The notes under the pieces are model-generated. The model searched no databases. It saw only the letters and a list, made by a program, of their open reading frames with translations, and was not told the DNA's origin. From assembly GCA_964651915.1 (NCBI GenBank), contig CAZYZI010000002.1, positions 1,559 through 59,809 of the forward strand: 58,251 nucleotides of DNA. The letters run 5' to 3'. The position numbers and the translations under genes were made by a program. Source of the stretch: an uncultured archaeon (GTDB lineage Archaea; Thermoplasmatota; Poseidoniia; MGIII; CG-Epi1). Below, piece by piece: positions 1 through 58,251 of the stretch. Position 1 is the stretch's first letter; the number at the start of each line of letters is the position of its first letter.

Positions 1-1
1 T

Positions 2-127
2 CTATTTTATGGAGACTGGAAAAATGAAGATGCGTGGAATATTCTTGCAGGAATGAGTTTATTCTTGGGTGGGCTCTCGGCAACTGTTGGATTAGCCATA
101 ATTAAAAAATGGCTTGGCTATAATTAA
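2..127 (+). CDS. 3' end of an upstream gene (partial), hydrophobic C-terminus
   Basis: Reading frame starting at nt 2 is open from the window edge to TAA at 125-127 (...AGMSLFLGGLSATVGLAIIKKWLGYN*). It lies directly upstream of the T2SS-F/ATPase genes. Confidence 0.3.
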   Translation, partial: LFYGDWKNEDAWNILAGMSLFLGGLSATVGLAIIKKWLGYN

Positions 128-156
128 AAAGTTAAAAGTTTAATATTGGCCTCGTA

Positions 157-735
157 TTGACAGTATACTTGTCATCAGTCGATCAAGAATTGTTATACGC
201 TATTCGTGCTATAGAAGTTCTACTTGAATCTGGTGTTGGTGTTGCTGAAGCCATGAAACATGTTGCCGATGAAGATTACGGTGATTTGAGTGGTGTTTTC
301 AAACAAATTTTTAGAGATACAGATAGTGGAAGAGCATTTGGTGATTCCATTCGTACTCAATCTAGAAAGACTGATTCTGCAGGCTTGAGAAGAGTTCTTA
401 CAACTCTGGTAATGTCTGTCGAAGAAGATACAAATGTAATTGACCGATTAAGATCTATAGCTGAAAAAGAAGCCAGAGATAGAAGAGTAGAATTAGATGG
501 ATTCATAGAAAGTTTATCTGGTGCATCTGAGCAATTTATGATTGTTTCTATGCTTCTACCAATTATTGTTGTGATTGGTGCCGTTATTAGTGGAATTATG
601 GATAATGAAGCTGCTGCTGCCTTCGGAGGCGGAATGACTATGCCTGCATGGTGTGCTCCTGTTGCATTTATTGTAACGGGAATTTTGTTAGCAGGACTAA
701 TTACATCTACGAAATCAAAGGAGCCAGGTGTTTAG
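157..735 (+). CDS. Type IV filament platform protein, single T2SS-F (GspF/TadB/FlaJ-half) domain
   Basis: TTG start is the only start after an in-frame stop at 133-135. Helical cytoplasmic domain (LLYAIRAIEVLLESGVGVAEAMKHVA...) is followed by C-terminal TM helices. Gene order is F-F-ATPase. Confidence 0.75.
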   Translation: MTVYLSSVDQELLYAIRAIEVLLESGVGVAEAMKHVADEDYGDLSGVFKQIFRDTDSGRAFGDSIRTQSRKTDSAGLRRVLTTLVMSVEEDTNVIDRLRSIAEKEARDRRVELDGFIESLSGASEQFMIVSMLLPIIVVIGAVISGIMDNEAAAAFGGGMTMPAWCAPVAFIVTGILLAGLITSTKSKEPGV

Positions 736-1504
736 AATGATTGACGTATTAGAAGACAATCTTGGTGTTGATGGTATTGGAGGTACTGCTCTCCTGATAT
801 GGTTGGCTATGGGAGTTTTAGGGCTCATTGGCAGTATGATTTATATTCCTCAAAAAAGAAAACAAGAACGTATCACTGAATTGGAAAATTCTTGGCCTGA
901 TGTTCTAGCTGACTTAGCTGAAGAATTGAGGGCTGGAATGGGTGTTGAATCTGCTCTAGATGCTATAGCAAACGGTAGAGATGATAGAATGGGAATTATG
1001 CTCAGAGAGGCTGTAAGTGACATGAGAGATAATGGTTTTGGAAAGGCAATGGAAACATTTGCAAAAAAGAGCGAATCACCAATGATTTCAAGAATAGTAA
1101 GTATCCTAAATGTAGCTCTAGCCTCATCAGGCAGTATAGCTACAACACTCGAAAAAATTTCTGACGAATTCTGGGAAATTTATATGCTCAAAAAAGAAAG
1201 GTTAATGAAAACTCAAAGTAATGCAAATTTCATACTTTGGTTTGGTTCAATTGCCTGTCCTGTAATACTTGGAGCAATCGTAGCAATTTTTGGAGGAGAT
1301 ATTAGTGCTGGCTCAACTACACTCAGCTTTGATATGAGTGGACTCAATAGTTCTTTATTCTTCTACATGGTTGTTATGGGTACCAGTAGTGTATGGATGG
1401 AATCTGTTATACTACAAAAAACTAAAACTGCAATCTGGAGAACTCCAATATTTGTATTTTATTCATTAACTGCACTTATACTATCACTACAAATTAATCT
1501 ATAA
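728..1504 (+). CDS. Type IV filament platform protein, single T2SS-F (TadC/FlaJ-half) domain
   Basis: Pattern WPDVLADLAEELRAGMGVESALDAIA...ISRIVSILNVALASSGSIATTLEKISDEF plus several TM helices. GTG 728 overlaps the upstream stop; an alternative ATG lies at 737. Confidence 0.8.
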   Translation: MFRMIDVLEDNLGVDGIGGTALLIWLAMGVLGLIGSMIYIPQKRKQERITELENSWPDVLADLAEELRAGMGVESALDAIANGRDDRMGIMLREAVSDMRDNGFGKAMETFAKKSESPMISRIVSILNVALASSGSIATTLEKISDEFWEIYMLKKERLMKTQSNANFILWFGSIACPVILGAIVAIFGGDISAGSTTLSFDMSGLNSSLFFYMVVMGTSSVWMESVILQKTKTAIWRTPIFVFYSLTALILSLQINL

Positions 1505-1506
1505 AC

Positions 1507-2739
1507 ATGGAACAAGGCCGAATTATCGAAAAATATGCTACCGCCAACATCGTGGAAAGACCCGGTGCTGAGCGCCACCTTTATCAAGTGACAAAGGCAA
1601 CAAAATCACCAGATTATGGTGCACTAAAACCTCTACTAGATGATGATAATTTAGAAGAAATTATGTACAACCATCCAGACAAAGCAATTATGGTTGCTCA
1701 TAGAAAACATGGAATGTGTGTTACAAACGTAAAAATGAGTAGTGCTGAAGCTACTGCAATTATTCAAAAAGTAGGGAAGTATGTTGGAAGAAAAGTTGGT
1801 CCTGGAAATTTGTTGTTAGATGGTCGATTACCTGATGGCAGTCGTGTAAATGCAACAATTCCTCCTGTTTCTCCAAATGGTCCAACTATGACTATCAGAA
1901 AACAGATGAGTGATCCATTAACTGTTGTAGATTTGATGAAATTTGGAACTATACCTCCTAGATTAGCTTCATTGTTTTGGATGTTTGGTGATGGTATGGG
2001 TGCTGCTCCTTGTAATATTCTAGTTGCTGGAGGAACGGGATCTGGAAAAACAACAACTTTGAATGTTATTAGTTCATTTATTCCTTCAAAAGATCGACTT
2101 ATCACTATTGAAGATGTAGCTGAAGTTCAACTTATACATGAACACCACGTTCAACTTGAAACCTTTAATTCAACAAAACCTGAAGAACCTGCTGTAGGCA
2201 TGGATTCATTGTTGAAAAATACACTACGTATGAGGCCTGATAGAATTATTGTAGGTGAAGTAAGAGGTCCTGAAGCAAAGACTTTGTTCACGGCTATGAA
2301 TACTGGACACGATGGATGTTTTGGTACTGTTCACGCAAATACAGCACAAGAAACTGTTTCAAGATTAATCAATCCTCCTATGGAAGTACCACCTATCATG
2401 ATGAATGCATTACATCTAATTGTTATGCAAAGTCGTATCGCTGTTGGTGGAAAACAAGTTAGAACTATAACTGAAGTCTCTGAATTGGCAGGTCTAGAAG
2501 GAGACAAACCTCGATTAAACACACTATTCAAGTGGAATGGACAAACAAACAAATTAGAAGAAACTGGAGTCCCAAGTAAATTAAGAGAAAAAATCTCAAA
2601 GGCTGCAGGAGTTTCACCAAGGCAATTTGATGAAATGGCTCAAAACAGACAGAAGATTCTAGAGTCCATGGTGCAAAGAGGAATAACTGACATCAATCAG
2701 GTCAGTACAGTTATCCAAAACTACTACGCCAAGATGTAG
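1507..2739 (+). CDS. Type II/IV secretion-family ATPase (VirB11/CpaF/FlaI-like), short 410-aa form
   Basis: Walker A GGTGSGKTTTLN, Walker B/Asp box RPDRIIVGEVRGPEA, His box TGHDGCFGTVHAN. Confidence 0.9.
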   Translation: MEQGRIIEKYATANIVERPGAERHLYQVTKATKSPDYGALKPLLDDDNLEEIMYNHPDKAIMVAHRKHGMCVTNVKMSSAEATAIIQKVGKYVGRKVGPGNLLLDGRLPDGSRVNATIPPVSPNGPTMTIRKQMSDPLTVVDLMKFGTIPPRLASLFWMFGDGMGAAPCNILVAGGTGSGKTTTLNVISSFIPSKDRLITIEDVAEVQLIHEHHVQLETFNSTKPEEPAVGMDSLLKNTLRMRPDRIIVGEVRGPEAKTLFTAMNTGHDGCFGTVHANTAQETVSRLINPPMEVPPIMMNALHLIVMQSRIAVGGKQVRTITEVSELAGLEGDKPRLNTLFKWNGQTNKLEETGVPSKLREKISKAAGVSPRQFDEMAQNRQKILESMVQRGITDINQVSTVIQNYYAKM

Positions 2740-2744
2740 ACTTT

Positions 2745-3710
2745 ATGGTAAGCACTTATTCTGAAGCTGGAGTAGATATTGATGCCAGTGAAAAGGCAAC
2801 TGAAGCTCTAATTGCTCAAATTAAAAATGTTGGCAGAAAAGGTGATGGTGAAGCAATAAAATTAGATAATGGATTTGCTGGATTAGTTAAACTTGGAGAT
2901 GGTGCACTAGCAATGTGTACCGATGGAGTAGGCAGCAAATTGTTGCTGGCTGAAGAAATGGATTCTCTTCACACTGTTGGAATCGACTGTGTAGCAATGA
3001 ACACTAATGATCTAATCTGTGTAGGAGCTGAGCCACTAAGTTTTGTTGATTACGTAGCACTAGACAAACCTGATGAAGAATTAATGGCTAAACTTGGAAA
3101 GGGATTAGCAGAAGGATGTAAGCAGTCTAACTGTACCTTATCAGGAGGAGAAACTGCTATTCTTCCAGAATTAGTTCATGGTTTTGATATTGCAGGAACT
3201 TCTGTAGGATACGTAAAACAAGACGAAATTATTGATGGTACAAAAATATCTGAAGGAGATGTTTTGATTGGGTTGAAATCAAGTGGACCACATTCTAATG
3301 GATATACATTGATTAGAAAATTATTCAACGGAGATAAAGAAATTGGAAAACAACTCGTTGAGCCTACCCGAATTTATGTCAAAGAGATAATGAATTTGAT
3401 TAAGCAAGTCGAAGTTCATGGAATCGCTCATATTACTGGAGGGGGATTGGACAATATTAGTCGAATAAATGATAATTTTCAGTATGTAATTGACAAACCT
3501 TTGCCTGTGCCTTCCGTATTTGATTGGTTACAACAAAGAGGGGATGTTGAAAATAATGAGATGTATCGAACATTCAATATGGGAATGGGAATGATTATTG
3601 TAGTTGACAAAGATGATGCCGAAAAATCAGTATCACTTCTTGGAGAATATGCACAAATTATTGGTTCAGTTAAAAACGGAAAAGGTGTACTGCATAATGC
3701 AATAGATTAA
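2745..3710 (+). CDS. purM: Phosphoribosylformylglycinamidine cyclo-ligase (AIR synthetase)
   Basis: YSEAGVDIDA N-terminus, DGVGSKLL, LSGGETA and GPHSNGYTLIRK motifs typical of PurM. Confidence 0.9.
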   Translation: MVSTYSEAGVDIDASEKATEALIAQIKNVGRKGDGEAIKLDNGFAGLVKLGDGALAMCTDGVGSKLLLAEEMDSLHTVGIDCVAMNTNDLICVGAEPLSFVDYVALDKPDEELMAKLGKGLAEGCKQSNCTLSGGETAILPELVHGFDIAGTSVGYVKQDEIIDGTKISEGDVLIGLKSSGPHSNGYTLIRKLFNGDKEIGKQLVEPTRIYVKEIMNLIKQVEVHGIAHITGGGLDNISRINDNFQYVIDKPLPVPSVFDWLQQRGDVENNEMYRTFNMGMGMIIVVDKDDAEKSVSLLGEYAQIIGSVKNGKGVLHNAID

Positions 3711-5950
3711 TTCTTAGATCTTAGATAATTCAATGCCGAACCTGACTTGAACCATTCTACCTGCAAATCATCCATACTATGATTACAAACGAAAGTATCC
3801 ATAGTTCCATCACGGTGTTTTGCTTCCACAGTGACCTTAGAATTAGGTCCTAGTTCATCAGTTCCTTTGATTGTTAATCTGTCATCTACTCTCAATAAAT
3901 CCCAAGATGCTTCATCTGCAAAAGTAAGAGGTAAGACTCCTTGTTTCTTCAGATTAGTCTCTGCAATACGCGCCATACTTCTTGCAATTACAACTTTACA
4001 ACCCAAAAATCTAGGAGACATTGCTGCATGTTCTCTACTACTTCCTTCCCCATAATTCACATCTGCAACTACGGCCCAACCTTGTCCATTCTCATGATAA
4101 TTACGTGCAACCTTAGGCAATTTACCCTTAGTTCCATCAAGTTGATTGATTGCTGTACCTTGTTCTCCTGTAAAAGAATTATGAGCTCCAATGTAACAAT
4201 TATCTGAAATATTATCCAAATGACCTCGAAATTGTAGCCAAATACCTGCTGGAGAAATGTGATCTGTAGTACATTTACCTTTGACTTTAACAAGAAGGGG
4301 AAGGTTAGTTAATTCATCCTTAGTAATTGCATTGAAAGGTTCTAATAATTGCAAGCGTCGACTTGTTGAAGAAACATCCAAATCAACATCTCCTTCTGTT
4401 GGAGCGACAAAACCTACTAAACTAGATTCGAAACCTTTAGAAGGTAATTCTGAACCAGTAGGAGCTTCCAAAGAAAATTCAGAACCGTCTGCTGCTGTTA
4501 GCTTATCTTTTTGAGGATTGAAATCAAGACTACCTGCAAGAGCCATTGCAGTAACTATCTCTGGACTTGTCAAAAACGATAAAGTTTCATGATTACCATC
4601 ATTGCGTCCACTAAAATTTCTATTATAAGAAGACACAATCGAATTAACTTCGCCCTTGGAATCTTCACGTTTCCATTGGCCTATACATGGGCCACAAGCA
4701 TTTGCCAAAACAACTCCACCAATATCGTCAAGAAGTTGCATTTGACCATCTCTACGAATTGTTTGGTCGATGGTATCTGAACCTGGCGTAACCATGAATT
4801 GAACTTTAGATTTGATTCCTGCTTCTTTAGCCTGTCTTGCGACTGAAGCTGCTCTTTCCATGTCTTCATAAGATGAATTTGTGCAAGAACCAATCAAAGC
4901 TGCCTGAATTTCTGTTGGCCAACCCTTGTCTTTAGCCTCTTGCCCTAATTCAGAAACTGAACGTGCTAAATCAGGTGTATGAGGGCCAACAATCATTGGT
5001 TCTAATTCGGAAAGATTAATTTCAATTATTCTATCATAAAATTTTTCTGGATTATCCAAAACTTCTGGATCTGCAACTAATAACGATGAATGTTGATTTG
5101 CTAAGTCAGAAACTGCTGAACGTCCTGTAGCATCCAAATATCTCGACATGCTAGCATCAAATGGAAATAATGAAGTAGTTGCTCCAACTTCAGCCCCCAT
5201 GTTACAAATTGTTCCTTTACCAGTACATGAAATAGAAGAAGTTCCTGGACCAAAATATTCGACGATATGACTGGTACCGCCTTTGACCGTTAATTCTTCA
5301 CACACTTTCAAAATAACATCTTTAGGAGAAGACCATCCAGATAATTCACCTGTAAGATGAACTCCAATAACGCCAGGCCATCGTATTGTAAATGGCAATC
5401 CTGCCATAACTTCCATGGCATCAGCTCCACCAACTCCAATTGCTACCATTCCTAATCCTCCTGCGTTAGGTGTATGAGAATCTGTACCAATCATCATACC
5501 TCCTGGAAATGCATAATTTTCAAGAACGACTTGGTGAATAATGCCTGCACCAGGCTCCCAGAATCCTACTCCATATTTTGCTGAAGCGGATTTTAGAAAA
5601 GAAAAAACTTCTGAACTTTCTTTGTTTGCATCTGCTAAATCACTATCTCTACCAACTCTAGCCTGAATCAAATGATCACAGTGAACTGTAGAAGGAACTG
5701 CAACCTCAGAACGGCCGGTTAATGCAAATTGAAGAAGAGCCATTTGTGCTGTAGCATCCTGCATTGCTACTCTATCTGGTTGAAGCTCAACATATGACTT
5801 GCCACGTTTTGGAACTTCATCTAAATTTATTAAATGCCCGAAAAGAATTTTTTCTGCTAAAGTCAAAGAGCGATTCAAATTTTGTCTAGCTAAATCGTGC
5901 TTCGCAGACATTTGAGCGTATAACTTTTCTATTTGCGTCAAATCAAGCAT
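3707..5950 (-). CDS. acn: Aconitate hydratase (about 750-aa aconitase)
   Basis: DSHTPNAGGLG, GSCTNSSYEDM and NACGPCIGQW Fe-S ligand motifs, plus a swivel-domain C-terminus. 4-nt overlap with the purM stop (convergent). Confidence 0.9.
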   Translation of the reverse strand: MLDLTQIEKLYAQMSAKHDLARQNLNRSLTLAEKILFGHLINLDEVPKRGKSYVELQPDRVAMQDATAQMALLQFALTGRSEVAVPSTVHCDHLIQARVGRDSDLADANKESSEVFSFLKSASAKYGVGFWEPGAGIIHQVVLENYAFPGGMMIGTDSHTPNAGGLGMVAIGVGGADAMEVMAGLPFTIRWPGVIGVHLTGELSGWSSPKDVILKVCEELTVKGGTSHIVEYFGPGTSSISCTGKGTICNMGAEVGATTSLFPFDASMSRYLDATGRSAVSDLANQHSSLLVADPEVLDNPEKFYDRIIEINLSELEPMIVGPHTPDLARSVSELGQEAKDKGWPTEIQAALIGSCTNSSYEDMERAASVARQAKEAGIKSKVQFMVTPGSDTIDQTIRRDGQMQLLDDIGGVVLANACGPCIGQWKREDSKGEVNSIVSSYNRNFSGRNDGNHETLSFLTSPEIVTAMALAGSLDFNPQKDKLTAADGSEFSLEAPTGSELPSKGFESSLVGFVAPTEGDVDLDVSSTSRRLQLLEPFNAITKDELTNLPLLVKVKGKCTTDHISPAGIWLQFRGHLDNISDNCYIGAHNSFTGEQGTAINQLDGTKGKLPKVARNYHENGQGWAVVADVNYGEGSSREHAAMSPRFLGCKVVIARSMARIAETNLKKQGVLPLTFADEASWDLLRVDDRLTIKGTDELGPNSKVTVEAKHRDGTMDTFVCNHSMDDLQVEWFKSGSALNYLRSKN

Positions 5951-5975
5951 TATTTTTCACGAACAAACGTTCTAA

Positions 5976-6179
5976 TTATAGATTTTCATCCTCATCCTCT
6001 ATAACAACAGCCATTGCATAAAATATAACGGCTAAAACCCAAAAAAGAAATGAACACGGAATGCGTAATGAGCGTCCTGACGCTGGAACAATATAATCTT
6101 CACTGCCCCACATTATGATTCCACCTGCAAAAATGCAGACAACTGCTAAAACATATGATAACAATTCACTAAAATCCAT
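5976..6179 (-). CDS. Small two-TM membrane protein with acidic tail
   Basis: The ORF runs 5976-6194; the internal ATG at 6179 abuts the stop of the upstream gene. Two hydrophobic helices and an EDEDENL tail. Confidence 0.5.
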   Translation of the reverse strand: MDFSELLSYVLAVVCIFAGGIIMWGSEDYIVPASGRSLRIPCSFLFWVLAVIFYAMAVVIEDEDENL

Positions 6180-7273
6180 TACCAAGAATCCCAAACTGTT
6201 TTTCGTGCCATTTCAACTGAATAAAATGTGTTGTATATCAAAGATTTTTTCCAACCACTTGGATTAATTTCTTCCCAATCTACTTCATCTCCTTCCTTAA
6301 CATTCCTCATACCATGCTCAAAAGCCCGATTTCCTAACATAGCAAAAATTCCTCTTCGTGCAATATCTGCCTTTTTCCTTTCTCGAAATTGCTCTTTCCA
6401 CATTTTGTCATAATCCTGATTATTGGAAAGTGCTCGCTGAGCTAATACGCCTGATTCGACGGCATAATTCATTCCAAATCCTCTCCAAGGATCTTGAAAA
6501 CCAGCTGCCTCTCCTGTATAGTAAACTCCATCTTTTATAGCTGTTTTAGGAAAGTCAACACCTCCTTGACCGCCAACTGTTCCTGTCGGTTTTGCACCAT
6601 CGATAATATTTTTCAAAACTGGCCTTTCATCAACTGCTTTATACAGTAATTTTTTTACACTTTTAGCATAAGGTTTAGAGCAACAATTCATCACTTTGAT
6701 AGTATCTTTATCCATTGGAATTATGTACAGATACCAGCCTCTGGGTGAATATTTTTCATCATGCATATACAAAAATTGATCCCTAGGGAAATCTGAATTT
6801 TCATAGTATGCTCCAAAGGCAGCCATATCTGTACGATAAGAACCTGTAGCCATTATGTCTCCAGCTTTTGCTTTAGGACGGGATTTGAAATGGAAATCTA
6901 CTCCCAAATCTTTAGCTTCATTAGCTAATCCTCTTTCAAGTGAATTTTCACCCCCTCTCAGAATCAAAGGTAATGGCTCTTTCAATGAAATTGTAAAATC
7001 CCTTTTCTGTGTACAACACACAAATTTCTTTGCATCTTTAAAAGTAAATTTAGGATTCAAACCCCAACGATTCAAGTAAGAAGTTGCATCTGCTTCAGAA
7101 GATGGTGTAGATGGGCTTTCTTTGAGAAGAACTTGATAATTAGGATGAAATTGCATGCCAATATCTTCTCTAGCTTCATGAATCTCAACTTTTTCATCAT
7201 TCTTAGCAAAATTAATGGCTGCTGCTAATCCAGATAAGCCTCCGCCAATAATTTTTCTAGTTTCTGAAACCAT
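6179..7273 (-). CDS. FAD-dependent oxidoreductase, geranylgeranyl reductase-like
   Basis: N-terminal dinucleotide fold IIGGGLSGLAAAINFAK...VEIHEA and a late GEAAGFQDPWRGFGMNYAVESG motif, as in the GGR family. Confidence 0.6.
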   Translation of the reverse strand: MVSETRKIIGGGLSGLAAAINFAKNDEKVEIHEAREDIGMQFHPNYQVLLKESPSTPSSEADATSYLNRWGLNPKFTFKDAKKFVCCTQKRDFTISLKEPLPLILRGGENSLERGLANEAKDLGVDFHFKSRPKAKAGDIMATGSYRTDMAAFGAYYENSDFPRDQFLYMHDEKYSPRGWYLYIIPMDKDTIKVMNCCSKPYAKSVKKLLYKAVDERPVLKNIIDGAKPTGTVGGQGGVDFPKTAIKDGVYYTGEAAGFQDPWRGFGMNYAVESGVLAQRALSNNQDYDKMWKEQFRERKKADIARRGIFAMLGNRAFEHGMRNVKEGDEVDWEEINPSGWKKSLIYNTFYSVEMARKTVWDSW

Positions 7274-7299
7274 GTTTTTTCCAATTAGAATAGGTGGTA

Positions 7300-8127
7300 T
7301 TAACCTGTTTTCAACGCTGCATTAACTACGTTTGACATTAACATCACAACAGTCATAGGACCAACACCACCAGGTACTGGTGTTAATTGTCCTGCAACTT
7401 CCTTGACATCTAGAGAAGTATCCCCAACCAATCCATTTTCAGTCCTATTGACTCCAACATCAATCACAACAGCTCCTGGTTTTACCATAGATGAGGTAAT
7501 TGTATTAGGATAACCAACTGCAGCAATTAGTATGTCTGCTTCTCTACAATGTTTTCCAATATCTGGTGTTCTACTGTGGCAGACTGTGACAGTCGCATCA
7601 ACTCCTTTTTGAGAAAGAAGGAGAGCTAATGGTTTACCAACTATAGTGCTACGTCCAACAATAACAACATGTTTTCCTTTAGGATCGTTACCAGATCTGT
7701 AAAGCATCTCAACAATACCTGCTGGAGTACATGGTTTCATTCCTGATTTGCCCTGAACTATATTTCCTAAATTTACTGAATGAAAACCATCCACGTCGTT
7801 TTCTGGCTCAATTAAATCTAATACTGCATCTAAGCCTTTTGGCAATGGAAGCTGAATTATTACACCATCTTCTGTTTTGTTCAAATCAATTACTAACTTT
7901 TCCAAATCAGGTTTAGAAATATCTTCAGAAAGATGATGGTGTGTGATTTCAATGCCAACTCTTTTGGCTGCATTTGATTTAGCTCTTATGTAAGAAGTAG
8001 AAGCTGGATCCTCGCCCACTTGAACTACTGAAAGTCTGGGAACTTTATTCATCTTGGATATTTTTAGTTTCAATTCAGCTTCTATTTCTGCAGCTATTTT
8101 CTTACCATCAATTAACTTCGCGCTCAT
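7300..8127 (-). CDS. folD: Bifunctional methylenetetrahydrofolate dehydrogenase/cyclohydrolase
   Basis: KLIDGKKIAAEI N-terminus, SxxYxxxK motif, PCTPAGI, VVIVGRSTIVGKPLALLL, PVPGGVGPMT. Confidence 0.92.
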   Translation of the reverse strand: MSAKLIDGKKIAAEIEAELKLKISKMNKVPRLSVVQVGEDPASTSYIRAKSNAAKRVGIEITHHHLSEDISKPDLEKLVIDLNKTEDGVIIQLPLPKGLDAVLDLIEPENDVDGFHSVNLGNIVQGKSGMKPCTPAGIVEMLYRSGNDPKGKHVVIVGRSTIVGKPLALLLSQKGVDATVTVCHSRTPDIGKHCREADILIAAVGYPNTITSSMVKPGAVVIDVGVNRTENGLVGDTSLDVKEVAGQLTPVPGGVGPMTVVMLMSNVVNAALKTG

Positions 8128-8561
8128 TCTAAATCCTCTAATTTGTATAATTCAACATCAATGCGAGGGCCATCACCTTGGGCTGCTATTCTTTTTCTAA
8201 CTACTAATTCGGATATTTGACCATCATCATGGTACAAAACACCACTCAATCCATCTTTAACGGACTTTGCTATATTATCAGCATCAGGTCTCTTAGCATG
8301 ATGCTCTTCAGGCCTAGGTGTTTTGACTCGCCATTTACTTTTAGGACAAGGAAAATAGGCGAAAATTTCCATTCCTAAAGGGCCTTCGAATAAACCTTCA
8401 ATCCCAGCTTCTTCTCTTGCCCTTTGTGCAATATAGGCTATATCTGCTTTGTAAACCTTACTTGGTTTTGGATCTGTAGCAACAACAAAATTTCCCTTTC
8501 TATAAAATCTAGGACGACCTTGAGCAACGGGTTTTCCTGGTAAAGTAAACTTAATTCGCAC
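8124..8561 (-). CDS. rusA: RusA-family Holliday junction resolvase
   Basis: LPGKPVAQGRPRF N-terminus and the acidic catalytic pattern RPDADNIAKSVKDGLSGVLYHDDGQI. This parallels E. coli RusA DLDNLQKAAFDAL...WLDDAQV. 4-nt overlap with the folD start. Confidence 0.8.
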   Translation of the reverse strand: MRIKFTLPGKPVAQGRPRFYRKGNFVVATDPKPSKVYKADIAYIAQRAREEAGIEGLFEGPLGMEIFAYFPCPKSKWRVKTPRPEEHHAKRPDADNIAKSVKDGLSGVLYHDDGQISELVVRKRIAAQGDGPRIDVELYKLEDLE

Positions 8562-8637
8562 AATTACCTATGAGGGGGGGACAAAAGTGTATTTGGCCAA
8601 CATATTATTTTAATTAGTAGCATGAGAGCAGGCAATT

Positions 8638-10398
8638 GTGCGAGTTGCTGTCCTCCATGAAGATAGATGCCAACCAAAGAAATGTCAGAATGAATGCTAT
8701 AATTTCTGTCCTCCTGTTAGAAATGGGATTGAAGTAATAACATGGAGAAAAGACAACAAACCAATTGTTTCAGAACCATTATGCATAGGTTGCGGAATAT
8801 GTGTACACAAATGCCCACATGATGCTTTGACTATTGTAAATTTACCTGATGAAAAAGAAAAAGATACAATACACCGATATGGTATGAATGAATTCAGACT
8901 ATTTGGACTCCCTGCACCTGAAGAAGGAAATGTTATTGGAATATTAGGAGCAAACGGAACTGGAAAAACGACTGCAATTTCTTTACTAGCTGGTGAAATT
9001 ATTCCCAATTTAGGTGAATGGGAAGAAGAAGGTGAATGGGAAAATGTAATTGATTATTATTCTGGAACTGATATTCAAAAACATTTCATAGGTGTAGCAG
9101 ATGAAAAAATAAGAGTCGCCCTAAAGCCTCAGTATGTTGATAGAATTCCTAAAATGTTTGATGGAACATTAAGAGAATTGTTAGAGAATGTAGCATCAAC
9201 TGAGAAAGTTAATGAATTTGCTGAAAAAATAAATATTACTAGTTTAGATAAGAAAGTAAGTAAAATTTCAGGAGGTGAATTGCAAAAAGGTGCAATTGCA
9301 GCTACACTTCTCAAAGAAGCGGATCTTTACTTCTTTGATGAGCCTTCATCTTATCTTGATATTGAACAGCGAATTTTAATGGCAAAAATGATCTCTGACC
9401 TAGGAGAAACAAAGAGCGTTATTGTAATTGAGCACGATTTAGCTATTCTGGATTTTGTAACAAATAATATTCATATAATGTATGGAAGTCCAAACGCATA
9501 TGGTATAGTTTCACAAAAATTAGCTGTAAGAAATGCAATCAATACTTACTTGGATGGATATATTCAGGAATCTAATGTAAGAATAAGAGATAATGCTATC
9601 AAATTCCTAAAACACCCTCCAAGAACTGGATGGGATGGAATAGGATTAGTCAAATGGCCTAAACTATCAAAAAAATTAGGTGATTTTAATTTAAGTGCTA
9701 AAGCTGGTGAAATCTTGAGTGGCCAAGTTTTAGGAGTTGTGGGTGGTAATGCTACAGGTAAAACTACTTTTGTCAAAATGTTAGCTGGAGCTTTAGAGCC
9801 TGATGAAGGTGAAATTGAAAGTGAAATAACTGTTTCTTACAAACCTCAATATATTGAAGTTCAAGAGGATGTTATTGTTGGAGATATGCTAAAATCTGTA
9901 GAAGGGTTCGATGAACATATTCTAGACACTGAATTGAATGGCCCATTGAATTTAGAACCATTGATGGAAAGACAATTAGACACCCTATCTGGAGGTGAAT
10001 TGCAAAGAGTTGCTGTAGCTGAATGCCTACTGAGAGATGCTGATTTGTATCTACTAGATGAACCTTCAGCATACCTTGATGCAAATCAGAGAATGATTAC
10101 TGCAAAGACCATAAGGCGCTCAATGGAACAAAGAGGGAAATCTGCATTAGTTGTTGATCACGATGTATATTTCATTGATTATATTTCAGATGGATTGCTA
10201 TGCTTTGGTGGAATACCAAGTAAAGAAGGTAAGGCTGAAGGGCCATATAACATGAGAAAAGGAATGAATGTCTTTTTAGAAAGAGTAGGTGTAACTTTCA
10301 GAAGAGATAAAAATACACATCGACCGAGGATAAATAAGCCTGATTCAAGGCTTGATAGAGAACAGAAAAGTAAGAAAGAATTTTACTATTCGAGCTAA
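8638..10398 (+). CDS. abce1: ABCE1 / RNase L inhibitor-type ribosome recycling ATPase
   Basis: GTG start. N-terminal Fe-S domain (CQPKKCQNECYNFCP; CIGCGICVHKCP) followed by two ABC cassettes (GANGTGKTT / GGNATGKTT, two LSGGELQ signatures). Confidence 0.93.
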   Translation: MRVAVLHEDRCQPKKCQNECYNFCPPVRNGIEVITWRKDNKPIVSEPLCIGCGICVHKCPHDALTIVNLPDEKEKDTIHRYGMNEFRLFGLPAPEEGNVIGILGANGTGKTTAISLLAGEIIPNLGEWEEEGEWENVIDYYSGTDIQKHFIGVADEKIRVALKPQYVDRIPKMFDGTLRELLENVASTEKVNEFAEKINITSLDKKVSKISGGELQKGAIAATLLKEADLYFFDEPSSYLDIEQRILMAKMISDLGETKSVIVIEHDLAILDFVTNNIHIMYGSPNAYGIVSQKLAVRNAINTYLDGYIQESNVRIRDNAIKFLKHPPRTGWDGIGLVKWPKLSKKLGDFNLSAKAGEILSGQVLGVVGGNATGKTTFVKMLAGALEPDEGEIESEITVSYKPQYIEVQEDVIVGDMLKSVEGFDEHILDTELNGPLNLEPLMERQLDTLSGGELQRVAVAECLLRDADLYLLDEPSAYLDANQRMITAKTIRRSMEQRGKSALVVDHDVYFIDYISDGLLCFGGIPSKEGKAEGPYNMRKGMNVFLERVGVTFRRDKNTHRPRINKPDSRLDREQKSKKEFYYSS

Positions 10399-10433
10399 AG
10401 ATTAAATTTAATTGAGGGGTTCAATAGCCATCC

Positions 10434-13058
10434 GTGCTTCAAAAGTCTTTAGAGTATATTGTTCAAGGTTATACGAACATAATCATGAAGAGGCCTGTGC
10501 TAACGATAGCTATTCTTTCCTTGATTACTATAGTGCTAACAAAAGCCGCTATGACCTTTGAAGAAAATATGACTCGGGATATAGAGGTCTACCTCCCTGA
10601 AGGTGAAGAGTCTACAGAAATTTTAATCGAAGTTAGAGAAGACTGGGCTACTGATTTAATTATTTTATATATTGAAACGCCTAATGCACAAGATCCCAAT
10701 TTTTACAATGATCCTGTAATGGATAATATTACCTATGTTCCAACTCTAAAAGAAATTTCATTACTAGAAAGAACTATTGATCCTTATGGGCAAAATGTAG
10801 ATCAAGAAAACCAATGGCAAGCTGATAGAGGAGAAAAAGATGATATTATTTTTACATTAAGCATTTCGACCTTAATAAAAGAATTTAATTCAACTAATGC
10901 AAGATTCATAGAGGCTAGTGAAGGAAAAATATTTGGTGGGCTTAGTATAGAAGAAAGTGATGATGATACTGTTAATGAAACTGGAACTTATGCAATACCA
11001 AGTGATCAAGAAAGAGTAGATCAGATATTTTCAAGTACTTCATCTTCACTGCAAAATTTTGCAATTGATACAAATGATGATGGAATAATTGATACTGCTG
11101 TAATTCTTTTTGCTTTGAAGGCCTCTGATGAGAATAATGATGAAGTGCAAAAACAAAAGATTATTGAGATTCAGAATCATATAGATGAAAGAATCAATCC
11201 AAAGACAACTATGACTCAAACGGGATTAGTTGTTGTTCTTCATGAAGTTACTGACCGATTATATGATGATTTACTAACAATGTTACCAATGTCTCTTGGG
11301 ATTGTTTTAGGATTAATGATTATTTTTCACAGAAATTGGCTTGCTATACCTGTAGTATTAGTTCCTATCTTTTGTGCATTGATATGGACTCTTGGCATAG
11401 TAAATCTTTCTGGAGTTGTGCTAACGCCAATGATTGTTGCAGCAGGCCCGATATTAGTTGGAATAGGTGTAGACTATGGGCTACATGTTGCTAATAGAAT
11501 TGTCGAATTTAAGAATGAAGGAAGAGATATGCCTAGAGCAACATATCTTGCACTACTAACAACCGGTAAAGCAACCTTGTTATGCGCTATAACAGACTCT
11601 ATTGGTTTCTCAGCTTTGTTCATTTCACCAATAGTTCCGATGAGAACAGTGGGTTTTACTATGATTGTAGGGGTGATTTGTGCATTCTTTTTGACTGTCA
11701 GTATGACGCCTGCAATAATGAAATTAACTGATTATTCAAGACATAAAAATGAAGGTTGGACAAGTATTGCCATTCTTTCTACAAAACAATGGAAAGCTAT
11801 TCTTCTAGTTGTTCTCCTGACAACCGCCTATTCAATTGCAAGAATTTCTGTAATGGACCAGAATATTACAGGGAGTGAATCTGCGCCTGAAGATATTGAT
11901 TCTATCAAAAAATTAAGTGAATATTCAGAAAAATTTGAAGCTGGACAAACAGGGATTTTACTAATTAATAACGAATCTGCAAGAGAAAAACCTGCTGCAA
12001 AAGATTTAGATGTTCTTGATATTATGAATTGGACGCAGGGTGAAATAAATAATTTAACTATAGAAAATAGAAATACTGGAGACATAATCAATGCGTCTGC
12101 ATTCTCAATAGTAGATTTCTTCAAATCTGCCCACATAACTATAACTATAGATAATGTAGATGGAGAAGTATTTTTTGAATTTGATGGGAGTTTTTGGGAT
12201 TTTCTCCACAGTGATTTCTTTGGTGATGATTATGTGTGGGTTGACCTAAATCCAATTTACAGCAGGGAAAATCTGAGAGCTGACATGATTGATGTTTTCT
12301 ATGAATCATTCACAGATGAAATGCGTGCTATGCTCTTAACTGATGAATATGATAAAGCCCTAATCTACGTAAGTATGCCTTACATCAATATAGATGATAC
12401 AACTATTCTTGTGAATGATATTGATAAAATAGCAGAGGTTAGAAACCGCCAAATGTCATTTGAAAATGCTCAAATGTCTCAATTAACTGGAGGGCCTCCA
12501 GTAACTATCGCAATTAATGAAGGAATACAAGAAACACAATTTGATACGATAAAATTGAGCTTACTTTTAGTTTTAATTGCTATGATTTGTATATTTTGGT
12601 CGGTGAAATATGGATTTATTACCTTCTTACCAATTCTACTAGTCATTCTGTGGTATCCGGCGACTGTCGATGCAGGCGGTACAAATCTGAATATTTTTAC
12701 AGCAATGGTTGGTACTATAATCATAGGTATTGGAATTGATAATTCTATCCAAATTACTGAAAGAGTTAGAGAAGAGGGTGCGACACCAGAAGGTATACAG
12801 AAAGCTGTCGAAAACACTGGACAATCTGTAGTAGAGGCCACATTCACTACAATGGGAGGGGTGTTATCAGGAGTTATTATTTCATTCTATAGAACACAAT
12901 TTGTAGGTCTCAGGAATTTCTTTGCTTTGATTATTACCCTTGTATTATTTTCATTGCTTATGGCTGTATTTGCTCTTCCTAGCTTCTATCATGCACTACA
13001 TTATATTCAAAATAAATATGCTAAAAGGAATTGGAGAATTAAGACTAAATCTAATTAG
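10434..13058 (+). CDS. RND-superfamily (MMPL/SSD-type) exporter
   Basis: 874 aa. Two blocks of about 5-6 TM helices each follow a large extracytoplasmic domain, the typical duplicated RND/MMPL architecture. Confidence 0.7.
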   Translation: MLQKSLEYIVQGYTNIIMKRPVLTIAILSLITIVLTKAAMTFEENMTRDIEVYLPEGEESTEILIEVREDWATDLIILYIETPNAQDPNFYNDPVMDNITYVPTLKEISLLERTIDPYGQNVDQENQWQADRGEKDDIIFTLSISTLIKEFNSTNARFIEASEGKIFGGLSIEESDDDTVNETGTYAIPSDQERVDQIFSSTSSSLQNFAIDTNDDGIIDTAVILFALKASDENNDEVQKQKIIEIQNHIDERINPKTTMTQTGLVVVLHEVTDRLYDDLLTMLPMSLGIVLGLMIIFHRNWLAIPVVLVPIFCALIWTLGIVNLSGVVLTPMIVAAGPILVGIGVDYGLHVANRIVEFKNEGRDMPRATYLALLTTGKATLLCAITDSIGFSALFISPIVPMRTVGFTMIVGVICAFFLTVSMTPAIMKLTDYSRHKNEGWTSIAILSTKQWKAILLVVLLTTAYSIARISVMDQNITGSESAPEDIDSIKKLSEYSEKFEAGQTGILLINNESAREKPAAKDLDVLDIMNWTQGEINNLTIENRNTGDIINASAFSIVDFFKSAHITITIDNVDGEVFFEFDGSFWDFLHSDFFGDDYVWVDLNPIYSRENLRADMIDVFYESFTDEMRAMLLTDEYDKALIYVSMPYINIDDTTILVNDIDKIAEVRNRQMSFENAQMSQLTGGPPVTIAINEGIQETQFDTIKLSLLLVLIAMICIFWSVKYGFITFLPILLVILWYPATVDAGGTNLNIFTAMVGTIIIGIGIDNSIQITERVREEGATPEGIQKAVENTGQSVVEATFTTMGGVLSGVIISFYRTQFVGLRNFFALIITLVLFSLLMAVFALPSFYHALHYIQNKYAKRNWRIKTKSN

Positions 13059-13455
13059 ATAACATTTCAGATAATGCTAATACCGCATTTTCAGCATAAG
13101 GAAGAAGGCGTTCTTCTATTTGTTCTGGTTTAGCACCTGGACCTATAATTCCAAAACCGACTGGTTTCATCGAAGCGAGCTGAAGATCAATTAACGATTT
13201 TGTAACTGCTTGCCCCATTACTGCTCCATGCTGAGTTTCACCGTTTTCTATTATACCTAAAACAACAGCACCCTCAATAGATTCTCTCAAAAATAAGCGT
13301 TTAATCTGAAGAGGTACTTCCATTGATCCAGGAACCCAATTTACTTCTTCAACAAGAAGATTATTTTCAGAAGCTATTTCTTTAGCTTTCTCTAACATTT
13401 TTTCTACTAATTCCTTATGATAACTACCTGCTACTATTGCTATTGATTTAGCCAT
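13051..13455 (-). CDS. ribH: 6,7-dimethyl-8-ribityllumazine synthase
   Basis: IAIVAGSYHKELVEKML, VPGSMEVP and GETQHG motifs in the positions of lumazine synthase VPGAxExP / GxTxH. Lies in the rib operon. Confidence 0.8.
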   Translation of the reverse strand: MAKSIAIVAGSYHKELVEKMLEKAKEIASENNLLVEEVNWVPGSMEVPLQIKRLFLRESIEGAVVLGIIENGETQHGAVMGQAVTKSLIDLQLASMKPVGFGIIGPGAKPEQIEERLLPYAENAVLALSEMLSN

Positions 13456-14071
13456 GAATAGACTCCTTGTTTATTTCAGAAATTGTATCTACCATATTTC
13501 GGGTTTGAGTTTCAATTTCTAAATTTATTTTATCTCCTACAGTTTTACTCCCCAAATTTGTCAAACGTAAAGTTTCAGGAATAAGAAAAACATTAAATGT
13601 TTTATTAGATTTATCAACATCTCCAACAGTTAAACTTACTCCATTCAATGCTATGTACCCTTTTGGGAAAATATATCTTATAGTTTCTGAATCTGTTGAA
13701 AATGAAATAATATGATTATTCTCAGGATTATCTATTTCGGAAATACTTGCTGTTGTTGAAACATGACCTGATAACATATGGCCTCCTATTTCATCACCCA
13801 ATTTCATTGAACGCTCAACATTAACTACATCATTTACCTTTATTTCATTAAAAGTCGTAACATTCAATGTTTCTATTATAACATCAAAACTAAGTTCATT
13901 GCCATTTATTGAAGAAACTGTTAAACAAACTCCATCAACGCAAACACTTGCTCCAATCTTTATTCCATTTGAAAAATCTATAGGCATCTGAATAGATATT
14001 TTTGTCAAATTTTTTGATGAATCTACCTTAGTAACAAGACCTGTACCTTCAACAATTCCTGTAAATACCAT
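13448..14071 (-). CDS. ribE: Riboflavin synthase, bacterial/eukaryotic two-barrel type
   Basis: MVFTGIVEG N-terminus, internal duplication (GASVCVDGVCLTV / GYIALNGVSLTV), about 207 aa. Confidence 0.88.
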   Translation of the reverse strand: MVFTGIVEGTGLVTKVDSSKNLTKISIQMPIDFSNGIKIGASVCVDGVCLTVSSINGNELSFDVIIETLNVTTFNEIKVNDVVNVERSMKLGDEIGGHMLSGHVSTTASISEIDNPENNHIISFSTDSETIRYIFPKGYIALNGVSLTVGDVDKSNKTFNVFLIPETLRLTNLGSKTVGDKINLEIETQTRNMVDTISEINKESIHG

Positions 14072-14077
14072 CTAAAT

Positions 14078-14518
14078 TCATTCCTCAATATATTTTTTAC
14101 GATAAATTTTCATTATCTTAGCTATTATTTTACGTGAACCTGCTAAATCTTGCTCCATTTCAGGTAATCTAACAACTTTAACTTTCAGACCTCTATCACT
14201 AAGTTTATCTTCTAATTCTGATGTCGTAAACAATCTTTGATCATATCCAAGAGCAATTACATCTGGTTTTATTTCTTCAACAATAATATCAAGCATATCT
14301 CCCGTTCTTCCAATTACAGCCCGATCTACTGGTTTCATATGTGAAACTACTTCTGCGCGCATCTCAGCTGAAAGGATTGGTTCGCCCTTCATCTTACGCA
14401 CTGTATCATCATTAGCTACAATAACCACTAATTCATCTCCGTGTTCTTTAGCTGCATTGAAAAAATGTGCATGTCCTGAATGAATAATATCGAAAACTCC
14501 TGTTGCTACGACTCTCAT
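14078..14518 (-). CDS. ribL: Archaeal FAD synthetase (FMN adenylyltransferase), cytidylyltransferase fold
   Basis: MRVVATGVFDIIHSGHAHFF...DELVVIVANDDTVRKMKGEPI closely follows the M. jannaschii RibL pattern. The ATG at 14518 overlaps the ribB stop by 4 nt; the ORF track extends to 14578. Confidence 0.85.
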   Translation of the reverse strand: MRVVATGVFDIIHSGHAHFFNAAKEHGDELVVIVANDDTVRKMKGEPILSAEMRAEVVSHMKPVDRAVIGRTGDMLDIIVEEIKPDVIALGYDQRLFTTSELEDKLSDRGLKVKVVRLPEMEQDLAGSRKIIAKIMKIYRKKYIEE

Positions 14519-15210
14519 TGATACCTCTCTATTATCTGTCGGCCCTCTAAAAACAGATATCCCTTGCTTAAAGCCCAACTTTTAGCTTTACCAGAAGATA
14601 ATGAATGGCCATCACTACCAATCATCTCGCAACCAACTGCTACAGGATTCATATCTGCCATTTTGAGCAGGGAAACAATCAATTCTGTATGTCCTTGACG
14701 GGCATTGAGAAGATTAGAATCTGCTATACAAACAGGCACATGTCCTGGAATACGAAAATTATCAGAAACAAGCTTTTGACTTTCAGAATGAGATAAATTT
14801 ACAGATTCTTCAAACACTGATGCAAATGATTTAGAAGTTAGAGCCCTATCGTGATCACTAATTCCTGTAAATGTATCTTTGTGATTAATAAAAATAGAGA
14901 ATGAAGATTTTTTGTCATAAGGTATTGAATGATTTAGCATTCTATCTAATATACTGAAATTTTTATTTGAAGTTGAGACCGTTTCATATATTTCATGAGC
15001 AAATGGTAATCCTAATTTTGTAGATGCTGAATTCTCTGCAGCCAAAAAAATCATCCCTCCGCCATTCTCTCTAAGAAAACGAATACTGGAATTAGTAGAA
15101 TACTTAGCCGAAAAAAATATATCTGTTTCTCCTTCTCTATCTGTTTCATCAAATACAAGAATTGGCTTTCCTTCTCTCAAAGTTAAAGCTATATTTTCTA
15201 TGTCTAACAT
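14515..15210 (-). CDS. ribB: 3,4-dihydroxy-2-butanone 4-phosphate synthase
   Basis: LREGKPILVFDETDREGETDIFF and RPGHT-like RIPGHVPVC motifs. Confidence 0.88.
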   Translation of the reverse strand: MLDIENIALTLREGKPILVFDETDREGETDIFFSAKYSTNSSIRFLRENGGGMIFLAAENSASTKLGLPFAHEIYETVSTSNKNFSILDRMLNHSIPYDKKSSFSIFINHKDTFTGISDHDRALTSKSFASVFEESVNLSHSESQKLVSDNFRIPGHVPVCIADSNLLNARQGHTELIVSLLKMADMNPVAVGCEMIGSDGHSLSSGKAKSWALSKGYLFLEGRQIIERYQ

Positions 15211-15299
15211 ATTATCATTTACAGGTTTTTTGGTACCTTCGTATAATTTAATTTTGATGTAGGCATTAAATAATTGCGTATATACTCAAAAATGAGTAT

Positions 15300-15854
15300 T
15301 CAATCTATATCATACGTCACAAAATCAATTTTCGCACTATCTTGTGATTTTAAACTCACATATCTTGTGCAAGACAAATCGCCTTTCTCAAGCTTAACAA
15401 TCATAAGTGAACCATAATCTCTATTGCAAATTAAATGTTCCTTTTCTGGAGAAAAATAAATGTCATTTCCTCCCCATTCTAATCTCCATTTCTTTGTAAA
15501 ATCATAAACAATTACCAATCTTTTAGGTTCAGATTCTTCCATATGTAATAATGAATAATCTCCTGCTGAATAAGACAAATGATTAGCTGTAGAAAATTTC
15601 GGATTTAAACCTGTTGCGTCTTGCAGAAACTCGATAAACTCTGCAGATTTCCAAAAGTCTTCTAAAACTGCAGGGCCTTTTTTCCGTTTAAAATATCCTA
15701 TCTTCTCATCCTCAACTAATTTAGGATTGTAATCTATTGACTCCAAATCCAAAAATTTAGAAAGTCGAACAAAGGGAACATCTGATGAATTAAAAATCAT
15801 CTTGAGATTCGAGATTGTTTCTTTGGCTAAATAATAAAAATTAATGTCAGGCAT
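15300..15854 (-). CDS. OGFOD1/Tpa1/Ofd1 C-terminal (non-catalytic DSBH) domain-like protein
   Basis: SAEFIEFLQDATGL...YSAGDYSLLH...WGGNDIYF...YGSLMIV follows the pattern of the C-terminal degradation/dimerisation domain of eukaryotic OGFOD1/Ofd1. 8-nt overlap with the upstream oxygenase gene. Confidence 0.65.
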   Translation of the reverse strand: MPDINFYYLAKETISNLKMIFNSSDVPFVRLSKFLDLESIDYNPKLVEDEKIGYFKRKKGPAVLEDFWKSAEFIEFLQDATGLNPKFSTANHLSYSAGDYSLLHMEESEPKRLVIVYDFTKKWRLEWGGNDIYFSPEKEHLICNRDYGSLMIVKLEKGDLSCTRYVSLKSQDSAKIDFVTYDID

Positions 15855-16422
15855 GGTACCATCCTGTAACTGTTAATCTTTGAATATCCTCTAAAACCTC
15901 TCCGACTTGATGCCATGACTTGTTAGAAACTTCAAACATAATTAATGAATTGTATTCAGGAATTATACTCTTTACTAATTTTGATTTGCCCTCATTGTCA
16001 GCCTCATAGAGATGCAATGCTCCTCCCATATCTTCAAATATTTCAACATCTGTCAAATGTAAACTATAGGCAATAATTCTACCCTCAACTTGATCATCAT
16101 GCGGCAGTAAAAAAGAACCAAGACCATAGACGTAAGCACTCATATCTATCTTTGAAAGCTGCTTAACGTCAAACTTCTTTGCTACCTTATCACGCCAATT
16201 TTCATCACCCAAATCATCTCTAAGAATATTTATTACAGGATGATCTACATCTGTTAATCCAAAGGATAAATAATTAAATAAATCTGAATCATCAAACTCA
16301 TATTCTAAACCTGCTAATGCATAAGTCACTAAATCTAAAGTTTGTTCATCAAGAAAATTTTTTACAATAACATGAGGAAAAGGAGATTTGATAAGCTTCG
16401 GTATTTTTTCAGTTTCTCGCAT
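15847..16422 (-). CDS. 2OG-Fe(II) oxygenase, OGFOD1/Tpa1-like prolyl hydroxylase catalytic domain
   Basis: PFPHVIVKNFL N-terminus. The HxD facial triad in LLPHDDQVEGRIIAYSLHL matches human OGFOD1 LLCHDDELEGRRIAFILYL. Distal His in SWHQV, and Arg in RLTVTGWYH. Confidence 0.8.
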   Translation of the reverse strand: MRETEKIPKLIKSPFPHVIVKNFLDEQTLDLVTYALAGLEYEFDDSDLFNYLSFGLTDVDHPVINILRDDLGDENWRDKVAKKFDVKQLSKIDMSAYVYGLGSFLLPHDDQVEGRIIAYSLHLTDVEIFEDMGGALHLYEADNEGKSKLVKSIIPEYNSLIMFEVSNKSWHQVGEVLEDIQRLTVTGWYHA

Positions 16423-17311
16423 TTTCTCTCCTTAACCACTCCATCATTCCCTCAACTGTACCTAGATGGGTATTACCCTGATGAATTCCATGATTTTTAT
16501 CACTTTCTAAAAGCCCTGGCCTTTTCTCAAATAAAATTTCCAATATTTCCTTAGATGATAATTCTTGATTGGAGCCTTCCTCAATGATATTCATCCAAAT
16601 TTCAAATTCTTTTTTAGTTTTATCTAAAACATTTTCTACTTTTCTAGGTCCAAAATGTGTGTAAAACAAAAAATTTAAATCTAATGATGTCATCTTTTGT
16701 ATACTTTCTAAGGCTAAATCATGCCTATAATATCCTGGAGTAACTGGAAAAGACTTACCTAAACTAGGATACCACAAACCTGCAGAATCACCCACAAATG
16801 CGTCTTTACCATAAATCCAAGTTATGTGATGTGGGGCGTGTCCTGGCGTATGAAGTGCTTTGATACTATATTTCCCTAAAGATAATTCAAATCCATCATC
16901 TGCAGAAATAATTCGAGAATTTAAAATTGGCTTAGGTTTACCATATAATTTGGCTACGTCTCCTAAAAATTCGCTACTCCCTTGCCACCAATCACCTATT
17001 TCAGAAACGTGCTTGCGTGCTTTAGGATGAACAATAGCTTTAGCATTTTCACATATATCTATTATATGGCCTCCTCCCCCAAAATGATCCAAATGAATGT
17101 GTGTAGGAATTACGTAGTCAATATCACTGGGGCTTAAACCAGCCTTGCCAATTCCTTCAACTAAAGTTGAATGTGAGCAAGCTGGTCCTGTTTCAACCAA
17201 TCCTATTTTTTCATCTTTAATTAAATAAATTGATATGAAATCAGATTCATCATTAGGGCGTAAGTCAAACCAACATACATTATCGCTATGTTCTTTGATT
17301 GATACAGTCAC
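16409..17311 (-). CDS. Metallo-beta-lactamase fold hydrolase
   Basis: GTG start. THIHLDHFGGGG (HxHxDH) motif plus downstream His/Asp ligands (HTPGHAPHH, GDSAG). Confidence 0.85.
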   Translation of the reverse strand: MTVSIKEHSDNVCWFDLRPNDESDFISIYLIKDEKIGLVETGPACSHSTLVEGIGKAGLSPSDIDYVIPTHIHLDHFGGGGHIIDICENAKAIVHPKARKHVSEIGDWWQGSSEFLGDVAKLYGKPKPILNSRIISADDGFELSLGKYSIKALHTPGHAPHHITWIYGKDAFVGDSAGLWYPSLGKSFPVTPGYYRHDLALESIQKMTSLDLNFLFYTHFGPRKVENVLDKTKKEFEIWMNIIEEGSNQELSSKEILEILFEKRPGLLESDKNHGIHQGNTHLGTVEGMMEWLRRENARN

Positions 17312-17390
17312 AATATATCATAAGATAGGGGTTTAAGTTGACCATCTATCTTATAGAGACCAGTTGACATGTATTAGCCCGTTGAGTCAA

Positions 17391-18992
17391 ATGAAATACA
17401 TAATTGTGACTGGCGGAGTTCTTTCAGGTTTAGGTAAGGGTGTAACTTCTTCTTCTGCTGGACTTCTTTTACAGTGTGCAGGCTATAAAGTAACTGCAGT
17501 AAAAATTGATCCATATCTGAATGTAGATGCAGGAACTATGAACCCATATGAACACGGAGAAGTGTTCGTAATGACGGATGGCGCTGAAGTAGATTTAGAC
17601 CTTGGAAACTATGAAAGATTTCTAAAATGTAACTTGACTAAGGAACACAATATAACAACCGGAAAAGTTTTCAAAAAAGTTATAGAAAAAGAAAGACGTG
17701 GAGATTACTTAGGTCAAACTGTACAAATTATACCGCACATTGTTAGAGAAATTGTTGATGGAATAAAAAACGCAGCTGAAAATGCGAAAGCCGATGTTTG
17801 TGTTATTGAATTAGGTGGAACGGTTGGAGACATCGAATCAATGCCTTTCATGGAAGCTGCACGATTATTAGGACGTGAAGAAGGACGTGAAAATGTTATG
17901 TTTATTCATACAACGTTAGTTCCTGTTGTTGGCTCTGTGGGAGAACAAAAAACAAAACCGACCCAACATTCAGTCAAAGAATTGCAAGGACTTGGAATTA
18001 GACCTGATGTGATTGTAGGAAGAAGTGACAACGTTTTGGATGAAGATATAGCTTCAAAAATTGCTTTTTTTGCAGATATACCACGAGAAGCTGTTATTTC
18101 AGCACCAGATGCGAAAACAATCTATGAAGTTCCACTAATATTTTTAGAACAAAAATTTCCCGAATTAATAGAAAAAAGATTAGGACTTAAAAAGAAAAAA
18201 CCTGATGTTAAAGATTGGAAAAATTTTGTAGACAGGATAACAAACGGTGGCGAAGAAGTTGAAATTGCAATCATAGGAAAATATACTTCATTAAAAGATT
18301 CATACATTTCACATGAAGAAACATTAAGATATGCTGGTGCAGTTTTAGGATGTAAAGTCAAAATAAGATGGATTGAAGCACCAGATTTAGAAGATTCAAA
18401 AGATACTAAAGCTTTGGAAGGTGTAGATGGAGTAATTGTTCCAGGCGGATTTGGTAGTAGAGGTTCTGAAGGCAAAATAATGGCTGCAGGGTGGGCAAGA
18501 ACTAATCAAATTCCGTATTTGGGTGTCTGTTTTGGATTCCAATTAGCAACGGTTGAATTTTGTAGAAACGTATTAGGACTAAAAAATGCAAATTCATCTG
18601 AATTAGAGCCTGAAGGTGAACATCCTGTAATTGATATCTTACCAGAACAAGAAGGAGTGAAAGACATGGGAGCTACTATGAGATTAGGGGATCATAAAAT
18701 TAAAGTTTCAGATGGAAAAGCAAAGGATTTGTATGGAAGTAATGTAATATTTGAAAGACATCGTCATAGATATGAAATAAATCCAAAATATATTGAACAA
18801 ATAGAAGCAAAAGGTATGAAATACACTGGAAGAAACAGTAGCGGAAGAAGAATGGAAATATTAGAATTGGAAGGGCATCCCTATTTTGTAGCATCGCAAT
18901 TTCATCCTGAATTTAAGTCAAGACCAGATGCACCTTCACCCTTACATTTAGGTCTCGTAAAGGCTGCTTTAGCCCATAAAAAATCAGGGTAA
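17391..18992 (+). CDS. pyrG: CTP synthase
   Basis: [18 protein letters not shown]-terminus (the ORF track starts 9 codons earlier at a TTG), GTVGDIES, and the glutaminase domain GVCFGFQ ... HRHRYE. Confidence 0.93.
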
Positions 18993-19022
18993 GCTTATTA
19001 AGCTGTAATTTCTGGCCTTATT

Positions 19023-19337
19023 ATGTCAGAAGACAATGATAATGGTGAGAGTTTTGATGAATTCAAAGGCAGACCTGATCCTTCAGAAGGTGGATTAACC
19101 ACAAGTGAAATGATGTGGGGGGCTGGTTTTTTCTTAATTGTAGTTGGATTTATCTTAGGCCTTGTAAGATTAATGGGTCTAAAAGGTGGTGAATTGTCTG
19201 CTGATTATGAAGGAAACCTTAACCAACTTTACCTAAGTTATATCATAATGTTTATTGGAATGGTAATAACTAGTGTTATAGGATTCGGAGGAATGTTCAA
19301 AAGAGCAGTAACTTCGTTCGTATCTTCTGAAGAATAA
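19023..19337 (+). CDS. Small two-TM membrane protein
   Basis: Acidic N-terminus followed by two hydrophobic helices. No recognisable family. Confidence 0.55.
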   Translation: MSEDNDNGESFDEFKGRPDPSEGGLTTSEMMWGAGFFLIVVGFILGLVRLMGLKGGELSADYEGNLNQLYLSYIIMFIGMVITSVIGFGGMFKRAVTSFVSSEE

Positions 19338-19339
19338 AA

Positions 19340-19729
19340 TCAAAAAGTAATTGTTTGATTAACTTCTACACTCATAGTGCCATCGCTAACAAAATAAGTA
19401 TAGACAAAAGTATGAGTCCCACTATCCTCAGAAGCTGATGTTAAAACAAAAGAAGATGAATAACCTCTTGAGATTAATAATGATTCAAACTCATCTGAAA
19501 TGCTATTGAAAGATGCAGACAGTGTAACACTAGCTTCTGCATTGTCCACTTCATATTCTAAAGCTAAAGGAAAACTTTGTTCAATAGAACTCATTATAGG
19601 TGTTAGATCGTGCCTTTCACCTTGATGTTGCCCTATATTGACTGAATGTGTAATAGAACTTGTTACTGCAATTAAAGTAATAGACATTAACAATCCTGAA
19701 ACTAAGAGAAGTTGTGCTTTATTGTTCAT
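19340..19729 (-). CDS. Pilin-like / pilus-associated small protein with N-terminal hydrophobic helix
   Basis: MNNKAQLLLVSGLLMSITLIAV N-terminus (short charged leader plus helix). 1-nt overlap with the upstream gene. Last gene of the type IV filament locus. Confidence 0.55.
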   Translation of the reverse strand: MNNKAQLLLVSGLLMSITLIAVTSSITHSVNIGQHQGERHDLTPIMSSIEQSFPLALEYEVDNAEASVTLSASFNSISDEFESLLISRGYSSSFVLTSASEDSGTHTFVYTYFVSDGTMSVEVNQTITF

Positions 19730-20181
19730 CAGCCCTCCCTATATCCATACCACAATTGTAAATTCAACTCCCAAAGCTCATTATCTGCCCATACTAACCT
19801 AAATGTTTGAGATACTGAACCAGTAGGAACTGTTCTATCTACTAATACTTCGGATTGAGAACCATGGGTCGCTTCTAATCTATAAGAAACAGACGAAGAA
19901 AGGCCTGCATCCAAATATTGTTTTAATGAAGCTGTATTATCTGTAGCTAACCACCAAGATAATGTTGAATCATGGTGTGCTGCCGCTATGGCCGAATCTG
20001 ATGGAACCCATTCATCTAATACTTCTAAAATGTCTAAACCTGTGAAATACAAATCATATTCATCAACATTATTAGCATCACTAGTTGGCAATATGTTAAC
20101 TGCAACATTTACAGTAGAAGTAAATAATGTTGCTACCAAAAGAACCTCAAGCACATGCATTTGTCCTTTTGTATTTTTCAT
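19729..20181 (-). CDS. Pilin-like protein with class III-type signal (KGQ motif)
   Basis: MKNTKGQMHVLEVLLVATLFTSTV: a short basic leader, G-Q, then a hydrophobic helix with Glu, resembling archaeal prepilin signals. Confidence 0.6.
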   Translation of the reverse strand: MKNTKGQMHVLEVLLVATLFTSTVNVAVNILPTSDANNVDEYDLYFTGLDILEVLDEWVPSDSAIAAAHHDSTLSWWLATDNTASLKQYLDAGLSSSVSYRLEATHGSQSEVLVDRTVPTGSVSQTFRLVWADNELWELNLQLWYGYREG

Positions 20182-20198
20182 AATAAATAACCTCTCAA

Positions 20199-21446
20199 TT
20201 ATATCTGAGGAGTAATCATAGATGTTGCAATACCTGTAAGTTCAAAGATAAACCATCCTAATAGTAGAAGGAAAGAAGCTCGACTGAATGCTGAATAAAG
20301 TCTGCCAGTAGACATGAAACCTGCTGCAAGACCATTACCTATACCCTGAACCATCAAACTGTAAAGAAACATAGTTGAAATCCAAACTTCGTTCATCTCT
20401 CTAATTGTCAAGTTACCGATAGACATGCTACCTCCTCCTGTTGTTGCTGAAGAATCAACAATTGCTGGAATGAAAGTACTAGCTAAAACTAAAATAATAC
20501 CTAAATAAACAAAGAAAGAAGCATAGATAACTGTTACATAACTTCCAACTTCTTGTCTTCTTTCAGTCTCAAGAGCCTTGATTTCTTTAGCATCATATGA
20601 AGCTGCTAAAAGAATATCCGAAATACGACCACCTGCACGGTTTGCTTCGTCAACCATCCTAACTGCACGTGTTACAATTGGAGAAGTAACCCGTTCTGTA
20701 AACATCTCCAAAACTTCACCGAAAGAAACACCCCACGAAATTTGTGAAGCCATTTTGTTTACTTCATCATTAAGGTTACCATATTCTCCTTTGGCCAATG
20801 TTTGAATTGCAACGGTCATACTAAGACCACCTTTCCAATATTCAGCTAAATCACGCAAGAAATCGGGGAATTTTTCTTCAACTCGGGCTCTAATTTGGTC
20901 TCTACGGTATCCATAAATTCCATAAGGAAGCATAAGAGCTACAATACCAAAAACAATGTAATCAATTGCTGAAACCTCAGGATAACTACGAATCCATTCA
21001 GTTGCTGCCATTTCGTTTTCTATTCCATCATCATTAAGCAACCTATCTCTTGTTTCATTACTCTTAATCGAAAATAAACCTAATCCAGTAATACATTGGG
21101 CCTGGTCAATTCTACAGTTTTCATATGGAACATTTGGATCTACGGTTTCACCAAAAGTAAAAGAAAATCTACCATCATTCATATTCCAAGGATTATCGAA
21201 TTGTTTATCACCATCACCATCTTCCATCAAAGTAAGAGCATCTGTTTCATGATTTATTTTAGCAAGACCAAAAAAGGACATGGATAAAATTATTGAGATG
21301 AATATAATAATGGCAGGACCCCAATCAGTTGCCTTATCTCTAACTTTTAACCAACGATCGACTTTCCAATATTCCATCCAACGTCTTTTGACACCTGTAC
21401 GACGATCTTTGTAGACCTTCTTCTCTAAACTACCTTTAATACTCAT
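20199..21446 (-). CDS. Type IV filament platform protein (T2SS-F domain, FlaJ/TadC-half) with extracytoplasmic insert
   Basis: FPDFLRDLAEYWKGGLSMTVAIQTLA...VTSPIVTRAVRMVDEANRAGGRISDILLAAS T2SS-F pattern plus C-terminal TM helices. An N-terminal TM and a loop of about 100 aa precede it. Confidence 0.85.
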   Translation of the reverse strand: MSIKGSLEKKVYKDRRTGVKRRWMEYWKVDRWLKVRDKATDWGPAIIIFISIILSMSFFGLAKINHETDALTLMEDGDGDKQFDNPWNMNDGRFSFTFGETVDPNVPYENCRIDQAQCITGLGLFSIKSNETRDRLLNDDGIENEMAATEWIRSYPEVSAIDYIVFGIVALMLPYGIYGYRRDQIRARVEEKFPDFLRDLAEYWKGGLSMTVAIQTLAKGEYGNLNDEVNKMASQISWGVSFGEVLEMFTERVTSPIVTRAVRMVDEANRAGGRISDILLAASYDAKEIKALETERRQEVGSYVTVIYASFFVYLGIILVLASTFIPAIVDSSATTGGGSMSIGNLTIREMNEVWISTMFLYSLMVQGIGNGLAAGFMSTGRLYSAFSRASFLLLLGWFIFELTGIATSMITPQI

Positions 21447-22402
21447 TAATCAGTAGAGACCTCCTGACTCAATGAAAAGAATAAACCGGAAAATATTATC
21501 TGAATAACAGGAAAACCGCCAAAAACTAAAAGGTACATATGGATTTCCTCAAGTTGCATACCTGCTCCTGAAACCCAGAACGTAATAACTGCAATAATCA
21601 TAGCGAAAATAGGCAAAGCAACTGCAACAACCACATATGCTTCTGAGAAAAGCGCCATTTGCTGAAGAACATCTTTTACATGAACTCTATTCTGTTGAGC
21701 ATAATATTCTGATCTATTCAAGAAGTATAATTTCAAATTACCTCCAGAAGTCACAGTTCCAATAATTCCTTGAATAAATTCTGCAAATCTTTCAGAAGGA
21801 GTACGATCTACTGCTTCTTTTAATGTTGTAACTAAATCTCTCCCCATAAATTCCATACTATGATAAATCCAAGCTGAATCTACGGCAATTTCCCCATAAA
21901 TATCCTCATTTCTTGCAAGTGATTTGAACGTCTGTGTAGGTGTAGCATTTGCTGCAGCCATAGCCGAAACATAACTAGCCGCAAACGGAAGTTGCCGATC
22001 CATACTTGTTGCTCGACTGCTTTCCAAGAGTGCAGGAGTTAACCATTGAATTAAAGCTATCAAAAGTGGAATTACTAAGCACAAAAAGGCTGCAATTATA
22101 AGTTCAACTGTTCGAGAAACTTCTAATGTTTCGCCTTCTTCACCACCTGCCTTAGGTAATGTTTCAATAACGTCAGGAATTAAAAAACCAGATATACCTA
22201 ATACCAGTAAAACGCCAACAATAAAAGCTGTGACAACCTGCATTACTGAAACTGCAACGTAATCTGCTGCTAAGAGTGGAATCCGTGCTTTAACTAATTG
22301 ATTTCTTAAGCCAACTGAATCTTTAGTCAAAAGTCGGCCTAACCAACCGAAAAGAACCCTACTAAATGTTTCAAAACCGCTCAGAGCCATTTGTGCCACC
22401 AA
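21446..22402 (-). CDS. Type IV filament platform protein (T2SS-F domain, FlaJ/TadB-half)
   Basis: LPFAASYVSAMAAANATPTQTFKSLA...FAEFIQGIIGTVTSGGNLKLYF T2SS-F pattern plus TM helices. The likely true start is the ATG at 22390. Confidence 0.8.
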   Translation of the reverse strand: MVAQMALSGFETFSRVLFGWLGRLLTKDSVGLRNQLVKARIPLLAADYVAVSVMQVVTAFIVGVLLVLGISGFLIPDVIETLPKAGGEEGETLEVSRTVELIIAAFLCLVIPLLIALIQWLTPALLESSRATSMDRQLPFAASYVSAMAAANATPTQTFKSLARNEDIYGEIAVDSAWIYHSMEFMGRDLVTTLKEAVDRTPSERFAEFIQGIIGTVTSGGNLKLYFLNRSEYYAQQNRVHVKDVLQQMALFSEAYVVVAVALPIFAMIIAVITFWVSGAGMQLEEIHMYLLVFGGFPVIQIIFSGLFFSLSQEVSTD

Positions 22403-24609
22403 CGTGGATTAGCGGAACGTTGTACTCTGTTAGCTAAACTTGATTTTAGGCTTACCATGGCCTTGCTTACACGGGTTTCTTCAGCTTCAACAGCTTTAGA
22501 TCGTTTCTCATCTACAAGTTTTTCAATATTAGCCGTCGCCTTTGCCCTTTTGTTAAGTTCAGCATGAACATTCTTCAACATTCTTCGGCCTTCAACCTCA
22601 TTAAGTGAGGATACGTCTCCCAAATCAATTTCCTTAGCTAAAGGTGTTAACTGCTTAATTGGTACATAATATGCTTGATCTTTTAATAATGCGTTTTGAA
22701 GATTCATTTCCTCTTTTTCTCTTCGTACTTCTTCGTTAGCAATCAATTTGGATCTCTTAGTTGGATCGTCTGTTGATGATATTTTAGCATCATTTTTCGC
22801 TCGAGTTGCTTGCTCTTTAGCTTCGCGCTTTTGGTACTTTTGTCTCACTTTAGGTGGGAAATCTCCAACATCGACGTCTTCATCATCACTAGATAAATCC
22901 ATGTCACGATCTGCTACTTTACGGCGGCGTTTCTTACCACCAACTTGCATATCCTCGTAAACTTGTCTCATTACATCTTCAGGATGTACATAATACTCAG
23001 CTACAACACGTGCAAAATCTTTGTAATCTCTAATTCCTTTCTTTAAACACCATTCAATAACTAATTGTCTTCTTTTGGTTTCATCCATTATCTCAACGCG
23101 ATTGAGATTAGCTTTCATCATAATTTTTTCAAATATATACGATTTGCCTGTGAAAACATATTCATCAATAGTATTATCCCACCTAAATGCCTCATTAGTC
23201 AATAATTCATGTGAATGTGGATCAATACCAATAATTTCCACAATTGCTTTATTTCTCCTTACACGTTTACCGCCTACACGTGTCTGAATTTGAATTGAAA
23301 TACCATCTAATGCTGGAATTAATACACGCGGAATTTCAATTGGTTTATTCTCGAGACGGTGAACTAAACTCTGAATTGAATCTGCGTGGAAAGTAGAATA
23401 TGTTGTGTGTCCCGTTGCCATAGCCTGGAAAAGAACATAAGCTTCTGCACCTCGAATTTCTCCGACAATAATGTATTCAGGACGTTCTCGAAGAGCTGCT
23501 CTCAATAAATCATACATGTCAACTTCTCCAGCAGCTTTACCGCCGGTAGCACTGCCTTCACCACCAAAACCTTGTCTTGTACAACCTGGAATCCAATTTG
23601 GATGTGGTAAATTCAACTCACGTGTTTCCTCAATGCTAACAATTTTATGTTGCCATGGAAGGAAAAGAGAACATGCGTTCAATGATGTTGTTTTGCCTGA
23701 TGCCGTTCCTCCGACAAAAAGCATTGACATTCCATACTGCATTGCTAACCAAAAGAAAGCAATTTGCATAGAAGAGAATGTCTTAAATTCAAGTAAATCT
23801 ACAGGAGTAAAAGGTTCATCTCTGAAACGCCGTATCGTAAATGTTGACCCTTTAGTTGATACCTCTCGACCAAGAGTCATAACTATACGAGAACCATCCA
23901 TTAATGTTGCATCCAAAAGAGGTTCTGCAATAGAAATATGTTTTCCACAACGTTGAGCCATACGAATAATGTAATTTTCTAATTCATGTTCATCTTCCCA
24001 CATGACATTCGTTCTCAAAGATTCAAAACGTCTATGATAAACGAAAATTTCTACACCAGGGCCATCACAAGAAACATCCTCAATATTTGGATCTCTCATC
24101 ATGGTATCTATTTTACCATAACCAATCAAATCTCTTTCAATAAAATAATGTATTTTTGCACGATTACTCTTACGAGATTTTAATCTATATGAATCTAGAA
24201 TATCATCAACTGCTTGCTTAAGAAAATCTTCTTGAGTTTCATCAAGAGTATCACGATCTATGTTAAGAGCGCGCTGAAGAACTGATTGAATTGTATCTAA
24301 ATCTTCTTGCTCTTGCTTAGTTGCTTTAGGTTCAACGACATAATAAAATCTTGAATAATCTCTTTTATCAAACAAAACTCTTACATATGAAAATGGAGGG
24401 TAAACAGGATAAGTATCTAACTCTTCGAAATCTTCTCCGATTTCAATATCATCCATAACTAAATCGTGAATGACGCCTGCTTTCTCGGCTGCAGCGCGTT
24501 GTTTTCGAAGTTTGCGACGTTGTAACCAAGAGAGTTTTGATTCATCGATTTCTTGCTCTTCACCGAGTAAACTTGAACCTGCGTCTAAGGTTTCTTTTGA
24601 TGCACTCAT
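22381..24609 (-). CDS. FlaI/PilB-like type IV filament ATPase with long N- and C-terminal extensions (742 aa)
   Basis: Walker A GGTASGKTTSLNA, RPEYIIVGEIRGAEA, His box TGHTTYSTFHAD. The C-terminal region of about 190 aa is K/R/E/D-rich low complexity. Confidence 0.9.
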   Translation of the reverse strand: MSASKETLDAGSSLLGEEQEIDESKLSWLQRRKLRKQRAAAEKAGVIHDLVMDDIEIGEDFEELDTYPVYPPFSYVRVLFDKRDYSRFYYVVEPKATKQEQEDLDTIQSVLQRALNIDRDTLDETQEDFLKQAVDDILDSYRLKSRKSNRAKIHYFIERDLIGYGKIDTMMRDPNIEDVSCDGPGVEIFVYHRRFESLRTNVMWEDEHELENYIIRMAQRCGKHISIAEPLLDATLMDGSRIVMTLGREVSTKGSTFTIRRFRDEPFTPVDLLEFKTFSSMQIAFFWLAMQYGMSMLFVGGTASGKTTSLNACSLFLPWQHKIVSIEETRELNLPHPNWIPGCTRQGFGGEGSATGGKAAGEVDMYDLLRAALRERPEYIIVGEIRGAEAYVLFQAMATGHTTYSTFHADSIQSLVHRLENKPIEIPRVLIPALDGISIQIQTRVGGKRVRRNKAIVEIIGIDPHSHELLTNEAFRWDNTIDEYVFTGKSYIFEKIMMKANLNRVEIMDETKRRQLVIEWCLKKGIRDYKDFARVVAEYYVHPEDVMRQVYEDMQVGGKKRRRKVADRDMDLSSDDEDVDVGDFPPKVRQKYQKREAKEQATRAKNDAKISSTDDPTKRSKLIANEEVRREKEEMNLQNALLKDQAYYVPIKQLTPLAKEIDLGDVSSLNEVEGRRMLKNVHAELNKRAKATANIEKLVDEKRSKAVEAEETRVSKAMVSLKSSLANRVQRSANPRWWHKWL

Positions 24610-24613
24610 TTTA

Positions 24614-25090
24614 TCATTCTGCGGTTAGCTTCACAACCTTTAGGTTGTCGTCATAGTATGCGACTATATAAGAAGTCGTCGATATTAATGGATTACCACT
24701 ATTAGTTACAATAGCTGTTGCAGGTGCAAGAGGAAAAGTAACCTCATAGGATCCACCCCGTGGTTGAATTGTAGTAACTTTTAAGCCATTTTCAGTACCA
24801 TTAACTTTGTACTTAATTCCATGATTAATCGAATCGATACCCCACTCTAATTTGACTACAGGTGAAGAACCAGGATACTCACGTACTGTATTAAGGAGAT
24901 CTTCAATTGCTAGTTGAAAGTAAAGAGCGACTTCTTCAGCCTCTTCTTGTGCTGTGTTAGATATATTTCCAGTAAGCATAGTACTTGAGGTAAGCATCAT
25001 TGAGGAAAGAATTAAGACCGAAATGGCTGCCGTATAAACATAACCAATCAGTTCAGATGCTGCATTATCATCTGAGATTAAATTTGACAT
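24614..25090 (-). CDS. Archaeal pilin-like protein
   Basis: DDNAASELIGYVYTAAISVLILSSMML N-terminus of archaeal pilin type. Lies between the major pilin-like gene and the ATPase. Confidence 0.65.
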   Translation of the reverse strand: MSNLISDDNAASELIGYVYTAAISVLILSSMMLTSSTMLTGNISNTAQEEAEEVALYFQLAIEDLLNTVREYPGSSPVVKLEWGIDSINHGIKYKVNGTENGLKVTTIQPRGGSYEVTFPLAPATAIVTNSGNPLISTTSYIVAYYDDNLKVVKLTAE

Positions 25091-26114
25091 TTATTGTCCT
25101 CTCTAATATCCTAAAGTCAAAAGTTGATGACTGTGATAAAACTACATCTTCCTCAAAACCCATACTTGAACCTACTAGTGATTCAGCAGGCGTAAAATAG
25201 AATGTTTTTGGAGTGAACCCCAACTCATTAAAATAATAAGTTCTAAGAGCAAGAGAACTATCACCACTAAACCCTACGCGAATACTATAGACATCCAAAG
25301 AAACATCTCGACCGCCTTGATTACGTGCATCAAAAATAAAATTACCTGCCGTTAAACTTTTCGCGGAAGAAGAAAGATTGTAATCTGTCTGATAAAATGT
25401 AAGCGAATCTAAACCTCCAGATGATGAAACTGAACGAACTAAAGGCTTCGAACTAACAAAGAAAGGGCCGCCTGGTTCTTTAGAGACTACACCTCCATTA
25501 AACATGCGCATTTTGAAAACACCTGAAACTGATGAATATCGATAGGATAATGCATCAGTCCCATAAATGTAAAAGCCTCCAACTTGAGTTGTGTTTGCTG
25601 TACTAGAATATATAGCTGAGGTACCGTAAGCCAAAGGATATGGAAAATCTGAAACTATACGTTCTGAAGTGGTACCTGTCCATTCCGTACCATTAGGATA
25701 AGTTAAAGTTATTTTATAATCAGAAACGACCGATTTTGAATCCATCATTGCAAATTTAGTAGCACCATTTCCAACACCTACTATGGTAGGATCTGACCAA
25801 GAAACAGTTGTGTAATAATATTTAATTTCATCCAAATTTGAACGTTCAACAAAGGAACCGGAACTAAAAGACACTGTAGATGTACGAGATGCGCCTTCAC
25901 CTTGAAGTATCACGTGATCTAAGTCAGCATCAAAATTCAAAAGATTATTTTGTGAAGAAGTGTAAATTGCATAAGCCTCACTCTGTTGTATCTGTGGAAT
26001 ACCCCATGCAAGCATAGTTCCTGTTATTGTAATCATAATAGCTAAAATCAAAACTGTGCCAATTACAGGACTAACGGCATCCTCTGATTTACCTAATGAA
26101 AGCTGTCGCTGCAC
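25068..26114 (-). CDS. Archaeal type IV pilin N-terminal domain protein (large, 348 aa)
   Basis: GTG start. KSEDAVSPVIGTVLILAIMITITGTML is the canonical archaeal Pilin_N signature, followed by a Ser/Thr/Tyr-rich beta-type domain. Confidence 0.8.
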   Translation of the reverse strand: MQRQLSLGKSEDAVSPVIGTVLILAIMITITGTMLAWGIPQIQQSEAYAIYTSSQNNLLNFDADLDHVILQGEGASRTSTVSFSSGSFVERSNLDEIKYYYTTVSWSDPTIVGVGNGATKFAMMDSKSVVSDYKITLTYPNGTEWTGTTSERIVSDFPYPLAYGTSAIYSSTANTTQVGGFYIYGTDALSYRYSSVSGVFKMRMFNGGVVSKEPGGPFFVSSKPLVRSVSSSGGLDSLTFYQTDYNLSSSAKSLTAGNFIFDARNQGGRDVSLDVYSIRVGFSGDSSLALRTYYFNELGFTPKTFYFTPAESLVGSSMGFEEDVVLSQSSTFDFRILERTINVKFNLR

Positions 26115-26157
26115 ATTGAGGCACTAATATGGGGTTCTAAAAAGTGTTAGGTTAAAA

Positions 26158-27087
26158 TTAATGAGCGTTATTTTCTAACCATCTTTCTGCATCTATAGCT
26201 GCCATACACCCCATACCTGCTGCAGTTATGGCTTGACGATAACGTGTGTCTACTACATCGCCACCTGCAAAAACACCAGGTACACTAGTCATTGAATTTT
26301 CTTTCCATAAAATGTAACCTTCACTATCTGTTTCAACTTGCCTTGACAAAAAATCAGTTATTGGTTTGTGACCTATAGCTATGAAAGCTCCGTCACAAGA
26401 AAAATCTTCTTCCTTTCCTGATTTAGTATTTACTAAAGTTGCACCTTCGAAATTACCATCTGAACCTAACCATGATTTTATTTGATAATTTATTTTCCAA
26501 TCAATTTTTGGATTACCTTTTGCTCTATCAAGCATAATTTGAGAAGAACGGAAGACTTCACGTCTATGAATTATTGTGACTTTACTACAAAACTTAGTCA
26601 AAAAAGTTGCCTCTTCCATGGCTGAATCGCCACCACCAACAACAATAACTTCTTTGTCTCTAAAAAAAGCTCCATCGCATGTTGCACAAGTTGAGATACC
26701 TCTACCTTTGTGCAATGATTCATTTTCAGCATCTAACCAAATAGCTTCAGCCCCAGTTGTTACAATTAATGAATTGGCTAAATGAATTTCATCTCCAACA
26801 TTTACTTTAAAGGGTCTGCTTGATAAATCAACTGATTCAACATTTTTATCTATTATATCGCAGCCAAATCTGGAAGCTTGAGATCTAAGTTCCATCATCA
26901 TTTCAGGTCCTGCGATTCCTTCCGGATATCCTGGGAAATTTTCAATATCGCTTGTTAGCATCAATTGACCTCCGCTTGAGAATCCTGCAAATATTATGGG
27001 GTTCAACATTGCCCGACCTGCATACAAACCTGCTGTATATCCTGCTGGACCGGACCCAATTATTATGACGTCTCTGATATCAGACAT
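26158..27087 (-). CDS. trxB: Thioredoxin reductase
   Basis: VIIIGSGPAGYTAGLYAGRA, redox-active CATCDG, VVGGGDSAMEEA, GDV..T..RQAITAAGMG. Confidence 0.92.
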   Translation of the reverse strand: MSDIRDVIIIGSGPAGYTAGLYAGRAMLNPIIFAGFSSGGQLMLTSDIENFPGYPEGIAGPEMMMELRSQASRFGCDIIDKNVESVDLSSRPFKVNVGDEIHLANSLIVTTGAEAIWLDAENESLHKGRGISTCATCDGAFFRDKEVIVVGGGDSAMEEATFLTKFCSKVTIIHRREVFRSSQIMLDRAKGNPKIDWKINYQIKSWLGSDGNFEGATLVNTKSGKEEDFSCDGAFIAIGHKPITDFLSRQVETDSEGYILWKENSMTSVPGVFAGGDVVDTRYRQAITAAGMGCMAAIDAERWLENNAH

Positions 27088-27127
27088 TATGTGGCATGAA
27101 CAAGGCTTCTAAAATTGTTGTGCCCAA

Positions 27128-27868
27128 TTAACCATTCCATCTAGCTGATATAATGAAACCAGTATGGCCTATCATATTACTCTGAGGTCTCAATGCGTTA
27201 GACTTGGACTGCCAAATTCTTTGAATTGTTTCCACGGTCTCAATTTCTTTCCAATTCTTCATTGAATCAATAAGCTTCTGAACTTGGTTAGCTGTAGGAA
27301 CATAGCAAATTAGGAAACCGCCCACTCTAATTGATTTTTGAGCCCAAGAAATTATATCCCATGGATTGGGAATATCTAAAATTATAGAAGATGTCGGAAT
27401 AATTTCAGTATCATCATTCAATTCTTCATTACGAATGTCTACTAAATCATTCCATGGACTCATATCAATATTTCTTTTAGCAATTTTAAAATGACGTGAA
27501 TGGTTTTCAAAAGTTATTACTTTTCCTTTAGGTGCTATTGATTGAGCAAGTCCTAAAGTTAAAGCACCAGACCCGCTTCCTGCCTCAATGACTGTATCGC
27601 CTGTTGATATGCCTGATTTGTAAATAATCCATGCTGCATCTTTAGGAGAAATTATCTGTGGACCTCTTTTAAGGTTAGACTGTAAATCTGATTGAACTGG
27701 ACTGACTAACTTAGATTTCTTTTCAAAAAGTTCAAATTCGACATTTAACTCATAATCATGAAGAAGTTTTGTTGGAAAACGACCAAAATCTTTGATTTCA
27801 ACAACTTCAGAATCTAAATTTACAATGTGTGTAGAACCATCAATTATCAAAAGGACCCAATGACTCAT
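27128..27868 (-). CDS. trmI: tRNA (adenine-N1)-methyltransferase TrmI/GCD14 family
   Basis: RGPQIISPKDAAWI, SAM motif VIEAGSGSGALTLGLAQ, LDIPNPW, GHTGFIISARW. Confidence 0.85.
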   Translation of the reverse strand: MSHWVLLIIDGSTHIVNLDSEVVEIKDFGRFPTKLLHDYELNVEFELFEKKSKLVSPVQSDLQSNLKRGPQIISPKDAAWIIYKSGISTGDTVIEAGSGSGALTLGLAQSIAPKGKVITFENHSRHFKIAKRNIDMSPWNDLVDIRNEELNDDTEIIPTSSIILDIPNPWDIISWAQKSIRVGGFLICYVPTANQVQKLIDSMKNWKEIETVETIQRIWQSKSNALRPQSNMIGHTGFIISARWNG

Positions 27869-27884
27869 TGGAGAAAATTAGGAA

Positions 27885-28337
27885 TTAACCTACCAGAAGT
27901 TTAGCATCTGCTAATGAATATTTCCAGTCTTCAGAAATTACATTAGTTGAACGATAATATTTTGCTAAACGAAGAATCTTTGCCTCGGTTAAACGCAAAG
28001 CTCTTGTATTATGAACATCCTTGTTATTAATCTTTAAATGTTCTCCCAATTTAACTGCTTTTCTCATTAAATTCGTAAGATTTTCAGGTAGCTGAGGTGC
28101 CATATCTTTTTCTTCCAATATCTTGGATATTGATTTACCTGTAGCAAGTTTTACACTAGGAACACCGTGCACATCTCTTAATGCTATACCAATTTGAGAA
28201 GTTGTATTACCTTCTGATGACAATTCAACAACCATCTTTTCTACGTCTTTTGGTTTAGGAGACCACTTTGGATTTTTTTCTCTAGTCTGTGGACTAGAAC
28301 CTGAGCGACCCCTGCGTCGTGCGTGCATTCGTGCCAT
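27885..28337 (-). CDS. rps15: 30S ribosomal protein uS15 (archaeal S15P/S13e type)
   Basis: MARMHARRRGRSGS N-terminus with an S13e-type N-domain and an S15 C-domain. AGGAG Shine-Dalgarno about 8 nt upstream. Confidence 0.92.
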   Translation of the reverse strand: MARMHARRRGRSGSSPQTREKNPKWSPKPKDVEKMVVELSSEGNTTSQIGIALRDVHGVPSVKLATGKSISKILEEKDMAPQLPENLTNLMRKAVKLGEHLKINNKDVHNTRALRLTEAKILRLAKYYRSTNVISEDWKYSLADAKLLVG

Positions 28338-28401
28338 AATTGTTTATCTCCTTGAGGAGGGTATGGCGCCAGTCAGGCCTGTATAAAAACATTAGCACAT
28401 T

Positions 28402-29997
28402 TTAATATTCAAATGTCCAATAAAGGGCTAATTCTTCATTAGAATAAAGTTTATAGGTAAAATCAGGCATATATTCATAATATGAATCATGTACCAATGA
28501 CAAAGTAGATGATTTACCACTCATATCAGCCATACCCAAATTCACTATAGAGATGGTCTTATTCTTCTGAACATCTAATGTTAGATTTGCGCTGTTATCC
28601 CATTCCCAAAGATGATCGGAAGCTTTCCAATACAATTCTTTAACCGAGATTCTATCTATTTCCATTTCATCTATATTAATAATTCCGGAAGATAATTCAT
28701 TAATATCTCTCAACGCTATAAATTCAGAATATGCAGCTATACGTCTATCTCTTTTAACATCATTGCATTCGATAACTGTATTTTCTACACTAACATCAAG
28801 CCATTGTGAAATAGAAATACTACTATCTCTAACATAATAGGTATAATTTACCGATTCTCTTTCATGAGAGTCTATTCTATAATTTAAATCATAATAAGAA
28901 AATGAAAGAATCATTATTGTAAAAATAGATAAAAGTACTGATTGACGGTTCTTATGATCTTCAAGATTATCTACAAAGAAATCCATGCCTGGAGCGATAA
29001 AAAGTAAAATGCTAAATGTTACTAAATAAGGCACATAAATTAAATCTGAAATTACGAAAAAACTAAGTGTCAAAACCGACATTGAAAACATATAACTCTG
29101 TGGAACTCGGCCTTCTTGAATCCAAAATACTATACCGAGGATAGATATAAAAATAAAAGGACCTACATTTATCATGTAATAAACGCCTAAATTTGCTAAA
29201 GATGAAAATACACCATAACCACTGAAAAGATAAACGCCTAAAAGTTCATCATCAGGGCTATAGGGTGAAAAATCAAGATATTGAAGGTAAAAAAAGTATG
29301 TAGATACAAAAAATAAAAAAAGTAATGCTTGTCGACCTGCTCTTTCACGATTAGTAGCACTTTCTTGCCAAATATGCAATATTATTGATAATAAAAAGGC
29401 TAATAAGAATCCAAGAAAAAGAAGTCCCATTCGATGCAAAGAAGGCAAAATTATTACCATAAAAGATAACAGAAATAAATATCTTGAAGGACTTCGCCCA
29501 TATTTTGAATTTACTAATCTTAAAAGTAACCAAATAAAAAATGGAAGTAAAGTAATCAAAGTAAATCTAAGAGAAAAACGCCAAATTGAAAATGTAAGAA
29601 ATCTTGGGGCAAATGAAAAACAAAGTGCTGCGAACCAACGGCTTCTATGGTTTTCAGTAAATTCACCAGTGAGCATAAAAAAACCAAAGGTAGAAATTAA
29701 TGAAAGAGACAAACTATGTATGATAATATATTGATAAATTGATAAACCAGTGATTGTACATATTGTTGTAGCTAATATTGAAGTTCCTAAAGGACTAGTA
29801 CCTGGAAAAAGACCGTATAATGAAAGGATATGTTCAGCCCAAAAGATTTCACCATTAGAAATAATGGCATTAATCATGGACATGTAATAAAAATTATCAG
29901 TTCCAGTAGGTGCTGGCGTGATTGGATACCGAATAAGAAGTGTAAGAAATCCAAGCAAAATTAGGCTACTTTTTTTACTGTTACTTGGATCTTTCAT
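28402..29997 (-). CDS. Polytopic membrane protein, possibly a GT-C-type glycosyltransferase
   Basis: At least 10 predicted TM helices followed by a soluble domain of about 170 aa, as in GT-C enzymes. No catalytic motif recognised. Confidence 0.6.
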   Translation of the reverse strand: MKDPSNSKKSSLILLGFLTLLIRYPITPAPTGTDNFYYMSMINAIISNGEIFWAEHILSLYGLFPGTSPLGTSILATTICTITGLSIYQYIIIHSLSLSLISTFGFFMLTGEFTENHRSRWFAALCFSFAPRFLTFSIWRFSLRFTLITLLPFFIWLLLRLVNSKYGRSPSRYLFLLSFMVIILPSLHRMGLLFLGFLLAFLLSIILHIWQESATNRERAGRQALLFLFFVSTYFFYLQYLDFSPYSPDDELLGVYLFSGYGVFSSLANLGVYYMINVGPFIFISILGIVFWIQEGRVPQSYMFSMSVLTLSFFVISDLIYVPYLVTFSILLFIAPGMDFFVDNLEDHKNRQSVLLSIFTIMILSFSYYDLNYRIDSHERESVNYTYYVRDSSISISQWLDVSVENTVIECNDVKRDRRIAAYSEFIALRDINELSSGIINIDEMEIDRISVKELYWKASDHLWEWDNSANLTLDVQKNKTISIVNLGMADMSGKSSTLSLVHDSYYEYMPDFTYKLYSNEELALYWTFEY

Positions 29998-30134
29998 ATT
30001 ATAGCAAAAAGATGATATATTAAGGGTATACCTTTGCTTAAAAAAAAGTCATTTCCATTGCATATTTTTATATAGCAGATACCATCCTCTTGAAACACCT
30101 ATTATGGGGGCGTGATTTGTCTATACCTGACAAC

Positions 30135-30806
30135 ATGAATTACAGTCTGATGGCATTGCTGATTGTAACGGCACTACTAGTTGGCAAAAGTGCCCAAGGA
30201 TTTCCTAATGGAGGAGTAAGTGGTGGTGACGAATGGGCCGAAGATTCTATTGCACATGGGTGCTCATGCCACATGGATGAACAACTTAACGAAGGGATGT
30301 ATAATTTAAATGGAATTCCTGATAAATACGAACCTGAAAATACATATAATATTTCATTTGCTATTGCTGATGAAAATGTAGAAATGGCAGAAGATGCTTC
30401 TAGATATGGAGGGTTCTTAGCTGAAGTTAGTGAAGGAACCTTCGTAACAAATGAAAATTATTGGGTTGGGGGTGAAGGCTCTTACATCTCTCACAATGAT
30501 AACAGCAATGATGTAAGAAATTGGACATTTGAATGGACAGCTCCTGCAGATGGTACCGGTGATGCTATTTTCATAATATATTTCAACGTAGTTAATGGTC
30601 AAGGAACTAACGGAGACCAATGGAATTACTTGACTGCAGTTTCTCTTGGAACTCCGCAAGCTTCATCACATGAAATTTCAATACATGAACTTGGTGTAAC
30701 GCTGATGCAATACTGGATTGGATTAATGGGGATTGGAGTAGTTCTTTTATCTGTTCTGATTTCATACGTAGTAATGAGAGGAGGTAGTTCACATTACCGA
30801 GGTTAA
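30135..30806 (+). CDS. Secreted, C-terminally TM-anchored protein with HGCSCHM metal/heme-ligand-rich motif
   Basis: ATG 30135 gives the signal peptide MNYSLMALLIVTALLVGKSAQG (the ORF track starts at TTG 30090). FEWTAPADGTGDAIFIIYF beta-sandwich-like pattern. C-terminal TM plus basic tail. First gene of the Rieske/cyt b operon. Confidence 0.7.
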   Translation: MNYSLMALLIVTALLVGKSAQGFPNGGVSGGDEWAEDSIAHGCSCHMDEQLNEGMYNLNGIPDKYEPENTYNISFAIADENVEMAEDASRYGGFLAEVSEGTFVTNENYWVGGEGSYISHNDNSNDVRNWTFEWTAPADGTGDAIFIIYFNVVNGQGTNGDQWNYLTAVSLGTPQASSHEISIHELGVTLMQYWIGLMGIGVVLLSVLISYVVMRGGSSHYRG

Positions 30807-30957
30807 TGAAATACTGGAAAAGGTCTCCAGAGGAGAACTAACTGCAGAAGATGCCCAAAAAATATTAGGGACTTACAAGGATGAAGAATTAGGCAAAGAA
30901 TTAAGAAATATTCCTGGCAAAGAACAACTAGAAATATTTGCAATTATTTTAATATTT

Positions 30958-31158
30958 TTGCTTCTTGAATTAATGTATGATTCACTATTTATTTACGGAA
31001 TTATGGAAGGGTGGGACCAACCATTCTTGTCATTTATACTTGCTATGGCATTTTTGATTTTAGGGCTTATGCTCGATTTTTATAGAAGATCATTCATGCC
31101 TGATGTTCTTGAAACAAAGAAAAGAAGGAGGAAAGTTATCACAAAACTTGAACGTTAA
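30958..31158 (+). CDS. Small two-TM membrane protein (true start possibly upstream at 30793)
   Basis: TTG start in the track. The same frame is open and protein-like for 60 codons further upstream (see finding). Ends 2 nt before the Rieske gene. Confidence 0.55.
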   Translation: MLLELMYDSLFIYGIMEGWDQPFLSFILAMAFLILGLMLDFYRRSFMPDVLETKKRRRKVITKLER

Positions 31159-31160
31159 AT

Positions 31161-31838
31161 ATGAATATTACACGTAGAGGGTTCCTTCAAGGTGCAATTG
31201 GATTGGCTGGTGCTGGAATGACTGGAGCTCTAACTGTGCCTGCACTGAAAACTTTGTTGCCACCTCCAGTTACAAGATGTAACAAGGATGATGCACATGA
31301 AACTTTGACCTTCAAAGCAGAAGCTGGAAAATGGTATGAAAATAAAGGAAATGATGTAGCTAAAGTGTCGGATTTTGAAAATTTATGGGACGTTGCAATT
31401 GTCAATTGGGGTCCTTCTGACTTAGAAGAAGAGTTGGGTGTTTGTGAAATTCAGTTAGCTCTAGCAAGAGTTCCAACCGAAGATGGGATGGAGGGATTAG
31501 GTGTTAGTGTAGGTGATGGCAATTCAATGATAATGGCTTATCATACCTACAAATGTCCTCATTTATGCTGTAAACCAGTCTATACTGATGCTGGAACTAG
31601 TACAATTAGTGGAAAAGACTACGAAAATATGTTCTTGTGTCCATGCCATTTGTCTTTATTTGATCCAATTTCTATAATAAAAAATATAGATGAACAGGGC
31701 AGAGAAGTTATGGCTGCTGAATTATTAGAAGGACCTGCCCCTTATGGGCTACCAGTAGTACCTGTAGCTGAAAAAAATGGAGAATTGATAGGCCTAACTA
31801 CAAACATAGATTGGCTAAAATATTGCGGACAAGGTTGA
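31161..31838 (+). CDS. Rieske [2Fe-2S] protein, TAT-exported
   Basis: Twin-arginine signal MNITRRGFLQGAIGLAGAG. Cluster boxes CPHLCC and CPCHLSLF. Confidence 0.88.
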   Translation: MNITRRGFLQGAIGLAGAGMTGALTVPALKTLLPPPVTRCNKDDAHETLTFKAEAGKWYENKGNDVAKVSDFENLWDVAIVNWGPSDLEEELGVCEIQLALARVPTEDGMEGLGVSVGDGNSMIMAYHTYKCPHLCCKPVYTDAGTSTISGKDYENMFLCPCHLSLFDPISIIKNIDEQGREVMAAELLEGPAPYGLPVVPVAEKNGELIGLTTNIDWLKYCGQG

Positions 31839-31842
31839 TATT

Positions 31843-32805
31843 GTGAAGATTAACAAAATTATTATGATGGTTATAGGGTGTTTAGCCTTTTTCTCTTTGT
31901 CAGCTAGTGCTGAAACTCCACTTTTAGAAGAATTGATGAGAAAATATACTTTCCCATTCATTTTTCTTCAACTATTAATGGCTGTATTAACCGTAGGATA
32001 TCTATACGTGACTGGGTTGCTTCCAAAGGTAATCTTTGAAGCTTGGAAATGGGTTGATGAGAGGTTTGCACTACATAGATACATTTCCATGGCTAAAAGA
32101 GAATATTATTCTGTTGTATACACTATTTTACCTGCAACTGGAAGAACAATGCCACAATCGCACACTGAACGGTATAATGTCAAAGCTGTTTGGTATTGGT
32201 ATCCATTTTATTCATTGGGTGGTCTATCTTTCTTTGCTTATATTGTATTAACAATCACTGGAATTTATTTAGGATTTTATTATGTTCCTGATGGTGAATT
32301 TGTAAATGAAGATGGAGGACCTTGTGGTACTGGACACTGTACTTCTGGAGCTTACCAATCAATGGAATTAATTATGACTCAAGTAACATTTGGATACATT
32401 ATTCGGGCTGTACATCATTGGTCAGCTCACTTCATGGTTGCTTCAGTATTTCTTCACATGATGAGAGTTTATTTCATTGGAGCTTATAGAAATCCAAGAG
32501 AAGTTAATTGGATACTAGGATCCATTTTACTAATGGTAACTATATTTTTTGGTTATACTGGATATCTCTTGCCATGGGATGAACTTGGTTTTGCAGCAGG
32601 TTCAATTGGTCTTGAAATGGCAACTTCTATACCTGCAATGGGGCCATTAATGGCTCAAATAGTATTTGGCGGTACACAACTTACTGGAGATACAATTACT
32701 CGAATGTATTGGTTACACATTTTTGTACTTCCTTTGATAGGTACTGTTTTGATCATAATACACATGGCACTTGTATGGATACAAGGGGAGGCTGAACCTC
32801 ATTAG
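31843..32805 (+). CDS. Cytochrome b, N-terminal (b6-like) subunit
   Basis: GTG start. RAVHHWSAHFMVASVFLHMMR (H-x13-H) and WLHIFVLPLIGTVLIIIH (H-x14-H) heme ligand pairs. GYTGYLLPWDE motif. Confidence 0.9.
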   Translation: MKINKIIMMVIGCLAFFSLSASAETPLLEELMRKYTFPFIFLQLLMAVLTVGYLYVTGLLPKVIFEAWKWVDERFALHRYISMAKREYYSVVYTILPATGRTMPQSHTERYNVKAVWYWYPFYSLGGLSFFAYIVLTITGIYLGFYYVPDGEFVNEDGGPCGTGHCTSGAYQSMELIMTQVTFGYIIRAVHHWSAHFMVASVFLHMMRVYFIGAYRNPREVNWILGSILLMVTIFFGYTGYLLPWDELGFAAGSIGLEMATSIPAMGPLMAQIVFGGTQLTGDTITRMYWLHIFVLPLIGTVLIIIHMALVWIQGEAEPH

Positions 32806-33864
32806 ATGGGCGAAGACGATGATGCAATTGAAATGATTTATGAGCATCAAGATGAGCAAGTTGCACTTGATACGATAAATAAATTAGAAAATAGAGAGGA
32901 TCATTCTGTTCTCGAAGCCGACATGGTAAAAGGTGAACCCTTATATCCTCATGAATTAACCCGAGACGCAGTTCTTTCTTTGTACATTATGGCTTTATTT
33001 TTCTATTTAGCCGCTTTTGTACCTCCACCACTTCATGGTGCTGCAGATCCAACTGCAGGTACTGCATTCCCTCCACCTTTACCTGATTGGTATTTACTTT
33101 GGGCTTTTGGTTGTTTGAAAGTAGCTTGGGATATTAAAATTGGAATACCTCTCTCAATGATTCCATTTTTAGGTTTAGAAGATATTGAACTTTTCTTAAT
33201 GACTGCAAAAGTTTGGGGTACCTTAGTCCAAGGTTTGATTGTTGGATTAGTAGTTGGTGTACCCTTCATAGATAGAGCAATTGGATTCTTAATTGATCCA
33301 CAATATGGAGATGTTGTTAATAGAGGACATGAGCGGCGTCCAATCGAAGATCCTGTGAGGGCTGCAATTGGAGTATATGGTCTCGCATTAATGGTAATGT
33401 TATCTGTATATTCGATAAATGCTAACATTGCAATATATTATCCTGACATAACAACTGATATACTTAACCAACTAACTCTTTGGGGGCCTTTTGCTTGTGC
33501 ACTTATTACATTTGTTTTTCTGGATAGAAGAAGATCTGAAGGTGCTAAACCACTTACTGATGAAGAACGTTTCAGTCTATATGTAGATGGAATTAAAGAT
33601 CGAAGAATGCAACGAATATATGAATTCAAATTGAATCGTTGTTATCAATGTGGACTTTGTGATGATATTTGCCCAGTAAGAGATATGGAAGGTGAACACG
33701 AATTAAATATTATTTTTAATACATTCCAAAATGAACACGATGGTGTGGCTATGTGGTCATGCATTACATGTGGAATGTGTACTGCTGTTTGTCCGCAAAA
33801 CATTGAATACATTGATTATGTTTTAGAACAAAGAGCACTTACCACATCTGGAGCTTCAATATGA
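32806..33864 (+). CDS. Cytochrome b C-terminal (subunit IV-like) fused to 2x[4Fe-4S] ferredoxin (HdrC-like) domain
   Basis: Qo-site PDWY motif (PLPDWYLLWAF), four TM helices and a DRRRSEG positive patch. Then CYQCGLCDDICP and CITCGMCTAVCP. The start ATG immediately follows the cyt b stop. Confidence 0.85.
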   Translation: MGEDDDAIEMIYEHQDEQVALDTINKLENREDHSVLEADMVKGEPLYPHELTRDAVLSLYIMALFFYLAAFVPPPLHGAADPTAGTAFPPPLPDWYLLWAFGCLKVAWDIKIGIPLSMIPFLGLEDIELFLMTAKVWGTLVQGLIVGLVVGVPFIDRAIGFLIDPQYGDVVNRGHERRPIEDPVRAAIGVYGLALMVMLSVYSINANIAIYYPDITTDILNQLTLWGPFACALITFVFLDRRRSEGAKPLTDEERFSLYVDGIKDRRMQRIYEFKLNRCYQCGLCDDICPVRDMEGEHELNIIFNTFQNEHDGVAMWSCITCGMCTAVCPQNIEYIDYVLEQRALTTSGASI

Positions 33865-34748
33865 GCCGAACAAAACCCTACGCACGAACCATCCCGCATC
33901 CACTCTTCGAAAGGTTAATTGTCGAAGATGCAATGAATGAAGACAAAGAGTCTTGGAAACCTGAAAGACCGCACGAATATGGTTATTTTCCAGGATGTGT
34001 TGACTTTATGGATGTTGAAGTTAAATTTACTCATTTAAACAAAGGTGATGCGGATCATGCCTCTATAGCTGCAGCATCAATAAAATTATTGAATTATGCG
34101 AATATTGATCCCCTTATATTGGATATGAATATATTCAAATGTTCAGGACATGATCAATTATGGCAAGGACAATTAGAAGTATTTGATTCTTTGAAAGAAC
34201 ACAATATGAGAAGACTTAAAGAATCTGGAATTAAAATTATAACATGTTCATGTGCCGAATGCTATCGTACATTTGCTGTGGATTATGACCTTCCGGGTAC
34301 ATTAGGAATAAAAGTTGAACACATTACTCAAACTCTACAAGGGCGCGGATTGAAATTTAAAGCTCCTGAAGATGTAACTGTGGCTTACCATGATCCTTGT
34401 CGTTTAGGAAGAATGATGGGTGAATACGAAGCTCCAAGAGATTTGATAAATCTTGTAGATGGCGCTACCATGGTAGAGTTAGAGAATAACAAAGAACGAG
34501 CATTATGCTGTGGTGTTTCATCCATGATGTACTGTAATGACGCTACCAAAGCGGTTCGCAGAAAAAGATTAGACCAAGGAACTGATGCTGGAATTGATTT
34601 GATGCTAGGTGGGTGTCCTAAATGTTACATGCATATGCAATGTATGTTAAATGAAGAAAGAATGAATCCAGAAGAAAGTCACCACCATGACTATGAAATG
34701 ATGGATTTGATGCAATTCTTAGTTGCTTGCTTAGAGGAAGAAAAGTAG
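33861..34748 (+). CDS. CCG-domain Fe-S protein (HdrB/GlpC-like, two cysteine-rich CCG repeats)
   Basis: YFPGCVDFMD...KCSGHD...CSCAECY and YHDPCRLGR...LCCGVS...GGCPKCYMHMQC. ATGA overlap with the upstream gene. Confidence 0.85.
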   Translation: MSRTKPYARTIPHPLFERLIVEDAMNEDKESWKPERPHEYGYFPGCVDFMDVEVKFTHLNKGDADHASIAAASIKLLNYANIDPLILDMNIFKCSGHDQLWQGQLEVFDSLKEHNMRRLKESGIKIITCSCAECYRTFAVDYDLPGTLGIKVEHITQTLQGRGLKFKAPEDVTVAYHDPCRLGRMMGEYEAPRDLINLVDGATMVELENNKERALCCGVSSMMYCNDATKAVRRKRLDQGTDAGIDLMLGGCPKCYMHMQCMLNEERMNPEESHHHDYEMMDLMQFLVACLEEEK

Positions 34749-35737
34749 TGGCTGAAACAGATATTTCTGCATTTGTCTCGGAAGGAGATAGAAATCTCAA
34801 TATTTTATTTGGATCGCAAAGTGGAAATTCGGAAGGTCTTGCTGAAACTTGGGAACAAGAAGCTCCGCGGTATGGGCTCAAAGCAAAAGTTCACGACATG
34901 GATGGATTTGATATCAAATCAATGGCTAAGATGTCAAGAGTCATGATTGTTTGTTCAACATGGGGTGAAGGTGAAATGCCAGATAATGCCGAAGAGTTGT
35001 ATGAAGAGGCTAAAACTGCGGGTAAAATTTTATCTAAAACAAATTTTTCAATTTGCGCTCTTGGAGATACAGGATATGATTTATTCTGTCAATCTGGAAA
35101 AGATTGGGATAAGACGCTTGAAGAAATGGGCGGTTCAAGAATCCATGACCGTGTGGATTGTGATGTAGATTATGAAATGCCTGCTGAAAAATGGATGAAA
35201 GGTACAATGTCTAAGCTGGCCTGTGTGGATGGAGATGGAAAATTTCTCCCAGATTTAGTAGATGATATCGTTGCTTATGCCTCCGGTGTTGAACTTGAAA
35301 CACCAGAAGCTGAAGTGGAAGAACCTGTGGGAGGCACTACCGCTTACCAAGCTATGACTACGATTTCACTTTTCTTTCACAAACCCAACAAATGGCTCAA
35401 AAGAGTCAAAAATGTTCTTGATGAAGATGATTTACCAACAACTGGTATCGAAAAAGCAAAAGATATGTTCAAGGAATTGAGAAAAATTACTTTGAAGGCT
35501 TTGCCACAAGGTAAGGACTACATTGCGCTGGTAGATAATGAAAAATGTATCGGTTGTACTCAATGTGTTTATTATTGCAATTTTGCCTCAATAGACATGA
35601 TTTCTTGGGATTTAAATGCGAGAACATCACAATTTGAATCTAAGAAAGCTCTTGTTTTAGATGATACATGTGTCGGTTGTACTTTGTGTGCTTTTGCTTG
35701 CCCTGTAGAAGCAATAACTATGGAAAGTAAAGTTTAG
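34748..35737 (+). CDS. Flavodoxin-like FMN domain fused to 2x[4Fe-4S] ferredoxin domain
   Basis: ILFGSQSGNSEGLAE and ICALGDTGYDLFCQSG flavodoxin motifs. C-terminal CIGCTQCVYYCN and CVGCTLCAFACPVEA. The GTG at 34748 overlaps the upstream TAG by 1 nt; the track start 34727 is an alternative. Confidence 0.85.
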   Translation: MAETDISAFVSEGDRNLNILFGSQSGNSEGLAETWEQEAPRYGLKAKVHDMDGFDIKSMAKMSRVMIVCSTWGEGEMPDNAEELYEEAKTAGKILSKTNFSICALGDTGYDLFCQSGKDWDKTLEEMGGSRIHDRVDCDVDYEMPAEKWMKGTMSKLACVDGDGKFLPDLVDDIVAYASGVELETPEAEVEEPVGGTTAYQAMTTISLFFHKPNKWLKRVKNVLDEDDLPTTGIEKAKDMFKELRKITLKALPQGKDYIALVDNEKCIGCTQCVYYCNFASIDMISWDLNARTSQFESKKALVLDDTCVGCTLCAFACPVEAITMESKV

Positions 35738-35747
35738 AATCCGTATT

Positions 35748-36251
35748 ATGGATTTGTACAAATCAATCATTGCAGCAATATGGCTTTGTGTTGTTTATGC
35801 AATATGGGCTGCGACAGAAGCCGGGGATCCAGGATATGGACAAGCTTCATTTTTAGCTGGTGGAATTTTAGCTCATTTTTATCTAAGGAAAAGAAAATTA
35901 GAAAGGCCAAGGACTGATAGTAAAATTGCAATTCCTGAAGCTAATTTCTCTGTTGAAATACCTGATGAAGGTGACAAGTACTATTTTAGTGAAAATAGCT
36001 ATAGAAAAATCATATGGCTTAGTACTATTTTTTCATTAATTTCAATTAGTATCTTTATAGAAACTGTAACATATCAACAAGATTATTTAACTTGGGGAAT
36101 TATCGCATTAATATTTGGAACTGTAGTATTCTTAATTCCTATATTTTTACCTGTTAAAGATGATATTGAAACTTTAAAGAAAAGAGCTGAAAAAGAAAGA
36201 ACAAAGGCTTGGCATAAAGGTAAATTTGACCAGCCCATTGAGGAAGAGTGA
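35748..36251 (+). CDS. Membrane protein (4 TM) with charged C-terminal tail
   Basis: Hydrophobic helices. Follows the flavodoxin gene by 10 nt, and its stop overlaps the cca GTG start. Confidence 0.6.
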   Translation: MDLYKSIIAAIWLCVVYAIWAATEAGDPGYGQASFLAGGILAHFYLRKRKLERPRTDSKIAIPEANFSVEIPDEGDKYYFSENSYRKIIWLSTIFSLISISIFIETVTYQQDYLTWGIIALIFGTVVFLIPIFLPVKDDIETLKKRAEKERTKAWHKGKFDQPIEEE

Positions 36252-37423
36252 ACCGATTACTAAGTCAAGTCTTGGAAAGAATACGGCCTGAAAGCAAAGA
36301 AATAGAAAAAATAGCTGAAATTTCTGAGAACCTTTTGAATAAAGCCAAGGAGTCGAAAGTCGAACCATTAATTGTAGGCTCTGTAGCAAAAGGAACAAAT
36401 CTAAAAGATGCTGACATTGATTTATTTATTAAATTTGACTCTGAAATTAACCTTAAAGAACAAGGCTTAGAAACTGCTCGTAAGCTTTTGCCTGAGGGAA
36501 AAGAACTCTATGCGCAACATCCCTATCTTCGTGGTGAAATAGAAGGTATTGGTGTTGACGTTGTACCATGTTATTCTATTAATGATTCTTCTAAATCAAT
36601 TTCTGCTGTTGACAGAACTCCGTTCCATACAAAATGGGTTAATGACAACATAAATGGAAAAGAAGACGAAGTTAGATTAACAAAACAATTTCTAAAGGGT
36701 GCTGGAGCCTATGGAGCTAATGCCGCAATAGGTGGTTTTTCAGGATATTTAGTAGAAATATTGATTATAAAATACGGAGATTTTATGAATTTAATTGAGG
36801 AGATTTCTAAATGGAAACCTCCAGTCATAATTGAAAAAATAAAAACTGCTCCAGATTCTGCAATAATGCTACAAGATCCCGTAGATGAAAAAAGAAACGT
36901 TGCCGCCGGTGTTACATTGAAAGGTTTAGGTGCTGCTGTGTTAGCTTCAAAAGCATTTTTGAATGAACCTACTATTGAATTCTTTTTTCCAAAAGCTAAG
37001 ACTAGAGAATCTAAAGGATTTGTTACTACTGTAACATTGCCACGTTCAGATGGAAGTGATGAAACTGTTTTACCTTGGCTACAAAAACAAGGTAGAAAAA
37101 TTTACAATGCAATTTCTAATTTTGAGCCCATTGCTTGGAATGCAAATTTAGGAGATAAATGCTTTTTAGTATTTGAAACGGCTATTGTTGAATTACCTGA
37201 TATTGTTCCACACAAAGGCCCTGCACCCTGGGACAAAGGAGCTATAGAGTTTCTAAAGAAATATCCTGATGCTTCATTAAGCGGAGAAAGACTAGAAGTC
37301 GGAAAACCTCCGAGGCATTCAAAAATTTCAGGAATTATAAAGGAATTAATTCCTGAAGCTGAGGTTCATTCAGGATTAATTGATGGAGCTCAACCAGTAC
37401 AAAGGGTTCCCTGGTTAGATTAA
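36248..37423 (+). CDS. cca: CCA-adding tRNA nucleotidyltransferase, archaeal class I
   Basis: GTG start. LERIRPESKEIEKI N-terminus, GSVAKGTNLKDADIDLFIKF nucleotidyltransferase motif, RTPFHT. Confidence 0.88.
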   Translation: MNRLLSQVLERIRPESKEIEKIAEISENLLNKAKESKVEPLIVGSVAKGTNLKDADIDLFIKFDSEINLKEQGLETARKLLPEGKELYAQHPYLRGEIEGIGVDVVPCYSINDSSKSISAVDRTPFHTKWVNDNINGKEDEVRLTKQFLKGAGAYGANAAIGGFSGYLVEILIIKYGDFMNLIEEISKWKPPVIIEKIKTAPDSAIMLQDPVDEKRNVAAGVTLKGLGAAVLASKAFLNEPTIEFFFPKAKTRESKGFVTTVTLPRSDGSDETVLPWLQKQGRKIYNAISNFEPIAWNANLGDKCFLVFETAIVELPDIVPHKGPAPWDKGAIEFLKKYPDASLSGERLEVGKPPRHSKISGIIKELIPEAEVHSGLIDGAQPVQRVPWLD

Positions 37424-37441
37424 AAATAAAATTTGGTAAAC

Positions 37442-37497
37442 GGGGGTCGAAACCCCCAGATTACCTTCGAGCAGGGACATAGTCCCTACTCTATTTT
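37442..37497. terminator. Bidirectional terminator: two GC-rich hairpins flanked by T-tracts between convergent cca and pilin genes
   Basis: GGGGGT-CGAA-ACCCCC (37442-37457) and AGGGAC-ATA-GTCCCT (37473-37487). TATTTT follows on the plus strand, and TTTTATTTTT follows on the minus strand. Confidence 0.6.
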
Positions 37498-37509
37498 CGG
37501 TAACTAAGT

Positions 37510-38013
37510 CTATGCTTGTAGACTTATATCGTAACCGATTGTGTCGCCATTAGGCGTGAACTTCAAACGGAATGCGTAATCAGTTACATCATTAACTGAA
37601 GACAATTCCGAATCTGCTTCACCTGGGTGAACTTCAAACTTGTCACCTGGGCTCAACCTACCGTTGAAGTCGTTGTCAATGAAAATGACTGCTTTACCTT
37701 GGCCTTCATAATATCCATAGATATCAGAAACTATGCCTGTGGTTGCAGTATTTCCTTCTTCATCCAGTAAATACCATGCTACTGAATTTACGGAAACTTG
37801 GGGATTGATCTTGACAATCTGAATTGTCCAATCACCTTGACCGTCTTCGCTTGCTATCATACTGCCGGTTGGTGCGTTCTTGGTTGTACCACCAAGGAAA
37901 CTGCTAGCCCAAACGTACAATACTGCAGCCAGAACGACTGTAATAGCTACCATTAAAATAACAGCAATTACAGGTGAAACTGCCTGCTCATCGTTTACTA
38001 TTCTTCGTTTCAT
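37510..38013 (-). CDS. Archaeal type IV pilin (Pilin_N domain), paralogue 1
   Basis: MKRRIVNDEQAVSPVIAVILMVAITVVLAAVLYVW class III-type signal/helix with a beta-rich C-domain. It is a paralogue of 38090-38587. Confidence 0.88.
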   Translation of the reverse strand: MKRRIVNDEQAVSPVIAVILMVAITVVLAAVLYVWASSFLGGTTKNAPTGSMIASEDGQGDWTIQIVKINPQVSVNSVAWYLLDEEGNTATTGIVSDIYGYYEGQGKAVIFIDNDFNGRLSPGDKFEVHPGEADSELSSVNDVTDYAFRLKFTPNGDTIGYDISLQA

Positions 38014-38078
38014 TGTTGTGTCCTCTGACCGAAGTCAGACTATGGGACTACTGGGATAGCATATATACCTTACGTCAA
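38014..38078 (-). promoter_or_regulatory. Conserved pilin promoter/leader: TATATAT box plus 5' UUCG-loop hairpin plus GAGGA SD
   Basis: The 24-nt block gatagcatatataccttacgtcaa (38055-38078) is identical to 38628-38651. Hairpin TCTGAC-CGAA-GTCAGA at 38024-38039 (UUCG loop on the coding strand). Confidence 0.6.
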
Positions 38079-38089
38079 TTTTAACTTAA

Positions 38090-38587
38090 TTAACTGTTAA
38101 AGTCAACGTCGTAACCGATTGTGTCACCGGTTGGATCGAATTTTATACGGAATGAAAAATCATCCAATGACGACATGTCTGCCAAGGTAGTTCCTTCACC
38201 AGGATAAAATCTAAAAATATCTCCTGGACTAACTTTAGCATTATAATCATTATCAATGTAAATTATAGACTGACCTTCACCTGATTTGTAACCATAAATG
38301 TCAGTAACTACACCTTCAGCTTTGGTAAGACCTTGAATATCCATCAAATACCAGTGTACTGAATTAATGGAAGCTTGAGGATTCATTTTAATTATTTGAA
38401 CATCCCAAACACCACTACCATCTTCACTAGCCATCATACTACCTGTTGGTGAATTCTTTGGTTGTAATCCCCATCCAGATACCCAAGCGTAAAGAACAGC
38501 TGCCATAACGACAGTTATAGCTACCATTAAGATAACTGCAATTACCGGAGATACGGCTTCTTCATTGTTAACAAATCTGCGTTTCAT
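38090..38587 (-). CDS. Archaeal type IV pilin (Pilin_N domain), paralogue 2
   Basis: MKRRFVNNEEAVSPVIAVILMVAITVVMAAVLYAW. Collinear with paralogue 1 over its full length. Confidence 0.88.
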   Translation of the reverse strand: MKRRFVNNEEAVSPVIAVILMVAITVVMAAVLYAWVSGWGLQPKNSPTGSMMASEDGSGVWDVQIIKMNPQASINSVHWYLMDIQGLTKAEGVVTDIYGYKSGEGQSIIYIDNDYNAKVSPGDIFRFYPGEGTTLADMSSLDDFSFRIKFDPTGDTIGYDVDFNS

Positions 38588-38651
38588 AGATCAATCCTCT
38601 GACCGAAGTCTGACAAGTTACCTCTGAGATAGCATATATACCTTACGTCAA
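38588..38651 (-). promoter_or_regulatory. Second copy of the conserved pilin promoter/leader
   Basis: The same cctctgaccgaagtc block (38596-38610) and the same 24-nt TATA block (38628-38651), with the same spacing to the ATG. Confidence 0.55.
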
Positions 38652-39170
38652 ACGATCTCTACGTAAAACTAAGCTACCAATAATTGTCAATATTACTGTA
38701 ATACTGACTCCAGTCCAAGCCAATGATAACGCCCATTGTGGAACAGAAGTAGTATCTTCGGCATGTACTTCTGGTGGGCGTAAAACTGAATCAAAAGTTG
38801 CCCATACTGAATCATCATCTTCATTAAAAATAATTGAAAGTTTAGCTTCTCCTTCTCCTAATTCAAACGATTCGGAGGGTGCTTGCCAATAAAATGTCCA
38901 ACCTGAGTCACTACTACCTAATTCTAGACTTTGAACACCTTCACCAAAGTCTTCAGTTTCACTCAAGGAACCATTGGTAATTGAAATGGAAATTGAGGCA
39001 ATTTCTGAATCATCATTTGCTATCAAATCTACTTGATATGTTTTTCCTGTTTCATAGTGTAAATCTTCTGGAAGGCCTTCGATACGGTAAACATTGTCTT
39101 CCGCCTGTGATAAAGGTAAAAATACACAAATTGCAATTACCAAAATCAGACTACTTCTTAATGAATTCAT
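38643..39170 (-). CDS. Secreted acidic protein with C-terminal TM anchor and basic tail
   Basis: Signal peptide MNSLRSSLILVIAICVFLPLSQA. C-terminal WTGVSITVILTIIGSLVLRRDR. Confidence 0.65.
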   Translation of the reverse strand: MNSLRSSLILVIAICVFLPLSQAEDNVYRIEGLPEDLHYETGKTYQVDLIANDDSEIASISISITNGSLSETEDFGEGVQSLELGSSDSGWTFYWQAPSESFELGEGEAKLSIIFNEDDDSVWATFDSVLRPPEVHAEDTTSVPQWALSLAWTGVSITVILTIIGSLVLRRDRLT

Positions 39171-39215
39171 ATGAACTTACAAACTAATTTTAGTATTCTA
39201 TTTAAGAATACGTGC

Positions 39216-39875
39216 TTACCTCGTCAAACCTCTATTTTGTAAACTTTCAAGTATTATTCTTACTTCAGCTTCACGAAGACCTAATGAGGCTGCAGCTCCT
39301 TCTATCGTGTAATCCTTATTGCGAAGTATGTGATGTAACAATCTTCTTTCTTGATAATCACAATCTGCTCTCTGTGCTGTAGATGTAATTTCTCTGTTTA
39401 ATTCACCTATAAGAGTCATCAAGCTACGCCTTTCATTTTCAACATCATCTACAGATTTACGTAAATCTTCTGAAACACGAGATAAAAGATCCATTCTAGC
39501 TTTTGAATTCATACCTCTCGATTCTTCTATTGCATCCAAAACATGCTTATGTTTTGAAGAAAGACTTGAAAGATCAAAATCTGTTTCAGCCTTTTGCTTG
39601 TAAGTTGAAGGACCCACATCTATGTGAAGTGAAACTTCTTTGGAAGCTGTGTAAACCCTACGATTGGGGCCACGGCTGCTAGGTTCATCTTTTGATTCAA
39701 CAATACCATGTTCTTCTAAAATTTTAAGATGTTTAACGACTGCTTGTTGAGTAACGTCAATTTCACGTGATAATTGTAAAGGATACAATCGTTCTACCGA
39801 CAATAACTTAAGGATACGTCGCCTAGTTGGATTCTCCAATAAATAGAATAATTCGTCCACTTCGTCAAATGACAT
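39216..39875 (-). CDS. ArsR-type winged-helix transcription regulator with coiled-coil and second C-terminal HTH
   Basis: LENPTRRRILKLLSVERLYPLQLSREIDVTQQAVVKHLKILEEHGIV. Confidence 0.8.
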   Translation of the reverse strand: MSFDEVDELFYLLENPTRRRILKLLSVERLYPLQLSREIDVTQQAVVKHLKILEEHGIVESKDEPSSRGPNRRVYTASKEVSLHIDVGPSTYKQKAETDFDLSSLSSKHKHVLDAIEESRGMNSKARMDLLSRVSEDLRKSVDDVENERRSLMTLIGELNREITSTAQRADCDYQERRLLHHILRNKDYTIEGAAASLGLREAEVRIILESLQNRGLTR

Positions 39876-39969
39876 ATCAACCTCCGGTTGTATACCTATT
39901 GTTGTAATGGGCTAATAAAAATTACTATTGGTCCCAACAACCTTTAACCTATGTGTTCATTGTGATATT

Positions 39970-40494
39970 ATGGACTATCGAAAACCCAGCAAGAAAGCAA
40001 TTGTTGAAGCGGTTGTAGGTGTCCTAAAAGAACAGGGTTCTATTGATACCCAAACCAAAATGCATCATAAAGTCATTCAGAAATTAAAAAAAGAAGATAA
40101 AAAATATAGACTTTCCGCAGAAAGAATGAGAGTTATTGCAATTTTATCTAAAAAAATAAAAGTCGGAATTAGAACAAGATCTGTTGGAGCAGCTCCCGAG
40201 GCTGATGAAAGTGATTTCAAAAAACAAGGATTGGGATATGATCCTGTAGTAAAAAGATGGAGAAGAATAAGACCTGGTGAAGATCAAAGTGGACATCACC
40301 ACCATCGTGGAGAATTCGCATCACCTGGACAGCCGTGCCCTGTTTGTACTTCACCATTAAAAAAAGTACACAATGCAACTCTATATGGTGGGAAAGTAGC
40401 CATTGGATTCAAATGTAATATATGTGGATATCTAACTGGCCACCGATGGAGGGAACCTTCTCGATACTCCTTCAGTTTGAAAGGTGGTAGATAG
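39970..40494 (+). CDS. Basic protein with HHHH run and C-terminal zinc ribbon
   Basis: CPVCTSPLKK...CNICGY four-Cys ribbon. The ORF track starts at TTG 39928; the ATG at 39970 is preferred. Confidence 0.55.
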   Translation: MDYRKPSKKAIVEAVVGVLKEQGSIDTQTKMHHKVIQKLKKEDKKYRLSAERMRVIAILSKKIKVGIRTRSVGAAPEADESDFKKQGLGYDPVVKRWRRIRPGEDQSGHHHHRGEFASPGQPCPVCTSPLKKVHNATLYGGKVAIGFKCNICGYLTGHRWREPSRYSFSLKGGR

Positions 40495-40496
40495 TT

Positions 40497-41144
40497 ATGG
40501 CTGCAGGAAAACTAGTTTTGGTGAGACATGGACTTTCGGTCTATAATGATCAAAATCGATTTACTGGGTGGAAGGATGTAGAACTAAATCAACAAGGTAT
40601 GGATGAAGCTGAACAAGCTGTAGAACTATTAAAAAATTATAACTTTGATATGGCTTTTACATCTGATTTAGTCAGAGCACAAGATACTTTGAATATAATA
40701 CTAGATGGAATTAAACAAAGCGATATTCCTATCACCAAAAATGTGGCATTAAACGAAAGAGATTACGGTGATTTAATTGGTCAAAATAAGGCTGAAGCGG
40801 CTGAAAAATTTGGTGCAGAACAGGTTCACATATGGAGAAGGAGTTACGATATTCCACCTCCTGGCGGTGAATCACTGAAAGATACTGCTGATAGAGTAAT
40901 TCCATATCTAAAAAATGAAATTATGCCTCATATCACAGCTGGAAAAAATATCATAATTGGAGCTCATGGAAATAGTATCAGGGCAATTGTAATGCATTTA
41001 CAAGAATACTCTCCTGAACAAATATTAAAAACTGAAATAGGATGGTGTGAACCTTGGATTTTTGATTTTGAAGATGGTACTGTTACTAACTTAGAAATTA
41101 TATCTAGACCTGGAAATAAAAGTATGAGTCATTTACCAGACTAA
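40497..41144 (+). CDS. gpmA: 2,3-bisphosphoglycerate-dependent phosphoglycerate mutase
   Basis: LVLVRHGLSVYNDQNRFTGWKDVELNQQG (RHG catalytic motif) and GAHGNSIRA. Confidence 0.88.
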   Translation: MAAGKLVLVRHGLSVYNDQNRFTGWKDVELNQQGMDEAEQAVELLKNYNFDMAFTSDLVRAQDTLNIILDGIKQSDIPITKNVALNERDYGDLIGQNKAEAAEKFGAEQVHIWRRSYDIPPPGGESLKDTADRVIPYLKNEIMPHITAGKNIIIGAHGNSIRAIVMHLQEYSPEQILKTEIGWCEPWIFDFEDGTVTNLEIISRPGNKSMSHLPD

Positions 41145-41413
41145 CGTTCTTCGGACCAACCTTTAATCATTTCAAGATTACCTTTAGTGGCTTTTATTTT
41201 CTGTACACGTCCCCACTCATCTTTGATGATTATATCATTACCCTCTGCAAGTAAAGTTGCTGTAACAAAATATCCTGATTCTGATTTGAATTGAATTTCG
41301 AGCTGCCTTTCCGAGCCTACGTCCTCCCAAACGACTGGATAGCCTAGGTCATCGTAGAAATCACTTATTTTTTTCATGAACCTATCGGCTGCAGACATAT
41401 CTATTTCAGACAC
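41141..41413 (-). CDS. Hypothetical small cytoplasmic protein
   Basis: 90-aa ORF with GTG start. 4-nt convergent overlap with gpmA. No recognised family. Confidence 0.5.
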   Translation of the reverse strand: MSEIDMSAADRFMKKISDFYDDLGYPVVWEDVGSERQLEIQFKSESGYFVTATLLAEGNDIIIKDEWGRVQKIKATKGNLEMIKGWSEER

Positions 41414-41482
41414 TGGGAGACCGTTATTAATTGTTGTTTACCGCAGGAACATCCCTAAAGAGTGCATTCTTTGGACAAATGA

Positions 41483-41558
41483 AGCCCCCTAGTGTAGCGG
41501 TCCATCATTCAGGCCTTTGGAGCCTGAGACCTCGGTTCGAATCCGAGGGGGGCTACCA
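41483..41558 (+). tRNA. tRNA-Gln (anticodon UUG), CCA encoded
   Basis: Manual cloverleaf. Acceptor AGCCCCC/GGGGGCT with the archaeal Gln A1-U72 pair. D-arm GTGT..ATCA. Anticodon stem CAGGC/GCCTG with loop CTTTGGA. T-arm CTCGG-TTCGAAT-CCGAG. Discriminator A followed by CCA. Confidence 0.92.
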
Positions 41559-41560
41559 CT

Positions 41561-43054
41561 CTATAATCCATAAATTTTAGTATATTTTGATTGTAAATAT
41601 TCTACAAAATCATCGCTACTTGGTTCTTTTCCAGTAGCTTGTGTCATCAAATCAGCTGGAAGTAATTTTGAACCATAGACATGGATATGGCTACGCATCC
41701 AATCTAATAAAATTCGGAATTCTCCCTTAGCTATCTTATCTGGAATACTTGAATCATCTGCTAAAGCTGCGGCATATAATTGAGCAGCATAAAGATTTCC
41801 AAGAGTATATGTTGGAAAATATCCAATAGCTCCCATTGACCAATGAATATCCTGTAAAACACCTTTAGTGTCATTAGGAGGTGTTACACCCAGATATTCT
41901 TCCATCTTACTATTCCAAAATTCGGGTAAATCTCCTACTTTGATATTTCCATTCACCAATTGTTTTTCAATTTCATATCTTACCATAATGTGAAGATTGT
42001 AAGTTGCTTCATCAGATTCAACTCGAATCAGTGATGGTTCAACTGTATTGACAGCTCTATGCAAAGTATCTACGTCTAGATCTGATGGTAAATGATCGAA
42101 ACATGACTTGAATTCATCAATATAATATTGCCAAAAACCATGACTTCTACCAACCATATTTTCCCACATTCGAGATTGAGATTCATGAACTCCTAAAGAT
42201 ACTGCTTGACCCATAGGTGTTCCTTCGTGTTCTTGCAATAATCCTTGTTCATAGGTCCCATGACCTGTCTCATGCATTACCCCATACAAACATCCAAATG
42301 GAAATTCTTCATCGTATCTAGTAGTAAAACGAACATCATTTGGCCCTGCTCCTGAACAAAAAGGATGTGTTGAAGTATCCATTCTTCCCGCATCAAAATC
42401 AAAACCTATACTTTGAGCTACTTTTAACGAAAACTCGCGTTGTTTTTCTTCGGAAAATTTGCCTATGTCTAGAAAACTTGTATCTGGTTGATTTGGACTT
42501 TCACCTACAGCTTTGACAAGAGGTACTATAGCTTCTCTAAGGCCTGCAAAAAGAGGATCTAATTGAGACACCGTCATGCCAGGTTCATAAATATCTAGTA
42601 AAGCATCGTAAATGTTGTCATCATATCCATAAAATTCTGCAGTTTTACATGTTAATTCAACCGTTTTCTCAAGATATGGTTGAAACTTTTGAAAATCATT
42701 TTCAGATCTAGCTTCTTGCCAAACTTGAAGAGCTTGTGACTTATGACGTGCTTTTTCTTCAACTAAATCTTCTGGAAGTTTTGTAGCCTTATCATAGGAA
42801 TTACGTATTTCTCTAACATTAGCTGCTTGTTCTGCAGTAAGTTTTTGTGATTCTAAGGAATCTAATAATTCCCCCATTTCAGGAGCTGTAATTCTAGAAT
42901 GTGTTTGTTTTGACAAAAACGCCATCATTTCTGCACGTAGTTTACCTCCTTTAGGTGGCATCATTGTCTCTTGATCCCAGCCCATTAGACCCGTTAAACT
43001 ACCTAACAAATTTAGCTCTTTTACTCTGCCTATGAATTCATCATATTCGGACAT
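41561..43054 (-). CDS. M32 carboxypeptidase (carboxypeptidase Taq family)
   Basis: HETGHGTYEQG zinc motif, HESQSR, DIHWS, GYFPTYTLGN. Confidence 0.9.
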   Translation of the reverse strand: MSEYDEFIGRVKELNLLGSLTGLMGWDQETMMPPKGGKLRAEMMAFLSKQTHSRITAPEMGELLDSLESQKLTAEQAANVREIRNSYDKATKLPEDLVEEKARHKSQALQVWQEARSENDFQKFQPYLEKTVELTCKTAEFYGYDDNIYDALLDIYEPGMTVSQLDPLFAGLREAIVPLVKAVGESPNQPDTSFLDIGKFSEEKQREFSLKVAQSIGFDFDAGRMDTSTHPFCSGAGPNDVRFTTRYDEEFPFGCLYGVMHETGHGTYEQGLLQEHEGTPMGQAVSLGVHESQSRMWENMVGRSHGFWQYYIDEFKSCFDHLPSDLDVDTLHRAVNTVEPSLIRVESDEATYNLHIMVRYEIEKQLVNGNIKVGDLPEFWNSKMEEYLGVTPPNDTKGVLQDIHWSMGAIGYFPTYTLGNLYAAQLYAAALADDSSIPDKIAKGEFRILLDWMRSHIHVYGSKLLPADLMTQATGKEPSSDDFVEYLQSKYTKIYGL

Positions 43055-43091
43055 AGAATGGGGGAATGGTGGGACAATTAAAGAGTTGAGT

Positions 43092-43745
43092 TTATTCTAT
43101 ACCATTATTAGTCAAAACAAAATCCTCGACCGTTTCTTCAGGAAGAGAACGATGCTTCTTTAGACGGATGTGGCGTAATCCTGGTGTTTTAGTTTTTTCC
43201 AAATGAACTATTGTTTTACAGAGATGCATTAAGGATTTACCAAAATAAGGGCCTATTTCTCCATCCTTTTCGTAAACTTGTGCAGTGATTAAAACAGGAT
43301 AATCACCTTTTTCAGCTAATGGCTGAAGGATTGAAGTCATTTCTAAAAACTGACGTGAAGAAAGATGTTTGTTCTTCATGTATGACAATCGAACATAAGC
43401 ATTGATAGTATCAACAACAATTAAAGAAATTTTATCATGTTCCTCTAATTTGCTAGTTAAAGTCTGATGAAGATCGCTAAGGCTTGATGGTCTAATCAAT
43501 AATAATTTTGAAGCATCGCAATCACCAAAGATTTGTGTCATTCTTTCAATGGACAAACCTTCTGTATCTACAAACAACACAACATGATCTGGATAAGATT
43601 TAATCGCCTCACGTGACAATTGTAAGGCCATACTTGTCTTTCCTGTCCCAGCTTCACCATAAACAAGGGATACTGTGCCTTGCTCTATTCCACCTGCAAG
43701 TAGTTTGTCAACTCCTTCGCAAGTGGTAGAAAGTCTGGGAATCAT
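43092..43745 (-). CDS. radB: RadB (RecA/RadA paralogue)
   Basis: CEGVDKLLAGGIEQGTVSLVYGEAGTGKTSMALQL, VDTEG, about 217 aa without the N-terminal HhH domain. Confidence 0.8.
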   Translation of the reverse strand: MIPRLSTTCEGVDKLLAGGIEQGTVSLVYGEAGTGKTSMALQLSREAIKSYPDHVVLFVDTEGLSIERMTQIFGDCDASKLLLIRPSSLSDLHQTLTSKLEEHDKISLIVVDTINAYVRLSYMKNKHLSSRQFLEMTSILQPLAEKGDYPVLITAQVYEKDGEIGPYFGKSLMHLCKTIVHLEKTKTPGLRHIRLKKHRSLPEETVEDFVLTNNGIE

Positions 43746-43776
43746 ATTCCCATTACTCCATATGTCGTTAAACTAC

Positions 43777-46700
43777 TTAGTGCGTTCTACGTCTTAGCAT
43801 TCCAACAACACCAAGTGCTGAAATTGCTAATAATAAATTGAAACCTGGTAACAGTCCTTCGTCTTCCAGTTGTTCTAGAATAGATACTGGAAGTACCTGT
43901 TGCCTACAATTTTCTCCACCATCTTCATCTTTTGCACATATTATCAGTGTGAAGGTGTCGCCTTCTGCAAATTTATGTGAAACATTACCGTCTTGTGTAA
44001 TCAATGGAGCTGTTCCATCTCCAAAGTCTATAGTGAAGATAATTGTGTCAGCACCTGGATCTGTAGCTTCAAATTTGAAGTCCAACATTTCTCCTTCCTG
44101 TCCACTACTTGGCATTTGGAATTCTGTGAAAGTTGGCGCTACATTTTCAATCGTTACAACTAAACCTTCCGAAACTCCCCCGCCGTCTTCGTCTTCTGCA
44201 GTAACTCCTATAATAAATTCGCCGTCATCAATGAACAAGTATTGAGCAAAATTTCCTTCGGCTTGTGTTCCATCTGGGAAAGTCCAAGTCACTTTTACCG
44301 TGTCCTCAGGGACATCAAATGTTTGTGCATTGAAAGATAGGGTCTGTCCTTCTTGACCGAAATCATCGTAAGACACTTGCAAAGTTGGAGGTGCATTCTC
44401 AACATTCAATTCAAATTCTTTGGTTGTTATCACCGTTCCATCTGATACTGAAACTATTATTGTGTAAATTCCATCATCTGGATATCCATACCTTACAGAA
44501 TCGTCTTCTATGAGATTTCCATTGCCCATGTCCCAACTGTACTCTAGGTCATCATCGTCTGCATCGAATGCATCTACCTCAAAATTAAACATCTCTCCTT
44601 CGAATACTCTATCTGTGTTGAGGTCTCCGATTTCTGGAGCGTGATTCAGAACAATTTCAGCTTCAAACTCTACCATGTCTTCCATGTTCCAATATTCATC
44701 GTACATGTAAACGGCAAACAAGTAAGTTCCTTCTTCATCAGCAGTCCATTCAAAATTAATGTCCTCATTCTCTGATGAGGTGATTACTGCGTCTGTATAA
44801 TCTCCATCTATGTAGTCCCAGTCATCATTGCTCTCATTAAAACGAAGAACATCGAAGTAATACTCAGTCCCAATTTCTCCATCATAATTTGTTTGAGGGT
44901 CCAGATTAATACGAACACTGTCACCTTCCTGACTGAATTGATCGATGAACCATTCATCGGACATAATCAATGTGAAGTTGAATTGGTCTTCGTGGTTCCA
45001 TTCATCATCGTATAGATCAACAGTGAACCAATACTTTCCTGGTTCATCAACCTCTAATCCAATTTCAAACCAATCACTATATCCATTGTTTATGGTGTGA
45101 TTTTCGCCTGAATAATCAACGTAATCCCCATTCTCGTCCCAGATAATGGCTTCGACATAGACGTCCATTTCACAGTCACAATCTGTATCAGGATCATATC
45201 CAATGATTACTTTGTTCCATTGGTGCTCATCATTCTCATCAAATGCTCCATAGTAATCCCACTCATAGAACCACTCATCGTAGTCTTCATCGCCGCCGCC
45301 ACCGCTAGTGTCGTCACATCCTACCCAGACTTCGTAGTATCCCTTATCTTCAGGTCCATTATCTGGTGGGCTTGAAGTCCATTCGTACTCACCGCATGTC
45401 TCATTATAGAGCCAAGCTTCTCCTGACTCATTAGTTACCAAACTAGCGTGGTATTCCCAATCATCTGAGGTTTCATTATGCTTAAAGATTTCAATTTCTA
45501 CGTCTGCGACTGAGTCGTCGTCGATCCTGCCTTGGTGAGCAATAAATCCTACATCATCATAGACTGCATACTCATCGTCATCAACTACTGCATTATCCAC
45601 ATTAATTACTGTGAAATCTGATGAATTGCCATATGAGTAGAAAGGACCTTCCTGTAAAATTGCGCCATTTTCTTCGTAATAAACATATTGGTAATACCAT
45701 CCTTCAGTCAAATTAGAAGAGACAAAAAGAACACCATAGTAATTTGGATTACCACTATCTACTAGATTACCATCCTCATCATAAATTTCGAAATATGCAT
45801 CTTCCTTATATTCATCATCTTCTAAAACTCCACCAATGTAATCATTGACATAGTCGTCTCCATCCCAATCATCGATGACTCCTAGATGTCCAACACCATC
45901 ATCACCACCAGTTCCGCCTCCGCCACCGGCATCAGAGCTTAGGTAGACATCGTAAATCCAGAATAAGTCTTCCTCATTCCAGTCCTCATCATACAGGTAA
46001 ACACCGAAGTCATAGCTACCATTTTCGTAAGCAGTCCATTCCTGCTCGAACCAATCTGAATATCCATTGTTTATATCGTGCTCATCAGCAATAGTGTCTA
46101 CATAATCACCAGTTGCATTATCATAAACGTCCACATACACATAGATTGTTACATTACAATCACAATCAGTATCTGGATCGTAGCCTATTATGATTGTATC
46201 AGAAGGATCAACATCGTAATCCCAATCATAGAACCATTCGTCATAGTCTCCGTCACCGCCTCCACCGCCACTTGAACGGGCATGGAGTTCAATTCCAAGA
46301 TATTCTTCCTCTTCCTCTAAGTTTCCATCCTCATCATACAATTCAACATAGAAATCAAAGGTTCCATTGTATTCAGGTGACCAGTCTTGATACCAGTAAT
46401 CATCATCATCGCTGTAAATGGTATAATCTTCTTCAGTTCCATTTACCCAATAACCTGTTTCATTGTCGTAAACATCGATTACTAATGTTATGTTAATGTC
46501 ACATTCACACGTTGTATCTGGATCATAATCTATCTCGGCTGTGTCATCATATCCATCATCATCAGCATCATAGGTATATGCGTCAATCCAATCAAACCAT
46601 TCATCCTCATCACCTGGGCCACCAGCTCCACTTGTTTGGTACAAATAAACATTGTAGACCCAGAATTCGTCCTCCCAATTCCAGTCATCATCATACATAT

Positions 46701-48363
46701 AGACATAGAAATCGTAAGATTGACTGTCACGGGAAGTCCAAGATTGTTCAAAGTATTCCTCTTCAGTACCGTTAATTGTGTGATAAGCGTACTCATTATC
46801 TACCCAATCGCCTGTTGAATTCTCATAAACCGAAATGGAAACTTCAACGTCTATTTCACAATCACAATCTGTATCTGGATTGTAACTAATAGCTATAGTA
46901 TCATCTAAATTATCTTCATCATTATCTTCGGTTTCGTAATCCCAATCTTCAAACCATTCATCGCTGTCGCAACCATCTGAATTATTGTTATCGTCATCAC
47001 ACTCAAGATAAACTGTAAAATTGAAGTGATCCTCGTAATTGTAGTTTTCATCATATAGATAAAATTCGATAGTGTAATTGCCGTTCTTGCTTGGTGACCA
47101 TTCATCGGTTTCGAAAGAATCGACCTCAGTACCACTTATATTGTGAGAATAATAATCGCCACTTTCATAATTTCCTGTGTCATTGTTGTATGCTGAAAAA
47201 TCAACATCAATATCGATTGTACAGTTACACTCGGTGTTTGGATCATATTTGATAATTATACTGTTAGCTACACCATCACCGTTTGTATCGTTAGTCTCAT
47301 ATCCCCAATCCTCGAACCATTCATCATAATTGGTACTAGTACTTCCAAATGAATGTAACCATCCACTCTGTAATAATTCACCATCTTCTTCATAATAGAA
47401 ATCAAAGGTATAGTTGCCTTTCTCGACGTCATCTAACAAATAGATATCATAGCCATAATAGTCATGATCTGTGTTACCTGAATCATACAAATCTCCGTCT
47501 TCATCGTAGATCTCTATGTAGGCATCATCTTTAGTTTCATCACCCTCAAAGACATATGCGAGAAAATCATCGTAATCATCAGCACCATCCCAATCTTCTA
47601 CACTCACTTGATGACTGAGATTATTTACTGTATCTACTTCAGTATAGGAGACGGTTTCTTCTTCTAAATCTGTACCGTTATCTGATGCCGTCCAACGGTA
47701 CTCTCCACTGCTTGCATTCTTAACTGTATATTCGCCATGATAATCGGTTGTTCCATTCGCGTAGTATGACCAAATTAAACCATTGAAAAATTCTACACTT
47801 ATTTCGACGTCCTTTATGCCATCATCTTCGTTGCTCGCGATAAAAACAATATCATTGTTAACTGAGTCTTCATCCTCTGCCCAAACAAGATTATCAACAT
47901 TGATTGTATCGTCAGATGCTGGAGGAGACCCTGTCATTGCTGATAACTCAACATCAGTTACACTCCAATTATCTTCTAAATTATTCCATTCATCATACAT
48001 TTCTACATAAAAATCGAAAGTTCCATCGTAATCAGGAGTCCAATCTTGGCTAAACTCATCCCATTCTCCATTGTTTATAGTGTGTTCATCGTAAATATAT
48101 TCCACATATCCATCCTCATCGTAAATATCGACGTAAACTGTTATGTCGATATCACAGTCACAATCTGTATCTGGATCATATACTATGTAGATAGTATCAT
48201 CCGACCCGTCGGCGTCCTCGTCGGATACCTCCTCATATATATCGTAAAACCATTCATCATCTGCCTCGTCGGCAACGGCTGTAGGAATTACGCTCAATAC
48301 TAGGGTGAACATTAGGGCCCATGCTAGGACCTTCTGACCTGTCTGTGGATTAATAAAATACAT
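43777..48363 (-). CDS. Giant (1528 aa) extremely acidic secreted surface protein: about 7 DPDTDCDC repeat modules, 3 PKD-like domains, PGF-CTERM anchor
   Basis: Signal peptide ...LVLSVIPTAVA/DE. Repeated about 105-aa modules (DEWF..W.Y....I.I.YDPDTDCDC.I.V...YD....H.ING...F...W.P...G.Y.F.V.LYDE..N.ED). PKD-like WDMGNG / FPDGT / DFGDGT domains. C-terminal LLPGFNLLLAISALGVVGMLRRR. Confidence 0.9.
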   Translation of the reverse strand: MYFINPQTGQKVLAWALMFTLVLSVIPTAVADEADDEWFYDIYEEVSDEDADGSDDTIYIVYDPDTDCDCDIDITVYVDIYDEDGYVEYIYDEHTINNGEWDEFSQDWTPDYDGTFDFYVEMYDEWNNLEDNWSVTDVELSAMTGSPPASDDTINVDNLVWAEDEDSVNNDIVFIASNEDDGIKDVEISVEFFNGLIWSYYANGTTDYHGEYTVKNASSGEYRWTASDNGTDLEEETVSYTEVDTVNNLSHQVSVEDWDGADDYDDFLAYVFEGDETKDDAYIEIYDEDGDLYDSGNTDHDYYGYDIYLLDDVEKGNYTFDFYYEEDGELLQSGWLHSFGSTSTNYDEWFEDWGYETNDTNGDGVANSIIIKYDPNTECNCTIDIDVDFSAYNNDTGNYESGDYYSHNISGTEVDSFETDEWSPSKNGNYTIEFYLYDENYNYEDHFNFTVYLECDDDNNNSDGCDSDEWFEDWDYETEDNDEDNLDDTIAISYNPDTDCDCEIDVEVSISVYENSTGDWVDNEYAYHTINGTEEEYFEQSWTSRDSQSYDFYVYMYDDDWNWEDEFWVYNVYLYQTSGAGGPGDEDEWFDWIDAYTYDADDDGYDDTAEIDYDPDTTCECDINITLVIDVYDNETGYWVNGTEEDYTIYSDDDDYWYQDWSPEYNGTFDFYVELYDEDGNLEEEEEYLGIELHARSSGGGGGDGDYDEWFYDWDYDVDPSDTIIIGYDPDTDCDCNVTIYVYVDVYDNATGDYVDTIADEHDINNGYSDWFEQEWTAYENGSYDFGVYLYDEDWNEEDLFWIYDVYLSSDAGGGGGTGGDDGVGHLGVIDDWDGDDYVNDYIGGVLEDDEYKEDAYFEIYDEDGNLVDSGNPNYYGVLFVSSNLTEGWYYQYVYYEENGAILQEGPFYSYGNSSDFTVINVDNAVVDDDEYAVYDDVGFIAHQGRIDDDSVADVEIEIFKHNETSDDWEYHASLVTNESGEAWLYNETCGEYEWTSSPPDNGPEDKGYYEVWVGCDDTSGGGGDEDYDEWFYEWDYYGAFDENDEHQWNKVIIGYDPDTDCDCEMDVYVEAIIWDENGDYVDYSGENHTINNGYSDWFEIGLEVDEPGKYWFTVDLYDDEWNHEDQFNFTLIMSDEWFIDQFSQEGDSVRINLDPQTNYDGEIGTEYYFDVLRFNESNDDWDYIDGDYTDAVITSSENEDINFEWTADEEGTYLFAVYMYDEYWNMEDMVEFEAEIVLNHAPEIGDLNTDRVFEGEMFNFEVDAFDADDDDLEYSWDMGNGNLIEDDSVRYGYPDDGIYTIIVSVSDGTVITTKEFELNVENAPPTLQVSYDDFGQEGQTLSFNAQTFDVPEDTVKVTWTFPDGTQAEGNFAQYLFIDDGEFIIGVTAEDEDGGGVSEGLVVTIENVAPTFTEFQMPSSGQEGEMLDFKFEATDPGADTIIFTIDFGDGTAPLITQDGNVSHKFAEGDTFTLIICAKDEDGGENCRQQVLPVSILEQLEDEGLLPGFNLLLAISALGVVGMLRRRTH

Positions 48364-48418
48364 ATTATGTCCTCGGTAACTATAATTTAGTTGCGAGTAT
48401 TTAATAGTAATAGATAAA

Positions 48419-49087
48419 TTATTTGATTAAATTACGTGAGATTACTGATATAGCATATGATACAAAATAGGCTTCTTCCCAAGGTTTGAGGTAACCAACT
48501 TCAATCACATATTGTAAGAATTCTTCTTGCATTTCTACGCCTTTAGCTACCATTTCCATATCCTCAGTATGCATGCCTTTAGCAACAAATTCAATAGGAT
48601 ATCCTTCACGATGAGGTTGATACAAAAGATAATCCGGAATTATAGACCGACCATGCTCTGCTTCACTCATGCATGTTTTCCATTCTTTCCTTAAAAATGC
48701 ATTTTCCATTAATCCACTACGTGCTTGCCGTGCCATCTTCAATGGTTCTGTAGCAACATCAATAGCAATATCATCTGGCAAATCTGGAAGTGCTTTCTCA
48801 AGCTCTGTTTCGAATAATTCTTTAGCTTTACCTAGGAAATCATCCGCTTTCTTGTCCAATAAAATCATTCCAACGGCACGGGCCTGTAACTCTCTAGCTA
48901 GTCCATTGCCCTCCAAATCCGGTTCAGAAGTATCAATAAATTTTTGAATATATTCATTTCTATTTTCTATATCATTCAATAAACCATAACCTAGAGCACT
49001 ACCTCTCATAATAAGATAATCATCTGAGTCTGCTTGATCACTCAACTGTTCCAAAAGAGGCTTATTCAAATGCTCCGGAATCTTCAT
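48419..49087 (-). CDS. Hypothetical protein
   Basis: The ATG at 49087 forms an ATGA overlap with the upstream adenosyltransferase stop; the ORF track extends to 49141. No recognised family. Confidence 0.6.
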   Translation of the reverse strand: MKIPEHLNKPLLEQLSDQADSDDYLIMRGSALGYGLLNDIENRNEYIQKFIDTSEPDLEGNGLARELQARAVGMILLDKKADDFLGKAKELFETELEKALPDLPDDIAIDVATEPLKMARQARSGLMENAFLRKEWKTCMSEAEHGRSIIPDYLLYQPHREGYPIEFVAKGMHTEDMEMVAKGVEMQEEFLQYVIEVGYLKPWEEAYFVSYAISVISRNLIK

Positions 49088-49623
49088 TTTACTGAACGGG
49101 AAGTAATTGATTCCCCTTCTTGCCAACGAGCCATAGCCCAAAGAAGATCTGAAAGTCGATTAAGATAAGGTACTGCTAAAGAATTTTTGATTTTACAAGA
49201 TATAGTTCGACGTTCAGCCCTTCTAACAACTGTTCTTGCAACATCAATAAGTGCTGATATTCTATTTTGTCCAGGGATTACAAACTCTTTAGGAAGTTCA
49301 AACCTTGAAGATATGTCATCAATAAATTTTTCCAAGAATTCTACCATTTCTTCATTAACTTTATTTTTTCCAGATTCTAATTTATGATGTTTTGAAGGAT
49401 CAGTTGCTAATTCTGCCATTAAAACATACAAATCTCTCTCAATGTGAATTATTTTATCCTCTAAATCACTTCCTTTTTTGCATTCTGTTCTAACTAAACC
49501 TAAAATGGCTTGAGCTTCATCAACTGTACCATAAGCTTCTGGCAATGATGATGCCTTAGATACTTTGTCTCCATAAAGAAGACCAGTCTCGCCTTCATCA
49601 CCATTACGAGTGTATATCTTCAT
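49084..49623 (-). CDS. pduO: ATP:cob(I)alamin adenosyltransferase, PduO type
   Basis: MKIYTRNGDEGETGLLYGDKVSK N-terminus and the FVIPG motif. Confidence 0.88.
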   Translation of the reverse strand: MKIYTRNGDEGETGLLYGDKVSKASSLPEAYGTVDEAQAILGLVRTECKKGSDLEDKIIHIERDLYVLMAELATDPSKHHKLESGKNKVNEEMVEFLEKFIDDISSRFELPKEFVIPGQNRISALIDVARTVVRRAERRTISCKIKNSLAVPYLNRLSDLLWAMARWQEGESITSRSVK

Positions 49624-49661
49624 TATATTGGGAGTAGGCTATCAATTAAGAAAGTTTGTAA

Positions 49662-50108
49662 TCAGCGTTTAGTGTTAATTAGTAATTTCATTTTCTGATT
49701 CTTGTAAGTAGTCCTTGCTATGAAATAATGTGAGTTTTCATTAATTAAAACCTTAGACCATTTCTCTATCTCTTCCATATCGGATTTACCAATTACTTCC
49801 TCTTTTGTTTTTACTTTAATTGCGAAATCTAAAAGTGTTTCAAAAGGAATTCTTCCATGACTCCCTATCTGGCCTGTGTAATCTTCCCACGAATTTTCAA
49901 CAAGTTTAGCAAATCTCTGTAAAGGAGCTGTGGCCGACTCTAAACCTGAGCCTCCGTTCCCTTTGACTATGTCTATATCTATACCTGATTTAGCTCTAGA
50001 GCTTGCTTTACTCGAAAAACCCCAATATGCAAGTGCTACTTTTCTTGCTGTTTGAACAGACATTAGTATTCCAAAGTAAGAGCCACTAAATATGCAATTT
50101 GATGACAC
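49662..50108 (-). CDS. Hypothetical protein
   Basis: 148-aa ORF (GTG start, alternative ATG at 50063). No recognised family. Confidence 0.5.
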   Translation of the reverse strand: MSSNCIFSGSYFGILMSVQTARKVALAYWGFSSKASSRAKSGIDIDIVKGNGGSGLESATAPLQRFAKLVENSWEDYTGQIGSHGRIPFETLLDFAIKVKTKEEVIGKSDMEEIEKWSKVLINENSHYFIARTTYKNQKMKLLINTKR

Positions 50109-50141
50109 TAAAGTTTATTTCTTCGTCCGATATCGAAAGAC

Positions 50142-52805
50142 ATGAACTCAGACAAAATAGCTCCAATAATTATGGCTGTTCTTTTTTTGAGTTCAATTCT
50201 AGCTAGTAGTGGATGTTTAGAAGATACTGATGATGAAGAAATCTATTATGATGACAATAATGGTGACAACAACTCTGATGATTCTCAAAATAATAATGGA
50301 AACAACAATAACCAGAATAATGATGGTCAAAACCAAAACGATGATTCAGACAACGATGGATACGATGACAACATTGATAAGTTTCCAAATGATCCAAATG
50401 AATGGAAAGATTCTGACGAAGATGGTGTAGGAGATAATTCTGATGATTTCCCAAATGACAAATGTGCAACAAATGATATGGATGATGATGGAAAACCAGA
50501 TGCAATCAAAGAAAATTGTAGCACTTCTCTGACAGAAGATGATGACATTGACGGGGATGGATTCAACAATACTATTGAATTATTAGTTGGTACAAATCCT
50601 GAAAGTCCCTCATCAAGACCTATCGACTACGATAGTGATGGAATACCTGATGCATTAGATGATGACATGGACAATGATGGAATGAATAATACGTTAGACC
50701 TATGCCCTAGAGGAAATATTGACTGGGAGGCTGGCAATTCTAATGACGACTGGGACATGGATGGATGCAAGGATGATACTGAAGACAAAGATGATGATAA
50801 TGATGGAATAAATGATAGAAATGATGAGTGTGAAGAAACTCCATTAAACGAAATTGCAAATGATGAAGGCTGTTCTGCATCCCAAAGAGATTCTGATGGA
50901 GATGGAATTGCTGATTCGGTAGATATATGCTGGGGTGATGATAGTACGGGAGATAACGATGGGGATGGATTGTGTAGCGATGGGGATGAATGTCCAGATG
51001 GGCCTTTCCTTTATGGTGAAGAAGTTGATGCGCAAGGTTGTTCTTACTTTGAAAAGTCAATACCTTGGAATGGAGGTCCTTACGCTACTAATTATATGGG
51101 AACTGCAGGAGATTTCACAGTACCTGAACCAATTGATGAAAATCTGAATTTTACTAATGATTGGGTCTTCAAACAAGAATGGAGTGGAAAAGATACTTAT
51201 GTTTTCATTATCTATAATCCAACCGATCCTGATAGTGTAATAACTTGGAATTCAGCCAACCCAATTGGGCAAGCAACGGAACTGAGTTTAATGTTTGAAA
51301 AATCTCCTGAGAATGTACACTATTTCTTTGGATCATATCGTGATGGAGGCTGGATGGGCGATGTGTCCTATATGGCTGGACGTGTTAATGCAGCATTAAC
51401 TACAATGAATAATGAAGATAGAGAACATTGGTCTGACAGGGTTCATTACATTGCAATGGATGCAAATTTCTTGGAAGGAAGTATAGCTGATTTCATATCT
51501 GTAAAAGAATCTCCTGCTTGGTTTTGTATAGATCAATTACAGCGATGGCAAGAAGTAGGTAGTTTCTGGGATCTTAATTTTAACCAGAATTTTAGCTGGT
51601 ACAGATTCCATTTTATTGCCAACGAGCCACTTTATTTCAATTTTGAATTTGGACTTGAGAGAGAATTGGCAGCTATGGAATACCACACTAGTGTACCATG
51701 TCATGAAAGACAATACATGCCTAAGAATTGTCTCAAAGGAGAATCTGTAACTTTACTTGAATGGAATATGGGAGAGAGTTACACTCATGGCGGTGGTTGG
51801 GGAGGAGGTACAAATATTCGAAATATCGAACTTCCTGAGAATATGGAAGATTTTGATTCATTCGCAGTTTACACCTATGAAGCATGTGCTGATCACAAAG
51901 GATGTAATGAATGGGATTTTATTGGATATCTAAATGCATATCAATCTAAATGTTCATTATCTGAATTTGATATTTATGATGATTGTATAAATCAAATACT
52001 TGCACAATTTGATTCTCAAGAAGATTGTGAAAATGCAGGGCATAGATGGGATGATGGAGGAGAAGATGGTTCGTCATCATGTAAAGGTAAATGGGATCGT
52101 GTTTGGAAAGCTGAGATAGGACGATATATCACGGCATACAATCGTGAAGGTAGATATATTTCTGACGCAAGTCCTATGTTAGGTGTTCTAAAAAATGAAG
52201 ACATTAATGAATTTAATTATTGGCAACCTAATGCTTATGGCCTAACCGTAAAATTATTCTTCTGGAATGAAAATAAAGAATATACTCCTGTAGGTGCTGA
52301 ATATCTACATGGAGCAACAAGAAAATTCAACTTAGATTACAATAACATATTTGGTAATGAGAATCCATTCGAATACAATGTTACGGATGATACAGAAAGA
52401 GTAGAAATTGTTACTTTTTTTACGGGGCATGGTCACAGTAGTACTGATGAAAATTGTGCTGAATTCTGTAATCACCAACATGAGTTTACTGTTAATGGAA
52501 ATACTCTTGACCTGCTTCAACATCCAAATGGTGGAACTTCATACGGGTGCTACAATAGAGTGAATGAAGGAGTTTCAGCTAACCAATACGGAACGTGGGT
52601 CTATGGAAGAGCAGGATGGTGCCCTGGTCAAGATGTAGAATATAATCGCATAGATATCACTAGCCAATCTAATGTTGGAAATAATCAAATTAGTTATCGT
52701 GGCTTATACCAAGGAGAAGAATATGATCCAAGTGTAACTGATCCTGACGGTTATTTACCTGAAATTAAGCTACGTATGTGGATTATTACTTACGAAACTC
52801 AATAA
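50142..52805 (+). CDS. Secreted putative lipoprotein: N/D-rich linker, thrombospondin type 3-like Ca-binding repeats, C-terminal PNGase F-like domain
   Basis: Lipobox-like ILASSGC. DxDxDGxxD repeats (DSDGDGIADSVD and others). GCNEWDFIGYLNAY and GHGHSSTDENCAEFCNHQHEFTVNG...YGCYN...GRAGWCPGQDVEYNRIDI parallel Elizabethkingia PNGase F CDEWDRYANVYV and GWGHA...GCAEWCFRTHTIAINN...RAGWCPGMAVPTRIDV. Confidence 0.88.
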   Translation: MNSDKIAPIIMAVLFLSSILASSGCLEDTDDEEIYYDDNNGDNNSDDSQNNNGNNNNQNNDGQNQNDDSDNDGYDDNIDKFPNDPNEWKDSDEDGVGDNSDDFPNDKCATNDMDDDGKPDAIKENCSTSLTEDDDIDGDGFNNTIELLVGTNPESPSSRPIDYDSDGIPDALDDDMDNDGMNNTLDLCPRGNIDWEAGNSNDDWDMDGCKDDTEDKDDDNDGINDRNDECEETPLNEIANDEGCSASQRDSDGDGIADSVDICWGDDSTGDNDGDGLCSDGDECPDGPFLYGEEVDAQGCSYFEKSIPWNGGPYATNYMGTAGDFTVPEPIDENLNFTNDWVFKQEWSGKDTYVFIIYNPTDPDSVITWNSANPIGQATELSLMFEKSPENVHYFFGSYRDGGWMGDVSYMAGRVNAALTTMNNEDREHWSDRVHYIAMDANFLEGSIADFISVKESPAWFCIDQLQRWQEVGSFWDLNFNQNFSWYRFHFIANEPLYFNFEFGLERELAAMEYHTSVPCHERQYMPKNCLKGESVTLLEWNMGESYTHGGGWGGGTNIRNIELPENMEDFDSFAVYTYEACADHKGCNEWDFIGYLNAYQSKCSLSEFDIYDDCINQILAQFDSQEDCENAGHRWDDGGEDGSSSCKGKWDRVWKAEIGRYITAYNREGRYISDASPMLGVLKNEDINEFNYWQPNAYGLTVKLFFWNENKEYTPVGAEYLHGATRKFNLDYNNIFGNENPFEYNVTDDTERVEIVTFFTGHGHSSTDENCAEFCNHQHEFTVNGNTLDLLQHPNGGTSYGCYNRVNEGVSANQYGTWVYGRAGWCPGQDVEYNRIDITSQSNVGNNQISYRGLYQGEEYDPSVTDPDGYLPEIKLRMWIITYETQ

Positions 52806-53749
52806 TTGTCTATTTCAGTTCTAAAATACTTGTAGAAACACCACATTGAAACTGCTCCAAGTATATGCCATAGAGCATGACCTTGTAACAGCGAATCTGG
52901 ATCACACAGAACTCCGCCTGTTCTACTTGGCTGCCAAATAATTGTAGCTAAAAAGTATGAGGCGAAACCTGCCCAAAAATAAGGTGCATGAGTTCTTTCC
53001 AACTTAATGTCTTCAATTCTGTATAAGAAAAATGCTAAAGCTGCCCAAAGCAGGATTGCTTCAAATTCACTCAAGATAAAATCTATTGGTGTTTTACCTG
53101 GGTTTGTATACAAAAATAAGAACAAAATTATCGATGTGGGTAACAAAAATATTACATGTGGTTGTTTCTGATATTTTAGTGCTAACTCTTGAGAAAGCCA
53201 AATTCCAATTAAAGCACCCCACAAAAATGTGAGAAGGCTAAATTTCCACAACAATAGTGCAAAAATAACGTTAGCACTCAAATAATAGATAACAAATTCT
53301 TTTTCGGACCATCTAAGAAATCTTGAAAAGTTATAGAACACAGGCATGGAAATATACATCATCATACCAGAAACATCTAACCAACCTCCCCATTCTGTAT
53401 TGAAACCGTGCATGGCAAAACTGCCCATGCCTACTGCTACGCATGAAATTCCGTATAATATAAGGAACCAACTTCTTGTAGAAAGAGAAGGTTTACCTTC
53501 GGTTGGATCATACTGTGCCATCCAAAGAATATATAGTCCAACAAATACAAAAGCTAAATTCGAAATTGTGTTTGTAGGTTCACGAATCCAAGTTTCGCTA
53601 ACCTTTTCACAATAGCCTGAAGCACTTGTACCTGTCCACTCCCAACCATTCAAGATATACAATAATCCATAAACTACAAATATTATACTTATAACAAAAA
53701 ACACAGAAAAAAATTCTTTTCTTTCTTGAATATATTTGTTATCTATCAA
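52799..53749 (-). CDS. Alkaline ceramidase / CREST-family 7-TM hydrolase-like protein
   Basis: GYCEKVSETWIREPTNTISNLAFVFVG parallels the ceramidase WCE..Y....IAEF.NT.SN motif. HGFNTEWGG and GHALWHILGA His motifs, 7 TM helices. Confidence 0.7.
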   Translation of the reverse strand: MIDNKYIQERKEFFSVFFVISIIFVVYGLLYILNGWEWTGTSASGYCEKVSETWIREPTNTISNLAFVFVGLYILWMAQYDPTEGKPSLSTRSWFLILYGISCVAVGMGSFAMHGFNTEWGGWLDVSGMMMYISMPVFYNFSRFLRWSEKEFVIYYLSANVIFALLLWKFSLLTFLWGALIGIWLSQELALKYQKQPHVIFLLPTSIILFLFLYTNPGKTPIDFILSEFEAILLWAALAFFLYRIEDIKLERTHAPYFWAGFASYFLATIIWQPSRTGGVLCDPDSLLQGHALWHILGAVSMWCFYKYFRTEIDNY

Positions 53750-53940
53750 GCTATCTTAATTTTCCTTACGTATCCACAATCTTTACATTCATAATTAGGA
53801 TAAAGATCTGGATTATTTGGAGACGCACCATGCCAATGGAAGCAATATTTCCTACACTTAACACAATAAGAATTTTGTTTGTACCCTTTGTACTTATGTG
53901 GCCTATCCTTCGCAAATTCATTAATGTCTGTTTCAGCCAT
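53746..53940 (-). CDS. Small zinc-ribbon protein
   Basis: CVKCRKYC...CKDCGY four-Cys pattern. 4-nt overlap with the downstream ceramidase-like gene. Confidence 0.55.
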   Translation of the reverse strand: MAETDINEFAKDRPHKYKGYKQNSYCVKCRKYCFHWHGASPNNPDLYPNYECKDCGYVRKIKIA

Positions 53941-54052
53941 AATTTATTACCTTTAGGCATTTCGTATTATAAGGATTGAGGGAGTTTATTTTATCAAAAA
54001 AATTTAGGCATCATGGCATAGTTTTTTATAATAAGGAAACAGAATTAGATTT

Positions 54053-54250
54053 ATGAGAAGAAGGCACATGGCTTCAAGTGAAGCTAACAAAACTACTCTA
54101 TGTGGCCACAGTGCAACCATTCAGGAATTTAGAAGAATGGAAAAAATAAAACCTGAAGAAGTAACCTGTCAGCGTTGTTTGAATATTTACTCTAGGATTC
54201 AAAACAAAGAAATGAATTCCGAAAAGGCAAAGCTTTCTGCCAAAACCTAA
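54053..54250 (+). CDS. Small basic hypothetical protein (weak call)
   Basis: 65-aa ORF with a C..H...CxxC pattern and no other support. Confidence 0.3.
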   Translation: MRRRHMASSEANKTTLCGHSATIQEFRRMEKIKPEEVTCQRCLNIYSRIQNKEMNSEKAKLSAKT

Positions 54251-54319
54251 ATTAGATAAAATTTTTTTTAAGAAAACATCCGTTCTACATAAATAGAGTG
54301 TACTAGACTAACATCCGCC

Positions 54320-54670
54320 CAAAATAAAGTGGGCACAGTTCCGTCGACCTTCTTGCGTTGGATGACTTCCCTGTGCCCGGGGTGGAATTGGTTCATGACC
54401 CGAAGGTCATGTCCCTTTTCCGGCGTACAAGTTTTGTTTCCCGCAGCACCCTGCTTGTTTCCTGGCTTGCGTGCTTAGATCGTTTCCCCTTGTTCTCCAA
54501 GTTGTTTCCCTCTTATCCCGCTCGATTGTTTCCTCCGGTGTCCCGGTTGTTTCCTTCTTGCATTCAAAGATCGTTTCCCCTTAGTTTCCCAAGTTGTTTC
54601 CTTCTATGCTTTCCCTTTGTTTGTTGGCTTCATAACCCGAAGGTCATGTTTCCCAAACATCGGGAACTTA
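54320..54670 (-). ncRNA. Candidate about 350-nt structured ncRNA with 10 GGAAAC motifs bracketed by two UUCG hairpins
   Basis: A GC-rich island in AT-rich intergenic DNA. CTATATA box at about 54688-54694 on the minus strand. Hairpins at 54631-54648 and 54394-54411. Terminal 8-bp helix 54331-54338/54371-54378 followed by CTTTATTTT on the minus strand. No ORF on the minus strand. Confidence 0.55.
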
Positions 54671-54771
54671 CAACAGACAAGGGGGGTATATAGAACCTTT
54701 CAGATATACTTAAATATGATGAGCGCAAACAACGTTTTTCACGCTATTTTTTACAACTTTTTTGTACTGAA

Positions 54772-55116
54772 TTAATGTTTCCAAATGTGTCCGGTGTCAT
54801 CCAAATCGAAAACTGAACGTAAAAGTTCATCCGAAAACTTCTTGCCAAGAGCATCTGCAGCATCATAGTATGATTTCAGAACTTCCATATCTACTTCACT
54901 TTTTTCAGTATCAAAACCAACTTTAATGTCAAAATGGAAATTTACTTCAGATTCTTTTTCATCTAAATCAAACGATCTTAGATAACCAGCTTCCAATAAT
55001 AATTCTCCTAAATCAATCAACTTCTTACCACGTTCTGTGCTGAATATCTCAAAGCTTACTTTGGCCATATCCTTTGGATTAGAGTCTACTATAAGTCTGT
55101 GTTTGCCATCTTGCAC
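54772..55116 (-). CDS. Hypothetical acidic protein
   Basis: 114-aa ORF downstream of the EVE gene. The alternative start at 55068 avoids the overlap. No recognised family. Confidence 0.5.
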   Translation of the reverse strand: MQDGKHRLIVDSNPKDMAKVSFEIFSTERGKKLIDLGELLLEAGYLRSFDLDEKESEVNFHFDIKVGFDTEKSEVDMEVLKSYYDAADALGKKFSDELLRSVFDLDDTGHIWKH

Positions 55117-55556
55117 ACTTCATCGAAATGTTCTTTGTCTACTGGTTGTACTGATAATCTTTGGCCGCGCTTGATTACAAGCATCCCTTCTAAGCCATCA
55201 TTATCCTTCAATTGATCCAGCGTCACCATTTCATCGAACTTAGTTACTGGTTCCATATCTACCAAAAACCATCTAGGTACTTCTTCTGTGGCTTTAGGGT
55301 CATAGTATTTTGATTTCTTATCGAATTGTGTGATGTCAGGATATGATTCTTTACAAATCTTAGAAATCCCTGCAATATGTGGTGGTTTAGTGTTAGAATG
55401 ATAATAGAGAACCATATCGCCTATCTTCATCTTATCTCGCATGAAATTTCGAGCTTGATAATTCCGAACTCCATCCCAATGAGTACTGCCGTCTTTCATT
55501 AGATCATCAAAAGAATAAACATGAGGCTCGCTTTTCATCAACCAATAATTTGGCAT
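55089..55556 (-). CDS. EVE (PUA-like, THYN1-type) domain protein
   Basis: MPNYWLMKSEPHVYSFDDL...WDGVRNYQARNFMRDKMKIGDMVLYYHSN is the canonical EVE N-terminal pattern. Confidence 0.85.
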   Translation of the reverse strand: MPNYWLMKSEPHVYSFDDLMKDGSTHWDGVRNYQARNFMRDKMKIGDMVLYYHSNTKPPHIAGISKICKESYPDITQFDKKSKYYDPKATEEVPRWFLVDMEPVTKFDEMVTLDQLKDNDGLEGMLVIKRGQRLSVQPVDKEHFDEVCKMANTDL

Positions 55557-58251
55557 TATTTAGTTAATTCCTTAGCCTGTTTAACCCATTCGTCGCGCTT
55601 GACTCTTCCTGGGAAGAATTCAATTGCAACATTTACTTCCTCTTCTAAATCGGGAGTCATTCGAGCAATCTGCACAAACATATAGATTCCTAAAGCATTG
55701 AGTTTTTCTTCGATGAACGGTCCAATTCCTTTGATTACTTGTAGGTCATCTTTTGCAACAACAATAGATGCTGCGACAAATGCTCTAGTTAATCCTCCAA
55801 TTCCAAGCAATGCATTTCCTTTCTTACTCGTCCAAGTAATAATTTCACTTCCATCTGAATCTGTGATAGTCGCAGTTCCTTTCTTTTCGAAAGCTGAAGC
55901 ATCTTCCAAATCAATTTCACTTGCATCTTTCTCTACTGGTTTAGATAATGTGCTGCTCGTTGCCTCACCTAAAACTTCAAAATCAATTTTTTCTGAGCGT
56001 GCTTTAACTCTTTCAAGTTCTTTTTCCTTCTTTTCTTCTTTAGTTAATGGAACTTCTTCAATCGGTTCTGACTCTTCCTTCGCTACGTCAACGGCCCAAC
56101 TGAGATAAACTGAAGCAGTACCTAACTTGATTAGACCCTCATACTCAGCACCATCTGTGCTTGGTTTATCATCCTTGAAATTAACACGGAATTTGATTTT
56201 ATCATCATCATCTGCGACAAGCGCTGATTGCCTACCTATTTCATTTGGATCAGAAACTATCGCAAATCTTTTGCCATTTTCTTTGAGGTCCAAATCTTGC
56301 ATGTTTACAATTCCACCTGATTTCAAACCAGATATTGTAATAACTTGTTTAGAAGAAATTTCTTCTCCTGGTTCAAGTCCTTTAGCTGGCGTAATTACAA
56401 ACGGATCCATCTTAGTTCCTGCGCCACCATCAAATTTAGGTTTGGAAGATGTGTTTTCAGGTTCAGGATTAGATGTTGCTACTACTTCTGATTCTTCTTC
56501 TTCCTTCTCTGTCTCTTCACTCTTTTCAGAAACATGAATGAATGCCTCGCCTTTGAATTTACCATCAGAATGCTTCATCACAACTTCGTACTTATATTCT
56601 CCAACTTTCTTTGGATGTCCTGAAATTATTCCTGTCTTCGAATCTATTTCTAAACCTTCAACTAAATCTCCTGAAATACCATAAGTAACTCTTCTCAAAT
56701 CTTCATACTTCATGTAACTTCTGTAATTCTTTGCATATTCATGCAATGAAGGAACCATGCGAATCTTCGCATCACCATCACCAATTGTGTAGTCTACATG
56801 TGCTGGACCATAGATTAGTGCATTGTCATATTGCCTCTTGAGAAGAGGAATTAGAAGAAGTAAGAGAAGTAGTAAAATCCAACAACACGTAGTTTTCCAG
56901 TCGCCAGCTGAAGTAGAGGTACTGCCTGTTGAAGCTACGCCTTGTAGCATATCATTGGTACCGTCACCATCTGAATCTGCAGGATTTCCTGTTGCATCTG
57001 GATTATATTCATCCTTGTCTAAAATTCCATCCTTATCAAAATCACCGTTAGCATTTGTGGGCAATGGATCCCAAGCATCTGGAATTCCATCATCATCTGT
57101 ATCGACTATCAATGGGCTCGAACCAAGTGCTGCCTCTTCGTCATCCGAAAGGCCGTCGTTGTCATCATCAGTATCTTCATTGTTACCAGTACCATCACCA
57201 TCCGTGTCTAACCATTCAGCTGCATTTGTTGGAAATGCATCTTCTGTATCATTGTATCCATCGCCATCATCATCAGGGTCAGTGCTATCTGGATCGAAAT
57301 CTCCATCAGTATCTAGTGGTGTACTTGTGAAATTCAACGGGTCTGAACCTTCCGCTATCTCGACCGTGTCGTTGTAACCATCGCCGTCATCATCAGTGTC
57401 AGCATTGTTTCCAACTTCATCTCCATCTGTATCCTCCCATTCATTAATGTCATCAGGGAACGCGTCGAAATCATCTGCGATTCCGTCACCGTCTCTATCC
57501 TCAACCTCACATATCTGTATCTCGTTAACTGTGACATTGAATGGGCCGTCACAATAGCCATCATCATCTGTGTCTGGATCTAATGGATCTGTTTCGCCTT
57601 CATCTACAGTGCCATTCCCATTTGCATCTTCTACAATATCATCCAACCCGTCATTATCATCATCTGGATCCGCATTGTCGCCTATACCGTCCCCATCATT
57701 GTCTGCCCAATCGTTTGGATCAGTTGGGAATAAATCTGGACCTACTTCACAAATGCCCTCGACAGCGATTAAACCGTCACAATAGCCATCATCATCTGTA
57801 TCAGCTTTCAACGGATCTGTGGCTGGGTCTGATGATTCCTCCGTAGTATCATTCAAACCATCATTATCGTCGTCTGTGTCTTCATTATTTCCAATACCAT
57901 CTCCATCAGTGTCAAACCATTCTGTATCATTAGTTGGGAATAAATCCGGACCGGCCTCACATATTCCTTCGACAGCATTTGGTCCATCACAATAGCCATC
58001 GTCATCTGTGTCTGGATCTAATGGATCTGTAACTGGGTCTGATGATTCCTCCGTAGTATCATTCAAACCATCATTATCATCATCTGTATCTGCATTATTG
58101 CCAATACCATCTCCATCAGTGTCAAACCATTCTGTAGCATTAGTTGGGAATAAATCCGGACCGGCCTCACATATTCCCTCTACTGCAATTGAACCGTCAC
58201 AATAGCCATCATCATCGGTATCAGCTTTCAACGGATCTGTGGCTGGGTCAG
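55556..58251 (-). CDS. Large membrane-spanning surface protein (5' end outside the window): TSP3-like Ca-binding repeats, one TM, Ig-like segment, C-terminal HhH domain (COG3743 type)
   Basis: The frame is open to the window edge (...DPATDPLKADTDDDG). Repeated DTDGDGIGNNADTDDDNDGLND. TM CCWILLLLLLLLIPLL. C-terminus DDLQVIKGIGPFIEEKLNALGIYMFVQIA...GRVKRDEWVKQAKEL. Confidence 0.88.
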   Translation of the reverse strand, partial: DPATDPLKADTDDDGYCDGSIAVEGICEAGPDLFPTNATEWFDTDGDGIGNNADTDDDNDGLNDTTEESSDPVTDPLDPDTDDDGYCDGPNAVEGICEAGPDLFPTNDTEWFDTDGDGIGNNEDTDDDNDGLNDTTEESSDPATDPLKADTDDDGYCDGLIAVEGICEVGPDLFPTDPNDWADNDGDGIGDNADPDDDNDGLDDIVEDANGNGTVDEGETDPLDPDTDDDGYCDGPFNVTVNEIQICEVEDRDGDGIADDFDAFPDDINEWEDTDGDEVGNNADTDDDGDGYNDTVEIAEGSDPLNFTSTPLDTDGDFDPDSTDPDDDGDGYNDTEDAFPTNAAEWLDTDGDGTGNNEDTDDDNDGLSDDEEAALGSSPLIVDTDDDGIPDAWDPLPTNANGDFDKDGILDKDEYNPDATGNPADSDGDGTNDMLQGVASTGSTSTSAGDWKTTCCWILLLLLLLLIPLLKRQYDNALIYGPAHVDYTIGDGDAKIRMVPSLHEYAKNYRSYMKYEDLRRVTYGISGDLVEGLEIDSKTGIISGHPKKVGEYKYEVVMKHSDGKFKGEAFIHVSEKSEETEKEEEESEVVATSNPEPENTSSKPKFDGGAGTKMDPFVITPAKGLEPGEEISSKQVITISGLKSGGIVNMQDLDLKENGKRFAIVSDPNEIGRQSALVADDDDKIKFRVNFKDDKPSTDGAEYEGLIKLGTASVYLSWAVDVAKEESEPIEEVPLTKEEKKEKELERVKARSEKIDFEVLGEATSSTLSKPVEKDASEIDLEDASAFEKKGTATITDSDGSEIITWTSKKGNALLGIGGLTRAFVAASIVVAKDDLQVIKGIGPFIEEKLNALGIYMFVQIARMTPDLEEEVNVAIEFFPGRVKRDEWVKQAKELTK
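57590..58251 (-). repeat. Near-identical about 210-nt in-frame tandem repeats (70-aa modules), at least 3 copies and continuing past the window edge
   Basis: Blocks starting cacaatagccatc at about 57778, 57988 and 58198 share long identical runs. An example is ggtctgatgattcctccgtagtatcattcaaaccatcattatc. Confidence 0.8.

Follow-up and report, generated by a model that had tools for sequence, protein, structure and literature searches.

Within the window, that is, the whole stretch of 58,251 nucleotides analysed here, which belongs to an uncultured marine archaeon of Marine Group III (MGIII), positions 30135 to 36251 of the plus strand carry eight co-oriented open reading frames (a to h; Table 1). 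They are best explained as genes for a "complex III" of the Poseidoniia type, a quinol oxidase built on Rieske protein and cytochrome b. An earlier note on this DNA had proposed that a Rieske/cytochrome b6-type module is wired here to a cytoplasmic HdrD-like module and to a flavodoxin-ferredoxin protein, and this wiring is supported by natural fusions, by synteny and by a four-transmembrane (TM) topology. As to function, which we infer without any experiment, we assign a probability of about 0.5 to a complex that runs a Q cycle and also takes in electrons from ferredoxin or flavodoxin on its n side.

Table 1. Features of the gene cluster (positions are those of the window)
Feature	Position	Strand	Description
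Candidate archaeal TATA box TTTATATA	30067..30074	+	sequence inspection; ~60 nt 5' of gene a ATG; inferred
Gene a	30135..30806	+	signal peptide, Reeler-like beta-sandwich ectodomain, C-terminal TM anchor
Gene b	30793..31158	+	DUF7318 membrane protein; predicted 121 aa from ATT 30793; mechanical ORF from TTG 30958
Gene c	31161..31838	+	TAT-exported Rieske [2Fe-2S] protein; RRGF 31173-31184; CPHLCC 31554-31571; CPCH 31638-31649
Gene d	31843..32805	+	b6-type cytochrome b, helices A-D, N-terminal extension ~110 aa
Gene e	32806..33864	+	subunit IV / cytochrome b C-half, then cytoplasmic HdrC-like 2x[4Fe-4S] domain
Gene f	33861..34748	+	HdrB/HdrD-type protein, two CCG domains
Gene g	34727..35737	+	flavodoxin (FMN) domain aa 26-151, acidic linker, RnfB-like 2x[4Fe-4S] domain
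Gene h	35748..36251	+	small membrane protein, 3-4 hydrophobic segments; end of cluster, conserved there

The abutting or overlapping arrangement of eight plus-strand genes claimed by the earlier note was recovered at every junction that it quoted: the stop of b (31158) is followed by the ATG of c (31161), the stop of c (31838) by the GTG of d (31843) and the stop of d (32805) by the ATG of e (32806), while e and f share an ATGA overlap (33861-33864) and the stop of f (34748) meets a g start at either TTG 34727 or GTG 34748. The motifs that it listed were all located as given, and its domain calls agreed with our profile searches, the Rieske protein being recognised only below cut-offs. Tight junctions alone are weak evidence here, since cca, the unrelated gene for the CCA-adding enzyme, also overlaps h by 4 nt (36248-36251).

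In profile searches, gene a matched choice-of-anchor V (NCBIfam choice_anch_V, 7.5e-21), and the AF2 model of its product gave Foldseek matches to the F-spondin reeler domain. It carries the motif HGCSCHM (30255-30275), in which the G-C-x-C-H columns are invariant, and its orthologue occupies the same position in the MGII cluster. Its cofactor is unknown and its role is inferred: the product is a candidate p-side electron acceptor of the complex, and this Reeler-like protein would then replace a c-type cytochrome as the probable acceptor. Gene b, which overlaps the 3' end of a in the +1 frame, combines a Pfam DUF7318 match (2.3e-13) with a SHOCT-like N-terminus. Its frame is open from 30778, the N-terminal peptide is kept in 36 relatives, the ATT start codon is invariant (37/37 sequences) with a GGAGG 7 nt 5' of it, and the MGII orthologue starts with ATG. 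Judging from the sequence, translation most likely begins at this ATT, which would make the gene longer than either the earlier note or the mechanical ORF suggests. Gene c stayed below the Rieske cut-offs (Pfam, 13.5 vs 20.3 bits; TIGRFAM, 32.7 vs 97.4) and is identified as the TAT-exported Rieske protein that had been claimed because of its TAT signal and its two cluster boxes, which are kept in all relatives. Gene h was without a family match in profile searches, and its MGII orthologue measures 100 aa; of its description as a 4-TM protein the membrane location stands, the segment count being less firm.

The product of gene d is a cytochrome b (Pfam N-terminal domain, 1.4e-37; top PDB match cytochrome b6 1q90_B, 1.4e-37), and its haem ligands, H191/H205 (H-x13-H) and H292/H307 (H-x14-H), have the b6-type spacing read from the letters before. 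It differs from 1q90_B at the haem ci cysteine, Cys35 there and Ser in gene d (FYSLGG, 32206-32223), a residue lost in exactly the window lineage. AF2 predicts four TM helices for e (aa 48-71, 134-163, 183-211 and 217-246; pLDDT ~70-92), with the QcrB C-half and b6f subunit IV as best structural matches (Foldseek); the profile match to the QcrB C-half is weak (residues 39-212, 2.3e-6). The Qo motif PDWY lies at 33082-33093, and TM4 is followed by the positive patch DRRRSEG (33523-33543) and by a 4Fe-4S dicluster domain (residues 275-335) with cluster ligands Cys 279/282/285/289 and 319/322/325/329. This domain was modelled poorly (pLDDT < 50, residues 265-335), and all eight of its cubane-cluster cysteines are invariant among 38 diverse sequences. 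With four TM helices, the Fe-S domain falls on the side of the N-terminus, the n side, so that the earlier reading of a fourth helix leading into a cytoplasmic 2x[4Fe-4S] domain is upheld by model, profiles and patch together. An assembly artefact is ruled out for the fusion, since independent assemblies, fosmids and single-cell genomes supply over 120 protein clusters that show it.

Gene f, which encodes the most conserved protein of the cluster (78-98% across 37 species genomes), matched Pfam CCG twice (2.8e-18) and the C-terminal half of TfrB (1e-25). Two CCG repeats of HdrB/GlpC type had been ascribed to it; both domains exist, but only the second motif is canonical (C180, C216-C217, C252, C255). 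The first (C46, C94-S95, C129, C131, C134) reads C-S-G in the window lineage and is a different 4-Cys variant in a second MGIII clade, while outside MGIII both motifs are complete in the family consensus, as they are in catalytic Hdr. On sequence grounds, the C-terminus of e and f are homologous to HdrC/HdrB, HdrD, TfrB, DsrK and GlpC, and the pair amounts to an HdrD split over two genes. That the two reconstitute an HdrD-like unit, as first suggested, is supported by colinear single-chain proteins in several archaeal lineages: subunit IV, 2x[4Fe-4S] and 2xCCG occur in one chain in Marine Group II, Thermoplasmata, Geothermarchaeales and one further lineage of archaea (Cytochrom_B_C + Fer4 + CCGx2 in P0122, P0128, P0136, P0137 and P0139; 1609 matches for P0136, 920-aa MGII proteins among them). 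The MGII fusion P0304 aligns colinearly with e (aa 26-211, 266-349) and then with f (aa 6-295), which covers its C-terminal third. In all nine contexts read (9/9), genes for Rieske and cytochrome b lie immediately before the fused gene, and a partner with a ferredoxin domain comes after it.

Among solved structures, mycobacterial EtfD is closest to f (9ojn_A, 3.2e-14 vs 1.2e-4 for HdrB). It is an HdrD-like electron inlet whose module links a cytoplasmic flavoprotein via D1-D4 to haem b and menaquinone. Where f has C-S-G as the first CCG motif, EtfD has C-T-G, which cannot hold a catalytic non-cubane cluster and is read as a shielded, non-catalytic, O2-tolerant wire. Cluster D2 of EtfD is completed by H583, for which f has a Glu, so that cluster chemistry may differ. 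EMO offers a second solved case, with electrons passing from flavin through non-cubane clusters and haems b to quinone.

For g, the proposed fusion of a flavodoxin-like FMN domain to a 2x[4Fe-4S] domain was recovered by profiles (Flavodoxin_1, 2.8e-28; Fer4_21, 2.2e-14; CysJ FMN domain, 3.5e-39), with an rnfB match under cut-off (1.5e-10) and the RnfB-like dicluster at Cys 274-284 and 315-325. About half of the MGIII relatives have a Sulfolobus-type Zn-7Fe ferredoxin in place of the flavodoxin domain (matches to 1xer/2vkr, 5e-27). Close relatives carry now one form, now the other, and the ferredoxin form is that of the basal clades. Conservation within the system does not extend to the flavodoxin domain; flavodoxin and 7Fe ferredoxin are interchangeable low-potential one-electron carriers, and the swap therefore marks g as a tethered low-potential carrier. 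Its ancestral form would carry the 7Fe ferredoxin, and the flavodoxin would belong to the window lineage.

Comparison across genomes revealed that (i) the eight-gene order is kept in 37/37 species-level Poseidoniia genomes recovered, with e identity down to 61%, (ii) the order in the Marine Group II cluster is identical gene for gene, (iii) the core is also found in Thermoplasmata, Geothermarchaeales and an HdrABC-bearing archaeon, and (iv) the order Rieske, cytochrome b, fusion, ferredoxin-domain partner persists where the flanks differ completely. Both the gene order and the fusion of the cytochrome b C-terminal half to a ferredoxin domain are thus conserved in relatives, and the one-chain fusions and the order kept across phyla speak strongly against an accidental adjacency of the Hdr-like and flavodoxin genes. 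Within MGIII, the cluster is matched in synteny by the housekeeping genes that flank it. In anaerobic relatives the module adjoins HdrABC, FlpD or FrhB genes, and its neighbours include another HdrD-like gene and a GcvH/lipoyl-carrier-like gene.

Assembly into one complex is inferred, no multimer model being available. Such a complex would comprise the Rieske protein c, cytochrome b (d), subunit IV (e), b and h as small membrane subunits, and the probable acceptor a. The fourth TM helix of subunit IV would put the HdrD-like wire, to which e contributes two cubane clusters and f those of its CCG domains, on the n side beside haem bH/Qi, a proximity that is likewise inferred. The RnfB-like dicluster domain of protein g would attach it to the wire, its mobile carrier domain, on a flexible acidic linker, being reduced by cytoplasmic ferredoxin-dependent enzymes, presumably such donors as 2-oxoacid:ferredoxin oxidoreductases. 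Electrons would run from g through f and e to haem bH/Qi, where quinone would be reduced with protons drawn from the cytoplasm, and the resulting quinol would be oxidised at Qo through the ordinary Q cycle. With ferredoxin at ~-400 mV or lower and menaquinone at -80 mV, this transfer would be strongly downhill, and the evidence on the direction of flow leans towards input. Against an inlet count the two complete CCG motifs outside MGIII, the Glu at the EtfD H583 position in f, and the loss of the haem ci cysteine, which in b6f is associated with ferredoxin-driven cyclic flow. Moreover, Poseidoniia are credited with a complex I lacking NuoEFG, for which ferredoxin could be a substrate, so that a second inlet is not obviously required. 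Neither a ferredoxin-dependent enzyme nor a terminal oxidase is encoded in the window.

The same architecture allows flow in the other direction, and an export of the low-potential Q-cycle electron is the main rival, though less probable than the inlet. From Qo, one electron would pass via Rieske to oxygen and the other via bL and bH to e, f and g, bypassing Qi reduction, in a quinone-based bifurcation whose output, destined for biosynthesis, would go to the tethered flavodoxin/ferredoxin or to a partner enzyme. The bifurcation-type partners of the module in relatives (HdrA, FlpD/MvhD, FrhB) speak for it, the lost haem ci cysteine could mirror an altered Qi function, and for the Rieske/cytochrome b complexes of anammox bacteria that bear NAD(P)-linked subunits in the cytoplasm, such a mode of action has reportedly been proposed (Kartal et al. 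2013; de Almeida et al. 2016). The energetics that we infer are less favourable: with menaquinol at ~-80 mV and Rieske at +100 to +150 mV, the second electron would leave at roughly -300 mV, before the cost of passage against the membrane potential, which is marginal for a 7Fe or 2x[4Fe-4S] ferredoxin or a flavodoxin hydroquinone. It is hardly obvious why an aerobic heterotroph should need such export when it has ferredoxin-producing 2-oxoacid oxidoreductases, and the solved HdrD-like membrane modules, EtfD and EMO, act as inlets.

The homology of e and f to the Hdr family, the canonical second CCG motif (both motifs outside MGIII) and the HdrABC, HdrD-like and GcvH-like neighbours in anaerobes would also fit disulfide chemistry, as the HdrABC, FlpD and FrhB neighbours would flavin-based bifurcation. 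In the former case complex III would bear a genuine disulfide (or polysulfide/thiol) oxidoreductase: electrons from haem bH would reach a cytoplasmic disulfide at the CCG clusters of f, as in HdrDE/DsrMK but driven by Qo bifurcation, or else thiols would be oxidised and their electrons fed to Qi; at -143 mV, heterodisulfide is reachable in either direction. We regard this as improbable for the window lineage, whose C-S-G motif corresponds to the non-catalytic wire of EtfD and beside which another MGIII clade has a different 4-Cys variant; it would also leave the conserved ferredoxin-domain partner and the carrier swap unexplained. MGIII are not known to be methanogens, and no candidate disulfide substrate is known in them. 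Least credible is a cytoplasmic module without a role in bulk electron flow, i.e., a redox sensor, an assembly/repair factor or a safety valve for over-reduced haem bH, or a mere adjacency in a compact syntenic genome. The equal synteny of the flanks within MGIII, the cca overlap and the poorly modelled Fe-S domain are compatible with it, but it has to contend with the fact that in several phyla subunit IV and the whole HdrD module form a single covalent chain, a core order that outlasts wholly different flanks, the very strong purifying selection on f and the invariance of the eight cubane-cluster cysteines.

In the literature we found only one passing sentence on this wiring, for Angelarchaeales, in which hdrD-like and rnfB-like genes lie beside complex III and ferredoxin entry was proposed (Diamond et al. 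2022, PMC9038741); that sentence apart, the earlier description of the complex as undescribed stands. In MGII, a non-canonical complex III has been reported together with an orphan RnfB without the remaining Rnf (PMC6336850), which the g orthologue of the MGII cluster fits. The design is common to very abundant ocean archaea and has never been examined by experiment; if the inlet is true, a single complex would oxidise quinol and also admit ferredoxin/flavodoxin electrons to their respiratory chain.

The eight plus-strand open reading frames of the cluster, designated a to h, and the junctions between them were found in the sequence as the earlier note had described them, and its domain calls for a to g were upheld by profile searches with Pfam and NCBIfam. 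Most of its gene details also stood, save that b proved longer than described and that the start of g is ambiguous. The products are a Reeler-like protein (a), a DUF7318 protein (b), a Rieske protein (c), a cytochrome b (d), a subunit IV followed by a 2x[4Fe-4S] domain (e), a protein with two CCG domains (f), a flavodoxin joined to a second 2x[4Fe-4S] domain (g), and a small membrane protein (h). The tight junctions were discounted as evidence of function, because the unrelated cca gene, encoding the CCA-adding enzyme, also overlaps h by four bases, so that such junctions are not diagnostic in a compact genome. The GTG start of cca lies four bases before the stop of h, with a spacing that varies in the relatives, and this tRNA-maturation gene may, judging from the overlap, be co-transcribed with the respiratory operon.

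The window belongs to an uncultured euryarchaeote of Marine Group III (MGIII; class Poseidoniia). It has a G+C content of 36-37% and, outside the cluster, holds housekeeping genes (for aconitase, FolD, ABCE1, CTP synthase, ribosomal protein S15 and the CCA-adding enzyme), type IV pilus systems, a thioredoxin-reductase-like flavoprotein and surface proteins. No other respiratory genes were found in this remainder, in which oxidase, OFOR and Nuo genes were looked for; the window is also devoid of Rnf genes, and no ETF genes occur in the cluster or the window. The closest genomic relatives of e come from metagenome-assembled genomes (MAGs) and single-cell genomes labelled MGIII (including CG-Epi1 and CG-Bathy1) or Poseidoniia, and near-identical proteins appear in UniRef under the name of "marine group II/III euryarchaeote" fosmids. 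Contigs bearing the MGIII cluster at 81-87% identity are also filed under "Nitrosomonadaceae bacterium" and "Chloroflexota bacterium" MAGs (L009, CAXGWP010000033.1; L024, NZTZ01000011.1), labels that most likely reflect mis-binning, and two other cluster-bearing MAGs are labelled Thalassarchaeaceae.

Positions of features in the cluster and of their counterparts in related loci (L-numbers denote loci of relatives)
Feature	Source	Positions	Remark
Cluster a to h	window	30135-36251	plus strand
a, invariant G-C-x-C-H motif	window	30255-30275	G-C-L-C-H in MGII
a, invariant segment IHE.GV..MQYWI	window	30681-30720	at membrane interface
b, open frame	window	from 30778	
b, strong Shine-Dalgarno-like GGAGG (as GGAGGT)	window	30780-30785	7 nt upstream of ATT, within last codons of a
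b, ATT (Ile)	window	30793	
a, stop codon	window	30804-30806	
d, N-terminal extension	window	31843-32170	about 110 aa
d, haem ci cysteine position	window	32206-32223	Ser (FYSLGG); FYCIGG in 1q90_B
d, p-side A-B loop	window	32290-32340	insertion DGEFVNEDGGPCGTGHCTSG
e/f, ATGA overlap	window	33861	
f, first CCG domain	window	34140-34262	C...C-S...C-x-C-x2-C
g, start	window	34727 or 34748	
g N-domain, flavodoxin form	window	34727-35250	
g N-domain, ferredoxin form	L005	7916-8300	
g N-domain, ferredoxin form	L033	7943-8330	
g N-domain, ferredoxin form	L027	7925-8300	
cca GTG start and h stop	window	36248-36251	
Partner after HdrD module	MGII (L040)	9768-10148	126-aa ferredoxin
Partner after HdrD module	Thermoplasmata type		Fer4+FlpD (MvhD-like) protein
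Partner after HdrD module	Geothermarchaeales L043	123-10011	FrhB-like + HdrA + FlpD; also second HdrD-like gene and GcvH-like gene
Partner after HdrD module	L038 (GCA_964347835.1)	4729-13487	HdrC + HdrB + HdrA + FlpD; also multihaem cytochromes

By its core features, as read from sequence, the cluster belongs to the Rieske/cytochrome b superfamily; its Q-cycle activity is inferred. The Rieske protein c displays CPHLCC and CPCH boxes, kept in all relatives, as well as an RRGF TAT motif, and was regarded as a divergent member since its Rieske profile scores fall under the curated cut-offs of Pfam and NCBIfam. The cytochrome b (d) matched Cytochrom_B_N_2 of Pfam (1.4e-37) and, as its best PDB match, Chlamydomonas cytochrome b6 (1q90_B; 1.4e-37), its four haem-ligand histidines lying on helices B and D as H191/H205 (H-x13-H) and H292/H307 (H-x14-H). 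The first part of e gave a weak but real match to the cytochrome b C-half (Pfam), with an invariant PDWY Qo motif at residues 93-96, and its best Foldseek matches were the C-terminal half of actinobacterial QcrB and b6f subunit IV. An AF2 model of e, built on 38 homologues, displays four confident transmembrane (TM) helices (residues 48-71, 134-163, 183-211 and 217-246) and is usable for the membrane part; the Fe-S domain was modelled at low confidence and no geometry could be derived from it. Location of this domain on the cytoplasmic (n) side, as had been proposed, remains the natural reading of the predicted even helix number, the positive patch behind the last helix and the cytoplasmic assembly of Fe-S clusters. 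No CxxCH protein was found in the cluster, and hence no acceptor subunit of the cytochrome c1, f or di-haem c type.

Where b6f has the cysteine that binds haem ci covalently, near the beginning of helix A, the window clade has a serine. Marine Group II (MGII; L040), the Thermoplasmata relative L042 and the deep MGIII clades (L027-L031, L033, L034 and L037) have kept this cysteine, for which reason the ancestral complex probably carried haem ci. Two further features of d were noted: its N-terminal extension comprises a signal-peptide-like segment and an extra TM helix ahead of helix A, and its A-B loop on the p side carries a 16-residue insertion with two cysteines. In the Thermoplasmata relatives L042 and L045-L047, the N-terminal extension of cytochrome b is a Big_5 ectodomain of about 600 residues.

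The C-terminal part of e contains two C-x2-C-x2-C-x3-C motifs (cysteines 279-289 and 319-329) that are HdrC-like, match HdrC and are invariant in 38 sequences, while f consists of two CCG domains (Pfam, NCBIfam), the second with a complete motif (C...CC...C-x2-C) and the first with an incomplete one in the window lineage. The best solved relative of f by sequence is mycobacterial EtfD (9ojn_A; 3.2e-14), a chain to which the dicluster domain of e is similar as well; HdrB scored only 1.2e-4. When 1.8 billion representative proteins were searched, Cytochrom_B_C, dicluster and two CCG domains were found on one chain in distant relatives, and a follow-up search returned 1609 relatives of this one-chain subunit IV-HdrD protein, including members from Geothermarchaeales, from a complete Thermoplasmata genome and from MGII, where they are abundant and 920-940 residues long. 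Because e and f align colinearly to the MGII fusion, the end of e abutting the start of f (e residue 349 on residue 615, f residue 6 on residue 616), the two genes are, on the evidence of this alignment, a split HdrD, with the ATGA overlap as the split point.

Conservation of gene order, which the earlier note had proposed as a check, was borne out, as the complete series a to h is present in all 37 species-representative genomes recovered. The flanking genes are equally syntenic in these 37 genomes, however, so that the order there is by itself little proof. Stronger support came from further afield. Every context of the one-chain protein that was examined shows the order small/DUF7318 protein, Rieske, cytochrome b, subunit IV-HdrD and a Fer4_21-type dicluster protein, usually followed by a small membrane protein, with entirely different flanks, and the MGII cluster is orthologous to a to h gene for gene. 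An assembly artefact or chance adjacency was rejected, because more than 120 independent protein clusters, with identities down to 62%, carry the fusion of e, and because the order is seen again in MGII and other phyla as well as in the 37 genomes. The claim that a Rieske/cytochrome b module is wired to an HdrD-like module thus holds on the one-chain fusions and on an order conserved despite wholly different flanks; we put the probability that the core is physically wired to the HdrD-like module and to g at roughly 0.85. In the loci L038 and L043, the Hdr and FlpD genes directly follow those for Rieske, cytochrome b and subunit IV-HdrD, an order from which the Q-cycle core is inferred to be tied there to flavin-based bifurcation modules. 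The HdrD-like matches from Methanoperedens (P0344) were set aside, as they are soluble HdrD proteins beside HdrCBA/FlpD, without Rieske or cytochrome b, and the Rieske/cytochrome b complex of that organism has no HdrD link (PMC4683180).

The first CCG domain of f exists in three cysteine patterns: (i) C-S-G with C-S-C-A-E-C in the window, most MGIII and CG-Bathy1, with C-T-G in one locus, (ii) C-C-G with T-C-A-E-G in a second MGIII clade (L027-L031 and L037), and (iii) the canonical C-C-G with C-A-E-C in MGII, L038, L043 and L044. These patterns suggest that the coordination of the cluster has been remodelled, as is the case for the linear [3Fe-4S] cluster of EtfD.

Subunit g is more variable. 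Its N-domain in the window is a flavodoxin (Flavodoxin_1, 99.3 bits against a Pfam cut-off of 25) whose sequence includes the FMN phosphate loop GSQSGNSEG, while its C-terminal dicluster domain remains below the cut-off of the RnfB profile TIGR01944 (40.9 against 68.7 bits). Only about half of the MGIII genomes have the flavodoxin domain; the others, including two basal clades, carry in its place a different domain with two Fe-S motifs, which matches the zinc 7Fe ferredoxins of Sulfolobus tokodaii and Acidianus ambivalens (1xer/2vkr; E = 5e-27). Both forms occur intermingled among close relatives: the ferredoxin is found in L002, whose e is 90% identical to that of the window, and the flavodoxin in L001 and the window. 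In both, a variable acidic Thr/Pro-rich linker leads to a conserved helical segment and then to the RnfB-like dicluster domain, and this C-terminal part is the only one common to MGII. Since the N-domain swaps and the linker, helix and dicluster are kept, g is best described, as far as sequence allows, as an anchoring dicluster domain with a tethered, exchangeable low-potential one-electron carrier. The flavodoxin form is inferred to be derived and the ferredoxin ancestral, because the basal clades have the ferredoxin. In aerobic archaea, 2-oxoacid:ferredoxin oxidoreductases classically pass their electrons to ferredoxins of the 7Fe type, and the replacement of ferredoxin by flavodoxin is the classical iron-sparing substitution in marine microbes; the replacement in g is possibly such a swap. 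The ferredoxin that follows the fusion gene in MGII is the orthologue of the C-terminal domain of g (38% identity) and probably explains the "orphan RnfB" of MGII genomes, which have RnfB without RnfACDEG and a complex III that was called "non-canonical" (PMC6336850).

Of the accessory proteins, a has a choice-of-anchor V/Reeler-like domain, for which Foldseek returned only Reeler/Ig-like beta-sandwich matches; no PDB sequence match was obtained and no cofactor could be assigned, the loop with its invariant motif being poorly modelled. In L038, a multihaem cytochrome c stands in its place. The frame of b overlaps the end of a in the +1 frame, and its peptide ITEVNEILEKV... is kept in all relatives. 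No ATG, GTG or TTG was found at a consistent position across the relatives, the ATT codon is present in 37 of 37 MGIII sequences, with a varying residue before it, and the extended b fits DUF7318 better than the shorter one. The simplest reading is that the conserved AUU is the likely start codon of b. A programmed +1 frameshift between a and b was not excluded, and was ranked below an AUU start because the MGII orthologue of b is a separate ATG-started gene with an ATGA overlap with a. No family match was obtained for h (Pfam, NCBIfam).

The cluster resembles b6f and Firmicute bc complexes in its cytochrome b, split into a four-helix b6-like subunit and subunit IV, in the H-x14-H spacing of helix D, and in its PEWY-type Qo motif (PDWY) and Rieske protein. 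Yet it is not a canonical b6f: its subunit IV has four TM helices, against three in b6f, and is fused to a cytoplasmic Fe-S domain, cytochrome f or c1 is lacking, with the Reeler-like protein and the DUF7318 subunit in their positions, and the haem ci cysteine is a serine in the window lineage. Electron entry from the n side, driven by ferredoxin, is an old proposal for cyclic flow through b6f. In Bacillus QcrC, a cytochrome c is fused to subunit IV on the p side, whereas the extra helix of e turns the fused domain to the n side.

HdrDE and DsrMK, in which a dihaem membrane protein talks to the quinone or phenazine pool, share with the cluster an HdrD-type module (an HdrC-like dicluster and two CCG domains) on the cytoplasmic face. 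They differ in the partner, which is a NarI/HdrE-type b-cytochrome in their case and cytochrome b plus subunit IV and a Rieske protein in the cluster, and the first CCG motif of f is non-canonical. MGIII are, to our knowledge, not methanogens, and we know of no disulfide substrate in them. Anammox Rieske/cytochrome b complexes also combine a Q-cycle core with extra cytoplasmic redox subunits, bifurcation at Qo having been proposed for them; in contrast to the present cluster, they are bacterial, their additions are FAD/NAD-binding and multihaem proteins, and they have neither a CCG module nor a subunit IV fusion.

Closer likenesses are offered by EtfD and by the EMO of Syntrophus, in which electrons pass from a flavin carrier over non-cubane clusters and b haems to quinone. 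As is inferred for the cluster, two CCG-domain clusters and two cubanes lead to a membrane b haem and quinone, and the donor, a cytoplasmic flavin carrier, recalls the carrier of g. EtfD feeds the electrons of cytoplasmic ETF into the respiratory chain through a linear [3Fe-4S] cluster (D1), a non-cubane [4Fe-4S] cluster (D2), two cubanes (D3 and D4) and a b haem 7 A away, to menaquinone, and its first CCG motif, C-T-G, was linked by the authors to a non-catalytic, solvent-shielded, oxygen-tolerant cluster (PMC13083937). The same second cysteine is missing from the C-S-G of f, which has an additional cysteine instead (C-S-C-A-E-C). Cluster chemistry is not identical in the two, because H583, which completes D2, aligns with the invariant Glu133 (C-A-E-C) of f. 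Moreover, the partner of EtfD and EMO is a NarI/HdrE-like haem b domain, as opposed to subunit IV of a Rieske/cytochrome b Q-cycle unit, and EtfD uses free ETF where the cluster has a tethered flavodoxin or ferredoxin. The different membrane partner means that the cluster is not a canonical HdrDE or EtfD either.

The nearest precedent is a single sentence of Diamond et al. (2022; PMC9038741), which mentions two genes next to the cytochrome b complex III of Ca. Angelarchaeales, one hdrD-like and the other rnfB-like, and proposes ferredoxin entry; the passages on this locus discuss neither the subunit IV fusion nor a wider distribution. The Angelarchaeales locus appears to belong to the same family as the window cluster. 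L042 and L045-L047, with the order DUF7318, Rieske, cytochrome b, subunit IV/HdrD fusion, Fer4+FlpD and small protein, were taken to be of this type, the assignment of L042 to Angelarchaeales not being proven. Unlike the window, they have e and f as one polypeptide, a cytochrome b with the large Big_5 ectodomain, and a partner with an FlpD/MvhD domain instead of a flavodoxin or 7Fe ferredoxin.

Genes, domains, ligands, fusion and split, synteny, topology and domain swap being established, the assembly, distances, donors, electron direction and role of a can only be inferred. For the direction, we propose electron input on the n side, a proposal to which we give even odds. The complex would be the quinol oxidase of the Poseidoniia respiratory chain and run a Q cycle, with protein a or another non-cytochrome-c carrier as putative p-side acceptor. 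The tethered ferredoxin or flavodoxin domain of g would be reduced by cytoplasmic ferredoxin-dependent dehydrogenases, and electrons would run first through the diclusters of g, next through the CCG-domain clusters in f and last through the cubanes in e before reaching haem bH/Qi. At this n-side end of the core, quinone would take up cytoplasmic protons on being reduced, and the resulting quinol would then be oxidised at Qo. Such an inlet fits the strongly downhill course from ferredoxin to menaquinone (potential -80 mV), the interchange of flavodoxin and ferredoxin and the aerobic-type CCG variant; by analogy, it also fits EtfD and EMO. It likewise fits the orphan "RnfB" and non-canonical complex III of MGII (PMC6336850) and the published ferredoxin-entry remark for Angelarchaeales (PMC9038741).

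The same architecture would equally allow the reverse, a low-potential electron from Qo leaving through the wire to reduce the carrier domain, and the HdrA, FlpD and FrhB partners in anaerobes point this way; since the energy left after work against the membrane potential would barely suffice for acceptors at the ferredoxin level, we consider export unlikely, if still to be reckoned with. A particular form of it, quinone-based bifurcation with a soluble low-potential output, in which O2-linked oxidation at Qo would send the second electron over bL/bH and the HdrD-like wire to the tethered flavodoxin/ferredoxin or a disulfide, and in which the anaerobic relatives would be coupled to HdrA/FlpD flavin-based bifurcation, is given slightly less credence; if true, it would be the first Q-cycle bifurcation harvested as cytoplasmic reducing power, in some of the ocean's most abundant archaea. 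True disulfide chemistry at the CCG clusters would suit the canonical motifs outside MGIII and the Hdr-rich neighbourhoods, but it would leave g unexplained and sits badly with the C-S-G motif and the lack of a known substrate in the window lineage, so that we rate it highly unlikely. Least credence of all is given to the absence of a bulk electron-flow role or to accidental adjacency; both are at odds with the covalent fusions and with how very strongly f is conserved, its identity of 78-98% among relatives being the highest in the cluster.

The earlier note had called the complex a candidate undescribed one, which is nearly so, the exception being the one sentence on hdrD-like and rnfB-like genes in Angelarchaeales (PMC9038741). 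Rieske/cytochrome b cores, HdrD-like modules on b-haem proteins (HdrDE, DsrMK, EtfD, EMO) and flavodoxin/ferredoxin carriers were each known singly, as were Rieske/cytochrome b complexes with extra subunits (anammox, Methanoperedens). In the searchable literature, subscription reviews on Rieske/cytochrome b evolution lying outside its scope, we found no description of the subunit IV-HdrD fusion through an added fourth helix, of its distribution over Poseidoniia, Thermoplasmata and Thermoproteota, or of the tethered carrier subunit g and its flavodoxin/ferredoxin swap. The variant is widely distributed in archaea, essentially unstudied and plainly of importance for ecology, and the proposed mechanism is plausible.

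Few heterotrophs of the ocean are as abundant as MGII and MGIII, and we know of no member of either in culture. The locus shows what their "non-canonical" complex III is, namely a Q-cycle core to which an HdrD-like Fe-S wire is covalently attached, together with a ferredoxin/flavodoxin subunit. Should the wire be an inlet, it would explain an energy-conserving re-oxidation of the ferredoxin from 2-oxoacid oxidoreductases, and it would be a natural, hard-wired case of electrons entering a Rieske/cytochrome b complex from the n side, an idea that has been under dispute for decades in connection with cyclic electron flow through b6f. The passage from 7Fe ferredoxin to flavodoxin in some MGIII would then be an iron-sparing change within a respiratory complex. 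The family also ties Rieske/cytochrome b complexes to the HdrABC/FlpD/FrhB modules of anaerobic archaea, and thus bears on the evolution of both kinds of bifurcation.

Follow-up and report, generated by a model that had tools for sequence, protein, structure and literature searches.

In sulfate reducers, QmoC and DsrMK combine a membrane cytochrome b with HdrC-/HdrD-like Fe-S modules and connect the quinone pool to cytoplasmic redox enzymes, their cytochromes being of the NarI/HdrE type and not known to come with a Rieske protein or a Qo site. A membrane haem protein is followed by two cubane clusters and then by two CCG clusters in mycobacterial EtfD (Rv0338c, PDB 9OJN) and in the HdrDE of methanogens. 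EtfD works as a wire leading from ETF through D1, D2, D3 and D4 to haem b and menaquinone, and the C-T-G of its first CCG motif gives a non-catalytic linear [3Fe-4S] cluster (PMC13083937). Among Rieske/cytochrome b enzymes, cytochrome b is split after helix D in cytochrome b6f (PetD) and in Bacillus and Heliobacterium (QcrC), the C-terminal piece carrying the P[ED]WY Qo loop, and in QcrC this subunit IV is fused to a cytochrome c. The only published fusion of a cytochrome b with an Fe-S domain retrieved by our literature search is the bacterial "PDWF-FeS" clade, three bacterial sequences in which a full-length cytochrome b with a Qo motif is joined to a 4Fe-4S domain and the cluster encodes no Rieske protein (Kao and Hunte, 2014; PMC4122944); no description of an archaeal cytochrome b-FeS fusion was found in that search. 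Electron exchange on the n-side has been proposed with cytoplasmic carriers for anammox Rieske/cytochrome b complexes (PMC12954380), and with stromal carriers for the ferredoxin/FNR-dependent cyclic flow into cytochrome b6f (PMC5600118). In Marine Group II (MGII) and Marine Group III (MGIII) archaea, "complex III" has so far been known only as cytochrome b and Rieske protein, without canonical bc1 genes, and an orphan "RnfB" has been reported for MGII (PMC6336850).

Here we analyzed a stretch of 58,251 nucleotides (hereafter the window) from a Marine Group III archaeon (Poseidoniia), where seven genes form an operon, encoding in this order a Reeler-like protein, DUF7318, a Tat-Rieske protein, a b6-like cytochrome b, a fusion protein, a protein with two CCG domains and a flavodoxin with 2[4Fe-4S]; all features described below lie on the + strand. 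The fusion protein resembles PetD and QcrC in the split of cytochrome b after helix D and in the Qo loop of the C-terminal piece, and QcrC in the joining of this piece to a redox domain. It differs from both in having four helices (E-H) instead of three, which would bring its C-terminus to the cytoplasm, and from QcrC in that it carries a 2x[4Fe-4S] ferredoxin domain on the n-side rather than a haem c on the p-side; unlike the PetD and QcrC systems, moreover, the operon has no haem cn cysteine and no c-type cytochrome. The parts of the cytoplasmic module come in the same order as in EtfD and HdrDE, and with EtfD the operon shares a C-(T/S)-G in CCG-1 and a complete CCG-2, but the membrane partner is a cytochrome b of the Rieske/cytochrome b type, which brings a Qo site, a pair of haems and a Rieske protein, not one of the NarI/HdrE type. 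Unlike in EtfD, it is the haem-free C-terminal part of cytochrome b that bears the Fe-S domain, and there is no five-helix single-haem domain in the same chain; the donor of EtfD is ETF, to which the link of the archaeal arm is putative. The PDWF-FeS clade, whose bacterial fusions also include MvhD or ferredoxin/flavin reductase, is similar in joining a Qo-motif cytochrome b to a 4Fe-4S domain, whereas the archaeal family has PDWY, a split cytochrome b, CCG domains and a Tat-Rieske protein; of the six distant clusters scanned, five have the Rieske gene (the exception is L042), as does the window. Finally, the cytoplasmic partners of the anammox and b6f complexes are separate or transient and belong to other families (FAD/NAD-binding, haem cn), while here the connection is covalent and made of Fe-S and CCG clusters.

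The fusion gene

The fusion gene (32806-33864) runs from an ATG at 32806 to a TGA at 33862-33864 and encodes 352 amino acids without interruption. Its membrane part (32806..33522), a cytochrome b C-terminal/subunit IV-like domain by profile, PDB, hydropathy, AlphaFold2 and Foldseek evidence, contains helices E (32947-33033), F (33205-33294), G (33352-33438) and H (33454-33522). Hydropathy placed the four helices at residues 53-77, 129-164, 183-211 and 219-240, and the AlphaFold2 model at residues 48-71, 134-163, 183-211 and 217-246; the pLDDT of the model was 42.6 with a shallow alignment of 10 MGIII sequences and reached 80.9 after 39 remote relatives had been added. At E<0.01 the protein had no match to Pfam PF00032, and since Pfam is blind to the membrane part, its identity was established through NCBIfam, PDB, Foldseek and the remote relatives. 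It matched positions 231-387 of the NCBIfam QcrB profile (E 2.3e-6) and the QcrB chain 9wcx_i in the PDB (E 9.5e-4), and the top Foldseek hit of the model was actinobacterial QcrB (probability 1.0 over ~229 columns), with QcrB matches from the III2IV2 supercomplexes of Corynebacterium and Mycobacterium; the remote family members P0136 (a compact type of 543 aa), P0125 and P0124 scored above the PF00032 gathering score. The membrane part is hence the C-terminal half of cytochrome b, helices E-H, in line with the claim of the earlier note, made from the letters of the window, that the N-terminal two thirds of the protein are a cytochrome b C-terminal/subunit IV domain with a PDWY motif and four helices.

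The Qo motif PDWY (nt 33082-33093, residues 93-96) does not vary within MGIII, and all 18 remote relatives in which the region is covered have it. Upstream of helix E lies the n-side motif GEPLYPHE..RD, and since relatives with and without the fusion conserve its core PxxPHExxRD equally well, the Qi site has probably been kept. A stop-codon read-through linking the N-terminal part of cytochrome b to the fusion was considered and rejected: in the window the two are in a shared frame with one TAG, and a shared frame was found in 0 of 37 loci.

Helix H is followed by a conserved cytoplasmic linker (33523..33639; DRRRSEGAK...YEFKLNR), with DRRRSEGAK at residues 240-248, which leads to the first cluster motif. 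The linker is 90% identical across MGIII, above the helices, and in the remote family, which has the signature YE[FYW]xLNxC in common, it measures only ~12 residues. The HdrC-type 2x[4Fe-4S] domain (33640..33864), recognized by Pfam, PDB and Foldseek, carries two exact CxxCxxCxxxCP motifs, CYQCGLCDDICP at nt 33640-33675 (residues 279-290) and CITCGMCTAVCP at nt 33760-33795 (residues 319-330); a C-terminal helix then leads to the stop codon. Both motifs had been noticed before in the last 100 or so amino acids; the first had been set at 33641-33676, one base off its actual position. Among the Pfam 4Fe-4S dicluster families Fer4_8 gave the best match (E 3e-10), and in the PDB, where HdrC chains ranked among the best matches, the domain matched HdrC (7bkb_C, E 5e-6) and residues 407-437 of EtfD (9ojn_A), while Foldseek paired it with the HdrC chain 5odc_C at a probability of 0.97. 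Its scores are below the HdrC equivalog cut-offs (32.5 vs. 160 bits for TIGR03290 and 28 vs. 350 bits for NF041779). Four helices and the distribution of charges predict the Fe-S domain to be on the cytoplasmic side and not outside the cell, as had been supposed from the DRRRSEGAK patch, which fits the hydropathy and AlphaFold2 helices.

Conservation and spread

Both domains were detected in one continuous reading frame, so the description of the gene as a single polypeptide holds. The fusion is intact in all 35 complete genes from 37 MGIII species-level loci, the gene being cut by a contig end in the other two, and a protein database search for the same architecture, suggested in the earlier note, returned the same continuous fusion in 126 independent metagenomic protein clusters. 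Separate genes joined by an assembly or sequencing error are therefore an extremely improbable explanation, for which no support was found, because the continuous frame recurs in these clusters and in genomes that include single-cell genomes and long-read MAGs, and the junction region is highly conserved at the protein level.

In fusion orthologues at 61-92% identity the eight cluster cysteines and PDWY are invariant, and the linker and the Fe-S domain are the most conserved parts (90-96% identity vs. 62-86% for the helices). Together with the Pfam dicluster matches, this lifts the features of the gene well above anything chance would produce. This conservation speaks against the idea that the Fe-S domain does not conduct electrons, serving instead as a tether for a soluble enzyme at the membrane or as a redox or oxygen sensor regulating complex III, an idea that draws on one Halobacteria MAG in which the fused Fe-S domain occurs in a cluster without a CCG or ferredoxin partner. 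Considering also that in most relatives the first cluster motif comes ~12 residues after helix H, and that the characterized members of the family combining Fe-S, CCG and cytochrome b modules are all electron wires to haem (PMC13083937), we hold a purely structural or sensory role to be very improbable.

The full operon is present in every MGIII locus long enough to show gene order. In MGII the C-terminal part of cytochrome b, the Fe-S domain and two CCG domains form a single polypeptide (451 clusters), as they do in Thermoplasmata, Geothermarchaeales and other lineages, and in every context examined (about nine lineages) the gene for such a polypeptide adjoins a gene for the N-terminal part of cytochrome b. 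As other archaea encode these modules as one chain, the CCG module very probably belongs to the complex, and the proposal of the earlier note that the Hdr-like neighbours are physically part of it is strongly supported.

Operon partners

The subunit encoded directly after the fusion (33861..34748) is an HdrB/EtfD-like protein with two CCG domains (Pfam CCG, 2.8e-18), translationally coupled to the fusion gene through an ATGA overlap. CCG-1 (33996-34262) is degenerate, with C46, C94-S95-G, C131 and C134, whereas CCG-2 (34398-34625) is complete, with C180, C216-C217, C252 and C255. The best relative of solved structure is EtfD (9ojn_A, E 3.2e-14), HdrB following only at E 1e-4; His583 of EtfD, a ligand to cluster D2, aligns to Glu133. 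A C-S/T-G in CCG-1 occurs in 29 of 35 MGIII loci, and MGII, a deep MGIII clade and several further lineages have two complete CCG motifs.

These features bear on whether the Fe-S and CCG modules constitute a genuine HdrD-type thiol/disulfide oxidoreductase, with cytochrome b in the place of HdrE, reducing or oxidizing a disulfide of low molecular weight as it exchanges electrons with the quinone pool. The presence of HdrC-type and CCG domains is what such an enzyme calls for, as are the full motif pairs of MGII, the deep MGIII clade and the other lineages; the best NCBIfam profile of the CCG subunit is the thiol:fumarate reductase TfrB (1e-25, far below the cut-off), and the cluster of P0136 also has HdrABC-MvhD. 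Yet the C-S/T-G of the window and of most MGIII loci leaves CCG-1 one short of the five cysteines of each HdrB non-cubane cluster, the similarity to HdrB is weak in comparison with EtfD, all Hdr equivalog scores are far under their cut-offs, and catalytic clusters are expected to be sensitive to oxygen (PMC13083937), while the hosts are surface-ocean aerobes. We thus regard this function as improbable, and since one cysteine of CCG-1 is missing and the similarity is nearer to EtfD than to HdrB, a strict heterodisulfide reductase identity was rejected for this organism, in which heterodisulfide reduction is unlikely. Judging from the sequences, "Hdr" is probably wrong as a functional label here, naming the fold and not the likely activity.

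The last gene of the operon (34727..35737, the real start of which may be GTG 34748) encodes a flavodoxin (FMN) domain followed by a C-terminal, RnfB-like 2x[4Fe-4S] ferredoxin domain (Pfam Flavodoxin_1, 2.8e-28, and Fer4_21, 2.2e-14; NCBIfam rnfB, 1.5e-10). Its RnfB-like domain fits the orphan "RnfB" reported for MGII (PMC6336850). In about half of the MGIII loci the flavodoxin domain is swapped for a polyferredoxin, and such variability fits an entry module; the subunit is likely the distal end of the cytoplasmic arm.

Upstream of the fusion, the N-terminal part of cytochrome b (31843..32805) is b6-like and comprises helices A-D (Pfam Cytochrom_B_N_2, 1.4e-37). In its alignment with the cytochrome b6 chain 1q90_B (E 1.4e-37) the haem ligands H191, H205, H292 and H307 correspond to b6 H86, H100, H187 and H202, and a Ser occupies the position of the haem cn cysteine; the protein begins with a 110-aa extension containing a signal-like segment and one extra transmembrane helix. 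The Rieske [2Fe-2S] protein (31161..31838) has a twin-arginine signal (RRGFL) and the boxes CPHLCC...CPCH, and matches NCBIfam Rieske_proteo at E 6.7e-8, below the cut-off. The small single-TM protein DUF7318 (30958..31158; Pfam PF24002, E 6.5e-12) is syntenic in all loci that reach its position as well as in two distant clusters, L044 and P0130, and on this synteny it is a conserved small subunit gene of archaeal Rieske/cytochrome b clusters.

The operon opens with p238 (30090..30806, start codon uncertain), an exported protein with a C-terminal membrane anchor and a Reeler/"choice-of-anchor V" domain (NCBIfam NF041895, E 7.5e-21; weak match to Pfam Reeler). Its invariant GCxCH motif is conserved in MGIII and in the MGII homologue, and in relatives its position is taken by a gene for a cupredoxin-like protein or a cytochrome c, in some cases a multihaem one, which makes it a candidate acceptor for the Rieske protein in replacement of cytochrome c1. 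The c-type cytochrome subunit is often missing from archaeal Rieske/cytochrome b complexes, and a search of all operon proteins for CxxCH, the mark of a c-type cytochrome (c1, f or dihaem c), found none.

Downstream of the operon, the three-TM protein p167 (35748..36251) is syntenic in MGIII and has no family match; its membership in the complex is uncertain. The scanned flanks (13-30 kb and 36-49 kb of the window) hold only housekeeping genes, for riboflavin synthesis, CTP synthase, type IV pilus, a thioredoxin reductase-like protein, ribosomal protein S15 and the CCA-adding enzyme. These parts yielded no gene for ETF, a 2-oxoacid oxidoreductase or a ferredoxin, nor any of thiol metabolism, sought there to fix the donor or acceptor of the arm. 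The lack of the former in these flanks, like the Glu133 facing His583 of EtfD, counts against the donor-fed complex proposed below.

Direction of electron flow

We propose, at a probability of roughly 0.45, that the seven-gene operon encodes a Rieske/cytochrome b complex III with a built-in cytoplasmic Fe-S arm, fed by a donor at haem bH/Qi. Going by the homology to EtfD and HdrDE, the cluster of C279, C282, C285 and C329 would adjoin the membrane, within electron-transfer distance of haem bH, and the flavodoxin/ferredoxin subunit, the CCG clusters, the 2x[4Fe-4S] domain, haem bH and the Qi quinone would form one wire. A low-potential cytoplasmic donor, for which reduced ferredoxin or a flavoprotein like ETF is the probable candidate, would feed the arm and through it haem bH/Qi, the direction being inferred. 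Of the two electrons reaching menaquinone at Qi, the arm would supply one and Qo, through bL and bH, the other; re-oxidation of the resulting quinol at Qo would then pass electrons to the Rieske protein, on to the Reeler-like carrier and finally to the terminal oxidase. Such a scheme would equal Mitchell's original Q cycle, the donor-d scheme (PMC5600118), with a dedicated donor at centre N, and would be an analogue of the ferredoxin-driven cyclic flow into b6f; without donor, the complex would perform an ordinary Q cycle. That the arm is a wire rather than a disulfide reductase is probable, as the CCG subunit is nearest to EtfD and shares with it the C-S/T-G of CCG-1. Against an input of electrons, a catalytic thiol/disulfide function may be ancestral and persist elsewhere, as the complete CCG motifs and the HdrABC-MvhD neighbours of relatives suggest.

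Either direction of flow, moreover, fits the architecture, and in HdrDE, a member of this module family, electrons pass from quinol to the cytoplasm. Electrons might thus leave the complex: quinol bifurcated at Qo would send its low-potential electron from haem bH through the Fe-S, CCG and flavodoxin/ferredoxin arm to ferredoxin, flavodoxin or, via a partner, NAD(P)+, driven by the high-potential branch to oxygen. This outward course agrees with the same fusion and CCG architecture and with the PDWY motif, which implies a low-potential menaquinol system (PMC4122944), so that the potential of the b haems should be low enough for them to reduce Fe-S clusters. Relatives that cluster with HdrA and MvhD are also in keeping with it, as are the anammox Rieske/cytochrome b complexes with extra cytoplasmic redox subunits, which have been proposed to make NAD(P)H (PMC12954380). 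To return half of the respiratory electrons would nevertheless be costly in aerobic heterotrophs for which this is apparently the sole complex III (PMC6336850), the n-side motif of ordinary complexes has been retained and argues for a working Qi, and the operon is without an acceptor-specific catalytic subunit. On balance an outward flow seems possible but rather unlikely. Put in its widest form, as a quinol-driven generator of reductant in which the bL/bH electron goes through the Fe-S/CCG arm to flavodoxin, ferredoxin or a disulfide and the Rieske electron to oxygen, the proposal is one we consider unlikely.

Implications

In the ocean, at the surface as well as at depth, MGII and MGIII archaea rank with the most abundant microbes. 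An archaeal complex III with a covalently attached Fe-S arm of the HdrD/EtfD type, conserved across MGII and MGIII, has no description in the literature we searched, and the orphan annotations "HdrD/Fe-S oxidoreductase" and "RnfB" probably denote subunits of a single respiratory machine. With donor input at haem bH/Qi as the preferred reading, the family gives bioenergetics a naturally occurring Q-cycle enzyme whose n-side is permanently connected to a cytoplasmic redox wire. Three old ideas become directly testable in it: the Q cycle as Mitchell first conceived it, in which an external donor acts at centre N, the input of ferredoxin electrons at Qi that is debated for cytochrome b6f, and the proposal that cytochrome bc complexes descended from membrane-anchored dehydrogenases. 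If electrons flow outward instead, the complex would represent a new route to low-potential reductant in aerobes; were it a quinol-driven generator, the most abundant planktonic archaea would obtain low-potential reductant from their complex III together with proton-motive force, and relatives of the complex beside HdrA-MvhD would couple quinone-based to flavin-based bifurcation in one machine.

Fusion gene and operon

The genomes closest to the window are those of Marine Group III (MGIII) archaea, class Poseidoniia, and positions 32806-33864 (+) form a single unbroken ORF of 352 aa carrying both a cytochrome b C-terminal part and a 2x[4Fe-4S] domain, which bears out the claim of an earlier note that the two are fused in one polypeptide. 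The PDWY motif (residues 93-96), the basic patch DRRRSEGAK (residues 240-248) and two exact CxxCxxCxxxCP motifs (residues 279-290, nt 33640-33675, +; residues 319-330, nt 33760-33795, +) are all present, and the coordinates in that note are correct to within one base. An artefact is extremely improbable, since the fusion was present in 126/126 protein clusters from independent metagenomes (62-90% identity) and in each of the 35 complete genes from 37 species-level loci, the remaining two loci ending at a contig edge, and since no region of the protein is better conserved than the linker and FeS domain; the fusion is thus real.

The operon genes are closely packed on one strand, in the order Reeler/'choice-of-anchor V' exported protein, DUF7318, Tat-signal Rieske protein, b6-like cytochrome b N-terminal part, fusion, a subunit with two CCG domains (33861-34748, +), whose start overlaps the fusion stop (ATGA), and a flavodoxin plus 2x[4Fe-4S] protein (34727-35737, +), whose true start is likely the GTG at 34748, which overlaps the TAG just upstream. 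Every species-level locus of sufficient length kept the entire operon with its gene order unchanged. The cytochrome b N-terminal part keeps 4/4 haem histidines, with Ser substituting for the haem cn cysteine; both cluster boxes and an RR signal are present in the Rieske protein, and PDWY is a Qo motif linked to menaquinol and low-potential Rieske proteins (PMC4122944). In the window, the cytochrome b N and fusion genes share one frame with a single TAG between them (32803-32808); read-through to a full-length cytochrome b was ruled out as a conserved feature, the frame being shared in 0/37 related loci.

The Reeler-like protein (30090-30806, +; also 4055-4798 in the related locus L046) is exported, with a C-terminal anchor, and has an invariant GCxCH (C58, C60, H61) and several further invariant residues. 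No CxxCH occurs in any part of the operon, and in related clusters the position of this gene is taken by a cytochrome c, multihaem cytochrome c or cupredoxin-like gene; the protein may replace cytochrome c1 as a periplasmic electron carrier of a kind not yet described. At the other end of the operon, about half of the MGIII species have a last subunit with an extra 2x[4Fe-4S] instead of the flavodoxin domain, i.e., a polyferredoxin of ~280 aa (7886-8737 in locus L013, and similar). A three-TM protein without a family match (35748-36251, +) adjoins the operon 3' in all MGIII loci reaching that far, its gene overlapping that of the CCA-adding enzyme by 4 nt, and is a possible further part of the complex.

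Elsewhere in the window, assembly genes like those of an archaeal type IV pilus or archaellum were found (20199-24609, -), two of them PilC/T2SSF-like and one coding for a 742-aa PilB-like ATPase, as was a tandem pair of pilin-like genes whose products have class III signal peptides (37510-38587, -). A 1528-aa protein with PKD domains close to its C-terminus (43777-48363, -) is probably a large surface protein, and a compact riboflavin/FAD cluster (13051-15210, -) comprises lumazine synthase, riboflavin synthase, DHBP synthase and a cytidylyltransferase-like gene that may encode an archaeal FAD synthetase.

Identity and topology of the two domains

Pfam PF00032 does not recognise the membrane domain, which has diverged too far, although remote members of the same fusion family exceed its gathering score. 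The domain itself matches NCBIfam QcrB positions 231-387 (E 2.3e-6) and, weakly, PDB sequences of QcrB and mitochondrial cytochrome b, and the best eight Foldseek hits of the AlphaFold2 model (pLDDT 80.9) were all actinobacterial QcrB (probability 1.0, ~229 aligned columns). These four lines identify it as a cytochrome b C-terminal part. Residues 275-333 match several Pfam 4Fe-4S dicluster families (E down to 3e-10); among solved-structure sequences, HdrC chains were among the best matches (7bkb_C, E 5e-6), with the polyferredoxin FwdF and the complex I subunit TYKY as further ones, and the model matched HdrC 5odc_C at a Foldseek probability of 0.97. The domain is therefore of the HdrC/SdhB helical dicluster type, and the identities proposed earlier for both domains, cytochrome b C-terminal/subunit IV and HdrC-like, hold.

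Hydropathy and the model concur on four helices (48-76, 134-163, 183-211 and 217-239), which by homology are cytochrome b helices E-H. The first of them, E, begins at the cytoplasmic face and PDWY lies in an outside loop, while Lys/Arg are dense in the F-G loop and right after helix H and scarce in both outside loops. This layout and charge distribution place the FeS domain in the cytoplasm, as had been claimed, and the protein is without any export signal, which fits.

Distribution of the family

A full-library profile search recovered remote relatives (30-40% identity) in other archaea, in which a single polypeptide combines the cytochrome b C-terminal part with the 2x[4Fe-4S] domain and two CCG domains. 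Such fusions are classical evidence that the fused FeS domain acts jointly with the CCG subunit on cytochrome b, which supports the earlier proposal that the Hdr-like neighbours belong to the complex. In Marine Group II (MGII; Poseidoniaceae, Thalassarchaeaceae) the triple fusion has 917-942 aa (451 clusters), with 'HdrD' or 'Fe-S oxidoreductase' as its sole annotation; further versions come from Thermoplasmata, Geothermarchaeales and one Halobacteria MAG. Every context examined shares, in this order, a gene for a periplasmic carrier (Reeler-like, cytochrome c, multihaem cytochrome c or cupredoxin-like), one for a small membrane protein, a Rieske-type gene with a Tat signal, cytochrome b N, the fusion and distal redox gene(s) (polyferredoxin, flavodoxin-ferredoxin or HdrC-HdrB-HdrA-MvhD), with Rieske boxes confirmed in 5/6 distant clusters scanned.

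Several variants were observed. An MGII protein (P0278; loci L046/L047) has, in a ~930-aa triple fusion, a hydrophilic, N-x-S/T-rich insert of ~260 aa between helices G and H (residues ~270-527), presumably an extracellular domain. Loci L038 and L039 (GCA_012974965.1 and GCA_964347835.1; ~5000-13900) carry an archaeal Rieske/cytochrome b/FeS-CCG fusion cluster with a multihaem cytochrome c gene first and HdrC, HdrB and MvhD genes directly after; in L039 a 1010-aa HdrA lies between them, in a stretch that is gapped in L038. This layout suggests a Q-cycle enzyme linked with a flavin-based bifurcating Hdr complex. The Halobacteria MAG (GCA_038869515.1, locus L044, 4425-8329) has cytochrome c, DUF7318, Rieske, cytochrome b N and the cytochrome b C-terminal part with 2x[4Fe-4S], and no CCG or ferredoxin gene in the cluster. 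This minimal form would require direct contact between the fused FeS domain and a soluble partner.

Proposed electron transfer through the cytoplasmic arm

The window CCG subunit matches mycobacterial EtfD (PDB 9OJN) at E 3.2e-14 and HdrB only at 1e-4. In EtfD, the C-T-G form of the first CCG motif gives a buried, non-catalytic linear [3Fe-4S] cluster, and a wire made of four clusters leads from ETF to haem b and menaquinone (PMC13083937). At the place of this C-T-G the window subunit has C94-S95-G, and the motif is C-S/T-G in 29/35 MGIII loci, CCG being kept in six deep-clade loci. HdrB chemistry requires five cysteines for each of its two clusters, so with the CCG-1 cysteine missing heterodisulfide reductase activity is unlikely in this organism, judging from sequence, and may be ancestral or persist in relatives; the complex as a true disulfide reductase is accordingly an improbable reading. 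In the alignment with EtfD, the C279/C282/C285/C329 cluster is the counterpart of D4, the haem-adjacent cluster, and in most relatives the first motif begins ~12 residues past helix H, so that it must lie near the membrane surface. A non-conducting tether or sensor is the least probable role considered for the FeS domain.

The operon thus encodes a Rieske/cytochrome b complex to which a cytoplasmic FeS domain is covalently joined and which has co-evolving subunits of CCG and ferredoxin type, and we infer that this arm lies within electron-transfer distance of haem bH/Qi. As to the direction of flow and the cytoplasmic partner, we advance hypotheses. Input from a cytoplasmic donor to Qi is favoured, at a probability of roughly 45%: a low-potential donor would supply one of the two electrons required at Qi, and the quinol formed there would be oxidised at Qo, as in Mitchell's original Q cycle with a dedicated donor (PMC5600118) and by analogy with ferredoxin input into cytochrome b6f. 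The main rival, in which bifurcation at Qo would drive an electron into the arm to yield a cytoplasmic reductant, is rather unlikely, though likelier than either a disulfide reductase or a tether. Input to Qi is preferred to it because the module is EtfD-like, the CCG-1 cysteine is lost in aerobes, the distal entry module varies, the n-side motif common to ordinary complexes is kept, and this is apparently the sole complex III of these organisms and must still run normal respiration.

The closest precedent in print is the 'PDWF-FeS' clade, three bacterial cytochromes b whose fusion partners are 4Fe-4S plus MvhD domains or ferredoxin plus flavin reductase domains and which are without a Rieske protein (PMC4122944), whereas the archaeal operon has a Tat-Rieske. 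For MGII, just cytochrome b and Rieske have been noted, without a canonical bc1, plus an orphan 'RnfB' (PMC6336850), an annotation that probably stems from the RnfB-like domain in the last subunit. In the literature searched, whose coverage was incomplete, the archaeal fusion was nowhere described. The Rieske/cytochrome b complex and the HdrD/EtfD arm are known modules, and it is their combination that was not found described, one that is widespread in abundant ocean archaea.

Follow-up and report, generated by a model that had tools for sequence, protein, structure and literature searches.

CsrB, RsmZ and RsmY are bacterial RNAs that sequester a protein through repeated short motifs; their motif, A(N)GGA, is displayed in hairpin loops, and both its copy number and the sequence around it are fluid among relatives. 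CsrA is a bacterial protein family. Another set of conserved RNAs, including OLE, raiA, GOLLD, HEARO, ROOL and the archaeal Hgc RNAs, combines complex secondary structure with GNRA tetraloops and purine-rich internal loops, and the Hgc RNAs came to light as GC-rich islands in genomes rich in AT. 6S RNA, about 184 nt long, forms a single rod with a central bubble, which resembles an open promoter and to which the sigma70 holoenzyme binds. Slow-evolving EVE genes adjoin the 6S RNA gene (ssrS) in beta- and gamma-proteobacteria, and it has been proposed that EVE might read modified bases in 6S RNA (Bell, Wolf and Koonin 2020, PMC7641849). Among archaeal multimeric RNA-binding proteins, SmAP2 of Sulfolobus has a deduced motif, GGAUGGAUAUUAGGAAAUG, which is rich in GGA and ends in GGAAAU (PMC5587771). 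Marine Group III archaea are uncultivated and their regulation is almost wholly unexplored, while the noncoding RNAs of planktonic archaea in general have barely been catalogued.

Here, we describe a motif-rich RNA gene in a stretch of 58,251 nt from such an archaeon (the window). The features of the RNA and of its surroundings, named as in the text below, are as follows.

54321..54669, minus strand: RNA gene of about 349 nt; conservation begins and ends here in 35 distinct homologues
54667-54669 and 54321-54328, minus strand: predicted 5' end, and U-run holding the predicted 3' end
54687..54700, minus strand: putative promoter, a purine-rich BRE-like GAAAGG and then a TATA box, TCTATATA (TAGTATATA in some relatives)
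54611..54666, minus strand: 5' domain, a long irregular hairpin made of P1 (UUCCC/GGGAA), P2 (UGUUU/AAACA), P3 (GG/CC) and P4
54573..54601, minus strand: arm a, with motif M3 (54596-54601), hairpin Ha (54580-54593) and motif M5 (54573-54578, in GGGGAAACGAUC)
54511..54570, minus strand: arm b, enclosed by helix S1, with M6 (54549-54554), hairpin Hb (54535-54546) and M7 (54528-54533)
54482..54509, minus strand: arm c, with M8 (54504-54509, in GAGGGAAAC), the weak hairpin Hc (54489-54501) and M9 (54482-54487)
54424..54471, minus strand: arm d, enclosed by helix S2, with M10 (54457-54462), hairpin Hd (54443-54454) and M11 (54436-54441)
54384..54421, minus strand: hairpin P5 of the 3' domain (GGAA/UUCC, GG/CC and a 7-bp apical stem with a UUCG loop)
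54321..54378, minus strand: terminal hairpin, GGGCACAG...CUGUGCCC, then ACUUUAUUUU
54722..54745, minus strand: terminator-like hairpin of the upstream EVE/98-aa operon, then a conserved CUCAUCAUAUUUAAG
54772..55068, minus strand: gene for a 98-aa acidic protein (114 aa if an upstream GTG is the start); separates the EVE gene from the RNA
55089..55556, minus strand: slow-evolving EVE-domain gene (Pfam EVE, 2.8e-57)

A preliminary description of this region had listed ten copies of GTTTCC on the plus strand, with starts from 54436 to 54648, and all ten were recovered at those positions. They lie within 218 nt, where 20,000 mononucleotide shuffles of the RNA gave a maximum of 4. Both strands of the whole window hold 29 copies against 26.8 ± 4.8 expected, which is chance level, so that ten copies on one strand within 218 nt form a true cluster. 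Most other elements of that description could likewise be located: GGGAAC at 54662-54667; the paired 18-nt hairpins at 54394-54411 and 54631-54648, which are 95% identical; the helix GGGCACAG/CUGUGCCC at 54378-54371 / 54338-54331, followed by ACUUUAUUUU; the GC-rich island, whose GC content is 0.45-0.53 compared with about 0.32-0.39 in the adjacent flanks; and an internal repeat, for which TRF reported a period of 45 with 3.3 copies (54455-54605) and a repeat search returned copies at 54483-54513, 54528-54558 and 54575-54605. The CTATATA box was also present, at 54687-54693 and not at 54688-54694 as first given. The 111-aa plus-strand ORF (54358-54693) exists and had been guessed to be non-coding; this is confirmed by the mixed frames of the motifs (spacings of 21, 25, 22, 24 nt etc.) together with the 1- and 2-nt indels in homologues of the RNA.

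The 35 distinct homologues come from marine metagenomes and from MAGs bearing the label Marine Group III/Poseidoniia; their sources comprise 39 metagenome contigs and 8 representatives of GTDB species. Each homologue carries 7-10 GGAAAC motifs on the sense strand and 0 on the opposite strand. Because the generic GGAAACRA pattern was unusable for distant relatives, the metagenomes were scanned with a family-specific 20-mer, which restricts the family to sequences keeping that 20-mer; 10 of its 49 matches were unrelated chance matches. This 20-mer was not found in viral contigs, and three GGAAACRA copies with gaps of 10-20 nt gave, among the viral matches listed, only simple tandem or coding repeats. 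In its degree of conservation, the RNA equals the most slowly evolving of the neighbouring protein genes, and the mean column identity of the homologue alignment is 84%, a closeness from which some of the invariance may stem. On this distribution, the RNA appears to be specific to Marine Group III (Poseidoniia) archaea. When the whole window was searched with the 4227 models of Rfam 15 at the gathering threshold, the only match was a tRNA (41483-41555); positions 54200-54800 gave two chance matches at E ≤ 10, both outside the RNA, and six divergent homologous loci gave zero matches at E ≤ 0.1. The preliminary description had suggested comparing the region with SRP RNA, RNase P and known sRNAs, none of which matched, and looking for homologues and covariation, which revealed that the array and its bracketing hairpins are conserved and that the helices covary. 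No prior description of the RNA was found in the literature on MGII/MGIII noncoding RNAs, GGAAAC or archaeal sponges. Judged by its sequence, the RNA is a previously uncatalogued family.

To describe its fold, a structure of 71 pairs was built by hand and scored on the 35 homologues. The results showed that 94.1% of the structure cells were paired, compared with at most 48% in slid controls, and that the covariation score was 0.246, compared with at most 0.072 after sliding; 0 of 500 shuffles equalled the observed value. Compensatory changes on both sides were seen in 18 pairs, and the RNA thus displays the conservation across species with compensatory changes that marks a new structured RNA. 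The linkers between the arms pair together (S1 and S2), which indicates a defined fold of several helices rather than a chain of exposed sites. The structure also includes 161 G-U cells, at which the opposite strand would have mismatches; these fix the RNA strand as minus and, with the conserved promoter-like and terminator-like signals, bear out the strand proposed earlier. K-turn, H/ACA, C/D-box, BHB and tetraloop-receptor readings of the motif were compared with the consensus by eye, and none fits.

In the 5' domain, the apical stem P4 has 7 bp, a UUCG loop and 3 compensatory pairs, P2 (UGUUU/AAACA) is replaced by ACUCU/GGGGU, ACUCU/GGAGU or CACUCU/GGGGUG in homologues, and the two sides of P1 shorten together (UUCC/GGAA); the conserved motif M1 (54648-54653) covers P3, a GAAA/AAG internal loop and the first P4 pair. 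Hairpin Ha of arm a (CUUGG-GAAA-CUAAG) shows 100% pairing; one of its pairs is compensatory and two vary on one side. The helix enclosing arm b consists of S1a (UCUU/AAGA), which covaries (U-A in 20 homologues, C-G in 15), and S1b (UGC/GCG), where U-G changes to C-G; both are 100% paired, as is Hb (CCGG-GACA-CCGG), in which G-C becomes A-U in 7. Hc of arm c is paired in 64% across homologues and is therefore poorly supported. Arm d is enclosed by S2 (CG+CAAG / CUUG+CG), with 2 compensatory pairs in S2a, and all 4 pairs of its 100% paired hairpin Hd (GCAG-GGUG-CUGC) are compensatory: the variants GCAG, GCGG, GCGA, CCGG, CUAG, UCAG, GUAG and CUGG have a matching partner each time. P5, 98% paired, has helices set apart by 2x2 purine loops; its GGAA/UUCC becomes GGAU/AUCC in 12 sequences, and its apical stem has 3 compensatory pairs. 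Both bracketing hairpins are present and covarying in every lineage; the near-identity of the two, which had drawn attention to them, holds for the lineage of the window, and in other lineages their sequences differ.

Eight of the ten GGAAAC positions are conserved among the 35 homologues. Seven of these eight adjoin hairpins, and seven of the eight lie outside Watson-Crick helices yet directly at hairpin bases; the sole copy within a hairpin loop is a non-conserved one. M5 (35/35) and M8 are invariant, M3 reads GGAAAC in 32 homologues and AGAAAC in 3, and M9 reads GGAAAC in 34/35 and GAGAAAC in one. At 54584-54589, the motif supplies the GAAA tetraloop of Ha, closed by G-C, where other lineages have AAGG or AAAG loops, and the M6 copy (54549-54554) has GGAAAAAGAAC in its place in one clade.

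The sequences flanking the RNA resemble transcription signals. The TATA box is kept in all homologues, about 20-25 nt upstream of the conserved 5' end, and the spacer of about 20 nt between it and AAGUUCC varies freely. Known archaeal BRE/TATA/TSS geometry suggests that 54687..54700 is an archaeal-type BRE/TATA promoter, and the start and end of the transcript listed above are predicted positions. At the other side, the terminal hairpin is 100% paired. Its internal loops, GGAA/GGAA and AA/AA, are symmetric, and it is capped by a GNRA tetraloop, GCAA (GUGA in relatives); its 3' strand and the U-run are invariant in nearly all homologues. Oligo-T terminates archaeal transcription, and the hairpin with ACUUUAUUUU is likely an oligo-U termination signal. 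With BRE/TATA elements, a hairpin plus U-run and a variable spacer between the TATA box and the 5' end, the RNA is, at the sequence level, a stand-alone gene with its own promoter-like and terminator-like signals.

A question raised by these features is what the repeated motif does. Our best functional guess is a sponge or platform, and we put the probability at roughly 0.45 that the RNA is a rigid multivalent platform, which presents pairs of motifs to one sequence-specific reader. Its core, four short hairpin arms between the 5' and 3' hairpin domains, arose when a 45-nt unit was duplicated in tandem (double unit of 92 nt), and each arm is edged on both sides by an invariant (R)GGAAAC(R)A strand. 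The stems of the arms have diverged and covaried while the eight motif copies have stayed letter-for-letter identical, which argues that all copies are read by one sequence-specific factor. We infer that the two motif strands of an arm face each other, probably forming internal loops rich in purines (G-C / AAA-AAA / C-G), and that a protein is the most likely reader; several copies or dimers of it would be bound, and the RNA would assemble or sequester it. The loop theme recurs in the 5' domain, as GAAA/AAG, and in the terminal hairpin, as GGAA/GGAA. Length covariation consistent with facing strands was found in one arm only, arm d, where the A-runs of M10 and M11 around Hd measure (3,3) in 23 homologues and (4,4) in 12, with 0/35 discordant; in one clade, the loops of arm b measure 16 x 13 nt, so that this geometry is not kept there. 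A CsrB-like sponge had already been proposed in the preliminary description. Its non-coding, minus-strand and modular character stands, but two of the motifs are non-conserved, the module number is fixed and the linkers are paired. Further GGAAAC-hairpin-GGAAAC units were absent from 461 kb of related DNA, a redundant, local sample of low power, and there was thus no sign in it of mRNA target sites that the RNA might mimic.

Another possibility, doubtful but the one that competes best with the platform, is that the motif is structural and the RNA acts without a protein reader. It would then fold compactly by itself, its A-rich GGAAAC loops and GNRA tetraloops making A-minor and tetraloop-receptor contacts, within one molecule or between molecules, and would be an ornate RNA of the OLE, raiA, ROOL or GOLLD kind with a catalytic, ligand-sensing or self-assembling role. 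In favour of such an RNA, conservation is very high over the full length: the module count is constant across homologues, and the linkers and hairpin loops are invariant or covarying. The three conserved GNRA-type tetraloops (GAAA, GACA and GCAA/GUGA) and the many symmetric purine loops point to a defined architecture, and the minus-strand fold has a z of -4.3. However, eight exact copies of 6-8 nt would not be expected if the tertiary contact of each loop differs, and duplicated structural modules normally drift, as the stems did here. Moreover, no long-range pairing or pseudoknot has covariation support: the long-range pairs proposed by RNAalifold (the 5' UUCCC with the GGGAA of M8, and the GGGG of M9 with CCCC) were rejected because the local P1 shortens compensatorily and the GGGG varies without compensation.

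Many identical short sites on one strand could also recognize RNA. According to this idea, the GGAAAC sites or the conserved 3' tail would pair with GUUUCC-containing RNAs (mRNA, sRNA, or tRNA/rRNA) and so titrate or regulate them, and an archaeal RNA-RNA sponge has been suggested in the case of RrrR (PMC5961385). The 5' UUCCC of the RNA itself complements the GGGAA of each motif, and in some of the predicted folds it competes for M1. We regard such a regulator as unlikely, since a 6-nt seed is very weak, GTTTCC occurs at chance frequency in the window outside the locus, and the motifs sit at helix junctions with structure on their flanks.

The genes beside the RNA offer a candidate reader as well as a further alternative. 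In all of the 50-plus RNA loci with enough sequence, the EVE gene lies upstream on the same strand; its PDB relatives are 2ar1, 2eve and THYN1 3eop. EVE is a PUA-like domain that binds modified bases. The 98-aa protein encoded between the two has 80 homologues, every one of marine archaeal origin and with an identity of 67% or more; it gave no Pfam match and no recognisable RNA-binding fold (AF2 pLDDT 69; best Foldseek E 0.057, to the N-terminal domain of ribosomal protein S8 and ferredoxin-like folds). No CsrA domain was found in the five neighbouring proteins scanned. The RNA is absent beside the EVE orthologues of six Marine Group II-type clusters, where an aminotransferase gene directly follows EVE. 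In a seventh EVE cluster outside MGIII, which is probably bacterial given its sigma-70 neighbours, a Fer2 gene follows about 270 nt after EVE. The adjacency may be mere synteny within a narrow clade, and the EVE protein is a speculative candidate for the reader. One specific version of the platform can nevertheless be formulated, although we consider it improbable: the eight GGAAAC sites would carry a modified base, which the upstream EVE protein would read, and the RNA would store or titrate this reader. AAACA, the core of the site, fits an m6A context of the DRACH type; alternatively, m5C could stand in the place of the C.

The same arrangement could suggest that the RNA is a cis-acting part of the EVE/98-aa operon, that is, a structured or processed 3' UTR controlling the stability or expression of the upstream genes, since it always follows directly on the EVE gene, on the same strand and about 95-100 nt downstream. 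This seems less probable still, because the operon is separated from the RNA by the terminator-like hairpin with its T-rich tract and by the conserved BRE/TATA. The hairpin (54722..54745) stands between the operon and the promoter of the RNA, and relatives have hairpins of other sequence at this position (GCGCAA/UUGCGC, AAUGAG/CUCAUU). In addition, the 98-aa gene is missing from 8 RNA-bearing loci, and its loss leaves the RNA unchanged.

Two further explanations are very improbable. A DNA-level array, in which GTTTCC sites bind a DNA-binding protein in an origin-, iteron- or operator-like manner, would suit the single orientation and the regular spacing of about 21-25 bp (about two helical turns), but compensatory changes keep the RNA helices between the sites, the G-U cells are acceptable only in the RNA of one strand, and a promoter and terminator bracket the region. 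A divergent universal RNA (SRP RNA, RNase P RNA or another Rfam family) would typically be a GC-rich island of about 350 nt in an AT-rich archaeal genome, as here, but the region matched none of the Rfam models even at E ≤ 10, the two ends of the RNA lie in separate hairpins and are not paired as in SRP RNA, and RNase P CR-I/CR-V such as GAGGAAAGUCC are absent. A CRISPR array, with direct repeats of about 23-50 nt and unique spacers that are not conserved, was ruled out, as the repeat here is only 6-9 nt long and the 12-17 nt between copies are kept from species to species and fold into covarying helices.

The high conservation, unusual design and transcribable length of this RNA make it a tractable entry point into a group of uncultivated archaea. 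It is recognisable by eight identical GGAAAC sites around four hairpin arms and can feasibly be transcribed in vitro, which opens the way to pull-downs and EMSAs, to chemical probing and cryo-EM, and to mapping in ocean metatranscriptomes that already exist. It is in any case a new RNA family, fit for Rfam, and a marker gene of MGIII genomes. If it titrates or assembles a protein, the CsrB/6S style of regulation would extend to Archaea, and if the link to EVE is functional, it would provide the first experimental handle on stand-alone EVE proteins encoded beside noncoding RNA genes. Should it serve as a platform for a modified-base reader, it would be the first archaeal noncoding RNA described that sequesters a protein, and it would parallel in function the unexplained pairing of EVE and 6S RNA in proteobacteria.

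Each of the known systems shares some of these features. Like OLE, raiA, GOLLD, HEARO, ROOL and the Hgc RNAs, the locus is a GC-rich, covarying and conserved intergenic island with ornate secondary structure, GNRA tetraloops and purine-rich internal loops; unlike them, it repeats one short motif in eight identical copies and shows a clear internal duplication in tandem, and it has no Rfam 15 match to these RNAs. SmAP2 serves, as a lead only, as an example of an archaeal multimeric protein that might read GGAAAC, but it belongs to another phylum and its motif in mRNAs is a composite of 19 nt rather than an array. With 6S RNA, the locus shares a conserved stand-alone noncoding RNA gene immediately beside a slow-evolving stand-alone EVE gene. 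However, the present RNA is multi-armed and about 350 nt long, the gene order differs, the link to EVE does not extend to Marine Group II and no Rfam 6S match was obtained; to our knowledge, the host archaeon has no sigma factors. The CsrB/RsmZ/RsmY RNAs are closest in layout: they too are stand-alone RNAs of a few hundred nucleotides with their own promoter and terminator, and carry many GGA-containing purine motifs on one strand, about 20-25 nt apart between small hairpins, an arrangement suited to dimeric or multimeric readers. In contrast to them, the RNA described here belongs to an archaeon and gave no match to an Rfam Csr/Rsm model at E ≤ 10; it places GGAAAC(R)A at the hairpin base instead of A(N)GGA in the loop, keeps copy number and whole sequence fixed among relatives, and pairs its linkers into enclosing helices.

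The preliminary description had reported ten GTTTCC motifs on the plus strand, and all ten starts were confirmed (54436, 54457, 54482, 54504, 54528, 54549, 54573, 54584, 54596 and 54648). Over both strands of the whole 58-kb window the hexamer occurs 29 times against 26.8 ± 4.8 expected, i.e., at chance frequency, yet ten copies fall within 218 nt on one strand, indicating that the cluster is genuine; among 20,000 shuffles that preserved the A/G-rich composition of the RNA, the highest count was four copies. The GC island, two 18-nt hairpins, internal repeat (period 45, 3.3 copies), 8-bp terminal helix with U-run and 111-aa plus-strand ORF are also present, and the sole correction to the described sequence concerns the TATA-like box, which exists but lies at 54687-54693. 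The ORF had been suspected to be a by-product, and 1- and 2-nt indels together with motif copies in all three frames indeed exclude coding.

Fold stability and covariation mark the island as an RNA gene on the minus strand, the strand favoured from the start: its fold has z = -4.3 against its own shuffles, versus -2.7 for the plus strand. RNAalifold gave 14 compensatory pairs on 12 sequences. A secondary structure of 71 pairs was then built by hand and scored on an alignment of the 35 distinct full-length RNA sequences that form our comparison set (2461 cells). The results showed standard pairs in 94.1% of the cells, versus 29-48% with partners slid by 1-3 columns, and a covariation score of 0.246, versus 0.036-0.072 after sliding, which none of 500 shuffles reached. 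Both sides changed in 18 of the 71 pairs, and 161 G-U cells of the structure would be A-C mismatches if transcribed from the plus strand. Two hairpin domains flank the core of the RNA:

54666-54611, minus strand: 5' hairpin domain, on one side of the core
54421-54384, minus strand: 3' hairpin domain, on the other side

The core contains four units of ~45 nt and, given the likeness of units A and C (81%) and of B and D (73%), arose by duplication of a 92-nt double unit. In each unit, (R)GGAAAC(R)A stands on both flanks of a short hairpin. The arms a and c (hairpins Ha and Hc) are free, and arms b and d (Hb and Hd) are enclosed by helices formed from the "linkers", namely S1 (UCUU..UGC with GCG..AAGA, covarying to UCCU/AGGA) and S2 (CG-CAAG with CUUG-CG). 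Loops are GNRA-type or invariant (GAAA, GACA and GRUG, with GCAA/GUGA in the terminal hairpin). Hd occurs as GCAG/CUGC, GCGG/CCGC, GCGA/UCGC, CCGG/CCGG, CUAG/CUAG, UCAG/CUGA, GUAG/CUAC and CUGG/CCAG. Among the 5'-domain helices, P2, in a region misaligned by MAFFT, switches from UGUUU/AAACA to ACUCU/GGGGU, ACUCU/GGAGU or CACUCU/GGGGUG, and P1 is shortened on both sides together (UUCCC/GGGAA to UUCC/GGAA). The 5' UUCCC (54662-54666) is complementary to the GGGAA of every motif copy, and in the single-sequence minimum free energy fold of several homologues it pairs with M1, the 5'-domain motif at 54648-54653, rather than with its P1 partner, which suggests possible alternative conformers.

Eight of the ten motifs persist throughout the 35 sequences in the form G-A(3-4)-C with a preceding G and rare single changes. 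The other two are not: copy 54584-54589 is the GAAA tetraloop of Ha closed by G-C and reads AAGG or AAAG elsewhere, and copy 54549-54554 is replaced by GGAAAAAGAAC in one clade. Likewise, the twin bracketing hairpins are near-identical in the window lineage, as first noted, but differ in sequence in other lineages (e.g., CAUAUCC..GGAUAUG versus CCUGACC..GGUCAGG).

Conserved upstream of the RNA are a BRE-like element rich in purines and a TATA box (TCTATATA or TAGTATATA), and the ~20 nt between this box and a conserved AAGUUCC vary freely, the pattern expected of a promoter-to-start spacer. The 3' end shows almost no variation in the hairpin GGGYACAG...CUGUGCCC or in ACUUUAUUUU. Because archaeal promoter geometry and oligo-T termination are established, we infer a transcript from ~54669 to ~54321. 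A second element, (G)GUACACUCUAUUUAUAUCGAACGGA, containing the TATA-like CTATTTATAT, lies just downstream of the U-run (54277-54306, minus strand); it is conserved in all lineages (e.g., related loci L005, 2975-3005, and L021, ~3255-3285), including that of the window, in which a convergent small ORF has taken the place of the downstream gene. It may act as a promoter, either for the Fer4/flavodoxin gene downstream or for some other small transcript. In relatives, the Fer4-type gene downstream has a leader that carries a conserved AAAUAAACCCCCUCCUAAAUGG, absent from the window, and then GAGGU directly before the start codon (L005, 3050-3075; L016, 4838-4862; L021 and L024, ~90 nt downstream of the RNA), which could represent anti-SD/SD pairing or another cis-regulatory leader.

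The window is a contig from a marine metagenome. The 98-aa protein encoded upstream has 80 homologues, which, where their source is named, are assigned to marine group II/III euryarchaeotes or Poseidoniales. On the contigs bearing them the gene order is kept: large surface protein, EVE, 98-aa protein, a gap of ~570 nt without genes, a variable gene (Fer4, flavodoxin or small ORF), ceramidase and an N-glycanase-like protein. Homologous intergenic regions do exist in relatives, as this gap always contains a clear homologue of the island. Scanning GTDB species representatives with the 98-aa protein matched eight genomes, all with the RNA, and scanning JGI metagenome contigs with an invariant 20-mer yielded 49 loci, 39 with the RNA and ten unrelated chance matches; the 20-mer was not found in viral contigs. 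The EVE gene is directly upstream on the same strand in every locus, and the 98-aa gene is absent from eight RNA-bearing loci. In none of seven further clusters of EVE orthologues (64-71% identity) was the RNA found beside EVE: six MGII-type loci have an aminotransferase directly after EVE, with no space for the RNA, and the seventh, probably bacterial, has a Fer2 gene. As far as can be seen from these searches, the RNA is restricted to MGIII.

Several other features were recorded. A 64-aa Cys-rich ORF of the window (53746-53940, minus strand; ...YKQNSYCVKCRKYCFHWHG...CKDCGYVRKIKIA) is a homologue of the zinc-ribbon-like tail that forms the C-terminus of a 265/266-aa protein in relatives (L175, 5343-6140; L008, 5451-6251); the 266-aa member has a Pfam flavodoxin match, and the window lineage seems to have lost the part bearing flavodoxin. 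A lone plus-strand GGAAAC (54035-54040, AAGGAAACAGAA), 13 nt before the ATG of a 65-aa Cys-containing ORF convergent with the RNA (54053-54250), could be chance, SD-like or a solitary target-type site. The locus is flanked by very large secreted or surface proteins (50142-52805, plus; 55556-58231, minus) with acidic thrombospondin-type-3-like Asp-rich repeats and an N-glycanase_C domain, as is typical of Poseidoniia. A family of ~11-kb IMG/VR contigs (L031, L035, L042, L054 and others) carries long GGAAAC/CGAAAC short tandem repeats (e.g., GGAAACAACCGAAACAGACGGAAACGACAC...), with the match near 6.3 kb; these look like simple or coding repeats and are unrelated to the RNA.

What, then, might the RNA do? 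Since the duplications, the stems of the arms have diverged with covariation, while at eight sites the flanking motifs have kept exactly the same letters in the 35 sequences, a pattern that selection from one common sequence-specific reader produces. This comparative argument, which we consider the strongest, favours a multivalent platform that would assemble or sequester a protein, as about four dimers or eight copies; we put its probability at roughly 45%. The main rival, an ornate fold made by the RNA alone, is unlikely, and identical motifs at eight sites would be unexpected if every loop were engaged in a tertiary contact of its own. An RNA-RNA sponge or antisense role appears improbable. 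A cis element of the EVE operon seems somewhat more doubtful still; a terminator-like hairpin, differing in sequence among lineages, lies between that operon and the RNA promoter. Both a DNA-level site array and a missed known family are very improbable. The RNA has no match in Rfam 15, and literature searches found no prior description of it; it is a new RNA family.

The two motif strands of one arm could face each other, giving G-C, three A-A, C-G and then two purine-purine mismatches beside the hairpin stem. The same theme occurs where pairing is supported, around M1 (GG/CC-GAAA/AAG-C/G) and in the terminal hairpin with its symmetric GGAA/GGAA loop. In arm d, both motifs have three A residues in 23 sequences and four in 12, with no discordant case, which is what strands facing each other, or a symmetric dimeric reader, would need. 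However, this agreement probably goes back to no more than about two independent events, and arm b of one clade has not retained the symmetry; the facing arrangement is therefore held as tentative.

As for candidate readers, the gene adjoining the RNA encodes a standard stand-alone EVE domain (Pfam 2.8e-57; PDB relatives 2ar1, 2eve and THYN1) and is the slowest-evolving of the neighbourhood (80-100% identity where the 98-aa protein has 68-100%). Its position may be plain synteny, because MGIII conserves the entire neighbourhood and MGII lacks the EVE-RNA link. In L175 (7270-7745, minus strand; assembly MIZB01), frameshifts garble the middle of the EVE gene beside an intact RNA, which may stem from sequencing error and not mark a pseudogene, since MIZB01 is of low quality with Ns (L188). 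The four RNA-bearing contigs of this assembly (L175, L179, L180 and L188) all lack the 98-aa gene. The acidic 98-aa protein (54772-55116, minus strand; 114 aa if started at an upstream GTG) is confined to the RNA's clade and present or absent by lineage; it has no Pfam match, structure prediction and comparison gave no informative fold, and its C-terminus, DLDDTGHIW, is invariant. The last codons of its gene (W-K-H) happen to spell GGAAAC (54777-54782). Sm-like proteins are another candidate class, by analogy, because Sulfolobus SmAP2 binds a GGA-rich motif ending in GGAAAU (PMC5587771). Overall, the RNA is real, unusual and experimentally approachable, with an inferred function, a narrow range and uncultivated hosts.

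The likeness to CsrB/RsmZ-type sponges proposed in the preliminary description survives in part: sequestering is kept as a candidate role, but the RNA is not a typical sponge, as its whole sequence, module number and structured linkers are conserved. Seven of the eight conserved motifs lie directly at the base of a hairpin, where they may face each other, and the one copy placed in a hairpin loop is not conserved. In design the RNA is reminiscent of bacterial motif-array RNAs, from which it differs in motif, rigidity and host domain. A striking parallel comes from Bell, Wolf and Koonin (PMC7641849), who found slow-evolving stand-alone EVE genes adjoining the 6S RNA gene in beta- and gammaproteobacteria and proposed EVE as a possible reader of modified bases in 6S RNA; here, too, a noncoding RNA gene lies beside a slow-evolving stand-alone EVE gene.
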